64,000 nt of DNA from Acidobacteriota bacterium (GTDB lineage: Bacteria > Acidobacteriota > UBA890 > WLXD01): NCBI GenBank assembly GCA_963666055.2, contig CAXWPH010000015.1:2080001-2144000 (forward strand). Reading direction: 5' to 3'. Of the stretch, positions 1 through 64,000 are shown piece after piece. The position numbers and the translations under genes are program-made. Positions within the stretch are counted from its first letter, which is position 1; every line of letters begins with the position of its first letter. The notes under the pieces are model-generated. The model saw only the letters and a list, made by a program, of their open reading frames with translations. It was not told where the DNA came from and made no database searches.

Positions 1-507
1 CACACCGTACTTGTTCTCCACGTCCTCGGGGCCGTAGAGGTAGCGCTGGTTACGCTCGGTGAGCAGCTTGACCTTGTCGCTGACCAGCTGCAGCAAGTCC
101 TTGTCTTCGGAGACGATGACGGTGCGTATCCCGGCCTCCTCGGCGCGGGCGGCGAGCGTGCCGATCACGTCGTCGGCCTCGTAGCGCGGCAGCTCGAAGA
201 TGGGGATGTCCATCGCTTCGACGATGCGACGTATCCAGGGGATCTGCTCCCGCAGGTCAGCGGGTGTTTCCGGCCGACTGGACTTATAGCCTGCGTACTC
301 TTCGTGGCGCACGGTGGGTCCGGGCGGATCGAACACGACGCCGCAGTAGTCGGGCTTCTCCTCGCTGATCAGCTTTCGCAGCATGGTGACGAAGCCGAGC
401 GTGGCGTTGGTGGGGACGCCGTGTGAATTCGTCAGCTCCGGCAACGCGTGGTAGGCGCGATGGATCTGATTGAGGGCGTCGATCAGATAGAGTTTCTTGG
501 CAGGCAT
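1..507 (-). CDS. polA: DNA polymerase I, N-terminal 5'-3' exonuclease domain (runs off window start)
   Basis: Manual translation from ATG 507: MPAKKLYLIDALNQIHRAYHALPELTNSHGVPTNATLGF...YKSSR...YEADDVIGTLA...SEDKDLLQL, the PolI 5'-nuclease motifs; absent from the ORF track because no stop lies in the window. Confidence 0.92.
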   Translation of the reverse strand, partial: MPAKKLYLIDALNQIHRAYHALPELTNSHGVPTNATLGFVTMLRKLISEEKPDYCGVVFDPPGPTVRHEEYAGYKSSRPETPADLREQIPWIRRIVEAMDIPIFELPRYEADDVIGTLAARAEEAGIRTVIVSEDKDLLQLVSDKVKLLTERNQRYLYGPEDVENKYGV

Positions 508-742
508 GCGCAGCGTACGGTGCGGGGTTGAGGGTGAGCGGATGCTACTGCGGGATGCGCAGAGGCGCCAACGAAGAGGTCGCGTGCCTGCCACACCTCC
601 ACCGCGCCCTGCTAGACTAGAGGGGTGCGGAGGTGGCGATCCCGGCCATCCTACGAGTGCATCACAAAGGCGGATCGCGCTCAGTTGACCCTGTTCGAGG
701 GACGATGATAGATTTCGCACGTTCTACCCCTGCGTAAACAAG

Positions 743-2482
743 ATGCGAAGGTGCATATTGGCTCGGACACGTCCCCAACCGGTCCGGGGGATCGCATTGA
801 CGCTGGCCGTCCTACTGACGGCGGGTATTTCTGCGAACGTCACGGCGCAAACTCTGGTCGCGTCGACGACTCAGAACCTCGTCGGCGTCGTGCAGGATTC
901 CCGCGGCCTGCCGCTGCTGGGGGCGTTCGTGGCGGTGATCGCACTGGGCGACGACCAGCCGGCCGCGATTGTCGTAACCGACACCAGCGGTGCGTTCGAG
1001 GTCAAGAACCTACCGTCCGGCATCTACTCGCTCCTGGTAGGAAGTCTGGGATTCGCCGGCACGATGCTGCAAGGCATCAACGTACCGGGCAGCGCCCCGC
1101 TGACCCTGCAACTCGAGGCTGATCCCTCACGTAGCCTTTCCGCTTTCAGCGCGCCGCTGGATATGAGCTGGGCGCTGCGCTCGAAGAAGCGCGATGTGCT
1201 CCGCCAGACCAATGGCACGATCGTTGTTGACAACGGCACCGACGCCGTGAGGCTGGCTCCTGCCATGTCCGTGACCGACAGGGTGGTGCGAGGTGCCGAC
1301 GCCGTGACCGGCGAGCTGCGTCTTTGGAGCGTCACGAGCACGAGCAGCACGGAGACGGTTGGCGTCACGTCGCTATCGCTCGGCAGTCCGGAAAGCTGGA
1401 GCCTTCGGGCACACGTGGGGGGCTCGGGTGCCCTATGGGCGGCAAGCGACTTCAGGCGCGACGTCGGTGGCGGCCATGAGCTTCAGGTCGGGTTTGGCTA
1501 CGTTGGTGGAACATTCGATCTGCTTGGTCCCACCCATGGTGAGCTTGCTCCGGCCGACGCCTGGATCGGTCGCCTCGACCTGCGTGACACCTGGCGTATC
1601 TCGCGTCCGTTGAGCCTCTCTGTGGGCGTGCGGTATGAGCATCAGAGTTATTTCACTACCTCTGCTCTGGTATCGCCAACCGTCGAGGTGACGTACCAGC
1701 CCAGCGAGACAACGCGCATATCCACCGGAGCGACTCACAGCTCGACGGGCTTCGGCTTGGCCGACGACGAGGGGTTCGACGTGCTGACGCTGCTCCGTCA
1801 ATCGGAGCTTCGCATCGGCAACACCAGCCGCGTCCAACCGGAGCGCGCACGCCGCTACCACCTTGGGGTGGAGCAGCGTATCGGCCCGGCGGCGGTCAGC
1901 GCACGCGCCTACTTCGATGACGTGACCGATGAGCTACTTGGCGTGTTCGTTTCGGGGCCGGACGGGGTAAGTAACTACCTGCTCTTCAACATCGGCGATT
2001 CTACTGCCAGCGGGTTCGAGCTTGCTGTGGCCGGAGAGCTGCTCGATACGCTCGTCGGCAGCGTCTCGGGCCAGGTCAGCTATGCGCTGCATAGTCGCGA
2101 CAAGGCGTACGCGCTTGCGACTCCGGGCCAGTTGGTAGATCGCCTGGAAGAGATCGACAGCAACACGATTCAGCAGACGCATGAGGTGCAGGCTTCTGTA
2201 GCCGCCGAGATCGCGCCGTCGCGGACGTACCTCCAGGCAAGCTACAACTGGCGATCAGGCATGCCGGTCGTTCAGGAGGGCGAGGTGCGGTACGATTACG
2301 GGCGCCTGGATCTGCGCTTGCGGCAACCGTTGCCATTCCATTCCGGGCGCGCCCAATGGTCGGCGATGGTGCAGGTTCGCAATCTGCTCGGGCCCGCCTA
2401 CGATCGTCTCTACAATGTGTCGTTAGCTGAGCTCGTCGGACTCACCCGCGGTATTGCCGGCGGATTGGCGGTTCGTTTTTGA
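743..2482 (+). CDS. TonB-dependent-receptor-like outer-membrane protein with N-terminal carboxypeptidase-regulatory-like domain
   Basis: Signal peptide; GVVQD..G.PL.GA.V...TD.SG.F...LPSG.Y motif; beta-barrel-like C-terminal part ending in F. Confidence 0.7.
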   Translation: MRRCILARTRPQPVRGIALTLAVLLTAGISANVTAQTLVASTTQNLVGVVQDSRGLPLLGAFVAVIALGDDQPAAIVVTDTSGAFEVKNLPSGIYSLLVGSLGFAGTMLQGINVPGSAPLTLQLEADPSRSLSAFSAPLDMSWALRSKKRDVLRQTNGTIVVDNGTDAVRLAPAMSVTDRVVRGADAVTGELRLWSVTSTSSTETVGVTSLSLGSPESWSLRAHVGGSGALWAASDFRRDVGGGHELQVGFGYVGGTFDLLGPTHGELAPADAWIGRLDLRDTWRISRPLSLSVGVRYEHQSYFTTSALVSPTVEVTYQPSETTRISTGATHSSTGFGLADDEGFDVLTLLRQSELRIGNTSRVQPERARRYHLGVEQRIGPAAVSARAYFDDVTDELLGVFVSGPDGVSNYLLFNIGDSTASGFELAVAGELLDTLVGSVSGQVSYALHSRDKAYALATPGQLVDRLEEIDSNTIQQTHEVQASVAAEIAPSRTYLQASYNWRSGMPVVQEGEVRYDYGRLDLRLRQPLPFHSGRAQWSAMVQVRNLLGPAYDRLYNVSLAELVGLTRGIAGGLAVRF

Positions 2483-2565
2483 GCAAGTAGCACCGGCGGC
2501 TCGTTCCCCTGGGGCGGTTGGAGAGCGCGACGCTGGATGGATTCAGATAATCGAGTTCGAAGTGT

Positions 2566-2592
2566 GGCGAGGGAGGCAACCCCTCGCCTTTT
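2566..2592 (+). terminator. Intrinsic terminator
   Basis: GGCGAGGG-aggcaac-CCCTCGCC 8-bp stem followed by TTTT, downstream of the receptor gene. Confidence 0.7.
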
Positions 2593-2738
2593 CTGTCGTT
2601 GTGGGTCAACGGGCCGCGCCCATTTTTTTGAATGTCAGGACCAATAAATTGGATCATAAATTGACGTGAATTGTCACTCCGGCCGCTCAGGGCCCCGCAT
2701 GACAGGACTCCTGGGGTCGCGGCGTTCACCTGCCCGGC

Positions 2739-2753
2739 TGGTATGCCTCTTGC
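2739..2753 (+). promoter_or_regulatory. Sigma54 (-24/-12) promoter
   Basis: TGGTATGCCTCTTGC: GG-N10-GC matching TGGCACG-N4-TTGC, 77 bp before the sensor kinase start, preceded by an AT-rich tract (2620-2680). Confidence 0.6.
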
Positions 2754-2829
2754 GTAGACTCGTAGTTAGCTTCGAAGCCAGTCTTGAACCTGAGCCGCTC
2801 TACCCGTTTGCCCGGGCTGAACAACCACA

Positions 2830-5688
2830 ATGACCAATCAACGCCAACGCATCGACGCTCTCCAGATCGTCGGGCTCATTGCCCTTGCCGGCGTGCTGGT
2901 CTTCCTCGGGGCGATTTCGTTCACCAACCAGCTGAGCTGGCGCGAGCCTACCGACGGCGTGCGATGGGAGCTGCGCGACGACCAGGTAACGGCCGCCGAG
3001 GTCGAGGTGGCTGGAGCTGGCGCCGACCCGGGACTACACGCCGGCGACAGGCTGATAAGCATCGATGGCCAGCCACCAATCGACCCGCTGGTGGTTGAGA
3101 TCATGCTTTTCAGTCGCGATGTGGGCGAGCGCGTCGAGTACATGGTGCAACGGGCCGGCGACGATATTCTCGTTCCGCTGATCATCGGCGGTCGACGGGT
3201 GGAGACGGGCTACTATTACTATCTGGCGTTCGTCGGGCTGGCGTTCCTGCTGGTCGGAATCTTCGCGTTGCTGCGCGGCTCCGATTCGTCGAGCCGTCGG
3301 TTCTTTGTGCTCGCGCTTGCGTTCTATGTGCTCTTCACGCTGTCGGCTACGACGCGCGACGCTGACCCGTGGAACAACGTCATCTCGTGGCTCGATCAGA
3401 TTGCCAGGGCCGTTGTCCCAGGCCTGTTCGTCTATTTTGCGCTGACGTTCCCGCGGCCCAAGCGGGAGTTCGAGGCGGTGCGGTCGCCGCTGACCCTGGC
3501 GATCTTCGCACCTGGTGCTCTCTTGTTCGCGATTAACCTGCTGTCGCGGTTCGCCAGTCGCTGGATGGGGTTGTCTGCCGTCGGCGCCGATCGGCTGTTT
3601 CAGATCGGAGCACGCGGCGAACTCTTGTATTTTGCGCTGGCGATCGTACTCGGGGTGGCGACGTTCGCGCACACGTTGCGAACTTCCACCAGTCCGGTCG
3701 AGCGCATGCGGCTCAAGTGGCTCGTCGGAGGCCTAGCGATCGGCTTCCTGCCGTTTCTGGTGATCTACCTGCCGATGGAGATGCTCGGGCTCGAGTACGT
3801 GCCGCTGACCAACCTGTTGATGATCCCGCTGATGCTGGTACCGCTATCCTTTGCCTACGCGGCGGTTGGCTTCCGGCTCTGGGACGTCGAGGTCATCCTC
3901 AAGCAGAGCATTATCTACGCAGTGGCGATCCTGGTCGTGCTCGGTGCGTATTTCGTCTCGCAGTGGTCGCTGGCGCTTCTGCTCGGCCCCGAAGACCAGC
4001 TCGTGCAGACGACGTCGCTCCTGGCCACGTTGCTGGTGGCGATCGGTTTTGCACCGCTGCGGGAAAAGCTCGGCGATCTGGCCGATCGTCTCTACTATCG
4101 AGACAGCTACAGGGCTCGCCGTACGCTCATGGACTTCGGGCGCGAGCTTAACAGCGAAACCGACCTTTCCCGCGTCGTCGACCTGCTCGCCCAACGGGTT
4201 CGCGAAACCCTGCACGTGGGCCGCGTTGCCGTGTTGCTGCGAGCGCAGGAGCGCGACCCGCTACGCGTCGTTCCACCCAACGGCTCGCTGACGGAGGGAC
4301 GACAACTGTCGTCGACGTTCTCCCAGTTCGTCGCAGGCGTGCTCACCAGGCGCGAATTTCTCTACGTCGATGACCTGGAAAGCCTGCTCGACACAAACCC
4401 AGACGATCGCGAGATCCTCGAGGCCGAGGACCTATCGTACTTTCTGCCGCTGGACGTCAAGGGCGACATCATCGGCGTGCTCGCACTGGGCAGAAAGCTC
4501 TCCGGCGACTATCTGTCGACGGAAGATCTCAAGGTACTGCAGCCGCTGGCGGCGCACCTGGCGCTGGCGATCGACAACGCCCTGCTGTACCGCGAGGTGC
4601 AGCGTCGCGCCGGCGAGCTCGAGCGCCTGAAGGAATACAGCGAGAACGTAGTCGAGAGCATCAAAGCCGGCGTCATGGTGCTGGACGAGAATGGCCGCGT
4701 GCAGTCGTGGAACCGCTCGCTGGCGCGCTTGCACGGCATCGAGCCCGAGCAAGCTATGGGGCTGGCGCTTGAAGACCTGTTTCCCGCCAGCTTCAACCGG
4801 GTGCTCTCCGATGCGCGTGCCAAGCTGCACCGTGGCCTCGAGCCGGTGACGTCCGCCTATCGCATTCCGCTCCGCACGCGCGCCGGAAAGGACCGTGTCG
4901 TGACGTTTTCGATGGCGCCGCTGGTCGGTGAGCAGGGCGGCGAGGGCACGGTGATCATCGTCGACGACGTCACCGAGCGGGCCGAGCTCGAATCACAGCT
5001 GCAGCAGGCCGAGAAGCTCACATCGGTCGGGCTCCTCGCCGCCGGGGTGGCCCACGAGGTGAATACACCGCTGACTGGTATCTCAAGCTACGCACAGATG
5101 CTACAGCGCAAGCTTCCGAAGGCCGACCCGCACCGCGCTATCCTCGAGAAGATCGAGAAGCAATCGTTCCGCGCCTCGCAGATCGTCAACAACTTGCTGA
5201 ATTTCTCGCGCCAGCAGACGGGCGAATTGAGAGACGTCCATCTCAACGATGTAGTGCACGACACGCTGGTGCTGGCGGAGATCCAGCTCAACAAGCGCAA
5301 CATCAAGATCACCACCAAGCTCGCCGATGACGTGGCGCCGGTGACTGGTGATCCGATCAAGCTGCAGCAGGTGCTCATGAACCTACTGCTCAACGCTCGC
5401 GACGCGATGCCTACCGGCGGCGAGTTATGCATCGAGACGACGCAAAGCAACGGCGACTCGACGCTACAGGTCAGCGATACCGGGATGGGCATCAAGGAAA
5501 CCGACCTCGACAAAGTCTACGACCCATTCTTCACTACCAAGGGCATTGGCAAAGGTACCGGCCTCGGGCTGTCGGTGAGCTATGGGATCATTCAGGAGCA
5601 CCGCGGCACGATCGCCGTGGAGAGCGATCCGGATACGGGCACGACGTTCCGCATCACCCTGCCTTCGACGAGCGCCGACGGCCACTAG
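2830..5688 (+). CDS. Membrane sensor histidine kinase (PDZ, multi-TM, GAF, PAS, HisKA, HATPase)
   Basis: GLHAGDRLISIDG (PDZ); AHEVNTPL H-box; NLLLNARDA, DTGMGI, FFTTK, GTGLGL boxes. Confidence 0.93.
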   Translation: MTNQRQRIDALQIVGLIALAGVLVFLGAISFTNQLSWREPTDGVRWELRDDQVTAAEVEVAGAGADPGLHAGDRLISIDGQPPIDPLVVEIMLFSRDVGERVEYMVQRAGDDILVPLIIGGRRVETGYYYYLAFVGLAFLLVGIFALLRGSDSSSRRFFVLALAFYVLFTLSATTRDADPWNNVISWLDQIARAVVPGLFVYFALTFPRPKREFEAVRSPLTLAIFAPGALLFAINLLSRFASRWMGLSAVGADRLFQIGARGELLYFALAIVLGVATFAHTLRTSTSPVERMRLKWLVGGLAIGFLPFLVIYLPMEMLGLEYVPLTNLLMIPLMLVPLSFAYAAVGFRLWDVEVILKQSIIYAVAILVVLGAYFVSQWSLALLLGPEDQLVQTTSLLATLLVAIGFAPLREKLGDLADRLYYRDSYRARRTLMDFGRELNSETDLSRVVDLLAQRVRETLHVGRVAVLLRAQERDPLRVVPPNGSLTEGRQLSSTFSQFVAGVLTRREFLYVDDLESLLDTNPDDREILEAEDLSYFLPLDVKGDIIGVLALGRKLSGDYLSTEDLKVLQPLAAHLALAIDNALLYREVQRRAGELERLKEYSENVVESIKAGVMVLDENGRVQSWNRSLARLHGIEPEQAMGLALEDLFPASFNRVLSDARAKLHRGLEPVTSAYRIPLRTRAGKDRVVTFSMAPLVGEQGGEGTVIIVDDVTERAELESQLQQAEKLTSVGLLAAGVAHEVNTPLTGISSYAQMLQRKLPKADPHRAILEKIEKQSFRASQIVNNLLNFSRQQTGELRDVHLNDVVHDTLVLAEIQLNKRNIKITTKLADDVAPVTGDPIKLQQVLMNLLLNARDAMPTGGELCIETTQSNGDSTLQVSDTGMGIKETDLDKVYDPFFTTKGIGKGTGLGLSVSYGIIQEHRGTIAVESDPDTGTTFRITLPSTSADGH

Positions 5689-5721
5689 CCCCCTCCCCCT
5701 CCCCCTCCCCCCGCGAGTCGG

Positions 5722-7149
5722 TTGGCTCAACCGGCCGCGCAGGTAGAGCCTTTGTCGAAAGAGCAGACCATCCTGGTGGTCGACGACGAGCCGATCATGC
5801 AGGAGATCCTCTCGGAGTTCCTTACCGAAGAGGGCTACGCGGTCGATGTCGCCCGGTCCGGAGAGGAAGGCATCGAGCTGGTAAAGGGCCGACCCTACGA
5901 CTGTGCCGTCGTCGACCTCATGATGCCGGGCATCGACGGCATCCAGACCACACAGGCGTTCAAGGAAATCGATCCGACTCTCCCGGTGATCATGATCACC
6001 GCCTACGCTTCCGTGGAATCAGCGGTCGAGGCGATGAAGCGCGGTGCCCACGAGTACATCACCAAGCCGTTCAAGAACGACGAGGTGTTGCTCGTGGTGC
6101 AAAGCGCCATCAAGCATCGTGAGCTCGAGCTCGAGGTGCAGAGCCTTCGTCGTGCTCTGCGCGAGAAATACCGCTTCGAGAACATCATCGGCAAGAACCG
6201 CAAGATGCAGGAGGTTTACGCGCTCATCGCACAGGCGGCGCCGTCGAAATCGACCATCCTCATCAACGGCGACAGCGGTACGGGTAAGGAGCTAGTTGCC
6301 AAAGCCATCCACGCCAACAGCAACCGGGCGGACAGGGCGTTCGTCACCGTCAACTCGGGAGCGATGCCCAGCGAGCTGCTGGAGAGCAACCTCTTCGGCC
6401 ACGAGAAGGGCGCGTTCACCGGTGCGGTAGCCAGCAAGAAGGGTCTGTTCGAGGTCGCTGACGGCGGCACGCTGTTCTTCGACGAGATCGGCAACATCGC
6501 TCCCGAGGTACAAGCGAAGCTCTTGCGCGTGGTGCAAGAAAGGGAGTTCATGCGCGTCGGCGGCTTGGACAACATCAAGACCGACGTTCGCATCATTTGT
6601 GCCACCAACGTCAACCTGCGAAACAAGGTGGCGCTGGGTGAGTTCCGAGAGGATCTCTACTATCGACTCAACGTCATCTCGCTCAAGATCCCGCCGCTAC
6701 GCGAACGCGCCGATGACATTCCGTTGTTGACGCAGTATTTTCTCGACAAATACTCGCAGGAAAACGGTCGCAGCGGCATGCGCGTCGACGACGAGGCCGT
6801 TGAGGTGCTGCGGTCGTTCGATTGGCCCGGCAACGTGCGCGAGCTGGAGAACGCCATCGAGCGCGCCGTGGTGCTGGCGCCGCCGGACGGGGTAATTCGC
6901 GCCGAGCTGGTGCGCGAGTATATCGACCCGCCATCCTTGGACGCTGCTGCGTTGCCCAACCCCCCGCTCGGCGCCGCGCCGCTCAAGAAGATGGTGAGCG
7001 AGTTCCAGAAGCGGCTGATCTTGCGCGCCCTCGAGCAAACCGAATGGGTGCAGAAGGACGCTGCGGCGTTGCTCGATGTAAAGCCGACCACATTGAACGA
7101 GATGATCAAGCGTTACGGGATCCGCGAGGTCGTGAAGGAGCGCGGCTAG
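5722..7149 (+). CDS. NtrC-family sigma54-dependent response regulator
   Basis: VVDDE receiver; GDSGTGKE Walker A; GAFTGA; WPGNVRELEN; C-terminal HTH. Confidence 0.95.
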   Translation: MAQPAAQVEPLSKEQTILVVDDEPIMQEILSEFLTEEGYAVDVARSGEEGIELVKGRPYDCAVVDLMMPGIDGIQTTQAFKEIDPTLPVIMITAYASVESAVEAMKRGAHEYITKPFKNDEVLLVVQSAIKHRELELEVQSLRRALREKYRFENIIGKNRKMQEVYALIAQAAPSKSTILINGDSGTGKELVAKAIHANSNRADRAFVTVNSGAMPSELLESNLFGHEKGAFTGAVASKKGLFEVADGGTLFFDEIGNIAPEVQAKLLRVVQEREFMRVGGLDNIKTDVRIICATNVNLRNKVALGEFREDLYYRLNVISLKIPPLRERADDIPLLTQYFLDKYSQENGRSGMRVDDEAVEVLRSFDWPGNVRELENAIERAVVLAPPDGVIRAELVREYIDPPSLDAAALPNPPLGAAPLKKMVSEFQKRLILRALEQTEWVQKDAAALLDVKPTTLNEMIKRYGIREVVKERG

Positions 7150-7227
7150 CGCCGTGGTCCCGGTCCCGATATCTGCCGTCGTTAGAATTTGCGGCCCTGG
7201 CGGGGCGACACCCGGAGACAGAACCCG

Positions 7228-8325
7228 ATGACGAAAACCACGCTCGCTTGGATGGCAGTGCTCGGGTGCGCTCTAGGAGGCGGCGCTCTCTCACAGGAGT
7301 CGGCGTTCGAGCGCCACGACGTGGCCGTGGCGACGCCAGCCTACAACCTGCAACCGGGCGACTTCGACGGTGACGGTGACCTCGATCTGGCGACCGCGAA
7401 CCAGCAGGCGAACAGCGTCTCGATTCTGCTGAACGACGGGCGCGGCATGTTCATCGCTGGCGCTACGATCGAAGGGTTGCAGCGCCCCGAGGCGCTCGCG
7501 ACGGCGGATGTTGATGCCGATGGCGATCTGGACCTGGCGATCGTCAACGCCGGTGCGGACAACGTTGTCCTGCTGCTGAACGACGGCAATGCTCAGTTCA
7601 CTGTCGGGGCCAAGACACCGGTAGGTTCCAGCCCGCACGCCATCGTCGCCGTGGATATCGACGCCGACGGCGACACTGATTGGGCCGTGTCGGACTTCGG
7701 ATCCGCGACTGTATCGATACTGGCCAACGATGGCAGCGGCGACTACACCCTCGTGACCGTCGTCGAGGCAAGCCCTGGCACGGAGCGGGCGGTCGTTGCG
7801 GATCTGGATCTGGACGGCGATCCAGACCTCGCAGTTTCCAGCTTCAGCGCCGCCACCGTGAACGTGCTGATCAACGACGGTGCCGGTGGTTTCACGCCGG
7901 GCGCGGCGTTGACCGTGGGAGCGCGACAGCACATCGCGGCGGGCGGTGATCTCGACGGCGACGGTGACGTCGACGTGATCGTCACCAGTTCGGGCACCGG
8001 AGAGGTAATGCTGCTCGACAACCATGAGGGGTCACTGGAGCACGACGTCTCGGTGATCGTCCCGGAAACCCCCTGGGCGGCCGTGGTTCTCGACTACGAC
8101 GGCGACGGCGACCTCGACGTGGCGGTCGCCGACTACTCCGGCCATCGTGTCTCGATGCTGCAGAACGACGGCGCCGGTCAGCTTGAAGTGGCTTTCTCGG
8201 TAGCGGTCGGCCAGCAGCCCCACCAGGTCGTGTCGGGAGACTTCGACGGCGACGGCACACCGGATCTAGCTACCGCCAACGACGCCGAGGCCACCATCAC
8301 GATCCTCCTGAGTCGACGCCCTTGA
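7228..8325 (+). CDS. Secreted FG-GAP/VCBS repeat beta-propeller protein
   Basis: Seven D[FVILY]D[GA]DG repeats after a signal peptide. Confidence 0.88.
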   Translation: MTKTTLAWMAVLGCALGGGALSQESAFERHDVAVATPAYNLQPGDFDGDGDLDLATANQQANSVSILLNDGRGMFIAGATIEGLQRPEALATADVDADGDLDLAIVNAGADNVVLLLNDGNAQFTVGAKTPVGSSPHAIVAVDIDADGDTDWAVSDFGSATVSILANDGSGDYTLVTVVEASPGTERAVVADLDLDGDPDLAVSSFSAATVNVLINDGAGGFTPGAALTVGARQHIAAGGDLDGDGDVDVIVTSSGTGEVMLLDNHEGSLEHDVSVIVPETPWAAVVLDYDGDGDLDVAVADYSGHRVSMLQNDGAGQLEVAFSVAVGQQPHQVVSGDFDGDGTPDLATANDAEATITILLSRRP

Positions 8326-8449
8326 GCGGCTCGCTGGATCCAGATCGCTGGGCGGGAGGATTGGACGGTGGCCGGCTGACGTTGCAAGGTACTCGCTCGG
8401 GACCGCAATCCGCACTCCTCGAGATCCAGCCCCCCAACGAAGCGCCGGA

Positions 8450-9019
8450 GTGAGCATGGCGACGAGCCACCGTATCGTCGATCTGGTCGGACACGATCGC
8501 AAGATGATCAGCCGACTCGGCCCGCTCATCTTCGAAGCGCTCAAGCAGCATTCTCCCAACTGGCTGCCGACGGTCAACGACGCGACGCTAGAGATCCTGG
8601 AATCGCTAACTCCCGGACGCCTGAGCCGCGTGCTGATCGATTCGGCGGGAGAGCCCGTGGGCTGGATCGGCATCATCCCTCATAGCGGTGGTCGCGTCTG
8701 GGAGATCCACCCGATTGCCGTTGCAACCGCACACCAAGGCAACGGTTACGGACGCGTGCTGATCGAGGATATCGAGCGACACGCGCACCAGCAGGGCGTC
8801 CTTACCCTGTGGGCCGGCACCAGCGACGAGATGGGATTGACCAGCCTGGCCGGCGTCGATCTATATGCCGATCCCGCCGGCGCTATTTCCGGCATCGCCA
8901 GCATCAAGCCCCACGCATGGGAGTTCTGGGCCAGCGTCGGGTTTACTGTCGTAGGTCTCATGCCGGATGCGGAGGGACGGGGCAAGCCGAGCATTGTGTT
9001 GGCCAAACGGGTGGATTGA
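8450..9019 (+). CDS. GNAT acetyltransferase, AAC(6')-Ia/Ii-like
   Basis: GWIG..P....WEIHPIAV, QGNGYG AcCoA motif, LWAGTSDE..LTSL..VDLY, VVGLMPDA.G.GKP.I.LAK. Confidence 0.8.
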   Translation: MSMATSHRIVDLVGHDRKMISRLGPLIFEALKQHSPNWLPTVNDATLEILESLTPGRLSRVLIDSAGEPVGWIGIIPHSGGRVWEIHPIAVATAHQGNGYGRVLIEDIERHAHQQGVLTLWAGTSDEMGLTSLAGVDLYADPAGAISGIASIKPHAWEFWASVGFTVVGLMPDAEGRGKPSIVLAKRVD

Positions 9020-9025
9020 AGAGGG

Positions 9026-9304
9026 TTGAACGGCACTCGGTGGTTTCTACGCATCGCCTTGGCGGCCGGGTTTCTGTCCGCAGCGGCGGATCGCGTCGGT
9101 CTGTGGGGAGCGCCAGGGACCCCCGGCGTTGCCTGGGGCGAGTGGTCGATCGCCTGCGCCAGCGGGCTGCTCCTTCTCCTGTTCGCGCTGGCGATGGCCA
9201 TCGCCGAGGGGATCAAATCACCCCTGGATTCATCGGTCTTCGCCGCCGCTGCGGCCGCCTTCCTGCTCGCGGCGGTGACGGCCGACGAGAATCGTTCCTA
9301 CTAG
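9026..9304 (+). pseudogene. DoxX-family membrane protein, apparently internally deleted
   Basis: LRIALAAGFLSAAADRVGLWGAPGTPGVAWG joined almost directly to SGLLLLLFALAM..GIKSPLDSSVF; only 92 aa. Confidence 0.6.
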
Positions 9305-9746
9305 GCCGAGCTCAAGGTGACCGTCCCGGGCGCTGAGCCCGTGGCTACCGCCATCGGCCGCGGCGGGGAGTGGGCGTACCCTCAATCGGGTAAAGGCCGC
9401 GCGCTGCTCGAGCTCGGCCGAGCCGCCGAAGCCGCCGCCGTCCTGCGCCGGGCGGTCTCCGAGTTCGAGCAATCAGGCGTTGCCTCCGCTCAGGACCTGG
9501 CCAGCGACCCTGAGGCCGGCGGGCATGTCCTCGCCCGCCGACCTCGAAGTCCGATCTGGGTGCTATTGGCCTGATGGGCTCCGGCGTGACCGGGTTGTAG
9601 CCGTCCATGTGTCGGGCTCGAGTTTGATGCGTGGCAGATTCCGCGCCCGGCATTGTCGCACGGCGGCTGTTGCCTGCTGCCAGTGGGCCCGGTAGGTGAA
9701 CCGGGCCCGCGCGGCTATCATGGCGCCAAGACCAGGAGGCAACCCG

Positions 9747-11525
9747 ATGACGCAGAGATCTCGAACCGGCGGCCGTAGCGTGGTCGCCGTTCTTGGCATG
9801 GTGCTGGCTTCGTGTAACGGCGCTGGGCCGAGCGCAGACGAGGCGGCCGATGTTGTGCTGGTCAACGGCAAGATCATCACGGTCGACGCCACCGACACCG
9901 TTGCCGAGGCCGTCGCGGTGAAGGACGGTCGCATTGTCGCGGTCGGCTCGAGCGCCGAGATCGAGGCGCTGGTCGGTGCATCCACCCGCAGGATCGATCT
10001 CGGTGGCCGGGCGGCAACGCCGGGGCTGCTCGACGCGCACGCTCACTTCGGCAACGGCGGCGCCACGCGGATGTTCGTACTGGATCTCAGCTACCCCGAG
10101 GTAACCTCGGTCGCCGATGTGGTCGACAAGGTCGCCGAGCGTGTCGCGCAGGCCGAGCCCGGCGACTGGATCCGCGGCCGTGGCTGGGACGAGGGCAAGT
10201 TCGAGGAGTTGCGCTACGTCACCGCAGCCGACCTCGACGCGATCGCTCCCGACAACCCGGTATGGCTGACGCACACCATGGGGCACTACGGTACCGCCAA
10301 CAGCCTGGCGATGGAGCTTGCCGGCGTTACCCGCGACACCCCGGATCCGCCCGGCGGCACCATCGATCACGACGCCGACGGCAACGCCACGGGCGTGTTG
10401 AAGGAGCGCGCCCAGGGACTGGTCAACGGGCTGATTCCACCGATGAGCCCCGAGCAGGTGCGCGACGGCATGCGCGACCTGTCGCAAGCCTTCAACGCCG
10501 AGGGCATGACCGGGGTGAAGGACCCCGGCATCGGGCAGGCAACCTGGGACGCCTACGCCGATGTGCTCGCCGATGGCGACCTTTCGGTCAGGGTATTCGT
10601 GCTGTGGCGCAGCCGGGGAGACCTGAGCGACGCGGAGGCGCTGGCGGAGCGTGTGGGGCCGTTTACCAGGCCGTACGAGTCGACCAGCGACGATCGTTTG
10701 ATCTCCGGTGGTATCAAACTCATGATCGACGGCAGCGGCGGGGCGCGCACCGCCTGGATGTACGACGACTGGAACCGCGATTTCGACCAGGTCGACACCG
10801 GCAATCGCGGCTACCCGGTGGAGCCGGCGGAGCTGATTCGCGACAAGATTCGGCTGTTCCACGACGCCGGCCTGCACGTCAGCACCCACTCGATCGGCGA
10901 TCGAGGCATCGACTGGGTGGTCGACAGCTACGCCATGGCGCTCGAGGACAATCCCCGTTCCGGGCTCCGCCACGGCATCATCCACGCCAACATCCCCACC
11001 GACCACGCCATCGACACGATGGCGCGGTTACAGCGAGAGTTCGACGCTGGCTTCCCGGAGCCCTCGCCGCCCTTCATGTGGTGGATCGGCGATACCTACG
11101 CCGGCAACTTCGGCCCCGGCCGAGCGTTGCGCCTCAACCCGTTCGCGACCTTTGTCGAGAAGGGCATCCCCTGGGCAAGCGCGTCCGATTTCAGCGTTAC
11201 GCCGTTTGCGGCTCGCTATGGGTTGTGGGCGTCGGTGGCGCGCGAGACCTTGCTGGGCGTGTACGGTGACCACCCGTACGGATCAGACGAGTCGGTGGAT
11301 ATTCGCACCGCGCTACGCTCCTACACCATCTGGAGCGCGCGCCAAATGTTCCTGGAGGACAAGATCGGCTCGATCGAGGTCGGCAAGTACGCCGATATCG
11401 CGGTATGGGACCGTGATCCGTACACAGTGCCCACGGCCGACATCAAGGACATGGTGTGTGAGATGACGCTTTTCGACGGCCGCGTCGTGTACGTCAACCC
11501 GCAGACCACGCTCAACATTCCATAA
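9747..11525 (+). CDS. Amidohydrolase-3 family lipoprotein
   Basis: AGGAGG RBS; lipobox VLASC; PGLLDAHAH, HSIGD, ASDF, GSIEVGKYADIAV. Confidence 0.9.
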   Translation: MTQRSRTGGRSVVAVLGMVLASCNGAGPSADEAADVVLVNGKIITVDATDTVAEAVAVKDGRIVAVGSSAEIEALVGASTRRIDLGGRAATPGLLDAHAHFGNGGATRMFVLDLSYPEVTSVADVVDKVAERVAQAEPGDWIRGRGWDEGKFEELRYVTAADLDAIAPDNPVWLTHTMGHYGTANSLAMELAGVTRDTPDPPGGTIDHDADGNATGVLKERAQGLVNGLIPPMSPEQVRDGMRDLSQAFNAEGMTGVKDPGIGQATWDAYADVLADGDLSVRVFVLWRSRGDLSDAEALAERVGPFTRPYESTSDDRLISGGIKLMIDGSGGARTAWMYDDWNRDFDQVDTGNRGYPVEPAELIRDKIRLFHDAGLHVSTHSIGDRGIDWVVDSYAMALEDNPRSGLRHGIIHANIPTDHAIDTMARLQREFDAGFPEPSPPFMWWIGDTYAGNFGPGRALRLNPFATFVEKGIPWASASDFSVTPFAARYGLWASVARETLLGVYGDHPYGSDESVDIRTALRSYTIWSARQMFLEDKIGSIEVGKYADIAVWDRDPYTVPTADIKDMVCEMTLFDGRVVYVNPQTTLNIP

Positions 11526-11549
11526 ACCTCTCGCACTTCGGAGTTGACC

Positions 11550-13835
11550 ATGCGCATCGATTGCCCGCCCTCGTCGCCCGCGTTGCGCGCGCTCATCGTC
11601 GCCGCTTTGCTGATCGCCCCGACGCATACGGCGCTGGCCCCGGCCGCGGGCCAGACGCCGGCCGACGGGCCACGTGCCATGACCTTCCTCGATATGCAGC
11701 ACATGGCTCGGGCCGGCTCCTTCGCCCCTAGCCTCGACGGCAAGTGGATGCTGTACACGGTAACCACACCCGATTGGGAGAATGCGACGCAGCAGTCCGA
11801 CATCCACTTGGTGTCACTGGAGCAGGGCGCCGCCTCGGGTCGCCGCATGACCTACACGGACGACAAGAACGAGAGATCTCCGACGTGGTCGCGTGACGGG
11901 CGCTTCTTCGTCTTCGCTTCTGACCGCGACTCTGACGACGATAACGACCAGCTGTACCTGATGCGCCCGGATGGCGGCGAAGCGAGGCGAATCACGGATG
12001 CCGAGGACGGCGTGTCGAACTTCGCCTTCAGCGACGACGGCCAATGGCTGGCCTACCGTAGCGGCGAGTCCGGCCAGGAGCAGCTGTTCAGGCTACAGGT
12101 GCAAGGTATCGACACGGCGACGGCGGAGGAGCTCACCGATGACGCCGCCGGCGTCGAAGACTGGGAGTGGGCCCCGGATAGCCGCCGCATCTACTTCGCC
12201 AGGCCCGACAACGTCGATGCGGACGAGCGCTTGCGCACTGAGATGAAGTTCACCGTCGACGTTCGCAACCAGGAGACGCCATTGTCGAGCCTGTGGGTGC
12301 TCGAGCTCGATTCGCTGCAAGCAACTCGGTTGACCGACGATGCGAGCATGAGCGTGACGAGCTTCACGGTATCCGACGACGGTCGCTGGGTGGGCTTCAC
12401 GGGATCTTCGGCCGAGCGTTACGAGCGCAACATCACCGAGGAGCGCATCAACGCCGACCTCTACCTGCTCGAGACCTCGACCGGGTATGTGGAGCGGTTG
12501 ACTGACAACCACGAGGTCGGCGAAGGCGGCATGAGCTTCTCGCCCGACGGCCGCCTGCTGGCATTCTCCGCTCCCGGCGATATGGATGCCTACAGCATGA
12601 AGAACCGGCGCGTCTACGTGCGCGAGGTTGCCGATCGAGGCGGCGTCTTCCGCCAGGTCGGCAGTGGTTTTGACGGGCACGCATCGCCGAGCTTCTGGTC
12701 CGATGACGGTAGCACCATCTATTTCAACGGCGGTGTTCGCGTCACCAGCCAGCTGCACTCCGTCGACGTAGCCAGCGATACGGTGCAGCAGCTAACGCAC
12801 GAAGCTGCCGCGCTCAGGGTGAGCCGCGACGACGATTCGGGCGTGCTGCTGATCAACTACTCGGATCCGAGCACCCCGCCGACGCTGTTTACGGTGGCGA
12901 GCGTGCAGGAGATGGGCACGCGCTCGGCATGGAAGCAGCTCGTCGACGTCAACCGCCAAATCGAGGGCCTCGCCCTGGGTGAGGAGACCGAGATCACCTG
13001 GACGTCGACCGACGGCAAGCAGGTTGGCGGCGTGCTGGTGAAGCCGGTGAGCTACGAGGAGGGGAAGCGCTACCCGCTCATCGTCGCCATCCACGGTGGT
13101 CCCGCCGGTGCCGACACGCTGCGGTTCAACGGCGGCTACGGATCGCAGGTGTACGCCGGCGCCGGGTACGCGGTGTTGAAGCCCAACTACCGGGGCTCGT
13201 CCAACTACGGCGAAGAGCACCGTACCGCCATCGTTGGCGACTACTTCCCGCAGGGCTACGACGACATCATGACCGGCGTCGACCACCTCATCGCTGAGGG
13301 CATCGTCGACCCCGATCGTATGGGGGCGCTCGGCTGGAGCGCCGGCGGCCACTGGTCGAACTGGATACTCACCCACACCGACCGCTTCAAGGCGATCAGC
13401 TCCGGCGCGGGCACCTCGAACTGGATCTCGATGTACGCGCAGAGCGATGTACAACGCAACCGCCAGTTCTACCTCGGCAACGACCTCCCGTACGACAACT
13501 ACGACGCTTACTGGGAGCAGTCGCCGATGAAGTACATCAAGAACGCCAAGACGCCGACGATGATCCACGTGGTCGAAGGCGATCCTCGCGTTCCCAGCCC
13601 GCAATCGGTCGAGCTGCACATGGCGCTCAAGAAGCTCGGGGTGCCCACCGAGCTGTACATGTATCCGGGCCGCAGCCACGGCATCCCGGATCCGCGCAAC
13701 CGGTTGGTAAAGGCGGTCAGCGAGATGGCGTGGATGGACTACTACGTGCGCGGTATCGGCGAGAAGTTCGCCTGGCGCGACGTGCTGAAGACACTCAGCG
13801 ACCCGGGAAAGACCGCCGCGAACGGTGGCAGCTGA
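11550..13835 (+). CDS. S9 family serine peptidase
   Basis: Beta-propeller repeats; IHGGP; GWSAG nucleophile; GDPRV Asp; RSHG His. Confidence 0.92.
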   Translation: MRIDCPPSSPALRALIVAALLIAPTHTALAPAAGQTPADGPRAMTFLDMQHMARAGSFAPSLDGKWMLYTVTTPDWENATQQSDIHLVSLEQGAASGRRMTYTDDKNERSPTWSRDGRFFVFASDRDSDDDNDQLYLMRPDGGEARRITDAEDGVSNFAFSDDGQWLAYRSGESGQEQLFRLQVQGIDTATAEELTDDAAGVEDWEWAPDSRRIYFARPDNVDADERLRTEMKFTVDVRNQETPLSSLWVLELDSLQATRLTDDASMSVTSFTVSDDGRWVGFTGSSAERYERNITEERINADLYLLETSTGYVERLTDNHEVGEGGMSFSPDGRLLAFSAPGDMDAYSMKNRRVYVREVADRGGVFRQVGSGFDGHASPSFWSDDGSTIYFNGGVRVTSQLHSVDVASDTVQQLTHEAAALRVSRDDDSGVLLINYSDPSTPPTLFTVASVQEMGTRSAWKQLVDVNRQIEGLALGEETEITWTSTDGKQVGGVLVKPVSYEEGKRYPLIVAIHGGPAGADTLRFNGGYGSQVYAGAGYAVLKPNYRGSSNYGEEHRTAIVGDYFPQGYDDIMTGVDHLIAEGIVDPDRMGALGWSAGGHWSNWILTHTDRFKAISSGAGTSNWISMYAQSDVQRNRQFYLGNDLPYDNYDAYWEQSPMKYIKNAKTPTMIHVVEGDPRVPSPQSVELHMALKKLGVPTELYMYPGRSHGIPDPRNRLVKAVSEMAWMDYYVRGIGEKFAWRDVLKTLSDPGKTAANGGS

Positions 13836-13849
13836 GGAGAGCGTTGGCC

Positions 13850-14758
13850 GTGTCCGAGGCCGCCGTTCGCTTCGACGATATCCACAAGAGCTACGGCGAG
13901 ACCGTAGCGCTGCGCGGTGTGTCGTTCGAGGTTCGTTCTGGCGAGGTGTTCGGGCTACTGGGACCCAACGGTGCCGGCAAGACCAGCCTGATCCGCATCC
14001 TGCTCGACATCATTCGCGCCGACGAGGGCGGCGTGCACCTGTTCGGCGAGCCGTTGACGCACGACTTGCTCGATCGGGTCGGCTATCTGCCGGAAGAGCG
14101 CGGGCTCTACCGGAAGCAGAAGATCGTCGACGTGCTGGCGTACTTCGGGCGACTGCACGGGCTCAGCCGGGCCGAGGCACGCGAGCGCTCGTTCGCCTGG
14201 CTCGATCGCGTCGGCTTGTCGGAGGTCGCCAGCTGGAAGGTCGAACGCCTGAGCAAGGGGATGAGCCAGAAGGTGCAGGTGGCGGGCACGCTGCTGTTCG
14301 AGCCCGACCTCTGCGTTCTCGACGAGCCCTTTACCGGGCTCGATCCGCTCAACGTGCGCCTCGTGCAGGAGCTCATCGAAGAGCGTCGCGCCGCCGGCAT
14401 GACCACCATCCTGTCGACGCACCGCATGAACGCGGTCGAGGAGCTCTGTGATCGCGTCGCGCTGATCGATCACGGCAGCCTGGTGGTCTACGGCAAGACC
14501 GAGACGGTGCGCCGGGAGCACTCGGCCGGCGATATCCGGGTGACGTTGGCGGCCGCACCGCCGCCGCTGACGGAGATCGTACAGGCCACCGACGAGGGCG
14601 ATGGCAACTGGCTGCTGCAGCCGCAGCCCGACCTGAGCGTCGGCGAGCTGGTGCGCGCCCTGGTGGAGGCCGGCGCCGCTGTTGAGCGCATCGAGCCGGT
14701 GCTGGCCTCGATGGAAGACGTGTTCGTGCAGGTGGTCCAGCAGGAGCGCGAACACTGA
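13850..14758 (+). CDS. ABC-2 type exporter ATP-binding protein
   Basis: GPNGAGKT, LSKGM, LDEPFTGLD; GTG start after GGAG. Confidence 0.92.
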   Translation: MSEAAVRFDDIHKSYGETVALRGVSFEVRSGEVFGLLGPNGAGKTSLIRILLDIIRADEGGVHLFGEPLTHDLLDRVGYLPEERGLYRKQKIVDVLAYFGRLHGLSRAEARERSFAWLDRVGLSEVASWKVERLSKGMSQKVQVAGTLLFEPDLCVLDEPFTGLDPLNVRLVQELIEERRAAGMTTILSTHRMNAVEELCDRVALIDHGSLVVYGKTETVRREHSAGDIRVTLAAAPPPLTEIVQATDEGDGNWLLQPQPDLSVGELVRALVEAGAAVERIEPVLASMEDVFVQVVQQEREH

Positions 14759-16079
14759 TGCGGCGTCGGCAAGTAGCCTGCGTCGCCGAGTTCGAGTTCC
14801 TCTCGATCGTGCGTACAAAGGGCTATTTGCTGGCTACCTTCGGGATGCCGGCCCTGCTAGTGGTGTACGCACTGTTCGCCAACTGGTTCGGCAACTTCAT
14901 CTTGCGCTCCGGCGAAGGTGAGACGCGGGTGTTCGGGGTGATCGACGCGGCCGGGTTGCTCGATTTGCGCGAGGACCTCGCCGGATCGTTGCTGCAGCTA
15001 CCCGATGCGGCTCGCCTGGCATTGGAGCAAAGCGGTGCCGACGTCTTGGGGCCGATCGCCTTCTTCACCGATACGGTGTTCCGTGGGTTCGACGATCAGG
15101 CAAGCGCGACACAAGCGTTCCTTGCCGACGAGATTGCCGGCTACATCGTCTTGCCGTCGGACTTCGTCGCCTCAGGTGAGATCGACGTCTACGCGAGCGA
15201 CGACGTGCGGACGCCACGCGGTACGGCGCGCGAGAACCTCGCCAGCCTGTTGCTCGAAGGCTTCCAGCAGCAGGCGCCGGAGGAGGTGCGAGCGCGCCTG
15301 GCCGATCCTGTTGCGAGCCATCGCGACTGGGTGATCGAGGAGAACGGTGCAACCCATCCGTACGACCGGCGGCCGCGATCCTGCGCGTTGCCGTGCCCGG
15401 CGCGTTCACCATCACGTTCCTGATCGCCCTGCTCACCACCACCGGCTATCTGGTGCAGGGCGTCTCAACGGAGAAGGAGAATCGCGTTGTCGAGGTGCTG
15501 CTGTCGTCCACCACGCCCGACGAGATTCTCGGCGGCAAGCTGCTGGGGCTCGGGACGGCCGGCCTGCTTCAGGTCCTGGTGTGGTTCTCGATGGTCATCT
15601 TCGGTGCCGCAATCGCGGCGGGCATCGCCATTGCAGCGGGCGTGGCGATCCCATGGAAGGCGCTCATCACCGGCGCACTCTTCTTCGTTGCAGCCTACTT
15701 CTTCTACGGGGCCATCATGCTGGCCTTCGCCTCCTTCGGCAACAGCCAGCAGGAGGGCCAGAAGCTCGCCGGCTTGTGGACGATGCTGGCGGTGCTTCCC
15801 ATGATGCTGTTCCCCGTCATGATCAACGCACCGCACGGCACCCTGGCGCGGATCATGAGCTTCATCCCCTTCAGCGCAGGGCTTACGATGCTTGGCCGCG
15901 TTGCGCTCGATCCGGACGGTGTGCAAGTCTGGGAGCTGGCGCTGTCGCTGGGGATTCTGATCATCTCGACCTGGCTGGCGCTCAAGCTCGGGGCGCGGCT
16001 GTTCCGCATCGGGCTGCTGGCGCTCGGTAGCCGTCCGAAACTGAGGGAAATCTGGCGTCAGGCGCGCCTATCCAGCTAG
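14758..16079 (+). CDS. ABC-2 type permease, frameshifted near 15367
   Basis: ORFs 14758-15423 and 15393-16079 form one permease (EKENRVVEVLLSS..P.EIL.GK); one added base near 15367 restores the frame. Confidence 0.85.
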
Positions 16080-17069
16080 GACTTCTACCGCCCCACCGTT
16101 TCGCGCCGATCGGTAGAGCGCCTCGATGACGCGCATGTTGCGCGCCGCCTCGGCGGCGTCGTAGCGCAGCGGCAGGTCGTCGAGAGCGCACTCGGCGAAG
16201 TGCTCGACCATGAGCCGGTACTCATCGACGCCCTCAACGGTGTGCGTTTGCCGCTCATCGTGGCCGCGCAGCTGGTGAATCTGCGCGTCGCCGGTGCCGG
16301 GTAGGAACGCCGCCGGCACGCGCAGATGCCCCTCGGTGCCAGCGATCTCGTAGTCTTCTCGCCTCTCCAGCGTCAGGGCGCAATCGAACTGTGCCAGCAA
16401 CCCGTGGGCAAAGCGCATCGTGCCCGCCATCTGCGTGTCCACACCGCTGGCCCCCCACTCCGCCAGGGCTTGAACCTCGAGCGGCTCGCTGCCGGCGACC
16501 GTTCGGCTGACGTTGACGCAGTAGCAGCCAACGTCCATCAGCGCGCCGCCGCCAAGCTCCGGCTGCAGGCGAATGTTGTCCGGCTTGGTGAGGCGAAACG
16601 TGAAAGCGCTGCGGATCACGTGCGGCTCTCCGATGGCGCCCGACCGCACCAGCTCCACGACCTTGGCGGTACGTGGATGGAAGCGGTACATGAACGCCTC
16701 CATCAGCTTCACGCCGCTGGCGTCGGCGGCCGCCTGCATCTCGGCGCACTCCTTCGCGGTGAGCGCCAGCGGCTTCTCGCAGAGCACATGCTTGCCATGC
16801 TCGGCGGCACGAATCGTCCACTTTCGATGCATGCTGTTGGGCAGCGGAATGTAGACGGCATCGATGTCTTCCTGCACCAACAGGGCCTCGTAGCTGCCGT
16901 ACGATCGTGGGATGCCGGAGGCTTGGGCGAACGCCTTCGCCGCCGCCGCTCTGCGGCTCGCAACCGCCACCAGCTCGCCGTTGTCGGATGCCTGGATCGC
17001 CGGGTTTACCGCCACGCGGCCGATGTTCGCCGTGCTGATCACGCCCCAGCGCAGCTTTCGGTCGCTCAC
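16068..17069 (-). CDS. Gfo/Idh/MocA oxidoreductase
   Basis: WGVISTANIG, YIPLPN..H, CEKP, GGGALMDVGCY. Confidence 0.92.
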   Translation of the reverse strand: MSDRKLRWGVISTANIGRVAVNPAIQASDNGELVAVASRRAAAAKAFAQASGIPRSYGSYEALLVQEDIDAVYIPLPNSMHRKWTIRAAEHGKHVLCEKPLALTAKECAEMQAAADASGVKLMEAFMYRFHPRTAKVVELVRSGAIGEPHVIRSAFTFRLTKPDNIRLQPELGGGALMDVGCYCVNVSRTVAGSEPLEVQALAEWGASGVDTQMAGTMRFAHGLLAQFDCALTLERREDYEIAGTEGHLRVPAAFLPGTGDAQIHQLRGHDERQTHTVEGVDEYRLMVEHFAECALDDLPLRYDAAEAARNMRVIEALYRSARNGGAVEVLAG

Positions 17070-17914
17070 AGGCTGCCTCCCGGTTTCGTGTCGACCTCGC
17101 CGCCCCGTCTAGTCACCCAGTCGTAGCGAGGGTCGTCGTCGATGATGGGCCCCGTCGGTCGCGTCCCTATGCCGGCGCCGCCATCGACCTTGTACAGGGC
17201 ACCCGTCACGTAGCTGGATGCCTCAGACGCCAGCCACAGGACCAGAGCCGCGACCTCCGCCGGCGCGCCTGGCCGTGAAAGCGGCGGCATCGGAATCCGG
17301 GCCGCGAGCCGCTCGGCCATCGGCGCGGGTAACGGCTTGGGCTGCGTATCGATGAGCCCAGGGCTGACCGTGTTTACGAGGATGCCGTGGGGCGCAAGCT
17401 CGATGGCAGCCACGCGCGAGAAGCTCTCCGTCGCTGCGCGACTGGACGCGTACGCTGCAGCACCGGCCGAGCCCCGTCGGCTCACGCCCGAGGAGAAGTT
17501 GATGATGCGACCCTCAGCCCCTTGCTCGATGAGCACACGCGCTGCCGCCTGCGTCATGAGGAACGTCCCCCGACAGTTGACCGCGTACACCCGGTCCCAC
17601 ACTTCGACGCGCTCCTCGAGCAGACTCGCATGAGGAGCGACCGCCGCGTTGTTGACACAGATGTCCAGGCGACCAAAGCGCTCGACGGCGGCCTCGATGA
17701 TGCTCGCCGCACCATCGACCTCGCTGATATCTGCGACGACGGTTGCGACCCCTGGCCCCACGACGCGTTCTGTCTCGGCCAGGCCAGCAGCATCACGGTC
17801 CGCGGCGACGACGCGGGCGCCCGTCCTCGCGAATGCGGCGACAATCTCGCGACCAACGCCGCGCGCGGCGCCCGTCACGACCGCTATCTTGCCGGTGAAG
17901 TCGTAATTGACCAT
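17066..17914 (-). CDS. SDR family oxidoreductase
   Basis: TGAARGVG, NNAA, YASSR, VNTVSPG. Confidence 0.9.
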   Translation of the reverse strand: MVNYDFTGKIAVVTGAARGVGREIVAAFARTGARVVAADRDAAGLAETERVVGPGVATVVADISEVDGAASIIEAAVERFGRLDICVNNAAVAPHASLLEERVEVWDRVYAVNCRGTFLMTQAAARVLIEQGAEGRIINFSSGVSRRGSAGAAAYASSRAATESFSRVAAIELAPHGILVNTVSPGLIDTQPKPLPAPMAERLAARIPMPPLSRPGAPAEVAALVLWLASEASSYVTGALYKVDGGAGIGTRPTGPIIDDDPRYDWVTRRGGEVDTKPGGSL

Positions 17915-17957
17915 CGATAGCTCCCCTCGCAGCTTCGGGATGCGGTCACAGGCTGCC

Positions 17958-19133
17958 TCACTGTTGCGCATCAACCTCGTCCCGGAGCGGCAAGCTCACC
18001 CACCGACGCTGGCGATGCGAAAGCGTCACCGCGTTGATGATCTCCTGCACCCGGGCGCTCTGCGCGAAGTTGCCCTGGTTGACCGGGCCATCGGCGATGA
18101 TCTCGCGGCAGAAGTCGTGTACCAAGTTACCGTAGAACGCTGCGCTCCAGTCGTCTCCTTCCTGATATCCCGGCGGGAAGTAGCGACTGGGGATTTCTTG
18201 TTGCACGAACTCAACGGCGTCGGGCTTGGCGGTGTGGATGGTCTGGATGACGCCGAACTCCTCTACGAGCCGTACCTGAATGGCGCCTTCCGAGCCGAAT
18301 ATTCGCGCTTCGATACCAGGGTAGTTGCCGACCGTCACGTAGCTCGACTGCATCGAGAACAGTGCGCCGTTGGCAGCCTCGCCCATGAACATGTCGGCGT
18401 CGTCGATGTTGATGCGCTCGCGCACGCGATCGAGATTGGTTCGACGCCGCTCGGGCACCATGTTGGCCAGGATCCCCACCACCTGCGTCAGGTCGCTGTC
18501 GATGCAAGCTAGGCCGATATCGATCGTCGGTGCCCCATAGCCCTCGAGAGAAGACACCGTGATGCCCTCGCGGCTGAGGTCTGTTCCCCAATCAGGCTCG
18601 TCAACCGGTTTCGTCTTGTGGATGCGCTTGTCGATCGGGTTGTCGGGATCGAGCCACTGCGAGTTCTGCTCGTAACCGTTGAACACGAACGGGCGCCCGA
18701 TGAAGCCCTCGCGGATCAAGTCGAACATGTACATGACCGCCGGCGCGTAGCGGAACGTCAGGCCGACCTTGGTCTTCAGGCCCTTGGCCTCGGCGAGCTC
18801 GTGCGCCCGCCAGACGTCGCGATAGTCGTGGCACACAGGCTTTTCCACCAGGCAGTGCTTGCCGGCGTCGAGCGTGTCGAACACGAGCCGTTCGTGCTCG
18901 GCACGGGTCACGATGTCGACCACATCGACGTCGTCTCGCGCCAGGATCTGCCGGTAGTCGGTGTAGATGTCGGGAATGTCGAACTCCGTAGCCCGCGCCG
19001 TAGCCAGGTCGCTGTCGAGGTCGCAGATCGCCACCAGGTTGCATAGCGGCGAGCGCGCGAACCCCGGTAGGTGAGCCGACCTCGCCCAGCGACCGGCGCC
19101 GACGACGGCGACGCGTAGCATCTTGGTGGTCAC
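17958..19133 (-). CDS. Gfo/Idh/MocA oxidoreductase
   Basis: VAVVGAG Rossmann motif, HCLVEKP. Confidence 0.88.
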
Positions 19134-20168
19134 GGCCTGTCTCGAGCTCCGATCTGTTCAGCGTGATGGCAGGAGACCCAGTGAGGATCGCCCCCCTGAG
19201 GTGCGCCAAGGTCGCGGTACTCCGGATCCTGCTGCGAGCAAATGTCAGTGGCGTGCGGGCAGCGAGTGTGGAATCGACAGCCGTGCGGTGGGCGCATCGG
19301 GCTCGGAACCTCGCCTTGCAGTCGTGATCGATGGCGGTTCGCCGCGGCTTCGGGATCTGGTTGTGGAATGGCCGCGATCAGCGCTTGAGTATAGGGATGC
19401 AGTGGGCGCTCGAAAACGTCGTCACGCTCGCCGAGCTCGACAATGCGGCCGAGGTACATCACCGCTATTCGATCGCTGAGATGGCGCACCATCGACAGGT
19501 CATGGGCGATGAAAAGGTAGGTGAGCCCCAGATCATCCTTCAGATCGCTCAGCAGGTTGACGATCTGCGCCTGGATCGACACGTCCAGGGCGGAGATAGG
19601 CTCGTCGGCGACGATGAACCGGGGGCTGGTAGCTAGGGCGCGGGCGATGCCGACCCGTTGCCGTTGCCCCCCCCCCCCCCCCCGAGAGCTGGTGGGGATA
19701 GCGGCCGGCGAAGCTCTCGTTGAGGCCGACGAGCTCGAGCAGCTCGCTGACGCGATCGGCACGGTTCGGCTTGCTGCCGATGTCGTGGATGTCGAGTGGC
19801 TCGGCGATGGTCTCGCCAACGCGCCAGCGTGGGTTCAGCGAGGCGAACGGATCCTGGAAGATCATCTGCATGTGCCGACGAGTGCGGCGCAGCGCATCGG
19901 GCTGCATGCCGGTGAGCTCGTGGCCTTCGAAAACGACGCGGCCGGAAGTCGGTTGGTCGAGCTGAAGCACGGTGCGGCCGGTGGTCGTCTTGCCCGATCC
20001 GCTCTCGCCCACCAGGCCGAGCGTCTCTCCCGGGAAGATGTCGAAGCTCACCCCGTCTACCGCGCGGATGGCGCCGACCTGCCGCCTTAGAAACCCGCGC
20101 CGCACCGGAAAGTGCTTCTTCAACTCGCGAACCTGGCACAACGCAATCGGCCCCCGATCCATGCTCAT
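19130..20168 (-). CDS. Oligopeptide ABC ATP-binding protein (OppF-like), frameshifted at a C17 run
   Basis: GESGSGKT in one frame, [15 protein letters not shown] and GCRFHTRC in another; break at 19667-19683 inside LSGGQ. Confidence 0.88.
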
Positions 20169-22153
20169 GGCTGCCGCCCGCTTGCTGTGGTCGCAGCGAC
20201 TTCGTCGGCCTGCCAGCAGGCCGACGCATGGCCTGGTGCTGCTGGCAGCAGCGGCGGGTTCTCCTGATGGCATCGCTCGACGACATAGGCGCAGCGCGGC
20301 GCGAACGGGCAGCCGACGACTGGCCGCGACGGGTCGGGCGGATGCCCGGGGATCGCCACAAGCCGCTTGCTGCGCGAGTCCAGTGCGCTTGGCATCGACC
20401 GCAGCAGCCCGAGGGTGTAGGGGTGACGCGCACGACAGAAGATCTCGCGGACCGGTGCCTGCTCGACGATGTGGCCGGCGTACATCACCGCCACCCTGTC
20501 GACCAAGCCCGCTACCACCGCCAGATCGTGGGTGATCCAGATGATCGCCATGCCGAGCTGCTGCCGGAGGTCCTGCACGAGGTCGACGATCTGCGCCTGG
20601 ATGGTGACGTCGAGGGCTGTGGTGGGCTCGTCGGCGATGAGCACGGAGGGGCTGCAGGAAAGCGCCATGGCGATCATCACCCGCTGGCGCTGTCCGCCCG
20701 ACAGCTGATGCGGGTAGTCTGAGAGCCGCTCGGCAGGATGCGGAATCCGCACCAGCTCGAGCAGCTCGATCGCCCTGGATCGGGCCGCGGCGGCAGACAG
20801 GCCTTCGTGCCAGGCGAGCGATTCGGTGATCTGACTGCCAATCGACAGCACCGGGTTCAGCGAGGTCATCGGGTCCTGGAAGATCATCGCGATCTTGCGA
20901 CCACGGACTTCGCGCCACCGCGCTTCCGACAGACCCAGCAGGTTACGGCCCTCGAGAATCACCTCGCCGTGCTCTACAGATCCCGGCGGCGGCACCAGCC
21001 CGATCAACGACAGCGCCGCGACGGTTTTACCGGATCCGCTCTCGCCGACGATCGCCAGGGCTTCGCCAGGGTCGAGGGTGAACGAGACGCCGTCGACCGC
21101 GGTGATTGGGCCGAGGTCGGTCTCGAACGCCGTCGTCAGGTCGCGCACCTCGAGCAGATGCCCTGGGGCCGTGACCGGGGTTGCGACTGATTCTGGGGCT
21201 GGGGTTGAGCCTGGGGCCGGATCGGGGGCTGGCGTGGCTGCCGCCGGTCGCGGCAAGGAGCCTCCACGCCGGCGGCCAGGTTGTCGTCGCCGCCTCCGCC
21301 AGCGTCGGTGGACGCGTTCCCCGGTCGGATCGAACGCCTCTTGCAGGCCGTCGCCGATGAAGTTGACCGACAGCACCACCGTGAGGATGGCGAGGCCCGG
21401 AAACACCGTCAGCCAGGGGCGGGTGGCCATCGTTACCTGTGCCTCCTGCAGCATGTTGCCCCACGTTGGCGTGGGCGGCTGCACGCCAAGCCCGAGGAAG
21501 CTCAGCGAGGACTCCAGGATGATGGCGTTGCCCACTGCAAGGGTGGCACCCACGACGATGGGTCCGACCGCGTTCGGCAGAATGTGACCGGTGATCAGAC
21601 GCCGGTTGCCGGCGCCGAGGCCACGTGCCGCCTCGACGTAGTCGCGCTGCTTGATCGACAGCACCTCGGCGCGCACCACCCGGGCGGTCGCCATCCAGCT
21701 CAGCAGCCCGACGATCACCGCCACGGAGATCGCGCCGGCGCGCGAATAGGCGCTCAGCACGATAAGCAGAGGCAGCGCCGGGATCGAGTAGGCAACGTCG
21801 GTAAGGCGCATGAGCACACCGTCGATGCGGCCGCCGTAGAACCCCGCCAGCGCCCCGACCAGCGATCCGATACCGGTGCCGATCAGCGCCGCCAGCACGC
21901 CGATGAGGATGGAGACGCGACCGCCGTACAGCACCCGCGTGAACAGGTCGCGTCCGAGATCGTCGGTGCCCATCCAGTGGGCGCCCGACGGTGGTTGTCG
22001 GATGCCGCTCAGATCGATGGCGTCGAACTCGTAGGCGACAATAAGCGGCGCCGCCACACAGGCGAGTGCCATGACGACGACTACTGCCAGCGCCACGACC
22101 GCCGCCGGGTGGTCTCGCATGCGCCTCCAGATGAGCCCGGTGCGCTCATTCAT
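20165..22153 (-). CDS. Fused OppC-like permease / OppD-like ATPase
   Basis: [11 protein letters not shown] and EAA loop in the N-half; [27 protein letters not shown] in the C-half; one ORF. Confidence 0.85.
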
Positions 22154-23099
22154 AGCGGATACGCGGATCGAGGACACCGTAGACGACGTCGGCAACCAAA
22201 TTGAAGAACACCACCATGACCGAGCCCATCAGCAGGATGCCCATCAACAACGGGTAGTCGCGGGCGAACATCGCTTGCACGAAGAGCCGACCGATTCCTG
22301 GCCAGGCAAAGATCGTCTCGGTGATTACCGCGCCCGAGAACAAGTCGGCCAGATTGAGCGCCATGATCGAGACCAGCGGGATCAGGGCGTTGCGTAGCGC
22401 ATGCACGCCGACGACGGCGCGCTCGGGAAGACCCTTGGCGCGTGCCGTGCGCACGTAGTCGCTGCGCAGCGCGCCCACCAGGCTGGCGCGTAGGTAGCGC
22501 GACCAACCTGCGATGTTCCTGAACGACAACACAGCGGCGGGGAGGATCAGGTGTTGCAGGTGATCCCACATCGACGTTGCGCCGACCGTTTCGGTGCCGG
22601 CAACCGGAAGCCAGCCCAACCTCACCGAGAAGAGCAGCTGCAGGAGGAGCGCGAACCAGAACACCGGCATGGCAACGCCGACGAACGACGCGCCGGTGGC
22701 CAGGTAATCGATCGGGGTGTGTTGCTTGACGGCGCTGAGGATACCGATGCCCACGGCGAGCATGGCGGCCAGCACGAACGAGGTTGCCATCAGCTCGAGG
22801 GTGGCTGGCAGACGCTCGCCGATCATCTCGGCAACCGGTCGGGTGGTGGAGAAGCTGACGCCGAGATCGCCGGTAAGCGCCGCCGAGAGCCACCTGAAGT
22901 ACTGCACATGGATGGGCTGGTCGACACCCAGGCGCTGCCGGTAGTTCTCGATGACCTGCGGGTCGATGAAGCGCCCGGTCTCCAGCAAGGCGCCTTCGGG
23001 CCCGCCCGGCGCCGCCTGGATGACCGCGAAGATCACCACCGAGATGCCGAGCAACAGTGGCACCATTAATAGCAGCCGGCGGCCGATGAAGGCGCTCAC
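22146..23099 (-). CDS. Oligopeptide ABC permease (OppB-like)
   Basis: GDLGVS, DYVRTARAKGL..HALRNA, ETIFAWPGIG. Confidence 0.92.
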   Translation of the reverse strand: MSAFIGRRLLLMVPLLLGISVVIFAVIQAAPGGPEGALLETGRFIDPQVIENYRQRLGVDQPIHVQYFRWLSAALTGDLGVSFSTTRPVAEMIGERLPATLELMATSFVLAAMLAVGIGILSAVKQHTPIDYLATGASFVGVAMPVFWFALLLQLLFSVRLGWLPVAGTETVGATSMWDHLQHLILPAAVLSFRNIAGWSRYLRASLVGALRSDYVRTARAKGLPERAVVGVHALRNALIPLVSIMALNLADLFSGAVITETIFAWPGIGRLFVQAMFARDYPLLMGILLMGSVMVVFFNLVADVVYGVLDPRIRYE

Positions 23100-23159
23100 T
23101 GGTGTGTAGTAACCGGCGTCTCGCACGCAGGGCGTACCAGCACGCGTCCGCAGTCGCTG

Positions 23160-24791
23160 CTATTGACGCAGGTCCCACTCATAGAGGTTCCAGAAGCTGC
23201 CGAAGTTGGTACCGCTGCCGCGGAAGTTAACCACGCGTTTGCTCACTACCTCCGGGGTGACGGCGTAGTAGATCGGCAGCGTCCTGGCGCCCTCGGCCAG
23301 GAGGACCTGAACGGTATCGAGCAACGGCTTGCGAGCGGCGAAGTCGATTCTCCGGTCCGATCGTTCCATCACTGCGTCGAGCAGTGGATCGCACAGACCG
23401 GTCATGTTGTTGGCGCCGGCGCAGGCGTACAGGTTGGTTACGCCGGGGTCCGCGGAAAGGAACCATCCGGCAACGATGGCCTCCCACTCGCCGCTCCGCC
23501 ACCGTTGCGTCCAGGCAGCGCTCTCCATGGTCTCGAACGTGGCCTCGATGCCAATGGCCTTCAACTGTGCCTGGATCACCTGCGCGATGGCGATGCGCTC
23601 GCGATCGCCGGCACGGTTCAGCAAAGTGAACGAAAAGCGCACGTCGCCCTTGGATCGCACTCCGTCGGATGCGAGACGCCACCCCGCCTGGTCGAGTAGC
23701 TCGGCCGAGAGTTGCGGGTCGTACGCATGGATCGGTACTTCAGGGTTGTGGTAGGGATTGGCCGGGTTGATCGGCGTGTGAGCAACCTGCACCGTGCCCT
23801 GCATCAGCCCCTCGGCGATCGCCTGCCGATCGATAGCGTGGAAGATCGCCCGACGTACGTTCGCATCGGCAAACAGGCGCCGGCCGCGCTCGGTGTTGAC
23901 ACCCAAATCGAGGTGCATGAACCGGTTCGAGGTCACTAGGTGAGTGTCGTAGTCGGTGAGATCGGCAACCTCGCTTACCTGTGTGGGCTCGATCTGCCCG
24001 TAGTCGTAACGGCCGGTTCGCATGGCGTTCAGCCGGGCGTTGGAGTCGGGCACGAACGACCACACGATCTCGTCGATACGCGGATACTGCGGACCGCGCC
24101 AGTAGTCGTCGTTGCGCACCACCCGGATGTACTCGCCCGACTTCCACTCGGCGAACCTGAAAGGTCCGGTGCCGATTGTCTCGGTGCCGCGGTTGTAGGG
24201 AACGTAGTTGATGATCTCTCGTGTGGTCATGTTGCCGAGCACGTGTTTCGGCAAGATCGCCTCGAACAGGCCGGCGTAGAAGCCATAGGCGTCGTCCCAG
24301 CGCATCACCACGGTGTGCTCGTCGGGCATCTGGCAGTCGATGATGCCGAGGTAGTGGTCGCGGTTGTAGGTTTCAGACCCATCGCTGGTCACGAAAGCCC
24401 AGGTGAAACACACGTCGGCGCTGGTGAACTTCTCGCCGTCGTGCCAGCGGACGTTCTCTTGTAGCTCCCAGGTCATGTCGATCGTGCCGTCCTCGTTGCG
24501 CACCACCAGGCCGTTCTCCTCGGTCGGAATCTGTTTGGCCAACACCGGGACGTAGGTGTTGTTCTCGTCCGTGGTGATCAGACCCTCGACCATGCTGAGA
24601 TGGATGTCGATCAACATCTGACTGGTAAAGGCGTTGAGCACGTCGATCTCGCGGTTGTAGGCAACGCGTAGGATCTTCCGGGCTCTAGCGGCGGAATCTG
24701 CTGCGGCTCCTGGCTCGGGTTGACCGCAACCGAGGGCCAGCAAGCCGATGACGGTGCCGGCTGCGGCCCGGCGGATGCGACTACTCACCAT
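23160..24791 (-). CDS. Family-5 ABC substrate-binding lipoprotein
   Basis: Lipobox LALGC; WHDGEKFTSADV; IGTGPF; VRRAI..AIDR. Confidence 0.92.
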   Translation of the reverse strand: MVSSRIRRAAAGTVIGLLALGCGQPEPGAAADSAARARKILRVAYNREIDVLNAFTSQMLIDIHLSMVEGLITTDENNTYVPVLAKQIPTEENGLVVRNEDGTIDMTWELQENVRWHDGEKFTSADVCFTWAFVTSDGSETYNRDHYLGIIDCQMPDEHTVVMRWDDAYGFYAGLFEAILPKHVLGNMTTREIINYVPYNRGTETIGTGPFRFAEWKSGEYIRVVRNDDYWRGPQYPRIDEIVWSFVPDSNARLNAMRTGRYDYGQIEPTQVSEVADLTDYDTHLVTSNRFMHLDLGVNTERGRRLFADANVRRAIFHAIDRQAIAEGLMQGTVQVAHTPINPANPYHNPEVPIHAYDPQLSAELLDQAGWRLASDGVRSKGDVRFSFTLLNRAGDRERIAIAQVIQAQLKAIGIEATFETMESAAWTQRWRSGEWEAIVAGWFLSADPGVTNLYACAGANNMTGLCDPLLDAVMERSDRRIDFAARKPLLDTVQVLLAEGARTLPIYYAVTPEVVSKRVVNFRGSGTNFGSFWNLYEWDLRQ

Positions 24792-26466
24792 CGCCGCGTC
24801 TCGCCATCATTTCCGCCGCGATCAACGAGACCGGAATCGACCCGTACGAAAGCAGCTCGTCATGGAACTTGCGGAGGTCGAAGTCTCTTCCGTCGCGCGC
24901 CGACAGCTCCCCTCGTAGCTCGTGGATGGCGTCGTTGCCCAGCAGATATATTGCCGCCGTTCCCGGGAACATGCTGTTCTGTACGGCGCCGGCCATCGCC
25001 GCCGCGGGCGCCATCAGCGCGGCGCGCTCATAGTAGTCGGCGGCCTGCTGCAGAGAAAACTGGCCGGAGTGCAGCCTTACGTCGACGACCGCCCGCGCGC
25101 ACATCCGCATGCGCGATTGGTGCTCGGAGTATTGCTCCAGCGGCGTTAGGGCTCCTGCTTCGCTCATCAGGTCGGTGGCGTAGCAGGCCCATCCCTCGGC
25201 CATGGTGCCGCCGCAGAACATGGCGATGCGCGACGCGCAGTCGACGGCGGCGACTCTACCGATGCGCGACGCGGCGCGGAACGCGTGCCAATTCTGTACA
25301 TGGTGGCCGATGCCACCGTGATGGATCACATGGTTCAGCTTGATGACGCTGTCGTTCGTTGTCTCAAGGAAGGCGCGCTGCTGATCTGCGGGGGCACTCG
25401 TGTCGAGCGCCGGTACCAGGACCTCGTGCACTTGCGGTCGCCCGGTCACTGCCGGGGATCGATAGACCAGGAAGTACAGATGCGGTGCTGCGTGGCGCGC
25501 CCATCGTGGCTGTGGCACGAAGCGGAGAGGAAACTCCGGCCAGGTCAGCAAAGCCTGCGTCTCGCTAATCTCGCGCATCGCGTCCGAGACCTCTTGATGG
25601 CGGGTGCAGTACCGATCCGGCGGCGGATGCAATCTTCTGAGCTCCCCGAGCGCTTCAGCGCTGTTGTTGGCACCGAAGTCTCGCGCCTGCTCCGATAGCC
25701 TCGCGGCGGCCTCCGACAGCCCGTGTTCGGCAATGGTTGCGATCGTGGCGGCGCTGTCGTCGACGCAGTGGCCCTCGCGCAGGTACATGGCGAAAGCTTG
25801 CTCACCGCAGCGGTGGTGGTCCACCGGTGCGGCGAGAAGCTCGCTCTCGAGATGAGAGCGGAACTCTGCGAAGGCCGCTGCCGCGACTTCGGCTGATGCG
25901 TCGAGCCCCGGCGTGTCGAGATGTTCCTCGGCGATCAGGTGTTGTAGGCCCACGGTCAGGAACCTGTCGGCGCCGGCGCACTCTCGGATCGCACGCTCGG
26001 TCCAGGCTTGTGGTGCGCGGCGGACGTTGCCGCGACCTTGAGACAGCAGCGCCGGGACTCCTTCCATCCGTTCGATGGCCGCTGCGGCACGCTCGGCGAC
26101 GGGTGCGAAGTCGGTCAGGAACAGCGACATGATCCCGAAGATCGCCTCGCCGGTGTAAAAGCTCGGGTTGTGGCGATGGAAATAGCCTGATTGCAGCTCC
26201 CAGACCTGGGTTCGCAGGAATCCCTGAGCGAGCTGCAGGTCGATGCGCTCGGTCGCCGCCAGTGACTCGGCTGGCAGCTCCAGCGATTCCCTCAGCAGGC
26301 TCTCGGCATCGGCGAGGGCGTCGCCCGCTCCGTTGTCGGAGAAGTCGGGTAGTCGGTGGTCGCCATCGTGGACGCCGATGAAGGTTCCGTTGACCGGCCT
26401 GTGCCTGTAGTAGGAGTCGAAGAACCTGTCGCGCCACGCGATGAATGCGGCAGACTCGGCGAGCAT
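24781..26466 (-). CDS. DUF885 family protein
   Basis: HHGGIGHHVQ, EGWACY, R.VVDV.LH, F.L..FHD.LL.YG. Confidence 0.85.
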   Translation of the reverse strand: MLAESAAFIAWRDRFFDSYYRHRPVNGTFIGVHDGDHRLPDFSDNGAGDALADAESLLRESLELPAESLAATERIDLQLAQGFLRTQVWELQSGYFHRHNPSFYTGEAIFGIMSLFLTDFAPVAERAAAAIERMEGVPALLSQGRGNVRRAPQAWTERAIRECAGADRFLTVGLQHLIAEEHLDTPGLDASAEVAAAAFAEFRSHLESELLAAPVDHHRCGEQAFAMYLREGHCVDDSAATIATIAEHGLSEAAARLSEQARDFGANNSAEALGELRRLHPPPDRYCTRHQEVSDAMREISETQALLTWPEFPLRFVPQPRWARHAAPHLYFLVYRSPAVTGRPQVHEVLVPALDTSAPADQQRAFLETTNDSVIKLNHVIHHGGIGHHVQNWHAFRAASRIGRVAAVDCASRIAMFCGGTMAEGWACYATDLMSEAGALTPLEQYSEHQSRMRMCARAVVDVRLHSGQFSLQQAADYYERAALMAPAAAMAGAVQNSMFPGTAAIYLLGNDAIHELRGELSARDGRDFDLRKFHDELLSYGSIPVSLIAAEMMARRGDGE

Positions 26467-26523
26467 GGCGCGGATTCAAACACATGCGACACTTCCCGGC
26501 ATGAGGAGTTTCGACTTGCGGTG

Positions 26524-27108
26524 ATGGACGCGCGCCAGTGGAACGAGTACTACGCCGCCAACAAGGCACCGTGGACGCGCCCCGACGACGACCTGGTTGC
26601 CGAGGCCGCGGAGCTGCCGCTTGGCCGGGTGCTCGACCTCGGTGCCGGGGAAGGTGCGAACAGCATCTGGCTTGCTCGTCAAGGCTGGCAGGTAACGGCG
26701 GTCGATCAGGCGCCCGCGGCGATCGTTACGCTGGTGCAGTTGGCCGCCGGCGAAGGGCTGGCCATCCGTGGCGTGGTAGCGGATGTCGCGGAGTACCGCA
26801 CTGAGGCGCATTACGACCTGGTGCTTATCTGCTATATGCACCTGCCGTCCGACACTCGGACGCGCTTGCTGACCACTGCGGCGGCGGCGCTAGCGCCCGA
26901 CGGCGTGCTGCTGCTGATCGGGATATCGCCGCCGGATGCGGCTCTTGCCGCGTCTGGCGACCTCACCATAGAGAGATACGACGTGCGGCGCCGCATGATT
27001 GGCGGGACGCGGGGTGATATCAACTCCGACGTGATGCTGATTCGTGCCCGCCGCACGGTGTCCGACGACGGCGACACCACGGCTTCCGATCGATGTGCCG
27101 AACGATGA
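26524..27108 (+). CDS. Class I SAM-dependent methyltransferase
   Basis: VLDLGAGEG, GWQVTAVD. Confidence 0.85.
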   Translation: MDARQWNEYYAANKAPWTRPDDDLVAEAAELPLGRVLDLGAGEGANSIWLARQGWQVTAVDQAPAAIVTLVQLAAGEGLAIRGVVADVAEYRTEAHYDLVLICYMHLPSDTRTRLLTTAAAALAPDGVLLLIGISPPDAALAASGDLTIERYDVRRRMIGGTRGDINSDVMLIRARRTVSDDGDTTASDRCAER

Positions 27109-27120
27109 TGGAGTGAATCG

Positions 27121-27897
27121 ATGGAGATTCTCAGCCTCGATAACCTCGTCACGCTGGCACTGCTGACGCTTCTTCAGGGCGTGCTCGGGTTCGACAATCT
27201 GCTGTACGTCGCGCTTGAATCCAAACGCGCCCCGGCGGGCCAGCGGGCCGCCGTCAGGCGTTGGGGCATCGGTATCGCCATCGTCCTCCGCATCGTGCTG
27301 CTGTTCGGCCTGACGAGCCTGATCGGCTATTTCCAGGCCCCCGTCTTCGGCCTTCACAGCACCGGCCTGGTCGAGGCCCAGTTCAACTTCCACAGCATCA
27401 TCGTGCTGTTAGGCGGGGCGTTCATCATTTACACCGCCACCAAAGAGATCTTCCACATGATCGGTGTGGACGATCTCGAGCACGAGGAGCGCGGCGCGCG
27501 CCCCCTAGGAACGGTCGTGTTGTGGATCGTGGCGATGAACCTGGTGTTCTCCTTCGACTCGATCCTCAGCGCCATGGCGCTCACCGACGTGTTCTGGGTG
27601 ATGGCGACGGCGATCGTCATCGGCGGTGTGATGATGATCTTGCTCGCCGACAGCGTGGCGGGGTTCCTGCAGCGCAACCGCATGTACGAGGTGCTCGGCC
27701 TTTTCATCCTGTTCGTCGTCGGCATCATGCTGCTGTCGGAAGGTGGGCATCTGGCCCACCTGCGCTTGCTTGGCAACGAGGTCACGCCGATGAGCAAGAC
27801 GACGTTCTACTTCGTCATCGGTGTGCTGGTGCTGACCGACGTCGTTCAGAGCCGATATCAGAAGAGGCTTCTCAGGCGGAGGGCTCACTCCACCTAG
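27121..27897 (+). CDS. TerC family membrane protein
   Basis: VLGFDNLLY, NLVFSFDSILSA. Confidence 0.9.
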   Translation: MEILSLDNLVTLALLTLLQGVLGFDNLLYVALESKRAPAGQRAAVRRWGIGIAIVLRIVLLFGLTSLIGYFQAPVFGLHSTGLVEAQFNFHSIIVLLGGAFIIYTATKEIFHMIGVDDLEHEERGARPLGTVVLWIVAMNLVFSFDSILSAMALTDVFWVMATAIVIGGVMMILLADSVAGFLQRNRMYEVLGLFILFVVGIMLLSEGGHLAHLRLLGNEVTPMSKTTFYFVIGVLVLTDVVQSRYQKRLLRRRAHST

Positions 27898-28032
27898 GCC
27901 AGAAAACCAGAGGCTTTTGAGATGAGCCAGCGACCTCCGACGCGGGTCTCGACGCCACCACTACGTTGCAGCACTTCGCGCGGCATGTACGTCACATTGC
28001 TGTGACTAAAATGACGCCAGGAGGAGACTGGG

Positions 28033-28738
28033 ATGGCTCACCCTAGGATTGAACCACCTGCAGGATCTCGCGTGCTGGAGATCGGCAGCGGCCATAATCC
28101 TCATCCGCGATCGGACGTCCTCTGCGATCGGTACTTGGACGATCGAGAGCGCGCTGCTCCGCTGGTTCGCGATCGTCCGTTCGCCCAAGCGGATGGCGAG
28201 GAACTACCGTTTCGAGACGGCGCGTTTGGCTACTCGATCGCGATTCACGTCGCCGAGCACATGCGGGACATCGCTGGGTTCTTTGATGAGTTGGCGCGGG
28301 TGTCTAGTGCAGGATACGTGGAGACGCCTTCGGCGATCGGCGAGCACCTTTTCGGCTGGAGAAAACACCGCTGGCTGCTCACCGTCCACGAAGGCATCGT
28401 CTATGTGCGCCCGAAACAAGCCCACACACCGTTTGGTGGCCTGTTTCATGAGCTGATGCGGCAAGACGCTGGGTTGGCCGCCATCTACTACCGGTATCCT
28501 GACCTTTTTTTTTCGCATGCGGTGCTATTGGAACGGGAGCGTTCCGTATCGTGTGGTGACAGGCGAGCAAGAGGTGCCCGTCGATCTCGACGACCCGAGG
28601 TCGGTCGCGAGTCTATTGGCGCACAGGTCACGGCCGACTGAGTGGCTCAGGGCCTACGTCAGTCGGTCGGTGCGATCACCGGCGTGGCGATTACTGAGAG
28701 ATCTGCGCTTTCGACGTCGAGGCGCCGCGCGGCGCTAG
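28033..28738 (+). CDS. Methyltransferase-domain protein, frameshifted at T9 (28505-28513)
   Basis: VLEIGSGHNP, ADGEELPF.D..F; continues as ORF 28517-28738. Confidence 0.7.
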
Positions 28739-28813
28739 CGAGCTGGCCCGGTCGTCGGCAAGGCGACCTACCTTCCGGCCATCGAGCCGGATCAGGCGGC
28801 GGCGAAGAGGGTC

Positions 28814-29113
28814 GTGGACATTGGCCCCGTCATCGCCTCGGCGGTCTGGGGTACCTTCAACCTGAGCGCTGCGAAGGCCAAGATCCGCAGCTGCAATCGT
28901 CGCGTCCACAGCTTCCTGTTCGAGGACAACGAGGCGAACGGCGATCTCGCCTATCTACAGGGCGTCGTTCTCAAGTGGGTACGCCACGACAGGTCGGATG
29001 CCGCCACCTATAGCATCAGCAAGTACGTGAACTTCAAGTTTATTCGGAGCGATACCGCTGATTGCCGTAGCGCATGTCCTGTCGGGCGTTTCCTCTACGG
29101 GCCCAGGCCGTAG
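28814..29113 (+). CDS. Hypothetical protein, probably a 5'-truncated fragment
   Basis: Coding-like composition; no recognisable family or RBS. Confidence 0.3.
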   Translation: MDIGPVIASAVWGTFNLSAAKAKIRSCNRRVHSFLFEDNEANGDLAYLQGVVLKWVRHDRSDAATYSISKYVNFKFIRSDTADCRSACPVGRFLYGPRP

Positions 29114-29367
29114 TGGGCCGGTGGGCGCAGTTTGGTCGCAGTTTCGGAGACCAGCGAAGATGCTAAGGATGGCCCCGACTGCGCCCGATGTGCGACCGAA
29201 ACCTCGAGCCTTCCAATCGTTGCTGGTGTTCGGGTCCTCGAGCACGTAGGGGAAGCCCGCGAGCCGGCTCTCGTGCCGAAGAGCCGTGTAGATTCACGAC
29301 AGCCTGCGGAGTACTCCGGGAGCTTGCGAATGCCCCTTCCCCCGCCGAGTCAACAGGAGGTTCTTGA

Positions 29368-29679
29368 CTAGGTATCCAGCCAGTCGGCTATCTGTTGAAG
29401 CATGCCGCACTTCTCGCGGAACTCCTCAACAGTTCGGAGTGTGCTCCCGAAGTCATCATCCAGATCCCACTCGTAAGTGGTGACTGCGAACCCTCGGTGC
29501 ACCCTATCCGCCTGGCTGAAGATCAATCGCTTCAGATCGCTGCACTCCTCGCTGAATGCCCACCCCCCCCAGCCTTGGCTCGGGGGGAATGCTGGTGCGT
29601 TGTAGTTGTTGCAACCGGCTGTGGCTAGTAAGCCAACGGCTACTGCCACGAGGCCGAGGCGGCTTCTTTGGATTCGCAT
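29368..29679 (-). CDS. Small putative lipoprotein
   Basis: AAGGAGG RBS; signal peptide ending ATAGC. Confidence 0.6.
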   Translation of the reverse strand: MRIQRSRLGLVAVAVGLLATAGCNNYNAPAFPPSQGWGGWAFSEECSDLKRLIFSQADRVHRGFAVTTYEWDLDDDFGSTLRTVEEFREKCGMLQQIADWLDT

Positions 29680-29989
29680 GGACTGCCTCCTTTGCCGACT
29701 AGAGAGTTCTAAGCGGCGCCTTTGTTACAGGACGCAAATTGCAGAAGCAAGAATTGCCCTGGTCCGCCGTGCATGACCCTCGGGCCAGGGTCTATCGCCG
29801 GCGGCCCAGAACATGCATGCATGCGGCTCTCAGGGGTGGTCTAGACGGCTGGTCCGCCCTGCTCGTCGCTCACCTACGATACGTATGGGTCGAGGCGACT
29901 CTCCGCCATCCCGGGACTCCTACTACCCCCCCCCCCCCCCCCCCCCCCCGGCACCCTGTCGTGCGGCGCTTGCACATCGGTTCCGGAAT

Positions 29990-30078
29990 CCCCGCTCTCC
30001 TGCCCGTCTCACCAGTACATGGACGAGCGCGACCCCTTTGAGCGCCTGCTACGCGACCTTACGCCTGATCCGGTAGAG
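29990..30078 (+). repeat. Repeat module A copy 1 (MDERDP micro-ORF; also 33625-33713 and 35729-35803)
   Basis: CCGTCTCACCAnnnCATGGACGARCGSGACCCC...ACGCCTGAnCCGRTAGAG in three places; copy 1 gives a 25-aa ORF at 30019-30096. Confidence 0.9.
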
Positions 30079-30109
30079 AGAGAACTGACGCCGTAGCGCC
30101 TGCCTCCCG

Positions 30110-30138
30110 TGGACCCCCGCCCACCCCAGCGATAGGCT
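30110..30138 (+). promoter_or_regulatory. Sigma70-like promoter in repeat module B (second copy 34109-34137)
   Basis: TGGACC-N17-TAGGCT conserved in both copies while the spacer varies. Confidence 0.55.
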
Positions 30139-30171
30139 TCAGGCGCTCACCCACCCTGCCTCGGGAGCGCC

Positions 30172-32880
30172 ATGGAACCCGGTAGCAAGCTAGGCCACTA
30201 CGAGATCACCGAGCAGCTCGGTGCTGGCGGTATGGGAGAGGTGTACCTGGCGCAGGACACGCGCCTGGGCCGCAAGGTGGCCATCAAGGTGCTGCCCGCC
30301 GAGTTTGCCTCTGACCCCGAGCGCCTCGCCCGCTTCGAGCAGGAGGCTCGTGCCGCCGCCGCCCTGAACCATCCGCACATCGCGGTCGTTCACGATATCG
30401 GCACCGAAGGCGACACCCACTTCATGGTGCAGGAGTACCTGGAGGGAGACACGCTTCGGGAGCCGCTGGGCAAGGGTGCTCTGCCGCTCAAGAAGGCGCT
30501 CGGGTTGGCCACCGAGATCGCCGAGGCGCTGGCCGCAGCCCACGCCGCCGGGATCATCCACAGGGATCTGAAGCCGGAGAACATCTTCGTCACCAAGGAG
30601 GGGCACGCCAAGGTGCTGGACTTCGGCCTGGCGAAGCTGACCGAGGTGGCGGTGACGGGATCGCCCGACGATTTCACGCATTCACCCACAGCGATGGGCA
30701 CTGCCGCCGGCCAGATGATGGGCACTGCCGGCTATATGGCCCCGGAGCAAGTGGAGGGCTCCCCAGAGATCGACCATCGGGCCGATCTGTTCGCCTTCGG
30801 CTGCGTGCTGTACGAGATGGTCGCGGGAACGCGACCCTTCGGTGGCAGGAACGTCGCCGAGGTCCTCCATCATCTGCTCAACAGCGAGCCCGAGCCGGTG
30901 AGCGACACGCTACCACTGAAGCTGCAATGGAGCCTCGACAAGTGCCTGGCGAAGGAGCCCGCTCGGCGCTACCAGCATGCCGATGATGTGGTGGTGGACC
31001 TGAAGGCGTTGGCCGGTGAGGTGGAGTCGAGTGCGCCACTGCCGGTCAGCGGAGAGGCACCGACAACCCCTGTCGCCGTGGAAACGGCTCGCGGCATCCC
31101 CTGGAAGCCGACAGCCTCGATAGCCGTGGCCAGCGTCCTTGTGGGGGCTTTGGGAGTTTGGATCACGACCCCGTCGCCGCCAGAGCCGCTCATCACGCGC
31201 TTCGACATCGACTATCCACCAGAGACTACTTTCGATGCCGCTTCCACCCTGGGCGTTGCGATCTCACCCGATGGCAGCTCGGTGGTATTCAACGCCAACC
31301 GGCAGCTTTGGCTCCGAGCGATTGACGACCTCGTAGCCACACTCATCCGTGGCACCGAGGATGCCAGAGTGCCGTTCTTTTCCCCCGATGGCCAGCAGCT
31401 CGGTTTCTGGTCGGGCAGCCTGTCAGATGCCGACGGGCAGATGAAGAGAGTTTCGATCACCGGTGGTGCGCCAGTGTTGCTGGGGCCAGCGCCTGTGCGT
31501 CCTTACGGGGCGAGTTGGGCAGAGGACGGCTACATCTACTTCGGGCAGGGTGCCGGAGGGATCTTGCGTGTCTCAGACAACGGCGGTGAACCACAGGTCG
31601 TCGTTCAGATGGAAGAAGGCGAGCAGGCCCACGGGCCACAACTTCTTCCCGGTGGCGAGTGGTTGCTGTTTACGCTGCGGAGCGCTTCCGGCTCCTGGAA
31701 CGATGCGAGCATTGTTGCGCAGCCGGTGTCCGGCGGCGATCGCGAGGTGCTGGTGGCCGGAGGGACCGATGGCCGCTACGTGCCCACCGGCCACATCGTC
31801 TATTCCCTCGAACGGAACCTTTTTGCGGTGCCCTTCGATGCAGACAACGTCGAGGTTACCGGGGGATCGGTGTCCATCGTCGAGGGGGTCCAACAAGCCG
31901 GTCTCACGGGAGCAGCCCAGTACGCCTTCTCGGATCGCGGTGGGTTGGTGTACATGCCGGATGCTACTAGCGGTGGTTTCCAACTCGTCTGGGTGGATCG
32001 TGACGGCCAAGTCGAGCTGCCGCCCTTCGAGCCGCGTTCGTTTTTCTACTTGGACCTGTCGCCGGATGGGCAGCACATCGCGCTCGACATCCTTGGAGAT
32101 GATGGAAAGTGGGACATCTGGATCTACGAGGTCGAACGAGGAGGCAGCGGGGTGCTGCTGACCACGGAGGGCAACAACGACACCCCTGTTTGGTCGCCCG
32201 ATGGAGAGTGGGTTTTCTTCGCGTCGGATCGGAATGGCAATTTCGACATCTGGAAGCGCCGGGCTGACTGGAGTCTCGCCGCCGAGCTGGTGTTGGATGC
32301 AGAGGCTAACGTGTGGCCGGAGTCGATCTCGGACGACGGTGAGATGCTTCTGTTTGACAGCGGGCTCCTCGGGGAGCCCCTCGACGTGGGGGTCCTGGCT
32401 CTCGATACAGGTGATGCGGAAATGCTCGTCGCTACCGCCGTCAATGAGCTATCGGGCAGTTTCTCGCCGGACGGTCGCTTCTTCGCCTTTGCTTCGAATG
32501 AGACCGGGCAAATGGAGGTGTACGTGCGGGAGGTATCGAGCGGGCGGACATTTTCGGTCTCAACCAGTACCCGTGGTGGTGCTTCCCCTCGCTGGTCGCG
32601 GGATGGAAGGGAGATTTACTACGTCTCCTCCAACAGCTCAGGCATCCTCGTTGCGGAAGTGGATTTGGAGTCGTTTTCCGCATCCGACCCTGTCGAAGTC
32701 TCGGACATCGTCCTCCGTAGCGAGGGCAACTTCGATGTCACCGCCGATGGCCAGAAGTTCCTGGTGACGGTGCCCGCTGGTACTGATGAGACTGGGGGCA
32801 CGGCACCCAACCCACGACTCAATGTCGTCCTCAACTGGTTCGAGGAATTGAACCGGCTAGTGCCGACGGGCGGCTCCTGA
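30172..32880 (+). CDS. Ser/Thr protein kinase with TM segment and PD40/TolB-like beta-propellers
   Basis: [26 protein letters not shown]; repeated [FW]SPDG; NWFEEL tail. Confidence 0.95.
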
Positions 32881-33630
32881 TGGTCGGCAAGACGCTCGGC
32901 CACTACGAGATCCTCGCCCCGCTTGGTGAAGGCGGGATGGGGCAGGTGTACCGAGCACGCGACACGACGCTGGATCGTGATGTCGCCATCAAGGTGCTGC
33001 CGGAGGACTTCGCCAGTGATGCCAACCGGCTGGCTCGCTTCGAGCGCGAGGCCAAGCTCCTCGCCTCGCTGAACCACCCCAACATCGCCACCATTCATGG
33101 GTTCGATGAATCGGACGGTGTGCGCTTCATCGCCATGGAGTTGGTCGAGGGGCAGAGCCTCGCCGAGCGTATTGAAGCCTCCGGTCGCATAGATGTCGAT
33201 GAAGCACTGGAGATCGCCCGCCGGATCGCACTGGCGTTGGAAGCTGCGCACGAGGCTGGTGTCATCCACCGCGATCTCAAGCCCGCCAACGTGCAGGTCG
33301 CACCCGATGGCACCGTGAAGGTGCTCGACTTCGGTCTGGCTAAAGCCTACGCAGCGGATGGCAGCGAACCGTCGTCCGACTTGAGCCATTCGCCCACGAT
33401 GATGGCCGCCACAGGCACGGGCGTGATCATGGGGACGGCTCCCTACATGTGCCCGGAACAGGCGCGGGGACAGCCAGTCGATAAACGTAGCGACATCTGG
33501 TCGTTCGGATGTGTGCTGTACGAGATGCTGGTGGGTAAGAGAGCGTTCGACGGTAAGACCGTCAGCGACACCATGGCGGCGATTCTCAAGGAGGAGCCGG
33601 ATTGGGCATCGCTTCCGGCGGCCACCCCGC
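32880..33630 (+). pseudogene. Truncated Ser/Thr kinase (kinase domain only), reading into repeat module A
   Basis: HRDLKPAN, DFG, DIWSFG; homology stops at EPDWASLPAATP, exactly where module A starts. Confidence 0.85.
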
Positions 33631-33713
33631 TCTCCTGCCCGTCTCACCAGTGCATGGACGAACGCGACCCCTACGTGCGCCTGCTACGCGAACTCACGCC
33701 TGATCCGGTAGAG
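33625..33713 (+). repeat. Repeat module A copy 2
   Basis: Near-identical to 29990-30078. Confidence 0.9.
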
Positions 33714-33810
33714 CGTGCGCTGGTGCAGATCGAAGCCGATACGGCGCTAGCGGAAGTGCGACTCGCGGCTCTCGCGTGTCGGCGTGGCGAGTGTGCGACG
33801 ATTAGGAGTT

Positions 33811-34134
33811 GTGGGGAGGTGGGAGCTTGTGAGAGATGCGAAGGCAGCGGCGATAATGCGGCTGGCTGCCGACCGAATCATCTACAACCAGAAGCAGCAC
33901 CAAGGCCGCGTTTACCGCTGGACGATCTGCGAGAATTGTGGCCGGCTCTGGCACACGCTCGACACCGTCCGCAACGTCATCAAGCGGAATGGCTGCTCAC
34001 GTTGTCTGTGCCCCGCCTTGCCCAGGCTGCCGCCTAAGAAGATTCGCCCTCGTACCCCCGGGATGCCGGCCGGCAGACAATCTGACGCCGGAGAGACGCT
34101 CCCTCCCGTGGACCCTCGCGTGCCCCAGCGATAG
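33811..34134 (+). CDS. Small CxxC-CxxC Zn-finger protein (module C copy 1)
   Basis: WTICENCGRLW...GCSRCL; AGGAG before GTG; paralog at 36586. Confidence 0.6.
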   Translation: MGRWELVRDAKAAAIMRLAADRIIYNQKQHQGRVYRWTICENCGRLWHTLDTVRNVIKRNGCSRCLCPALPRLPPKKIRPRTPGMPAGRQSDAGETLPPVDPRVPQR

Positions 34135-34145
34135 GCTTCATGCGC

Positions 34146-34412
34146 TCACCCACCCGCCAGCGGTGTCCAGGCTCGGCAGATCCGTTGTCGGCTCTTACCG
34201 TATGAGTAGGCGGACAGGAAGAAGTCTGAGCTGTTCACGGCCTCATCTCTCATGCGACGGTACTCGGTGTCGTCGTTGGCTGCGTGCCGTCCAGCCAGTA
34301 GCCGCCATTTGAACAACTCGTCGGCCAGTCGATCTACCACGACGCCCAGGAGATACGTGGCGACGAGACCCGGCGCGATGAGCCACACCGGCGGGCTGAG
34401 CATCGGCAACAT
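34146..34412 (-). pseudogene. Fragment of a membrane protein
   Basis: Hydrophobic helices and YLLGVVVDRLAD; ends on running into module B. Confidence 0.4.
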
Positions 34413-34496
34413 GGGCGGAAAGAGGGCTACGACGATGGCAACGACAAGCCCACCCGCTCCAGGCGAGTCAGCACGGCATTGGCGCTGAACGCTGCT

Positions 34497-34700
34497 CTAT
34501 GGATCGGCGCGCATGCGGCTCTGACGGCGCCGCCACCGACGTCGCGCCGTCGCTTGCTTCGCACGCCGGCGCTCGCCCGGCTTTACGAAGTGCTGGTGGC
34601 GCCTGGCATCGCGGAGAATGTTCTCTCGCTGCACGACACGACGAAACCGCCGCAGGGCGTGTTCGATCGATTCGCCGTCCTCGATGCGGACGAAAGCCAT
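34497..34700 (-). CDS. rpsU: 30S ribosomal protein bS21
   Basis: MAFVRIEDGESIEHALRRFRRVVQRENILRDARRHQHFVKPGERRRAK matches the bS21 pattern; 67 aa. Confidence 0.85.
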   Translation of the reverse strand: MAFVRIEDGESIEHALRRFRRVVQRENILRDARRHQHFVKPGERRRAKQATARRRWRRRQSRMRADP

Positions 34701-35006
34701 GGAATGGCTGCTCATGTTGTCTGTGCCCCGCCGCGCCTGCTCGACGACAAGCGGAGGGGGCAACGGAAACCAGCTCGGGGTGGGCTGCATCCTCGAGCAT
34801 GCGAGGCCCCTCAGCACGAGACGTGCCATCGACGCTGCTCTTCGCGGGCCCGGCAGCGAATCGGCTACTGCCCAGCCCAACAGCGGCGGTACTTGCTCCT
34901 CACGCTCGTCCCGCGCCGAGAGGCAACCACATCCTAGACCCCGGCACCCAACCGGGGTAGTGCCTAGCGAACTGCGCCCTTCTTCGTGCCAACCGTCGGC
35001 TCGAGC

Positions 35007-35105
35007 CAGACCAAGCTCGGGCACCGCACGCCGGCCTCGCTGCTGGCCTACCTGGGGATCACGCGAGAAGACGTGCGGAAGGCCAGCGAGCAGATCGAAC
35101 TCTGA
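35007..35105 (+). pseudogene. C-terminal remnant of a tyrosine recombinase (second copy 39725-39802)
   Basis: Manual translation QTKLGHRTPASLLAYLGITREDVRKASEQIEL*: LGH-x8-Y catalytic spacing. Confidence 0.65.
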
Positions 35106-35628
35106 GCATCCTCGTCACGGCCCTCCCCGGGGCTCTTTGGATTTGCCCTACGTGTCGGGCTCGATGACGACACGCGCACCAGCAATTCCGGCCAAGGTGA
35201 TCAGGTGCTCCAGCGTGGGTGCCCGATTGCCTCTACACCACCCGTGCAGCGACGCCGTGGACCTGATGCCGTAGTGGCTCATGTCCTTCCTAAACGCCGT
35301 GTAGCTCCTCCCATTCTTCAATGCCATAGCCAGGTGCCGAGCGTCTTCTGCACTTTCAAGGACCAGCGGCTCAGTCAGCTTGCCTAGTCCGCCGGGGCGC
35401 GTCGTCTCGTGCATCGGTATGACGTTCCAGGGAGTAAGAAGGAACACCCACTGATTGTTACACGAGTAGCATTACACAGCTACCGCTAGCCCATGAGGAA
35501 GATTCGGTCGGGCCTGCGTTCAGCGAGCGGGAAACAGCGCCGTGCTGCGGGAGATCGGGGCGTGCCTGAGCAGAGAGATACTGGCGATCTTGTCGCAGGA
35601 ACTGCGGGATCAGGAGTGACGTGTGTGG
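35027..35628 (+). repeat. ~600-bp direct repeat module E copy 1 (copy 2 at 39724-40322)
   Basis: Colinear high similarity including identical stretches such as GCCAGCGAGCAGATCGAACTCTGAGCATCCTCGTCACGGCCCTCCCCGGGGCTCTTTGG. Confidence 0.95.
35148..35414 (-). CDS. XRE-like HTH protein (copy 1)
   Basis: SLHGWCRGNRAPTLEHLITLA is an XRE-type C-terminal motif; conserved in copy 2. Confidence 0.65.
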   Translation of the reverse strand: MHETTRPGGLGKLTEPLVLESAEDARHLAMALKNGRSYTAFRKDMSHYGIRSTASLHGWCRGNRAPTLEHLITLAGIAGARVVIEPDT

Positions 35629-35728
35629 GTGGCTACCGAGACCTCTCCACCATCGGGTCCCATCTAATGCCCCCCCCCCCCCCCCCCCCCCCGGGGGTAT
35701 GGGTCGCCAGGGAATCGTCGCACTCGTG

Positions 35729-35803
35729 GCCGTCTCACCAAGGCATGGACGAACGGGACCCCTTCGACCGCCAGCTACGCGACCTTACGCCTGAGCCGAT
35801 AGA
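35729..35803 (+). repeat. Repeat module A copy 3
   Basis: Encodes MDERDPFDRQLRDLTPEPIE. Confidence 0.85.
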
Positions 35804-35809
35804 GGGGTC

Positions 35810-36402
35810 TTATCCGTCGCCCGTTCCCGGCCCGCTCGATTGCTCGGCTCCATTGCCAGTTTCCGCGCCCCCGCCATCGCTCGAGGCATCCGGCTCCGGC
35901 GGTGCTTCATCTTCGTCCTCCAACGGAATCGGAGCCTCGCTATCCGGGGGCTCGATGTCAGCGGAATCGGAACTCCCATCGGCACGTTGTCCTGTGCCCA
36001 TCCAGGCGTAGACAGCGCCCAGGATTGCGCCGTAGACCAGATGACCCATGAGGCTGGGCATCATGCTGCCGGCGGCCTCTAGGTTCCAGTTGACACCCAT
36101 GCCCATCCCCATGAACAAGGGCATGAGCGTGAGCGGGCCCAACAACCACCAGATCACGCCGTAGCCGAGCCCATACCCCAAGCCGCTTCCCATCCCGCTC
36201 ACCATCGAGCCCAAGACGATGCCAAACGCGGCTCCGATGATGGCACTGTTAACCATGTGGACGAGAAAGCCTGCGAAAGCCGATGGAGACTCAACCATGC
36301 TGCCGATCATTGGCAGCATCCCCATCATTCCCATCATGGCTCCGAACACCACGCCCCGGCCAGGCCGCCGTAGATGCCCTTCTTGATGTTGTCCGCGTTC
36401 AT
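35810..36402 (-). CDS. Met/Gly-rich membrane protein, frameshifted near 36355
   Basis: GGAGG + ATG at 36402 gives MNADNIKKGIYGGLAG, joining VVFGAMMGMMGM after adding one G; ...LVH.....IG..FG and GHLVYG motifs. Confidence 0.7.
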
Positions 36403-36585
36403 CCGAAGCACCTCCCTTGGATGGTTAATTAACAGCCGGCGGATTCCGTCGCCCGTGAGAGTGATCCAAAGACCCCCACGCGAACTTATGAAGTTTGCCT
36501 GCCCTCTGTCAACGGAACGGCTATCGCCAAGCGTATGCGGCGTCCTTCCCGACCAGCGTGGCGGGGTGTGCGACGATTAGGGGTT

Positions 36586-36825
36586 ATGGGTGAGCGGTGG
36601 CAGCTTACGAGGGATCCGAGGGCAGCGGCGATAATGCGCCTGGCTGACGACCGGATCGTCTACAAGCAGAACCAGCACCCAGCCCGCGACTACGTGTGGA
36701 CGATCTGCGACGCCTGTGGTCGGCTCTGGTACACGCTCGAGATCGTCCGCACCATCATCAAGCGCGATGGCTGCTCACGTTGTCTGTACCCTGGCGGTCG
36801 CAAGCGCGATCAGACTGCCGCCTAA
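36586..36825 (+). CDS. Small CxxC-CxxC Zn-finger protein (module C copy 2)
   Basis: WTICDACGRLW...GCSRCL. Confidence 0.6.
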   Translation: MGERWQLTRDPRAAAIMRLADDRIVYKQNQHPARDYVWTICDACGRLWYTLEIVRTIIKRDGCSRCLYPGGRKRDQTAA

Positions 36826-37311
36826 GATCCCGTAGGGCCTCGGTCCTCAGCACACCGCGTGCGTGCGAAACCCCTCAACGCGAGACGAGCGGTTCCTCAC
36901 CATCGGGTCCCATCTGTACTCCCCCACCGGGGGTGCGTCGCGTACGTTGCTTCGCGAAGCGACAGCAGGGGAGCGAGCCGATCTGCTGCTGCATTGACGC
37001 ATCTCGGCTCAGGTAGAAGTGAACAGAATATAGGGGTGCGGCGCAGGGGCTTGGGCAAGTCCGTGTCGGGGTCGCCCCCAACGACTTTAGCGTCAGATTT
37101 CGATCTTCTCGCTGGCCTTTCTCACGTCCTGGGTGCGTGGTATCTGCTGTAGACACGGATGGCGATTCCTTCACTTACGGCAGGGCCGAGCAGCTTGTCT
37201 TCATGTCGTGGCGACGATTCCTTCTACCTTCCGGTGGCGCTCATGCAGGCACACCGAAATGACCCCCACCACCTACCGAGCCCGATGAGAGGCGAGCCCT
37301 AGAAGGGCCCG

Positions 37312-37752
37312 CTACGTGAGTCGCTCGGGGTCAGGAGACAGGCTCATGGGCCGCGCCTCCACGACCATGAGTAGGGTCTCAAACTCTACAGCCACGACGA
37401 AGCTGCGTGCTCCTTCTCCGGTCCGCAACACCCTTCCCTTCAGCGTCTGTCGCGGGATCTCCAGCGTCCGGAGGGTGTACCCGCACTGCGGGCACTTGCT
37501 GTCGGGGTCCAGAGGAAGAGGATGTCTCTCTTCGAGGATCTGCACGACACAACGAGTCCCTTCGGCCAGCCTCTCGTTGATCTGCGCCAGCATGCCACCA
37601 CGGCTCACGTTGACCATGTGACCGTGCAGCGGTGCCCGACGGTTCATCCTGAGCTCGATCGGGATGGAGACGTCGGCTCGCGGATGCTCGCGACGAGTAG
37701 AATTACTCCAACCGCTAATGTGCATGGGCGTGCCCGTTCCTTTTCCCACCAT
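37312..37752 (-). CDS. PilZ-domain protein
   Basis: RREHPR (RxxxR) and NVSRGG (D/NxSxxG) c-di-GMP motifs, VAVEF strand. Confidence 0.75.
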   Translation of the reverse strand: MVGKGTGTPMHISGWSNSTRREHPRADVSIPIELRMNRRAPLHGHMVNVSRGGMLAQINERLAEGTRCVVQILEERHPLPLDPDSKCPQCGYTLRTLEIPRQTLKGRVLRTGEGARSFVVAVEFETLLMVVEARPMSLSPDPERLT

Positions 37753-38264
37753 GCTTCGCTGGTACTAATTGCTCAAGCGCGGGCTCAATGAGACTCAGCT
37801 TCTATGCTGTGAAACGTATCGAACACGTTGGATCAGTTCAACACATTGTTCATATGCCCAGCTAATCTGGATTGTTCAACATTAATCAATAGTAACTTCC
37901 AAGGGACGAATAGGGTCACGAAGGCCGTGCCCTTTCCCTCGGGCAGGCCCAAGGCGCATCAGATCGCCGGCCTACCCCCAAGGAGACGGCATGCCAGCCT
38001 CTCCGAGGCCATCATCCTGAGCGGCCGCACGCGGTTCTCGTAATCTCCTTGAGCTCCTCGATCTCGGGTGGCCCGGCTGCTCTCCCGTGGTGAGAGCCGA
38101 TCTATTCCGCTAGGCTGAGCAGCCTTGCGGAGCACCGCCGACGGTAGGCCGGATCAGTGATGACCGCAGACCCCTTCCCGGACCTGCGAGCGAAAGGGAG
38201 CAAGAACGAAACATGACTGCGGTCGCTTCGTAGTTGGCGACCGAAGGACTAGCGGGAGGTAGCA

Positions 38265-38498
38265 ATGGCACTCATTCAGTGTTGGGGTTGCGGGCATCAA
38301 GTGTCGGATAAGGAGAAGAGGTGCGCCGGTTGTGGGACCCCGATCGCCAAAGAGGAACCCATCGCGGCGCCCGTTGAGACCACCGCTGGGCCGCGCGACA
38401 CGGACAATGCGTCCGAGCAAAAAACCCCGCACGCTCTTTCCGCGAGACTCGCCAAGCGTCTAGCAGGGCTCCGCGCCAAGGCCCGCAAGAGCGAATGA
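38265..38498 (+). CDS. Zinc-ribbon protein
   Basis: GGGAGG RBS; MALIQCWGCGHQVSD....CAGCG. Confidence 0.75.
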   Translation: MALIQCWGCGHQVSDKEKRCAGCGTPIAKEEPIAAPVETTAGPRDTDNASEQKTPHALSARLAKRLAGLRAKARKSE

Positions 38499-38540
38499 CC
38501 CCGACCACCCACCGAGTCCCCGAGTGAGAGGCCGCCGCGC

Positions 38541-38870
38541 ATGAGCAAGCCGAGCTTCGTCGCTGGCGGGCACTACTCGGCCTACGTGGAGGTTCGTCAC
38601 CTCAAGCGGATGAACGACCTCGATGGCGCCAAGGAGCTTCTCCTGCGCCTGGTGGACGCCACAGAGGCCGAGGCCGCCGCCGAGGGCGAAGGCTGCGGGG
38701 TTGATCCGTGGTACTACGAGCAGCTTGCAATGATCTACCGGAAGAAGAAGCAGCCAGCCGATGAGCTCGCGATCCTCGAGCGGCACGAACGACAACCGAA
38801 GGCCCCTGGGACGGTTTCAGAGAGGCTGGCCAAGCGCCTGGCCGGCCTGCGACCCAAGGCGGACGAGTGA
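38541..38870 (+). CDS. Hypothetical helical (TPR-like) protein
   Basis: PWYYEQLAMIYRK...ELAILER. Confidence 0.6.
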   Translation: MSKPSFVAGGHYSAYVEVRHLKRMNDLDGAKELLLRLVDATEAEAAAEGEGCGVDPWYYEQLAMIYRKKKQPADELAILERHERQPKAPGTVSERLAKRLAGLRPKADE

Positions 38871-38940
38871 GAGGCCGTTCCGCCGCCACCCCGCGCCCTG
38901 TCGCCTACCCCCGCTGCCAGTTCGGCTCCTACCTCGGCGA

Positions 38941-39057
38941 GATCAGCGTTTCGTGATGTTCCCAGGCAGCAACGAGAGCCAGACCGGCAGCGGCCATGTG
39001 ACGCTGATCACCAACTGGTTCGACGAGCTGAAGCGGCTAGTGCCGACGGACCCGTAG
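38941..39057 (+). pseudogene. C-terminal remnant of a beta-propeller Ser/Thr kinase
   Basis: DQRFVM...TLITNWFDELKRLVPTDP* matches the tail of kinase 30172-32880 ([18 protein letters not shown]). Confidence 0.75.
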
Positions 39058-39423
39058 CGCCCTCAGCCGAGTCTCGCGAGCCACCCAGCGACCTCCGATT
39101 CCGCTCGTCCCCAATGCCCGAGCAGACACCAGTCATATGTCTTCTTAAGAGGCCGGAGAAGGCCCGCTAAGGGCCGCCGGCAGCCTCTACGTGTTCGGCC
39201 ACGAAATGTGCGCCGTGGGCGTTAGAAGGGCGCTGAGGGGGGCTGGGTCGTCCTTACTTCCAGGCTCCCTCGAACGGCGGCTGGGGAAACATGAGGTGCG
39301 CTGCCCTCCGGCGTTTGTTCGTCGAAAACTCGTTGTTTCCTCAGAACTTCTTCAGGACTCCTGGCCCTAGAGTTGGCACCCTCTGGGGGTTCTTTGGACG
39401 AGTCTGCAAAGGAGGTCAGAGGT

Positions 39424-39654
39424 ATGCAGAAGCGAGTGGCAACACTAGTCGCCGTGCTGATGCTCTTGGCGTTGGTGACGCTGATCGTGCCGACCACAGC
39501 AACAGCAGGACCGCCCCAAGTGATCATCGTGCAGCCGGGCGAGCCGATGCCGGAAATCTTGTTTACCGGCGGCGATGGTCAATCACCTCCGCCAATCATC
39601 CAAATCGTAGATGAAGACGGCAACATAGTCAGGCTCATCCAAATACGACCTTAG
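39424..39654 (+). CDS. Small secreted protein
   Basis: AAGGAGG RBS; signal peptide ending ATA. Confidence 0.6.
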   Translation: MQKRVATLVAVLMLLALVTLIVPTTATAGPPQVIIVQPGEPMPEILFTGGDGQSPPPIIQIVDEDGNIVRLIQIRP

Positions 39655-39723
39655 CTACGGAACCCTGAGCCTGGTGCCGGGAGGGAAGCTGTCTCCCCAC
39701 TGGCAGGAGCGATATCGCGATGA

Positions 39724-40322
39724 CACGCCTGCGTCGCTACTCGCCTATCTGGGGATCACCCGAGAGGACGTTAGGAAGGCCAGCGAGCAGATCGAACTCT
39801 GAGCATCCTCGTCACGGCCCTCCCCGGGGCTCTTTGGCGTGCGCGCCGTCGGGCTCGATGACGACACGCGCTCCCGCAATTCCGGCCAACGTGATCAGGT
39901 GCTCCAGCGTGGGCACTCGGTTACCTCTACACCACCCGTGCAGGCTGGCTGTCGACCTGATGCCGTGCGCAGCCATGTCCTTCCTGAACGCCGTGTAGCT
40001 CCTGCCATTCTTCAGCGCCATAGCCAGGTGCCGAGCGTCTTCTGCACTTTCGAGGAGCAGCGGCTCAGTCAGCTTGCCTAGTCCATCGGAGTGCTTCGTC
40101 TCGTGCATCGGTATGACGTTCCAGGGAGTAAGAAGGAACACCCACTGATTATTACACGAGTTACATTACACGCCTACCGTTAGCCCACGAGGAAGATTCG
40201 GTCGGCCGGCGTTCAGCGAGCGGGAAACAGCGCCGTGCTGCGGGATATCAGGGCGTGTCTGAGCAGGCAGATTACTGGCGATCTTGTCGGGCGGGCTGGG
40301 GGACCAGGGGTGACGTGTGTGT
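39724..40322 (+). repeat. Direct repeat module E copy 2
   Basis: See copy 1. Confidence 0.95.
39812..40108 (-). CDS. XRE-like HTH protein (copy 2)
   Basis: Paralog of 35148-35414. Confidence 0.65.
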   Translation of the reverse strand: MHETKHSDGLGKLTEPLLLESAEDARHLAMALKNGRSYTAFRKDMAAHGIRSTASLHGWCRGNRVPTLEHLITLAGIAGARVVIEPDGAHAKEPRGGP

Positions 40323-40389
40323 GGGGCGGCATGCGGCGACTACAAGGGGGACGAATTCGACGCGCCGCCGGCACAGGGACGGGCCGTCA

Positions 40390-40839
40390 TCACTTTGCCG
40401 GGTACCTCTTCCGAACGACGCTGGCAAGGCTTACGCCGATCTCAAGATCGTCCGCGTGCAAGCCGCGGATCTCGGAGTGCGAAGCTGATCCAGGCTGAGG
40501 GTCGTGCATCGTCTGGACATCCAATTGATTGCTTTCTGCAAGGTTGCGCTCCAGCGTGCCGACCCTCAACAAGGCCAAGACGGCGCTAACGCGGCGCGTT
40601 ATCCCCTGGCCGTCGAGATCCTGGCGGATGCTCTCGACTTTTGCATCGTCATCGGAGAGCGTGCTGTAGTACTCAAGCCAATTGACCGAGAGACAACCTT
40701 GGTCCTGCGAACGAGGCATGAATGCACCCGGACCGGGCTTGCCGTCTTTCTCAAGGTGGCTTCCACCGCAGTAACGAATCACATGATCCTTCGACGGTAT
40801 TCTGCCTGCCGAAGGGACAACGTTGGTGGACTCGATCAC
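40390..40839 (-). CDS. Hypothetical protein, possible ADP-ribosyltransferase-fold toxin
   Basis: GTGA overlap with upstream gene; VIRY...AF...LSVNW...SHSEI pattern; fold is inferred. Confidence 0.55.
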   Translation of the reverse strand: MIESTNVVPSAGRIPSKDHVIRYCGGSHLEKDGKPGPGAFMPRSQDQGCLSVNWLEYYSTLSDDDAKVESIRQDLDGQGITRRVSAVLALLRVGTLERNLAESNQLDVQTMHDPQPGSASHSEIRGLHADDLEIGVSLASVVRKRYPAK

Positions 40840-41636
40840 GATTGAACAACTCCCAGTCGACCTAGCCGCTCCACGAGTTCGCGCTGATCCACGGTGCCGG
40901 CGACACGAGTCTCGGGACGGGATCTACGGCGCTGGATCAGCACGAATCGGGCACGACCCTCGGCTTGGAACTCGACAACCAACTGCTGGCGTCTCCCCCG
41001 CCACTCGGCAATCCAGCCACCATGAGGACTCAAAGTAACCTCGGGCTCGCCAAACCCTGATCGCACTAGGAAGGTCAGGAGAGCACGTAGGCCCGGGGGA
41101 CTAGGCTCCACGTTATCGGCCTCTTCAGCCTGCATCTCCATTAGGCATCGAAGGCGATCTGGAAGATCCTGAGAGAGGCCAGGTGCAGTCAAGGCGTGTT
41201 TCTTCGCCCACCCGACAAGCTCCACACACGCGATATTCGCCCCGGGTATCAACGTTGCTTCAAGAGTCTCCCAGGGAGCGGTGAGCAGTCTCCGCCAGGT
41301 AACGCCCGTACTTCGCACCGCATGTAACGCCCTTCTGACAAGGGTCAGTGCGCGAAGCCATGTGACGGCAGAACGTGCTAGGACACCCGGGTCACTCGGC
41401 AGGCGCTCCGCGACGTAGACTGACTGGTCTGTCCGGATTGGCTCCCAGGGGCGTTCTTGCCGCTGCCCCGATATCTCGGGCGCCCACTCTCGCAGTCGCG
41501 TGACCGACCTCGTGTTTAAGGACACTCCGAGGCTCATGAATCGCTGTCCCGCGACCTCGTACGTAACTCGTGGGTATCCAGTGTCGAATGGGGCCACATT
41601 GATATGTGTCGAAGATGTGTCGGCGGCGGGACTCAT
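40836..41636 (-). CDS. Hypothetical protein, possible antitoxin
   Basis: Coupled on both sides; C-terminal PEVTLSPHGGWIAEW...LVVEF domain. Confidence 0.5.
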   Translation of the reverse strand: MSPAADTSSTHINVAPFDTGYPRVTYEVAGQRFMSLGVSLNTRSVTRLREWAPEISGQRQERPWEPIRTDQSVYVAERLPSDPGVLARSAVTWLRALTLVRRALHAVRSTGVTWRRLLTAPWETLEATLIPGANIACVELVGWAKKHALTAPGLSQDLPDRLRCLMEMQAEEADNVEPSPPGLRALLTFLVRSGFGEPEVTLSPHGGWIAEWRGRRQQLVVEFQAEGRARFVLIQRRRSRPETRVAGTVDQRELVERLGRLGVVQS

Positions 41637-41986
41637 GCTTCCTTCGGTGCGACTTCGTCACCGCCGGGATCGTGCTTTTGTTGTTTGGCCTGGAGGAACC
41701 GAGCGGTGTTGTCCCCCAGAGCAGCCATTATCTTCAACATAGCCTCTGGACAAATCACCAAACGCGCTACGGGCTTTACGGAGATGTGATCTGGAACGTC
41801 ATCTGGTCGCTTCGACAGGTCGGGGATGTGCGGAGAGAACGCTTGGCCGAAGACGATGTAGAACTCTCCATTCCCGTGCGAGACGATGACTTGGTTCGCG
41901 CATTGCACATCGAGGTCGCTGCCATCCTCCCAGCGAAGCTGGACCTGGATGCCCGCCGGCTCTTTGGGCGATTCTTGATCTGCCAT
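41633..41986 (-). CDS. DUF3467-like protein
   Basis: GAGG + ATG 41986; ANQVIVSH...EFYIVFGQ...VARLVICP..ML.I..AL.DN.ARF. Confidence 0.6.
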   Translation of the reverse strand: MADQESPKEPAGIQVQLRWEDGSDLDVQCANQVIVSHGNGEFYIVFGQAFSPHIPDLSKRPDDVPDHISVKPVARLVICPEAMLKIMAALGDNTARFLQAKQQKHDPGGDEVAPKEA

Positions 41987-42328
41987 CTGAGACCTCATCA
42001 AGTTAGGAGCCGGGGCGAGACGTGTCAGGCACGAGCGAATCGTGGAATTCATGCCCTGACACCAGGGTGTCAGTCTAGAGGAGAAGGACCGGCAAGAAGT
42101 CAAGCCTAGTGTCTCGGATCGGTCGATTCCAGGAGTCGAATACCGTGGGGAGGAGGGGGAGCGAATCGCCCGCACCCGGAATGGTTACTCCAGGGTGCGT
42201 ATAGGGTGCACTTCTCGTCACCACAGGCCACAGAGCCCCTTGGTATAAGGGCTTGTCGCGGGTGGCGAAATAATGTTCCACAATCACCCGTATCGACGAT
42301 TCGGCGACGAGTCGAGAGGACGTCGGAA

Positions 42329-42646
42329 TCACCTGGCAGATCCCGCAAGCCGGTAAAGGACCTCGTCTGCCTCGCGACGGGCGTCGTTGTCATCGTTTAC
42401 TCGTTCCATCCAGTCCAGCAAATCGCCCCACAGGACACGGACCTTGCCCCCGCCTGGCGGTCGACGCGCCGGGAGCGGACGGCTGGGTCGGCGTGTCCAC
42501 TTGTGTACGGTCGACGGGTCGCATTCACAAAGCTGGGCGATCCGCGCCACCGGCAGGAGCGATTGGCGCGACACGGGAGGAGGTCCGTCAAGGTCGTCGG
42601 CGAGAGATCGGAGACCGTCTGCAAGCCGCTTGAATTCCGTGCTCAA
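42329..42646 (-). CDS. Excisionase-like HTH DNA-binding protein
   Basis: LLPVARIAQLCECDPSTVHKW......LPARR..GG.VRV...DL.DW; TTG start after GAGGGG. Confidence 0.7.
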   Translation of the reverse strand: MSTEFKRLADGLRSLADDLDGPPPVSRQSLLPVARIAQLCECDPSTVHKWTRRPSRPLPARRPPGGGKVRVLWGDLLDWMERVNDDNDARREADEVLYRLAGSAR

Positions 42647-42719
42647 CAGCCACCCCTCGTTGATTGAGGCCCAGCTGATCTGGCGGGCTGCTCTCCGGAC
42701 GCACCGGCGTGCAAGGTTC

Positions 42720-43400
42720 TCACGATGCTGGGCGCAATCTGTGGTCAGGTGCGATGACTTCAACGCAACGGCAAACGTGCTTGATCCTCGACATGAGCCG
42801 CGTCCCGATGTAGCCGACGAGCTGCTCCTGGCTCAAGTTCGTTGTCATCATTACTGGGCTCGCTTGCTCGTACCGAAGACCCAACAAGTCGGTCAGCTTT
42901 TCGAATTTCCAGTCGGTCGTTCGCTGCGCCCCGACTTCATCGAGGACGAGAACATCCACGCCGAGGAGTTCGTTGAATACTTCCGTCTCCGACTCGATCA
43001 CGCTTGGCTGCATCGCGTCCTTGAGCCGTCGGAAGAGTGCCGGTGTCGAGATGAACCTTCCCGAAGCGCCCTTCTCGATGAGAGCATGTAGCGTACTTAC
43101 CAAGAGGTGCGTCTTGCCCCCGCCCGGTGGGCCGTGAAGCAACAATCCACGGTCCACACCCGAACCGTAGCTGTCGACTACTTCGAGACAGGCTGCGTGC
43201 GCTGATCTAGCGGATTCGGATACGCCCGTGTCGAAATTGTCGAACTGCATCTGCGCATACATCGGTGGGATGCCGGCAGCGTGGCAACGCCGCGCAGCGA
43301 TGGCAAGCAGACGGCATTCGCAGCGCCTGACAGGCTGGCCAGCCGATTCGAGACCCACAAAGCCGGTGTCGCCGCATTTTCGACAAGTGTCGTCGCTCAT
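42720..43400 (-). CDS. DnaC/IstB-like ATPase (helicase loader)
   Basis: CxxC..CxC Zn site; GPPGGGKTHL; LVLDEVG; MTTNL; RLMSRI. Confidence 0.9.
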   Translation of the reverse strand: MSDDTCRKCGDTGFVGLESAGQPVRRCECRLLAIAARRCHAAGIPPMYAQMQFDNFDTGVSESARSAHAACLEVVDSYGSGVDRGLLLHGPPGGGKTHLLVSTLHALIEKGASGRFISTPALFRRLKDAMQPSVIESETEVFNELLGVDVLVLDEVGAQRTTDWKFEKLTDLLGLRYEQASPVMMTTNLSQEQLVGYIGTRLMSRIKHVCRCVEVIAPDHRLRPAS

Positions 43401-44152
43401 GTGTAGTACTCGCGTGAGATGGTGAGGCCATCCGGGCCCTGAACTGGTAAAGCGGGTTCGATCTCGTCCTCCCAACGGCGCTGGTTCAGCCAGGAGGCGG
43501 GGCGCGGAACGTAGCGTCCGCTGTCTCTTTGCCATTCCCTCTGTTTGCTCTGCTGGGCGACGGCCTCGAGCAGGTCAACTATGGGGGGACGTAGCTCGGC
43601 AGTCTTGCCCCACGCCTTCTGCGCTGCGCCCCTCCCCTGCCTGCGCGGGTACGAGCTCCAGAACCGATCAAAGCCTGAACTTTGATTCCGCGCACCAAGA
43701 GAGTCTTTCTTCTTTCGTCTCGGTTCTTTCTTCTTACTTAGGGTGCCGCCGGTAGGGCCGTCGGTCGTTACCTCGGTAGTGCCGTCGGTGGTGCCGTCGG
43801 TCTGCCGTTGGTCCTCATCGACTGCCTGGAATCCCAAGAAGTTACAGACCGTTACGAGGTTACCGCGGTTTGCCCTCGGCTCGGTCGTCAGCATCCCCGC
43901 TGCGGCGAGCTTGTCGGCCGCTCGGCGGAGCTGCTTCACGGTCAATCCGGTGGTGTCGGCCATTTCGCGCCAACACGCGAAGTACTGGCCCGGCTGTAGC
44001 ACTAGAATCTGCCCGGCTACATCCCAAGGAGTCGGTTTGTACGCGGCGCGTTCAATCGAGTAGCGGAAGAAGAGGCTGGCCGCCGCATCGCCACGCAACA
44101 CCGGGTTCTGAATGATGCGGCGGTGCATCTTCACCCAGCCACCATGGCTCAA
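43397..44152 (-). CDS. Phage-type replication initiator
   Basis: GWVKMHR N-terminus, HTH, FDRFWSSYPRR and PASWLNQRRWEDE C-terminus; coupled to the DnaC-like gene. Confidence 0.85.
   Translation of the reverse strand: MSHGGWVKMHRRIIQNPVLRGDAAASLFFRYSIERAAYKPTPWDVAGQILVLQPGQYFACWREMADTTGLTVKQLRRAADKLAAAGMLTTEPRANRGNLVTVCNFLGFQAVDEDQRQTDGTTDGTTEVTTDGPTGGTLSKKKEPRRKKKDSLGARNQSSGFDRFWSSYPRRQGRGAAQKAWGKTAELRPPIVDLLEAVAQQSKQREWQRDSGRYVPRPASWLNQRRWEDEIEPALPVQGPDGLTISREYYT
43743..43802. repeat. Five tandem 12-bp repeats (candidate iterons)
   Basis: GTGCCGCCGGTA GGGCCGTCGGTC GTTACCTCGGTA GTGCCGTCGGTG GTGCCGTCGGTC. Confidence 0.65.
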
Positions 44153-44400
44153 GTCCCGCCGCGCCCGGCGTCAGACGATGAGAGAGGCTCGGCGTAGAAC
44201 ACCTCGCCGATCTCACGATCCAGCGCGCCAGCGATCCGAAAGGCCGATTCCAATCGCATCGCCGGACGGTGCCCGTTGGCGATGCGCGACAAAGCCGGCT
44301 CCGTGATCCCGGCCCGGTGGGCGAGTATGCGAAGGGGGGTGTTCCCTCGTAGTAGGTGGATTCGGTTAGAGATTCGAACGGCTGCTTCCAGATTCGTCAC
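44149..44400 (-). CDS. Cro-like XRE HTH regulator
   Basis: LAHRAGITEPALSRIANG...IAGAL; divergent from the cI-like gene. Confidence 0.85.
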   Translation of the reverse strand: MTNLEAAVRISNRIHLLRGNTPLRILAHRAGITEPALSRIANGHRPAMRLESAFRIAGALDREIGEVFYAEPLSSSDAGRGGT

Positions 44401-44423
44401 CGCGAGCGCCTTCCAAGTGTTGA

Positions 44424-44481
44424 TTTAAGAGTAACGATAAGCCATACTCTTAAAGCTATGACGGAATGATGATACTGTCAA
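44424..44481 (-). promoter_or_regulatory. Sigma70 promoter with overlapping palindromic operator candidate
   Basis: Minus strand TTGACA (44481-44476)-N17-TAGCTT; perfect inverted repeat TTTAAGAGTA-N11-TACTCTTAAA at 44424-44454. Confidence 0.75.
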
Positions 44482-44528
44482 GGCTAATGCCTCTTGTATC
44501 TGTGTGACGAAACAGGGAGGTTCCCGAA

Positions 44529-45086
44529 TTGCCAAGGGATTCGGCGGTTGGAAAGCGGATCAGAGAACTTCGAGGTAGCCGGACCGTGCGGGAACTCGCC
44601 GGAATGGCGCGGATGAGCCCTTCGGCGCTCTCTCGTATTGAGAACGGTCACGTGAAGCCTGAGTACGGAACGCTCGAGAAGATTGCTGGAGCGCTGAACC
44701 TCGAAGTCTCCGACATCATCGGCGCACAACCTGACCGGGTCGTATGGATGGAGGTGCCCGAGAACGCTCCACCCGAGTTCCAGGAGTTCCTGCGGGAAGC
44801 GCTCCGCAGCACGCCGTTACTGCCTGTCGATCGCCTGCTGCTGGAACACGAACTCCGGAGCTCCACGGCTCCGACGACCGTCGGCGAATGGCATATGAAA
44901 CTCGCCGATTTGCGTCGGACACCCCGTTACAACCTTATGCAACTGATTCTCGACAGCGACGCCTTTCCAGAGTCGATTTGGCCGATGGCGCTAATGATGG
45001 TCCAGACTTTGAGAGATGTTTCCACGGGGGCTATCGAGATCGGCAAGGGGGGAGCATTCGATAAGGCTACAGTCTTCCGCACTTGA
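44529..45086 (+). CDS. CI-like XRE repressor (no S24 peptidase domain recognised)
   Basis: GGGAGG RBS; VGKRIRELR...LSRIENG..P...LEKIA.AL. Confidence 0.85.
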   Translation: MPRDSAVGKRIRELRGSRTVRELAGMARMSPSALSRIENGHVKPEYGTLEKIAGALNLEVSDIIGAQPDRVVWMEVPENAPPEFQEFLREALRSTPLLPVDRLLLEHELRSSTAPTTVGEWHMKLADLRRTPRYNLMQLILDSDAFPESIWPMALMMVQTLRDVSTGAIEIGKGGAFDKATVFRT

Positions 45087-45108
45087 CGTAAGTAGCGATG
45101 AGGAGGGG

Positions 45109-45765
45109 ATGAAGGCGTACACGGTGGATCAACTCGATCGACTGTTGAGCGCCGTACCGGAGGTCTGTCCCGACACCGATCGCCGACTGCTGATCGAAAC
45201 GCTTGCCGCTTCAGCATGTCGGATCTCCGAGGTGCTTGGCCTACAGCATGATGACCTCGACAGGGTGGCGTGCGAGCTTACGGTCCGTCGTCAGTTGTAC
45301 CAGGGGCAGGAGACTACGCCGAAGGGGCGCCGCTCGAGGGTGGTATTGATGCCCGACCACTTAGTGGCTCGGTTGCGGCAGTTGCGCGTTGAGCAGGAGC
45401 AACGAGCCCTAGCTCAGGGTCGTGTCATGACGCCGTGGATGTTTCAGCAGCACAACGGTCGTCCGTTCCTCGGTGGGCCTCTGAGGGTTCGCTCTTGGAA
45501 GCGTATCGTCCGCCGCGCAGGGGTGCCCGACCACGGGTTCCACGGTCTGCGCCACACTCGCATTTCTTTGTGGATGGAGGCGGGCGTCAACCCCCGTCGC
45601 ATTGCCTCGATGGCAGGCCACCGGAACATGACGTACACGATGCAGAAGTACGGTCACGTAATCCCCGATGCCGACATGTTGGTGCACCCGGCCAAGGTGC
45701 CCTACAGAGGTCGAAGCACGGCGCGGAGCCGGGAAATGCAGTCGGGAGACCAACTAGCCCAGTAG
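45109..45765 (+). CDS. Tyrosine recombinase/integrase, catalytic domain only
   Basis: AGGAGG RBS; R (CRISE), K (TPKG), HGLRH, GH, Y (KYGH). Confidence 0.88.
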   Translation: MKAYTVDQLDRLLSAVPEVCPDTDRRLLIETLAASACRISEVLGLQHDDLDRVACELTVRRQLYQGQETTPKGRRSRVVLMPDHLVARLRQLRVEQEQRALAQGRVMTPWMFQQHNGRPFLGGPLRVRSWKRIVRRAGVPDHGFHGLRHTRISLWMEAGVNPRRIASMAGHRNMTYTMQKYGHVIPDADMLVHPAKVPYRGRSTARSREMQSGDQLAQ

Positions 45766-45861
45766 CTAGATGTGCCCCCGCTGCACCCTATATGCGACCA
45801 TCGGAAACGGGATGTCGATAGATGGTCCTCATAAGTCTTTTATGATCAGACTGTTAAGGGC

Positions 45862-48135
45862 CTAGAGCATGATCAAATACGTAAACTTCAAGATGATTGC
45901 CCGGTTCAGGGGCCGGAGCGGAGTGCCGGTGCCCCAGTCCTGGTTATAGACCAGGAATATGTCGGCGCCGGGTCGGTAGATCCAGTTGAGACGCGAGTTC
46001 AAAGTCAGCAGATCACTCGAGCTGTTGTATTGCACCAGCGTGTTCCAGAACAGGTCGGGCGAGAACGCCAGCTTGAAACGCTGCCGTAACACGCTGGCCT
46101 TAAAGGAGCCCCCGGGCAGGTCAACGTTGTTGTAGCTCCAGGCGGTCTCGGCCGACAGCAGTCGGCTCAAGCGCAGGGTCAGCGTGCTGTTGCCCATGAA
46201 GCGTGTGCCGCCGAAGAAACTGCCCTTCGTGTAGAAGCCGAAGAACGAGACCGGGCGGCTGCCATCGGTTCGCAGGAAGACGCCCACGTCGGTGAACTTG
46301 TAGTCGCCCGACGGGATGAAGATGCCGTCCTGGATCTCGAAGTCCTCGAACAGCCGTTCGAAGTTGTAGCTGGCAAAGACCGAGACACGGTCGCCGGCGC
46401 GGGTGTCGAAGCCGAAGAAACGAAAGGTGGAGTCGACGGTCTCGACCGTTCCATCCGACAGCGTGACAACCCCGGTGCGCTGACTGAAGGTCAAGTTGCG
46501 CACCCCGAGGTTGTTTGCAGGGCGGGGCTCGAAGTCGACGTTGTAGTCATAGCGGCGGATTCCGTCGCGCAGCAGGAATCCCATCTCCGGTCGGAAGTTG
46601 TCGCGAATCTCGGTAATGCTGGCGCGCGCCCTCAAGACGCGACCGCGGTAGTTGAAGCCAGCGCCGCCAGCCCAATCGGTGACCGCGTCGCTGCCGAGCT
46701 CCTTGTCGCGGCTGGCAGCGAAGAAGCCCGTAAGGTTCACACGGCGCGAGGGGTTGAAGTCGACATCGATGCCGGCGACGCGGTTCCACTGGTCGCCGCT
46801 AACCTGCTTGTTGGTGTAGATGGCACCGATGCTGGATCGCTCACCGATGTTGCGCTTGACTCTCGCAACGCCCCAGTTTGTCGCCCCTACATCGATGTCA
46901 CCGTCGTCGCCTAGACCGCTGACGGCGCTGGTCTGCACGTCCATCAACCCGAAGTTCCAGCCGCCGCCGCGACCCGTAAAGCGAGCTCCGACGCGAAGCG
47001 GGATGATGCCACCTTCGTCAAGGCCGATGCGCCGCGAGAAGAACATCCTCAGCAGGGGAGCTCGCATCCCCCCACCCTGTTGACGGCTCGGGCCAAAATT
47101 GAAGATGCCGGCGTTCTCGAGGAAGAACTCGCGCTTCTCGGGGAAGAACAGCGAGAACCGAGTTAGGTTTATGCGCTCGTCGTCGGCCTCTGCCTGGGCG
47201 AAGTCGGTGTTGGCTGTGAGGTCGAGCGTCATGTTGTTTGTCACGCCCCAGCGCAGCAGATCCAGACCGCCGTCGAAATCCTCGCCGGGACTGTCGGCGG
47301 GAGTCTCGAAGTCGCGTCCGCTACTGGCGACGCCGAACGGCTTGGCGCGCAGGTTGACGCCGGGCTGGAGGCCTCCCATTCCCGTCAGGTCTCCGGCCAG
47401 TGACATCCGCGGCAGGTTGGCGTCGCGCCCGACTGGCGCCCAGAGCGCCTCTTCGTTGTTGCGCCGGATGAGGCGACGGATGTTCAATCCCCAGGTGTCG
47501 TTGTCGGGGTCGAAGCGCAAGGTGGAAAACGGGATCGAGAGCTCGGCGCTCCATCCGTCCGGCGTGCGCCTCGCCGCAACGGTCCAAACGCCATCCCACT
47601 CGAAGTCCGGGTTGCGCTCGTTCTCGATGAGCGCGTCGGCGCGGGCGCCGTTCGGGTTGGTCTCGAAGTAGAACGCATTGCGTCGGTCGAGGAAGGTGTC
47701 GAGAACTATGATGATGGAGTCGTCGTTGCCGTAGGCGCCCTGGACGCCACGAAACCCACCGAACGAGCCTGAGCCGTCGCGCTGCATCTCCTTGGCGACG
47801 ATTGAACCCGGTGCGCTGTCGAAGGCCATCACCCCCACGTAGAGTCGGTCGCCGTCGCGTGCGACGCGCACCTCGGTACGTTCGGTCGCCGGCGCCCCCG
47901 TATCCGGATTGCGCTGCTCAAAGCCGGTGGCCACGGCGGCGCGTTGCCAGAACGGCTCATCGAGGTGACCGTCGAGTGCGACGCGCTCGTCGATGACTAG
48001 CGCTTCGAGCGAGCGGGAGCGCGACTGCGCGGCGGCCGGTGCGCTGGCAAGCGTCAACAGGGCGACCACCACGACGAGGCGGACCCATGGGCTCAGCGTC
48101 AGGGGCGCGCGCTGCGCGCAGGCGGCGATGTTCAT
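45862..48135 (-). CDS. DUF5916 / CBM9-like domain protein
   Basis: LDGHLDE..W, GWSAEL.IPF..LRF, DFAQAEAD...NLTRF.LFFPEKR.FFLE. Confidence 0.85.
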   Translation of the reverse strand: MNIAACAQRAPLTLSPWVRLVVVVALLTLASAPAAAQSRSRSLEALVIDERVALDGHLDEPFWQRAAVATGFEQRNPDTGAPATERTEVRVARDGDRLYVGVMAFDSAPGSIVAKEMQRDGSGSFGGFRGVQGAYGNDDSIIIVLDTFLDRRNAFYFETNPNGARADALIENERNPDFEWDGVWTVAARRTPDGWSAELSIPFSTLRFDPDNDTWGLNIRRLIRRNNEEALWAPVGRDANLPRMSLAGDLTGMGGLQPGVNLRAKPFGVASSGRDFETPADSPGEDFDGGLDLLRWGVTNNMTLDLTANTDFAQAEADDERINLTRFSLFFPEKREFFLENAGIFNFGPSRQQGGGMRAPLLRMFFSRRIGLDEGGIIPLRVGARFTGRGGGWNFGLMDVQTSAVSGLGDDGDIDVGATNWGVARVKRNIGERSSIGAIYTNKQVSGDQWNRVAGIDVDFNPSRRVNLTGFFAASRDKELGSDAVTDWAGGAGFNYRGRVLRARASITEIRDNFRPEMGFLLRDGIRRYDYNVDFEPRPANNLGVRNLTFSQRTGVVTLSDGTVETVDSTFRFFGFDTRAGDRVSVFASYNFERLFEDFEIQDGIFIPSGDYKFTDVGVFLRTDGSRPVSFFGFYTKGSFFGGTRFMGNSTLTLRLSRLLSAETAWSYNNVDLPGGSFKASVLRQRFKLAFSPDLFWNTLVQYNSSSDLLTLNSRLNWIYRPGADIFLVYNQDWGTGTPLRPLNRAIILKFTYLIML

Positions 48136-48262
48136 CGTCAGGCGGGGGAGGAGGCCAGGACCCTGAGCAGCGACCTTGTATCTCAGGGAAGTTCAGGCGC
48201 GGCGCAGCCTACCATGGTGCGGTCGGGCGGGCGGGACATCCTTACATATCCTTACAATCGGG

Positions 48263-48901
48263 CTAACGGGCCCGCCGGGGCACGTAGACCTGACGCCCGG
48301 CCTCCATGGCGTCGATCTGCGCCATGAGATCATCGAAGTCGTCGGGGTCCTGGACGAAGTCGATTTCAGTCGTGTTGATGACCAGCAGCGGCGATTCGTC
48401 ATACTGCAAGTAGTAGCGTGCGTAGGCTTGGTTCACCTGCTGCAGATAGTCGTGCGAGATGTTGCGCTCTTCGGGGCGATTGCGCAGCTCAACTCGTCGC
48501 AGAAGTATTTCGGTCGAGCCTTGTAGATAGACGATCAGATCCGGTTTTGGCACCTGCGGTGCGAGCACGCCGTAGAGCTTCTCGTACAGAAGCAGCTCGC
48601 TGTCGGTGAGCGTGAGATAAGCGAAGACCTGGTCCTTTTGCAGAGTGAAATCGGCCACCGTGAACTTCGCGAACAGGTCGCTCTGCCGAGCTTGGGTCAG
48701 CAGCTGGAATCGCGACAGCAGGAAGTAGAGCTGTGCCTGGAACGCCGCCCCGGTCTTCTCCTGGTAGAAGGACTCCAGAAACGGGTTCTCCGGGTCCTCG
48801 AGGATCTTGGTTGCCCCGAGCCGCTCCACCATCAGGTTGACCAGGCTCGTCTTGCCTACGCCGATGGGGCCGTCGAGGGCCAGGTAATTCTTGCGCATCA
48901 A
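48263..48901 (-). CDS. Deoxynucleoside kinase
   Basis: DGPIGVGKTSL, AFQAQLYFL.SR, PDLIVYL. Confidence 0.9.
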   Translation of the reverse strand: MMRKNYLALDGPIGVGKTSLVNLMVERLGATKILEDPENPFLESFYQEKTGAAFQAQLYFLLSRFQLLTQARQSDLFAKFTVADFTLQKDQVFAYLTLTDSELLLYEKLYGVLAPQVPKPDLIVYLQGSTEILLRRVELRNRPEERNISHDYLQQVNQAYARYYLQYDESPLLVINTTEIDFVQDPDDFDDLMAQIDAMEAGRQVYVPRRAR

Positions 48902-49392
48902 GCAGGTGGCGGCGATAGCAACCAGACGCGCTCAGCGGCGTCCAGTCGCAGGAAAAGGTCACCGATGGACGCGCCGTAGGCCGGATGCAGGAGATCCGCC
49001 GCGAGCTCGGCCAGCGGGCGCAGAACGAATCGCCGCGTGTGCATCCTGGGATGTGGGATCTGCAGTCCGGTTTCTTCCACGACGCGAAGATCATAAAGCA
49101 GAACGTCAACGTCGAGTGTTCGCGCCTCGATCGCAGCACTCGATCGCCGCCGCCCGCAGGCCTGCTCGACCTGTAGCGCGGCCTCCAGCAGCGCCCGCGG
49201 TGCCGGTGGATGAAGAACCTCGGCGACACAGTTAACGAACCAGGGAAGCGCCGAGTTCCCGACCGGCTCCGTCAAATAGAACGAAGACACTGAGCCGAGC
49301 TGGAGTCCGGCGTTGCGCAGTCCGTCGAGGCCTTGGCGGAGCCAAGCCGTACGGTTGCCCACATTCGAACCCAGTCCCAGGTAAGCTCTCAT
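48898..49392 (-). CDS. folK: 2-amino-4-hydroxy-6-hydroxymethyldihydropteridine diphosphokinase
   Basis: YLGLGSNVG, RTLDVDVL, IPHP...R.FVL.PL. Confidence 0.93.
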   Translation of the reverse strand: MRAYLGLGSNVGNRTAWLRQGLDGLRNAGLQLGSVSSFYLTEPVGNSALPWFVNCVAEVLHPPAPRALLEAALQVEQACGRRRSSAAIEARTLDVDVLLYDLRVVEETGLQIPHPRMHTRRFVLRPLAELAADLLHPAYGASIGDLFLRLDAAERVWLLSPPPA

Positions 49393-49568
49393 CGTCTCCA
49401 ACAAACGTGCTCGAGGGTGCGCCTGGTTCGCGTGCTCGGTCAGTTGGCCGGCGGAACGCGCACCGCGGCATCGTCTCATGCCGTGCTTGCCTGCTCCGAA
49501 GCCTGCTACCTATACTGCCAGCCGGCATCCTTCCTTCTGCGCACGGTCGCGCGCATCCTGCCGGGTGA

Positions 49569-50873
49569 ATGTCCGATCTCCTCACTCGTATCCAAGATCG
49601 CAGCGCACGTGTCTGCGTCATAGGGCTCGGCTACGTCGGCCTGCCGCTGGCCGTGAACTTTGCCGAGGCCGGCTTCCGGGTAACCGGGCTGGACCTCGAC
49701 AATTCCAAGGTCGAGGCGATCCGACGCGGTGAGTCGTACGTATCCGACATCGCTACAGAGCGCCTGCGCGCTCAGGTCGAGGCTGGACGGGTCGAGGCAA
49801 CCAACGACGCGGGCGTCATCGCCACCGTTGACAGCGTCCACATCTGTGTGCCGACGCCGCTAAGCAAGACCCGCGACCCTGATATCTCGTACGTCGTCGC
49901 AGCGGCCGATCGTGTAGCCGAGGCGATGCACGACGACATGCTCGTGGTGCTCGAGAGCACCACGTACCCGGGTACCACGGAAGAGGTGCTGTTGCCGAGG
50001 CTACAGACCGAGGAACGCCAAGCCGGGCGCGACTACTTCCTCGCCTTCTCCCCCGAGCGCATCGATCCCGGAAACAAGACGTTCACGCTCGAAAACACGC
50101 CCAAGGTCATCGGCGGCATGACGGCTGAATGTACCCGGGTGGCGACGGCGCTCTACGGCAGCATCGTGGGCACGGTGCATCCGGTGTCCTCGCCGCGTGC
50201 CGCTGAGCTTGTGAAGCTGCTCGAGAATACGTTTCGCGCCGTGAACATCGGCTTGGCCAACGAGATGGCGCTGATATGCGACCGGCTTGGCATCGATACG
50301 TGGGAGGTGATCCGCGCTGCCGCCACCAAGCCGTTCGGCTTCATGCCATTTTACCCGGGGCCAGGACTCGGTGGACACTGCATACCGATCGATCCGCATT
50401 ACCTGACCTGCAAGGTACGCACCCTCGACTATCATGCCCGCCTCATCGAGGTGGCCTCCGAGATCAACTCGGGCATGCCGCGCCACGTTGTGCAGAAGGT
50501 TGTCGACGCGCTCAACGACCGCCGCAAGAGCGTCAACGGCTCACGCGTCGTGATGATCGGCGTGGCGTACAAGCGGGACGTTGATGATACGCGCGAATCG
50601 CCCGCCATCGACATCATGCAGTTGCTCGCCGCCAAAGGGGCCGACATCTCGTACCATGATCCGTTCGTGCCGGCGCTCGAAAACGTCGAAGGTCTCGATG
50701 CGCTGCGTTCCATCGGCGGGCTGATCGAAGCCTGTGCCGAGGCGGACTGTGTCGTCGTGGGCACCGACCATAGCGATATCGACTGGGCGGGCGTTGTCGC
50801 TGTGTCGTCGCTTGTGGTGGATACGCGTAACGTCGTCAAGGGGAAAGCGCCGCCGAACCTCGTGCGTTTGTAG
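49569..50873 (+). CDS. Nucleotide-sugar dehydrogenase (UDP-GlcNAc 6-dehydrogenase-like)
   Basis: GLGYVG, ESTTYPG, PERIDPG, GGHCIPIDP. Confidence 0.92.
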   Translation: MSDLLTRIQDRSARVCVIGLGYVGLPLAVNFAEAGFRVTGLDLDNSKVEAIRRGESYVSDIATERLRAQVEAGRVEATNDAGVIATVDSVHICVPTPLSKTRDPDISYVVAAADRVAEAMHDDMLVVLESTTYPGTTEEVLLPRLQTEERQAGRDYFLAFSPERIDPGNKTFTLENTPKVIGGMTAECTRVATALYGSIVGTVHPVSSPRAAELVKLLENTFRAVNIGLANEMALICDRLGIDTWEVIRAAATKPFGFMPFYPGPGLGGHCIPIDPHYLTCKVRTLDYHARLIEVASEINSGMPRHVVQKVVDALNDRRKSVNGSRVVMIGVAYKRDVDDTRESPAIDIMQLLAAKGADISYHDPFVPALENVEGLDALRSIGGLIEACAEADCVVVGTDHSDIDWAGVVAVSSLVVDTRNVVKGKAPPNLVRL

Positions 50874-50877
50874 GCTC

Positions 50878-51339
50878 ATGGCCGAGGACTTGAAGGTCGT
50901 CGCGAACAATCGTCGGGCGCGCAAGAACTACGAGATCCTCGATACGTATGAAGCCGGCGTGGTCCTGCTCGGCTCCGAGGTGAAGTCGCTGCGTCTCGGA
51001 AACGCCAGCCTCAAGGATGCCTACGCCTCGATCAGAGACGGCGAGGTCTGGCTACACAACCTCCACATTGGTCCCTATCCCGCAGCCGGCAAGCACAATC
51101 AGCACGACCCGGAGCGCGTCCGCAAGCTCTTGCTGAAGCGGCGTGAGATCGATCGTGTGTTCGGTCGCCAGATCGAAAAGGGCTTGACCCTCGTACCTCT
51201 ACGCATCTACTTCCGCAACGGCCGCGCCAAGATAGAGATCGCGGTGGCGCGGGGCAAGAAGAACTACGACAAGCGCGACATCCTGAAGCGCGAGGCGGTG
51301 GAGCGGGATGTGGAGCAGGCTCTGCGACGCCGGAGGTAA
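50878..51339 (+). CDS. smpB: SsrA-binding protein
   Basis: EAGVVL.GSEVKSLR, RKLLL, GKK.YDKR. Confidence 0.97.
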   Translation: MAEDLKVVANNRRARKNYEILDTYEAGVVLLGSEVKSLRLGNASLKDAYASIRDGEVWLHNLHIGPYPAAGKHNQHDPERVRKLLLKRREIDRVFGRQIEKGLTLVPLRIYFRNGRAKIEIAVARGKKNYDKRDILKREAVERDVEQALRRRR

Positions 51340-51421
51340 CTGCGCCGCACCCTCGGCTCGCGAATCGCCGTGCGAGAGACGCGAGCAATAACGAGCATCA
51401 ACTACATGCGGTGACGTTGCC

Positions 51422-52426
51422 CTAAGAGGATGAGTGTGTGCTCCGGCCCCCGCCGATCGCCAATTCGGCCGCCAGCTCCATCGCCGCTAGCATCGGTCGA
51501 TGGTCGGCTTTGCCAGACGACGCAAGGTCGTACGCCGTGCCGTGATCCGGCGAGGTGCGGATGTATGGCAGGCCCAGCGTCAGGTTCACCGTGGGCCCGG
51601 GGGCGCGCTTCGCCAGGATGGTTCCTTGGTCATGGTAAAGCGCGAGTATCACGTCGAGCTCGGAGCGGAGAAAGATGGAGTCGGCGGCGTAGGGGCCTCG
51701 AGCTTCGATGCCGTCGGCACGAGTGGCAGCGATGGCCGGATACAGAATGCGGGCTTCCTCGGTGCCCAGCCGGCCCTGCTCGCCGGCGTGCGGATTGAGC
51801 GCTGCGACGCCGATCGTCGGCGGCTTTCCGAAGCACGATGACCAGCGCTCGTGCAATCTACGGAGCATCGCATCAACGGAGTCGGTTCGAATAAGGGAGA
51901 TGGCTGCCGCGGTGGGCAGGTGGGTGGTGAGCAGCGCGATATGCGGACGGGGCCCGGCGAAGAGCATGATCGGTGTGTCCACGCCGGCGCGCTCAGCGAG
52001 ATACTCGGTATGGCCTCGGAAGCGCGGCTCGACGGTAGCGATGAGGTCTTTGTTGACCGGGCCGGTGACCAGGGCATCAACCTCGCCGCTGCGTGCCAGG
52101 CGCTCGCCCTGGTTGATGCTGTCGAGTGCCGCGGGGCCCTGCGTTCGCTGAGGGTGCCCGGGGCGGAAGCCCTCCGCGGCGACGGTGCAGGGGAGCATCC
52201 AAGGACCGCGATCGCCGGTGCTGCGGGCGCGCTGCGCGGCGTCGATCCCGTCGATCACGCGGAAGCTGTCAGGGTCCAGTCCGGCGCACTCGGCGTGCTT
52301 GGCGAATACGGCAGCATCACCAATAAGGAGGCAGTCGGCGGCCTTGAGCTCGGCGGCCGCGCGGAGCAGGATCTGGGGGCCGATCCCGGCAGGATCGCCC
52401 ATGCTGCAGCCCAGCAGGGGCTTCAT
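51422..52426 (-). CDS. pdxA: 4-hydroxythreonine-4-phosphate dehydrogenase
   Basis: MGDPAGIGP, GHTEYLA, NPHAGE, YHDQG, RTSPDHGTA. Confidence 0.93.
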   Translation of the reverse strand: MKPLLGCSMGDPAGIGPQILLRAAAELKAADCLLIGDAAVFAKHAECAGLDPDSFRVIDGIDAAQRARSTGDRGPWMLPCTVAAEGFRPGHPQRTQGPAALDSINQGERLARSGEVDALVTGPVNKDLIATVEPRFRGHTEYLAERAGVDTPIMLFAGPRPHIALLTTHLPTAAAISLIRTDSVDAMLRRLHERWSSCFGKPPTIGVAALNPHAGEQGRLGTEEARILYPAIAATRADGIEARGPYAADSIFLRSELDVILALYHDQGTILAKRAPGPTVNLTLGLPYIRTSPDHGTAYDLASSGKADHRPMLAAMELAAELAIGGGRSTHSSS

Positions 52427-53604
52427 GAGACCGACACGTGACGGTCACCGAGTCGCTCGCCGACTGCGATCAGCGTGTGTTCGAGTGACAGCTTTACGTT
52501 GGGTTGAATACCCGTGGTCAACCGATCGATGCCGTCGTTGAGCGACTCGAGCGCTCGCGCCACCGCGTCGGGGTCCAGGTCTTGCGCCCAGGCGTTCCAG
52601 ACCTCGAATCGATCGGCGTTCACCAGACTCGAGCGGTCGCCTCCAGCAGATACCACGAGGAGGTCGCGGAGGATGTCACGACCAACCACCAACGTGCTGG
52701 CCGCCCGCTGTGTCGCCGTCTCGCCGGTACCGATTGATGACAAGCTCTCGGCTGCGGCAACCACGCCGGCGCCGCCAAGCTGCGCCAATCGCAGCGCCTC
52801 GACCACCGTCTCGAGCAGGTCTCCGTAGCCGTCCAGATCGATGCACAGGGCGCGTCCGATGCTTCCCGGGGCGAGGGCCGCCCGTAACCTCGCCTCGTCG
52901 GGGTCGAGCCCGCGCCTGTCAGCCAAGTAGGCGCGCACCAGGGGCTGTGGCAGAGGCGAGAAGCGCAGCGACGGGCACCGCGACCGAACGGTTGCCAACA
53001 AGCTTCCTGGCGCCGGCGTAACCAGCACGATCGACGAAGAGGCCGGCGGCTCCTCGAGTGTCTTGAGGAACGCATTCTGGGCCTCGGTAGTGAGCGTGTG
53101 GGCTTCATCCACCACTACCAGACGGTGGTACCCTTCGTACGGACGATAGCCCGTTGCAGCCACGGCGCGACGCACCGCCTTGATCCCGATCGTACGAGGC
53201 GCTGGCGCCATCCACAGTACGTCGGGATGCAGACCGCGCTCGACCTTCCGGCACGATACGCACTGTCCGCAGGCATCACCCGGCCCCTGCTCGGGACAAT
53301 TGAGCGCCTGCGCTACGACGCCCGCGCAGGTCGCCTTGCCTACCCCGGGGGGACCGACGAAGAGCAGCGCGTGTGGTAGCCGCGCACCGCTAAGAGCTCG
53401 CCGGAGGGCGCCGACCACAGCCTCCTGACCGACGATGGCATCGAAGCCGTGGCCGTAGGTGCTCGGCGGTGGAGTGGTCAGCGAGAGTGGCGCCTTAACG
53501 GCGGAACGTGCGGTCACGGTACATCCGGCTGATGATGGCGCGCGGGCGGAGGCTCCAGGATTGTATCCGCGGCTCACCTCGCACTCTCGCAGGATGGGAA
53601 CCAC
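52423..53604 (-). CDS. holB: DNA polymerase III delta' subunit (true start probably downstream)
   Basis: HALLFVGPPGVGK, CGQCVSC, HPDV, NAFLKTLEEPP, TVRSRC. Confidence 0.9.
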   Translation of the reverse strand: MVPILRECEVSRGYNPGASARAPSSAGCTVTARSAVKAPLSLTTPPPSTYGHGFDAIVGQEAVVGALRRALSGARLPHALLFVGPPGVGKATCAGVVAQALNCPEQGPGDACGQCVSCRKVERGLHPDVLWMAPAPRTIGIKAVRRAVAATGYRPYEGYHRLVVVDEAHTLTTEAQNAFLKTLEEPPASSSIVLVTPAPGSLLATVRSRCPSLRFSPLPQPLVRAYLADRRGLDPDEARLRAALAPGSIGRALCIDLDGYGDLLETVVEALRLAQLGGAGVVAAAESLSSIGTGETATQRAASTLVVGRDILRDLLVVSAGGDRSSLVNADRFEVWNAWAQDLDPDAVARALESLNDGIDRLTTGIQPNVKLSLEHTLIAVGERLGDRHVSVS

Positions 53605-53618
53605 CGTACAATGCTCGT

Positions 53619-55487
53619 CTACTGATCATCGCCCAGCGGTAGCGCCATCCCTGCGAGAAGCGCTTTGAAGCGGGTCTTGTCGCGTAGCTGACGCAGGTAG
53701 GGATCCTCCAGAATCGCGGCAAGGCGCAACGATCGTCGTTCGGCAGCTAGCTCCAGCAACGTCAGCGCCGCGTCGGTCTCGCCCAACCCGAGGCGGATCG
53801 TCGCTGCGGCGAGGGCAGTGACCGTCTCGTCGCCAGCTCCCCACAACTCATCCATCACCCCCAGAGCGCGCTCCGGCTGAGCCGCTCTTGCGTAGGCGTA
53901 CCCCAGCGCCCCCAGATCGAGATCGTGTCCGGGAGCTGCCGCGGCTCGCCGGCAGGCGCTGAGCGCGTCCTCGTATCGCTCCTGCAGGTTCTGGATAGAA
54001 CAGAGGACCGTGTAAACCTGGCCGCTGTCATCGTCCAGCTCCAGCGCGCGTCCGACGAACTCGAGCGCCGCGTCGTACTCCCCCGACAGTACCAGGCTCC
54101 ACGCATGGCTCAGTAGCAGCGGGATTGTCGCGTTGTCGCTGTCGACCGCGCGTCCGGACAGCTCGAGGGCCTCCCCGATCCGGTCTAACCGGCGGAGGTA
54201 TCGACCGTAACGCTCGAGCACGACTGGCGAGCGAGGGTCGAGCTGTAGCGCGGTAAGGAATTGTCGCTCCGCCTCTGGCCAGTCCTGGTTCAGCTCCGCC
54301 GCAACTGCCGCCAACACTGCGTGCGCTGACGCGATCCGTGGATTTCGGTCGAGCGCCGCGTATGCGGCGGCGCGTGCCTCCGCGTACGCCGTGGCCGGGT
54401 CGGACCAGTTGTTCCAACCCAGCATCGCTTGGACCTCGGCGAGCTCCGCCCAGGCCTCCGCGTACTCGGGGTCGATCGATAGGGCCTGGCGAAACTCCTG
54501 CAGGCTGCGGATGGCGTCCACCGGCGTTGCGCGTGCGGCGAGCCGGCGACCACGGTCCAGGGCTTGGCGTGCCTCGGCAACTTCCACCGTGGGGCGTTCC
54601 GGAGCGCCGGCGCGCAGGGTGAGTGCCAAGGTGATCTCTCGTGTCGCCTGGATGGCGATCTCCTGCTCGATCTCGAGAAGATCGCCGCGCGCCTCCTGGT
54701 AGGTCCCGGCCCATACGATCTCGTCAGTGCTGCCGTGCGCGAGCTCCAGGCTCACCAAGATGCGACCGCTCGATTGTTGCACCGTGCCGTCGATGATCGC
54801 ATCGACACGCAGCGATGACGCGATCGAGCGCAACGGCGCGTCGGCGTCGCGTGCCTGACGCGCCGCCAGGCCCGACACGACGCGCAGCATCCGTACGGTG
54901 GCAAGCTGTGTGATCAGCTGGTTCGTGAGTCCCTCCGCAAAGAATCGTTGCTCGGGGTCATCCGAGAGCGCTCGTAACGGCAACACGGCGAGCGTTTCGA
55001 TGTTTCCCGGCGCTCTCGACGGCGGCCGAGCCGCCCACCAAGCGGCGAACAGCGCCGCTGCGATCGTGCCGGCCAGCAACACTTGCCGCGACCGACTACT
55101 GCGTAGCGGTGGTGCGACCGCCTTGCGGGCAGGTTCGCGCCCGGGCACCGCCCGCACACCCGCCAGGAGCCGGTACCCGCGCTTGGGCAATGTCTCGATG
55201 TATTGCGGCGCCCGCGCGTCGTCGCCGAGAGCCCGGCGCAGCTCCGAGATACAGCGGCTCAGCGCCGCTTCGCCGACGATGCTGTCAGGCCATACGGCGT
55301 CGATCAGCTCGTTCTTGGAGAGCACTTCTCCAGGACGGCCGGCGAGCTGCAGGAGCACCTCCATGACCTTGGGCTCCAGTCGCACGTTCGCCTGGCCGCG
55401 GGTGACGGTGCCGGAAGACGGATCGACCGACCAATCCCCCAACCGAAATGGGTCGGCGGGCGGGCGTGGCTCCTGGCCGTGGGTCAT
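53619..55487 (-). CDS. CadC-like winged-helix / TolB-like / TPR regulator
   Basis: LEPKVM.VL..L...VW..IETLPKRGY; LAVLP; TPR repeats. Confidence 0.88.
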   Translation of the reverse strand: MTHGQEPRPPADPFRLGDWSVDPSSGTVTRGQANVRLEPKVMEVLLQLAGRPGEVLSKNELIDAVWPDSIVGEAALSRCISELRRALGDDARAPQYIETLPKRGYRLLAGVRAVPGREPARKAVAPPLRSSRSRQVLLAGTIAAALFAAWWAARPPSRAPGNIETLAVLPLRALSDDPEQRFFAEGLTNQLITQLATVRMLRVVSGLAARQARDADAPLRSIASSLRVDAIIDGTVQQSSGRILVSLELAHGSTDEIVWAGTYQEARGDLLEIEQEIAIQATREITLALTLRAGAPERPTVEVAEARQALDRGRRLAARATPVDAIRSLQEFRQALSIDPEYAEAWAELAEVQAMLGWNNWSDPATAYAEARAAAYAALDRNPRIASAHAVLAAVAAELNQDWPEAERQFLTALQLDPRSPVVLERYGRYLRRLDRIGEALELSGRAVDSDNATIPLLLSHAWSLVLSGEYDAALEFVGRALELDDDSGQVYTVLCSIQNLQERYEDALSACRRAAAAPGHDLDLGALGYAYARAAQPERALGVMDELWGAGDETVTALAAATIRLGLGETDAALTLLELAAERRSLRLAAILEDPYLRQLRDKTRFKALLAGMALPLGDDQ

Positions 55488-55521
55488 TGCGTTGACCGGT
55501 TCGGCGGGACGGGCACCTCGT

Positions 55522-56055
55522 TCATTCGATGATCGCCAAGACGGCACCGCGCTCCACGCCCGCCCCTTCTTGGACGGTCACGTCGACCACGGTGCCGTCG
55601 CGCGGCGCCTTGAGCTCGTTCTCCATCTTCATAGCTTCGAGAACGATGATGCCATCGCCACGCTTTACGGCGGTGCCGGGCGCAGCGAGCACCTTGATCA
55701 CACGCCCCGGGATCGGCGCCGTTACGGAGACCGTGCCGTCCGGGGCGGCGTCCGTCGGGGCGTTGCGGTGCCGGCGGGCGTCCGAGGCCCGCGCGCGTAC
55801 CACATCGCCTAGCAGGTGCAGCTCCAGCAACTCGGGATCTTCCTCGGCCTCGTCGACATGCACATCATATGAGTGGCCGTCGACGATCAGGGAGTAGTTG
55901 CCCGGCTCGGGCATCCGCCAATCGATGTGAACGACAGAAGCGTTGTCGTCGGAGTCCGCGACGGAAAGCCGCCACATGCGGATGGTGCCGCGGTCCCGCC
56001 GTACGCGGTACCGACGCACCCGGTCTTCACCTTCGATGTCGACCTCGATGATCAT
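55522..56055 (-). CDS. Biotin carboxyl carrier protein
   Basis: EAMKMENE biotinylation motif. Confidence 0.92.
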   Translation of the reverse strand: MIIEVDIEGEDRVRRYRVRRDRGTIRMWRLSVADSDDNASVVHIDWRMPEPGNYSLIVDGHSYDVHVDEAEEDPELLELHLLGDVVRARASDARRHRNAPTDAAPDGTVSVTAPIPGRVIKVLAAPGTAVKRGDGIIVLEAMKMENELKAPRDGTVVDVTVQEGAGVERGAVLAIIE

Positions 56056-57578
56056 CGGGGGAATCCTCGTAAGCCTCGTTCTCGCCCCGCTACCTTCCAA
56101 GCTGACGATCCGCCGTCGCGGATCTGGAAAGCGCCAACCTCCTGGCGTCGAAAGGCGTGCAGCGCAGCGCTGATCGCGGCAATGTCGGTAAGCTCCGCAT
56201 GGCGCTGATGACGCGATCCGAGGGGGCTCGAATCGCCGAGGAGGGCGTCGAGGTAGCCAGTGTCGAAGTTCCCCTCGACGAATGCTGGCTCCTGCATGAT
56301 GTGTTGAAAAAGCGGGATCGTCGTCGAGATGCCGACGACCTTGTACTCCTGCAACGCGCGTCGCATGCGGCTCAGCGCGGCCGGTCGATCCGCGCCCCAG
56401 GCGATCAGCTTGGAGATCATCGGATCGTAGAAGATCGGTACCTCGTAGCCCTCGTATAAGCCAGAGTCGTCGCGCACTCCAGGACCGCTGGGAGCGCGGA
56501 GTCCCTCGATGCGCCCCGGTGAGGGGGCGAAGTTGTTGGACGGATCCTCGGCGTAGATTCGGCACTCTATGGCGTGGCCCCGCACGCGCACGTCGTGCTG
56601 CTCCCAGGGGAGCTGCTCGCCCCGGGCGATGGTGATCTGGGCGACGACGATGTCGATGCCGGTGACCATCTCGGTGACGGCATGCTCGACCTGAAGCCGC
56701 GCGTTGAGCTCGATGAAGTAGAAACTGCCATCGGTATCAAGCAGAAATTCGACCGTACCGGCGTTGGTGTAGTCGACCCTGGCGGCGATCGCCAACGCTG
56801 CCCTCCCCATCCGGTCGCGTAGGTCGTCGTCGAGTGCCGGCGATGGAGCTTCTTCAACGACCTTTTGGTGTCGGCGTTGTAGCGAGCACTCGCGCTCACC
56901 GAGATGGATACGATTACCGTGCTCGTCGCACAGCAGCTGGATCTCGACGTGGCGTGGCTGAAGTATCATTTTCTCGACGTATACTCGCCCGTCGGCGAAC
57001 GCGGAAGTCGCCTCGCTGGTAGCGGCGAGGAAGGCCGATCCCATCTCGTCGGGGCACGCTACCTGGCGCATGCCTTTGCCGCCGCCGCCGGCGACCGCCT
57101 TCAACAACACCGGGTAGCCGAGCTGCTCGGCAACAGCGAGCGCCGCGTCGGTGGTTTCGAGGGGTCCAAGGCTGCCCGGTACCGTCGGTGCGCCGACTTC
57201 GCGGGCGATCTCGCGTGCGCGGTTCTTATCGCCTACCGCCGCCATGACCTCGGGTCGGGGGCCAATGAAAGTCAAGCCGGCATCACCGACGGCGCGCGCG
57301 AAGTCGGGATTTTCAGCTAGGAAACCATAACCCGGGTGCACCGCATCGGCGTGCGCCTCGATGGCGATCGCAATCAACCGATCGATGCGCAGATAAGACT
57401 CGGACGCCGCCGCGGGCCCCAGCCGATAGGCGCGGTTCGCTAGGCGAACATGCAACGCCTCGCGGTCGGCGTCCGAGTAAACCGCTACTGCTTCTATGCC
57501 GAGATCGCGGCAGGCACGGATGATGCGCACTGCGATCTCGCCTCGGTTCGCAACGAGGATACGCCGGATCTCCTTCAT
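56052..57578 (-). CDS. accC: Biotin carboxylase subunit
   Basis: ANRGEIA, HPGYGFLAEN, GGGGKGM, RLQVEH. Confidence 0.92.
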   Translation of the reverse strand: MKEIRRILVANRGEIAVRIIRACRDLGIEAVAVYSDADREALHVRLANRAYRLGPAAASESYLRIDRLIAIAIEAHADAVHPGYGFLAENPDFARAVGDAGLTFIGPRPEVMAAVGDKNRAREIAREVGAPTVPGSLGPLETTDAALAVAEQLGYPVLLKAVAGGGGKGMRQVACPDEMGSAFLAATSEATSAFADGRVYVEKMILQPRHVEIQLLCDEHGNRIHLGERECSLQRRHQKVVEEAPSPALDDDLRDRMGRAALAIAARVDYTNAGTVEFLLDTDGSFYFIELNARLQVEHAVTEMVTGIDIVVAQITIARGEQLPWEQHDVRVRGHAIECRIYAEDPSNNFAPSPGRIEGLRAPSGPGVRDDSGLYEGYEVPIFYDPMISKLIAWGADRPAALSRMRRALQEYKVVGISTTIPLFQHIMQEPAFVEGNFDTGYLDALLGDSSPLGSRHQRHAELTDIAAISAALHAFRRQEVGAFQIRDGGSSAWKVAGRERGLRGFPR

Positions 57579-57711
57579 GCGCGAAAGGTATCGTTCGCGT
57601 CCGTCGTCTGCCAACGTGACCGTCGGCCACGGGGTGTCAGCCTGGCTGGGCCTGGCGGAGCGGCGAGGCCGCATCGCCGTGATGCTCGAGGGACGACAGC
57701 TCGGTCTGAAC

Positions 57712-59100
57712 CTAGCTGCCCCGGGCGGCGGTGGTCACCCAAGCGTCGACCTGGTCGTCGAGCGATTGCAGCAGAATAGCGCCGTAGGCCAGCACCGCAT
57801 CGTGAAATGCCGCAAGATCGAAGCTCGCTCCGAGCGCCTTCTCGGCGCGATCCCGAAGTTCGCGGAACTTCAGCTCGCCCACCTTGTAGGCGACTGCCTG
57901 GCCAGGGTTTTCCTGGTAGCGGCGCACTTCGATGCGAATCTGGTCGTCGGGTAACGCGGTGTGCTTGCGGAACAGCTCCTCGCCTCGACGACGATTCCAA
58001 TCGAAGGCGTGCAGCCCGGTGTCCACCACCAGCCGAATGGCACGCCACATTTCCAGGTTCAGGCGGCCGAACTCGGTCATCGGGTGGCGATAGATACCGA
58101 GGTCCGCTCCGAGGCTCTCGGCGTACAGCCCCCAACCTTCGACGAACGCAGTCATCGCGAAGCGACTGCGCCAGCTAGAGTCCTCGGTGTGAGCGGTGGC
58201 CCACGACGCCTGCAGGTGATGGCCGGGCATGGCCTCGTGCAACAACAACGCTTCGAGCATGAAAAGCGGTACCTGGCGAGGATCTGAGTTCAGCAGAACG
58301 TAGCCGACGGCCCGCCCCCGGATTCCTTCCTTGCCTTGGCGATACTGGGCCATGAACCCGCTCTCTCCTCTGCGCAGCAGCTCGATGCTGTAGGGGATAG
58401 TCGGAGTGCCGTTGAATGCCGAGCCCAGTCGGCGGTCTATGCGAGCGGCGATCGTCCTGGCGATTGACCTGAGCTCTTCGCGCGAGCCGGCGAAGAGGCG
58501 GCTGTCGGTTCTGGCTGCCTCGAGAAACGCGTCGAGATCGGCGTCAGGATTCTGTGCATGAACGAGATCCAGCATTGCCTGGCGGATTCGCTCGATCTCT
58601 CGCAGCCCGAGCTCGTGCAGCTCATCGGGGTCGCGCTCTTGTCCGGTGTGGCGCAGGAGGTGCGCCGCGTAGCCGAGCTGGTCAAACCCGTTGGAGTCGA
58701 GTTCGAGGTACCGTGCCACGGCGAGCTGCGACCGCCACTCCAGCACATCCAGGTCGATCCTGCCTGATGGGCTCAGCTCGTCTCGCTGGACTGCCCGCGT
58801 GCGGCCAAGCAGATCAACATACAGCGCCCCCACGCGGGCGAGGTTCACCTGACATCGTTGTGAGTGCAGGTCGCGACAGCCCAGGTCGGCGCGTCGTTGC
58901 GGAGCTTCGGAGAGCTCCTTGAAGGTGCTGACCAGTGCGGCGAGCTCGAGTTGCGCCGCCTCCGCCTGCGCCCGCGCCGCTGTGGGTGCGGCTGACGCCA
59001 TGTCCTCAGCGCTGAGTCGCGCTTGCGGGGTCAGCACCGTCACGGTCAGGATCGCCGCGACCGATGTCCGAGTAGCAGCGCTCCGTGCCTGCCACTGCAT
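57712..59100 (-). CDS. DUF885 family protein, secreted
   Basis: HEAMPGHHLQ, EGWGLYAE, PGQA.AYK.G. Confidence 0.85.
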   Translation of the reverse strand: MQWQARSAATRTSVAAILTVTVLTPQARLSAEDMASAAPTAARAQAEAAQLELAALVSTFKELSEAPQRRADLGCRDLHSQRCQVNLARVGALYVDLLGRTRAVQRDELSPSGRIDLDVLEWRSQLAVARYLELDSNGFDQLGYAAHLLRHTGQERDPDELHELGLREIERIRQAMLDLVHAQNPDADLDAFLEAARTDSRLFAGSREELRSIARTIAARIDRRLGSAFNGTPTIPYSIELLRRGESGFMAQYRQGKEGIRGRAVGYVLLNSDPRQVPLFMLEALLLHEAMPGHHLQASWATAHTEDSSWRSRFAMTAFVEGWGLYAESLGADLGIYRHPMTEFGRLNLEMWRAIRLVVDTGLHAFDWNRRRGEELFRKHTALPDDQIRIEVRRYQENPGQAVAYKVGELKFRELRDRAEKALGASFDLAAFHDAVLAYGAILLQSLDDQVDAWVTTAARGS

Positions 59101-59329
59101 CGTTTTGCCTCCCGTGCGGAGCGCGCGTGCACCCGAGCGCAGGCCCACCGAACGCTTCCCGCGCCCGGGCACAACGCGTTCTCTGCACGGTAAGAGCCCC
59201 GGCCGGCGTGTTTCGTCGAGGTTTTCTGAGCGCCCCCGTCAGCTAGCAGGCCCGCAGCACTTCCACCCCAGCCTGGTAGTGGCCTGTAACAGATGATCGA
59301 CTTGGTCGGCCCTATGATGAGGCTGCCAG

Positions 59330-60880
59330 CTAGAGCGGTATGTTGCCGTGCTTCTTGGGAGGGTTGCTGTCGGCCTTGGTGTCGAGCGCCAGAAGTGCCC
59401 GTATGAGCTTCGGCCGAGTATCACGAGGATGAATCACCTCATCGATCCAACCGCGCTCAGCTGCGATGTAGGGGTTGGCGAACTTGTCGCGCAACTCCTT
59501 CACCTTGGCCGCCCGTAGCGCTTCCGCATCCTCGGCGGCCGCCAGCTCGCGGCGGAACAGCACGTTTACCGCGCCTTCTGAACCCATCACTGCAATCTCT
59601 GCCGCCGGGTAGGCGAAATTCACGTCGGTGCGGAGGTGCTTGGAAGCCATCACGCAGTAGGCGCCGCCGTAGGCCTTCCGGGTGATCACCGTCAGCTTCG
59701 GTACCGTGGCCTCGGCGAAAGCGTAGAGCAGCTTGGCACCGTGCTTGATTATGCCGGCGAACTCCTGCTCTGTGCCGGGCAGAAAGCCCGGCACGTCTTC
59801 GAACACCACCAGCGGGATGTTGAAGGCGTCGCAGAAGCGCACGAACCGCGCGCCCTTGACCGAGGCGTCGATATCCAGCGTGCCGGCCAGGTGGTCCGGC
59901 TGGTTGGCGACGATGCCCACGGGCATGCCGTGCAGCCGCGCGAACCCGGTGACCAGGTTGCGTGCGTAGGCTTCGTGTACCTGTAGGAAATTGCCGTGGT
60001 CAACGACGCGAACGATCACGTCGACGATGTTGTACGGGCTGTTCGGGTCAATGGGCACGAGCTCGTCGAGCTCGACATCTGCACGTCGCGGATCATCCGT
60101 CGGATCCAATCGTGGCGCGTCTTCTCGATTGTTGCTCGGCAGGTAAGAGAGCAGCTCGCGGATCAGCGCCAGGCACTCTTGATCGTTGGCCGACGAGAAG
60201 TGCGCCACGCCGCTACGCGTGCTATGGACCTCTGCGCCGCCCAGATCCTGCGCCGAGACGTCCTCGTGCATCACCGTCTTGATGACGTCGGGGCCAGTCA
60301 GAAACATGTACGAGCTCCCCTCGACCATGGCGACGAAATCGGTGATCGCCGGCGAGTAGACGGCGCCGCCGGCACACGGGCCCATGATTGCCGAGATCTG
60401 CGGAATTACCCCGGAGGCGAGCGTATTGCGAAGAAAAATCTCTGAGTAACCGGCCAACGCCGCGACCCCCTCCTGAATCCGCGCGCCACCGGAATCATTG
60501 AGGCCGATGACCGGTGCCCCAGTCTTGATCGCCAGGTCCATTACCTTGCAGATCTTCCAGGCGTTGCTCTCCGAAACCGAGCCACCGAAGACCGTGAAGT
60601 CCTGTGCGAACACGTAAACGAGCCGACCATCGATACGCCCAAAGCCCGACACCACGCCGTCGCCTTCGATTTGTTGCTCCTCCATGCCGAAGTCGCGACA
60701 TTGGTGCCGAACGTGTACGTCAAGCTCCTGAAAAGACTCTGAATCGAGCAGGTATTCCAGCCGCTCGCGGGCGCTCAGCTTGCCGGCGTTGTGCTGGCGC
60801 TCTATGCGAGCTGCACCACCGCCGGTGCGTGCGGTCTGTCGCCGGCGTTCGAGCTCGGCTGCTGGGTCGTCGTACGACAC
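59330..60880 (-). CDS. pccB: Acyl-CoA carboxylase carboxyltransferase subunit (PccB-like)
   Basis: [36 protein letters not shown]. Confidence 0.9.
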
Positions 60881-60900
60881 GGCGATCGGTCTGCGGGTGG

Positions 60901-61584
60901 TCAGCCCTTGGCTCCGGCCGGGAGCGCCAGGTCGGCGACGAGCTCGCGCGCCCCTTCCCAGTCGGCGAGGAAGGCGGCGAGCCCCTTGTCGGTGAGTGGG
61001 TGCTTGAACATCGAGTCGAATACCTTGGTCGGTATCGTGACGATGTCGGCGCCCATGAGGGCCGCGTCGAGAACATGCTTCGGGTTGCGCACGGAGCCCA
61101 CCAGCACTTCCGTGGCGTAGCCGTAGTTCTCGTACATTTGGACGATCTGTCGGACTAACTCCATCCCGTCGTGCCCGACGTCGTCGAGGCGGCCTACGAA
61201 CGGCGAGATAATCGTCGCGCCTGCTTTCGCAGCGAGGAGTGCTTGTAAGGGCGAGAAACAGAGCGTCACGTTGGTGCGGATGCCCTCTTGGGACAGCGTC
61301 GCCACCGCCCGAATGCCCTCTCGCAGCAGTGGGATCTTGACCACGACGTTGTCGTGTATGGGCGCTAGGCGACGGGCCTCGTCGACCATACCGTCGTAGT
61401 CGGTGGATAGCACCTCGGCGCTGATTGGGCCGTCCACGATGCCGCAAATCTCCGCGATGACATCTTCGAACGGACGCCCTTCTTTGGCCACGAGTGACGG
61501 GTTCGTGGTCACTCCATCAAGCACGCCGGTTTCTCCGGCCGCACGGATCTCGTCGATGTTCGCGGTGTCGAGGAAGATCTTCAT
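60901..61584 (-). CDS. fsa: Transaldolase / fructose-6-phosphate aldolase family
   Basis: [26 protein letters not shown]. Confidence 0.9.
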
Positions 61585-61742
61585 CGGATAGCCTCCCGAG
61601 AGATTTGTGGCGCCGCCGAAAGCCCCATGTCCCCGAATCGGCAGCCGCAGCGCGGCTAGTCTAGCAGGTCACGCACGAACCCAGGTGGTTGCCGGCCGCC
61701 GAGCACGGTGCGGCAGGCTCGGTCGGTGGCGCGGGCCCTCGC

Positions 61743-63035
61743 TTACCGCAGGCGCCAGTCGTAGACCGGATAGGCGTCCGTGAGCTCGCTCACCTGTGCG
61801 GCGACGTCGATGATGACATCCGGGTTGCCGCGCGACTCGAGCACCCGCGCCATCCAACCGACGATCTGACGCATGTGCTCCTCCGTGAGGCCCCGCGTGG
61901 TGGTGGCCGGCGTGCCGATGCGCAAGCCCGAGGTGACGAACGGCGAGCGCTGATCGAACGGAATCGTGTTCTTGTTGACCACGATACCCGCCTCGTCGAG
62001 CCACGCCTCGGCTTCCTTCCCGGTGACACCCTGCTTGCCGACGTCGATGAGGACGAGGTGAGTATCGGTGCCGCCTGACACGCAGCGAAAGCCCGCGTCG
62101 CTGAACTCCGCGGCGAGGGCCTTGGCGTTGGCGATGATCTGCGCGGCGTACGCGCCGAAGCTCTCGTCCAGAGCTTCTGCCAGGCACACTGCCTTGGCGG
62201 CGATCAGGTGCTGAAAGGGCCCGCCTTGGATGCCAGGAAACACTGCCTGGTCGAGCCGGGCAGCGTGCTCCTTGCGGCACAGCACGATGCCGCCACGCGG
62301 TCCACGCAACGTCTTGTGGGTTGTCGAGCTGACGAAGTCGGCGTGTGGGCACGGATTGGGGTGCAGCCCCGCTGCCACCAACCCGGCCGGGTGCGCGATG
62401 TCCGCGTGTAGTATTGCGCCGACCTCGTCGGCGATCTCCCGGCAGCGGGCGAAGTCGATGTGGCGCGGGTAGGCCGAGAACCCGACAACGATGAGCTTGG
62501 GGCGATGCTCTCGGGCGATCATCGCCATGGCGTCGTAGTCGAGCAGTTCCGTTTCCTCGTCGACGCCATGAGTGACGACGTTGTACAGCTGGCCCGAGAA
62601 CGACATCCGATGGCCGTGCGACAGATGCCCGCCTTCCGACAACCCCATGCCCATCAGCGTGTCGTCAGGCTCTAGCGCTGCGTAGTACACGGCCATGTTC
62701 GCTTGTGTACCGCTGTGCGGCTGAACATTGGCGTGCTCGGCGCCAAACAGTCGTTGCGCACGCTCGATCGCGAGCGTTTCCGTCATGTCGACAAACTCGC
62801 AACCGCCGTAGTATCGGTGGCCTGGATAGCCCTCGGAGTACTTGTTCGACATCACCGAGGCGCACGCCTCCAATACCGCCTCGGAGCTGTAGTTCTCGCT
62901 GGCGATCATGATCAATTTGCGCGATTGTTTCTCGGTTTCCTTGCGAATGACGCTCGCAACCTCGGGGTCGACTTCATCAAGACTTCGAGCGAGACGCGCG
63001 CCGGTGTGGGGCGTGGAAAACGGAGAGTCGACCAT
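61743..63035 (-). CDS. glyA: Serine hydroxymethyltransferase
   Basis: IASEN, NKYSEGYPG, GGHLSHG, TTHKTLRGPRGG. Confidence 0.97.
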   Translation of the reverse strand: MVDSPFSTPHTGARLARSLDEVDPEVASVIRKETEKQSRKLIMIASENYSSEAVLEACASVMSNKYSEGYPGHRYYGGCEFVDMTETLAIERAQRLFGAEHANVQPHSGTQANMAVYYAALEPDDTLMGMGLSEGGHLSHGHRMSFSGQLYNVVTHGVDEETELLDYDAMAMIAREHRPKLIVVGFSAYPRHIDFARCREIADEVGAILHADIAHPAGLVAAGLHPNPCPHADFVSSTTHKTLRGPRGGIVLCRKEHAARLDQAVFPGIQGGPFQHLIAAKAVCLAEALDESFGAYAAQIIANAKALAAEFSDAGFRCVSGGTDTHLVLIDVGKQGVTGKEAEAWLDEAGIVVNKNTIPFDQRSPFVTSGLRIGTPATTTRGLTEEHMRQIVGWMARVLESRGNPDVIIDVAAQVSELTDAYPVYDWRLR

Positions 63036-63091
63036 TCCGGAGCTCCGGGTTCTGCGGCAGAGATGGTGTCGGGCTAGGCTCGAAGACGGCC

Positions 63092-63153
63092 ATTATAGGT
63101 CCGCGCGATGAACACGCTGACACAGGTGGACGCCGTACGTGTGGGCGTATAAT
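63092..63153. promoter_or_regulatory. Divergent -10 boxes for glyA and the following gene
   Basis: TATAAT on minus (63097-63092) and on plus (63148-63153) in a GC-rich intergenic region. Confidence 0.45.
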
Positions 63154-63234
63154 CGATCAAACAGGGCGATACCGGGCGGGGGGCGCCGGGCGACCGCGTC
63201 TCGGTCTGGTGGGTCGCCCTGAGGGGAAGGTGGG

Positions 63235-64000
63235 ATGACACCATCTCGACGCACCCTGGCGCGCCCGTTGCTGGTTGTGCCCATGGCCCTCTTGGCACTG
63301 GGCATCAGCTTTCTGTGGGGCTATCAGAGCCATCGCGGCGAGACTTTTCCCTACTCCATCATCTCGTGGTTCCTGGCCGACACTGATAACAAGCCCTATA
63401 GCTGGATCCGCCCCCAGGGACGCCCGCTGAGCGACCTCCGAGCGCTTGCCTATGTCGGTGCGAACTTCGATCCGGACTCCGATCGTCGCGGCGTCCAGGT
63501 CCACGACGCGCAACGCGCCTGGGACGGTCTGAATTTCTATTACTCGGCCTTCCAGGCACCGTTTCTGCTAGTAGACCATGGAAGGACGCGAGGTGCGACG
63601 CTGGTCGGACCCCGGGACGCTGATCGCGCACGCCGAGCTGTTGCCGGACGCCGGCCTGATCTTGGTGAGGTTCGACAAACAAGTCGTGCGCCTCGATCCC
63701 GACTCCCGCCCGCGCTGGGTCGCCGACGTGCGGGCTCATCATGGTGTAGCGATTCACGGGGACGAGCTGTGGGCACTCTCGAGACGAGAGAGATCGATTC
63801 CTGAAGTGCATCCGACTCAGCAGATCCTCGAAGACACGCTGACCCTGCTGTCGCTGGAGACGGGGAAGGTGCGCGAGGAGTTCTCGTTGCTCGACGTTGT
63901 GCGCTCCTCGCCCTACGGTTTCTTGCTCGCCAGTGTTGCGAGTCGCCAGTTCGTCGCCGCCGACGGTCCGTTGGATACTCTGCATACGAACCATGTGTCG
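63235..64000 (+). CDS. Arylsulfotransferase-like protein, frameshifted near 63577, runs off window end
   Basis: After removing one base: LVDMEGREVRRW...AHHGV...ILEDTL...DTLHTNHV. Confidence 0.7.

Follow-up and report, generated by a model that had tools for sequence, protein, structure and literature searches.

An intact gene for ribosomal protein bS21 inside a mobile island raises the question of whether the island carries an accessory paralog, acquired as cargo, that could retune the ribosomes of its host, as an earlier note on this DNA had proposed. In the window, which is the whole 64-kb stretch that was analyzed, the reading frame is indeed intact (Table 1). Its product exceeds the cut-offs of both families, with 63.4-63.8 bits against PF01165 (cut-off 27; positions 2-54 of the 55 in the model are covered) and 71.9 bits against TIGR00030 (cut-off 28.95), and it aligns end to end with solved bS21 chains. 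On PF01165 the copy scores slightly higher than the host gene (63.4 vs. 59 bits). The range first given for the gene, 34497-34732, takes in 32 nt of an upstream remnant besides the ORF. The description of its surroundings as element fragments also holds, since a second kinase gene is cut near 33625, ORF-X is cut, and the integrase consists of its catalytic half, all three being partial. No tRNA or tmRNA was found in the 64-kb window.

Table 1. Coordinates of the bS21 copy, the pieces around it and the main parts of the island (positions in the window).
Feature	Position	Strand	Remarks
bS21 (rpsU) duplicate CDS	34497..34700	-	67 aa; ATG at 34700, stop 34497-34499; frame intact
Host-derived segment	34450..34702		253 bp; 96.8% identical to G000:C11:300113-300365
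Block in common with C14	34155..34702		548 bp; ORF-X fragment and rpsU copy; G000:C14:42752-43238
ORF-X fragment	34146..34412	-	88 aa; cut at 34155; C14 form 158 aa
37-bp remnant	34701..34737	+ (opposite to bS21)	92% copy of 33986-34022
CxxC...CxxC ORF	33784..34134	+	source of the remnant; 7 further copies or fragments in the genome
Repeated leader	34103..34155	+	53 bp; promoter-like TGGACC-N17-TAGGCT at 34109-34137
Terminator-like hairpin	35119..35134	+	T-rich tail; first + strand one past the bS21 copy
Left attachment-site repeat	29007..29044		38 bp; displaced original 3' end of the DUF5916 gene
Right attachment-site repeat	45861..45898		38 bp; replacement 3' end of the DUF5916 gene
DUF5916 gene	45862-48135	-	
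Island core	42329..45765		HTH_17 protein, loader, initiator, HTH pair, integrase
DnaC-like loader	42720-43535		
Replication initiator	43397-44152		
Divergent HTH pair	44149-44400 and 44529-45086	- and +	
Tyrosine integrase	45016-45765	+	catalytic half only

The genome (G000) contains three matches to PF01165, on contigs C11 and C14 and in the window. The gene on C11 is the housekeeping rpsU; it stands head to head with purD, an orientation shared by all 10 family relatives checked. On its other side it is tail to tail with a glycosyltransferase-like gene, an arrangement kept in nine of the ten. In 11 order-level relatives, neither purD nor the glycosyltransferase-like gene was found within 1.5 kb of rpsU. 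Neither the window copy nor the C14 copy lies beside purD. A further rpsU, for which a search had been advised, thus exists, and because the syntenic gene is the one on C11, the window copy is not a lone rpsU in an arrangement shared with relatives. The possibility that the window copy is the sole rpsU of the genome is ruled out by the C11 gene beside purD.

By its sequence, the window gene is a very recent copy of the host's own rpsU. The host-derived segment runs from 2 nt 5' of the ATG through the whole CDS and 47 nt beyond it, and the CDS agrees with C11 rpsU at 197 of 204 nt (96.6%), compared with 189 of 204 nt for the nearest relative. The two proteins share 61 of 67 residues (91%), the differences being V6I, F22V, K33R, S36Q, A51T and R61S. 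An origin from a phage or from another species might be argued from the match of the copy to PHROG 21469, ribosomal protein S21 (E 1.6e-8), and from the phage-like replication genes of the island; it is nonetheless extremely improbable, as the 96.6% nucleotide identity to the host extends into non-coding flank, silent differences are missing, and the best viral relatives reach 50% over 34 residues (one locus) and 38% over 42 residues (two records). The non-coding flank in common with the host locus refutes a phage origin. A phylogeny had also been advised; a tree groups the copy with the other two of the genome, and the viral relatives found by search are distant.

In the tree, the three rpsU copies of G000 cluster (support 91/88) and the window and C14 copies are sisters (91/87), with both branches falling below the starred support level. 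The two sisters have V6I, F22V and K33R in common, as well as the same 3' joint, and both are joined to ORF-X, for which no family match was found in Pfam or PHROGs. The C14 copy takes in 453 bp of the host locus, about 200 nt of them upstream DNA, and lies within a 6-kb insertion as judged against 4 of 4 genus relatives; its CDS has suffered deletions of 26 and 35 nt that lead to a frameshift. When G002 is taken as outgroup in the alignment, 3 of the 4 upstream differences between host and C14 fall on the host side, so that either the copy is very young or its donor may have been a sister strain of the same species.

The start of the window copy had been described as abutting a Zn-finger remnant. 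A remnant of 37 bp does lie there, copied from the 3' part of a CxxC...CxxC ORF 715 bp away, while its identity as a Zn finger comes from the cysteine motif alone, as this ORF has no Pfam or PHROG match. The in-frame ATG that had been seen a few codons upstream was found as well, at 34715, five codons 5' of the ATG at 34700. It is made on the - strand by a single C-to-T difference in the remnant, a change missing from the source at 33986 and from the other close copy (on C5), and the upstream ATG is a by-product of the copied fragment. A true N-terminal extension from ATG 34715 was rejected on the ground that this ATG arose by a single change in a copied fragment. At the C14 joint (G000:C14:43438-43465), 17 nt of ORF-X were copied in from nearby; at the window joint (34701-34810), 37 nt of the CxxC ORF form a hairpin with the rpsU start. 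Locally templated short pieces of this kind at the joints suggest illegitimate or template-switching recombination.

As the copied stretch extends just 2 nt upstream of the ATG, it lacks the host gene's conserved promoter-like site and AGGA Shine-Dalgarno sequence. In the host and in 10 of 10 family relatives, TTGAC(G/C)-N17-TANNNT is found 77-136 nt upstream of rpsU, and the site is retained on the C14 copy. No promoter-like site was found in the 800 nt upstream of the window copy, where there is one TANNNT without a -35 element. The pattern used is a looser motif that was checked against the 10 relatives, as a stock promoter scan missed the host gene too, coming out blank for the window copy and for host rpsU alike. 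The 16S tail carries a normal anti-Shine-Dalgarno sequence; host rpsU has AGGA 9-13 nt before its ATG, and family relatives have AGGA, GAGG or GGA there. The claim that the window copy has no Shine-Dalgarno sequence is borne out, neither AGGA nor GGAG preceding ATG 34700. The duplex with the anti-Shine-Dalgarno sequence has an energy of -1.9 kcal/mol at ATG 34700 vs. -4.3 for host rpsU, a measure that alone fails to separate the host site from random sites, so that the argument is the conserved AGGA/GAGG. ATG 34700 lies within a predicted hairpin, with a mean unpaired probability of 0.28-0.36, which falls inside the 0.24-0.61 spanned by true rpsU genes. As a G-rich run precedes ATG 34715 (pairing at -5.6 kcal/mol, near the 25th percentile of random sites), weak initiation at that codon is possible. 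With the conserved promoter-like and ribosome-binding sequences missing, the copy is likely a silent leftover that does nothing as a protein gene now, and a probability of roughly 0.7 is assigned to its being a silent, decaying duplicate of host rpsU.

A different role would follow if the copy were read from the other strand. The only promoter-like site in 33600-35600 is the TGGACC-N17-TAGGCT of the repeated leader, on the + strand and antisense to the bS21 copy. A transcript from the leader (34103-34155) through the copy to the hairpin at 35119-35134, the first terminator-like site of that strand past the copy, would pair with host rpsU mRNA at 97% complementarity and might reduce the amount of host bS21, and a motif of this form (T(G)GAC-N17-TANNNT) occurs in 37 of the 64 leader copies in the genome. 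This reading is quite improbable. The leader match is post hoc, the motif pattern having been broadened after the leader had been inspected; the leader cuts ORF-X at 34155, which resembles another joint of the mosaic; the RNA would cover just 2 nt upstream of the host ATG and miss the Shine-Dalgarno sequence; and the arrangement is unconserved in relatives. Transcription could, moreover, take place without a selected role.

Whether a silent, decaying duplicate is also what the substitutions describe depends on how they are weighed. Between the window copy and host rpsU, 0 codons differ silently and 6 differ in the amino acid, whereas the four genus orthologs differ from the host by 8/0, 20/0, 22/1 and 28/0 silent/amino-acid codons (78/1 in total); for the window vs. 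G002, the difference in pattern has a Fisher P of 3e-4. Zero silent changes among 6-7 events has a P of 0.08-0.16 under neutrality, and an open frame surviving seven changes has a P of about 0.8, and the codon pattern of the window copy fits neutral drift. The proposed retuning of ribosomes is not supported, as the copy is without a promoter-like site, without a Shine-Dalgarno sequence and without the excess of silent changes seen in orthologs.

The kind of residues exchanged leaves more room. The window copy has kept 38 of the 40 columns that are invariant in 27 close homologs; A51T and R61S fall on columns invariant in 27 of 27, and T51 occurs in 0 of 70 wider homologs. The profile-score sum of the six changes is milder than random (P 0.008) with 5 of the 6 residues attested in the 70 homologs, a set drawn from fetched loci and proteins that is biased to high-scoring Pfam matches and includes a few members from outside the phylum. 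In the close set of 27 homologs, the BLOSUM P is 0.05, and 3 of the 6 residues are attested (P 0.02); these tests of mildness are post hoc and overlapping. For S36Q, two neighbouring bases had to change, and Q, present in 21 of 70, is the residue seen most often at that column. The amino-acid-changing rate of 7/145 is higher than the pooled flank and silent rate of 4/346 (P 0.02), although the flanks are constrained, and against its own 1/105 the P is 0.08. Two coding changes are private to C14, both silent, and A51T is private to the window and unattested. With changes milder than random, it is suggested that a promoter-bearing ancestor may have been expressed for a time and was possibly selected.

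It is thus conceivable, if unlikely, that the window gene is an expressed accessory paralog, with read-through from an island promoter allowing a start at 34715 or 34700 and a variant bS21 in the 30S subunit shifting initiation, or with an intact promoter-bearing form elsewhere. The open frame with full family scores and the mild substitutions attested in homologs would agree with this, read-through from an unrecognized promoter is possible, and precedents exist, in that Francisella has functional bS21 paralogs (PMC13374519) and phage bS21 enters ribosomes (PMC6375957). Further support comes from a metagenome run (X6) in which host-type upstream DNA and all six window alleles, with no other letters, stand on one contig. 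Either another strain carries an intact variant, or the assembler collapsed two alleles into this contig; the host allele occurs in the run on a separate short contig. Other points weigh against expression: the 800 nt upstream hold no promoter-like site, AGGA is missing, the promoter-bearing copy on C14 is broken, and no such copy occurs in the other species searched. The missing silent changes also differ from viral ribosomal-protein genes, for which a mean pN/pS of 0.10 is given by Mizuno et al. (2019; PMC6375957). A related proposal, held to be equally unlikely, is that of an accessory ribosomal protein at birth. An expressed, promoter-bearing rpsU copy would have been selected for mild changes toward other bS21 types and would survive intact in some strains (X6), while here one copy is broken and the other is promoterless and maybe read antisense.

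The extra rpsU copies could also be assembly artefacts from strain mixtures or repeats, which is very improbable. The region is repeat-rich, and at the 34702 joint the metagenome contigs carry only 30 letters of the rpsU side, one short of the 31-letter bridging rule; no contig satisfies that rule there or spans the full stretch. Contigs from three studies nevertheless agree with the window. All runs compared were contigs, those with small shares of the sequence being left out; among the 24 runs listed no RNA run appeared, which bears neither way on expression. Runs X1 and X3, from two studies, contain exact matches to 34450-34702 and to 34673-35106 without any other letters, and joints of the host, C14 and window types occur together in them; in X8, from a third study, a contig over 34519-34718 crosses the 34702 joint by 16 letters. 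One of the supporting runs may be the source sample. Database records of the C14 frameshift product and of the cut ORF-X also exist for contigs of 2.55 and 3.19 Mb, which G000 lacks, in an assembly that may stem from the same sample. In X1 and X3, the window-island contigs (33700-35300) have a depth of 7-8 vs. 3.9-4.8 for the host rpsU contig, a contig depth being no copy number and strain mixture or extra island copies being possible.

Among 40 relatives, 35 have a bS21 match, each single-copy. A count of 250 other genomes of the phylum, which takes in three unpublished ones (G046, G160 and G070), gave 245 with one bS21, two with two (G131 and G225) and three with none. Neither the 40 relatives nor the 250 genomes of the phylum yielded the window copy as a shared second rpsU. 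A DNA search of the relatives with 33600-35700 returned only ordinary rpsU and short repeat pieces, and the 26-nt joint pattern had 0 matches in metagenome contigs. A metagenome protein scan (36 of 64 parts) yielded seven loci, the five close ones lying beside purD or a glycosyltransferase gene, like ordinary rpsU. As a form of 67, 72, 97 or 110 residues, the window protein is absent from a collection of 15 billion proteins, which gene-calling choices could explain. In the partial coverage of the literature, no paper was found that describes a recent rpsU duplicate on an island in Acidobacteriota.

That the copy resides in a mobile island is confirmed by the relatives, in which the flanks meet at an empty site. 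The island runs from 29007 to 45898 (16.9 kb) and is missing at the same site in 4 of 4 genus relatives. Both attachment repeats converge on one place in G001, G002 and G004; the flanks are 0.3 kb apart in G003, and in G004 the left side is occupied by about 3 kb of other DNA. The target is formed by the last codons of the DUF5916 gene, for which a replacement C-terminus is supplied that is 82% identical, with several bases differing. The integrase matches residues 214-409 only of the 432-residue open frame of a paralog on C2, and with the N-terminal half missing the island is likely unable to move without help. Searches of 26 ORFs with Pfam and of 14 with PHROGs, which covered part of the small ORFs of the island, gave no capsid, portal or terminase family. 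At E 1e-30, 25 other genomes of the order held no close relative of the integrase, and viral contigs held none of the island DnaC or integrase.

Most of the island, about 13 kb out of 16.9 kb, is pieced together from kinase genes and fragments that recur elsewhere in the genome. Of the 64 genomic copies of the 53-bp leader, 41 are followed by the start of a Ser/Thr kinase gene, another copy in the window lies at 30100-30156, and in 20 of the 24 cases measured the promoter-like motif stands 33 nt upstream of the kinase start codon. The leader looks like a common promoter of a large kinase/beta-propeller gene expansion, which is present in the genus relatives too. Poly-C runs of about 23 bases (29927-29949 and 35669-35692) form part of a repeated module before a 98-bp repeat (at 29990, 33625 and 35716), and may reflect phase variation or a sequencing artefact. 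A 600-bp module with a 99-aa HTH-like ORF occurs at 35027-35633 and 39724-40327 and twice more elsewhere (89-91% protein identity), and the ORF had no Pfam or PHROG match. To the left of the island, a methyltransferase gene (28033-28641) is missing at the matching site of G002 and would represent an insertion or loss separate from the island.

From the sequences at hand, we infer an order of events, a role for short-homology recombination and the silence of the window copy. Host rpsU together with its promoter would first have been copied into a mosaic insertion. The inserted copy would then have changed at three to five residues, possibly while expressed. Part of that copy would next have been recopied into the island of the window, with a break 2 nt upstream of the ATG and a local fragment of 37 bp fused on there. 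Finally, the promoter-bearing copy would have been destroyed by two short-homology deletions.

The window gene is most likely of little consequence, a recent gene duplicate in a mosaic island, and it cautions that finding bS21 with an intact frame on a mobile element does not demonstrate ribosome retuning. Few genomes of the phylum carry an extra rpsU (2 of 250 others), and this single genome contains the donor, the intermediate and the end product. Should selection on an expressed copy lie behind the mild, entirely amino-acid-changing pattern, the locus would record the first steps by which mobile elements gain bS21, steps that are usually visible only long after transfer. The idea of an accessory paralog carried as cargo stands insofar as an extra bS21 does lie in the island, and falls as to cargo of the phage type, the gene being a copy of host rpsU.

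In PICI-type satellites, a tyrosine integrase lies by a divergent HTH pair, a replication initiator and a DnaC-like loader. The island resembles them in the layout of its core genes, in a repeat at the attachment site by which the target gene regains its 3' end, and in the empty site of relatives. It differs in that the integrase lacks its N-terminal half, the scanned ORFs gave no capsid or terminase match, the target is the protein-coding DUF5916 gene, and about 13 kb is mosaic. Compared with the rpsU of its own lineage, which carries a promoter-like site and a Shine-Dalgarno sequence, the window copy is without both and has amino-acid-changing differences only. With phage-encoded bS21 it shares the presence of a host-derived bS21 gene on a mobile element (PMC6375957; Chen et al., 2022, PMC9723584). 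Such genes belong mostly to lytic phages (3 of 1310 with temperate signatures), are diverged from the host (54% in HTVC008M), and have a conserved context and are expressed (PMC6375957, PMC9723584). The window copy, in contrast, has 91% identity to the host protein, is known from one genome and lies amid gene fragments, with no virion genes found among the ORFs scanned; the analogy with phage bS21 drawn in the earlier note is not supported for a near-identical host copy (197/204 nt) that occurs in no other genome searched as a shared second copy. Francisella tularensis likewise has more than one rpsU per genome, and its bS21 paralogs are 48-72% identical to each other and all enter ribosomes (PMC13374519). 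Here, by comparison, the proteins are 91% identical and the duplicate is not shared across relatives, and only one copy has both an intact frame and expression signals.
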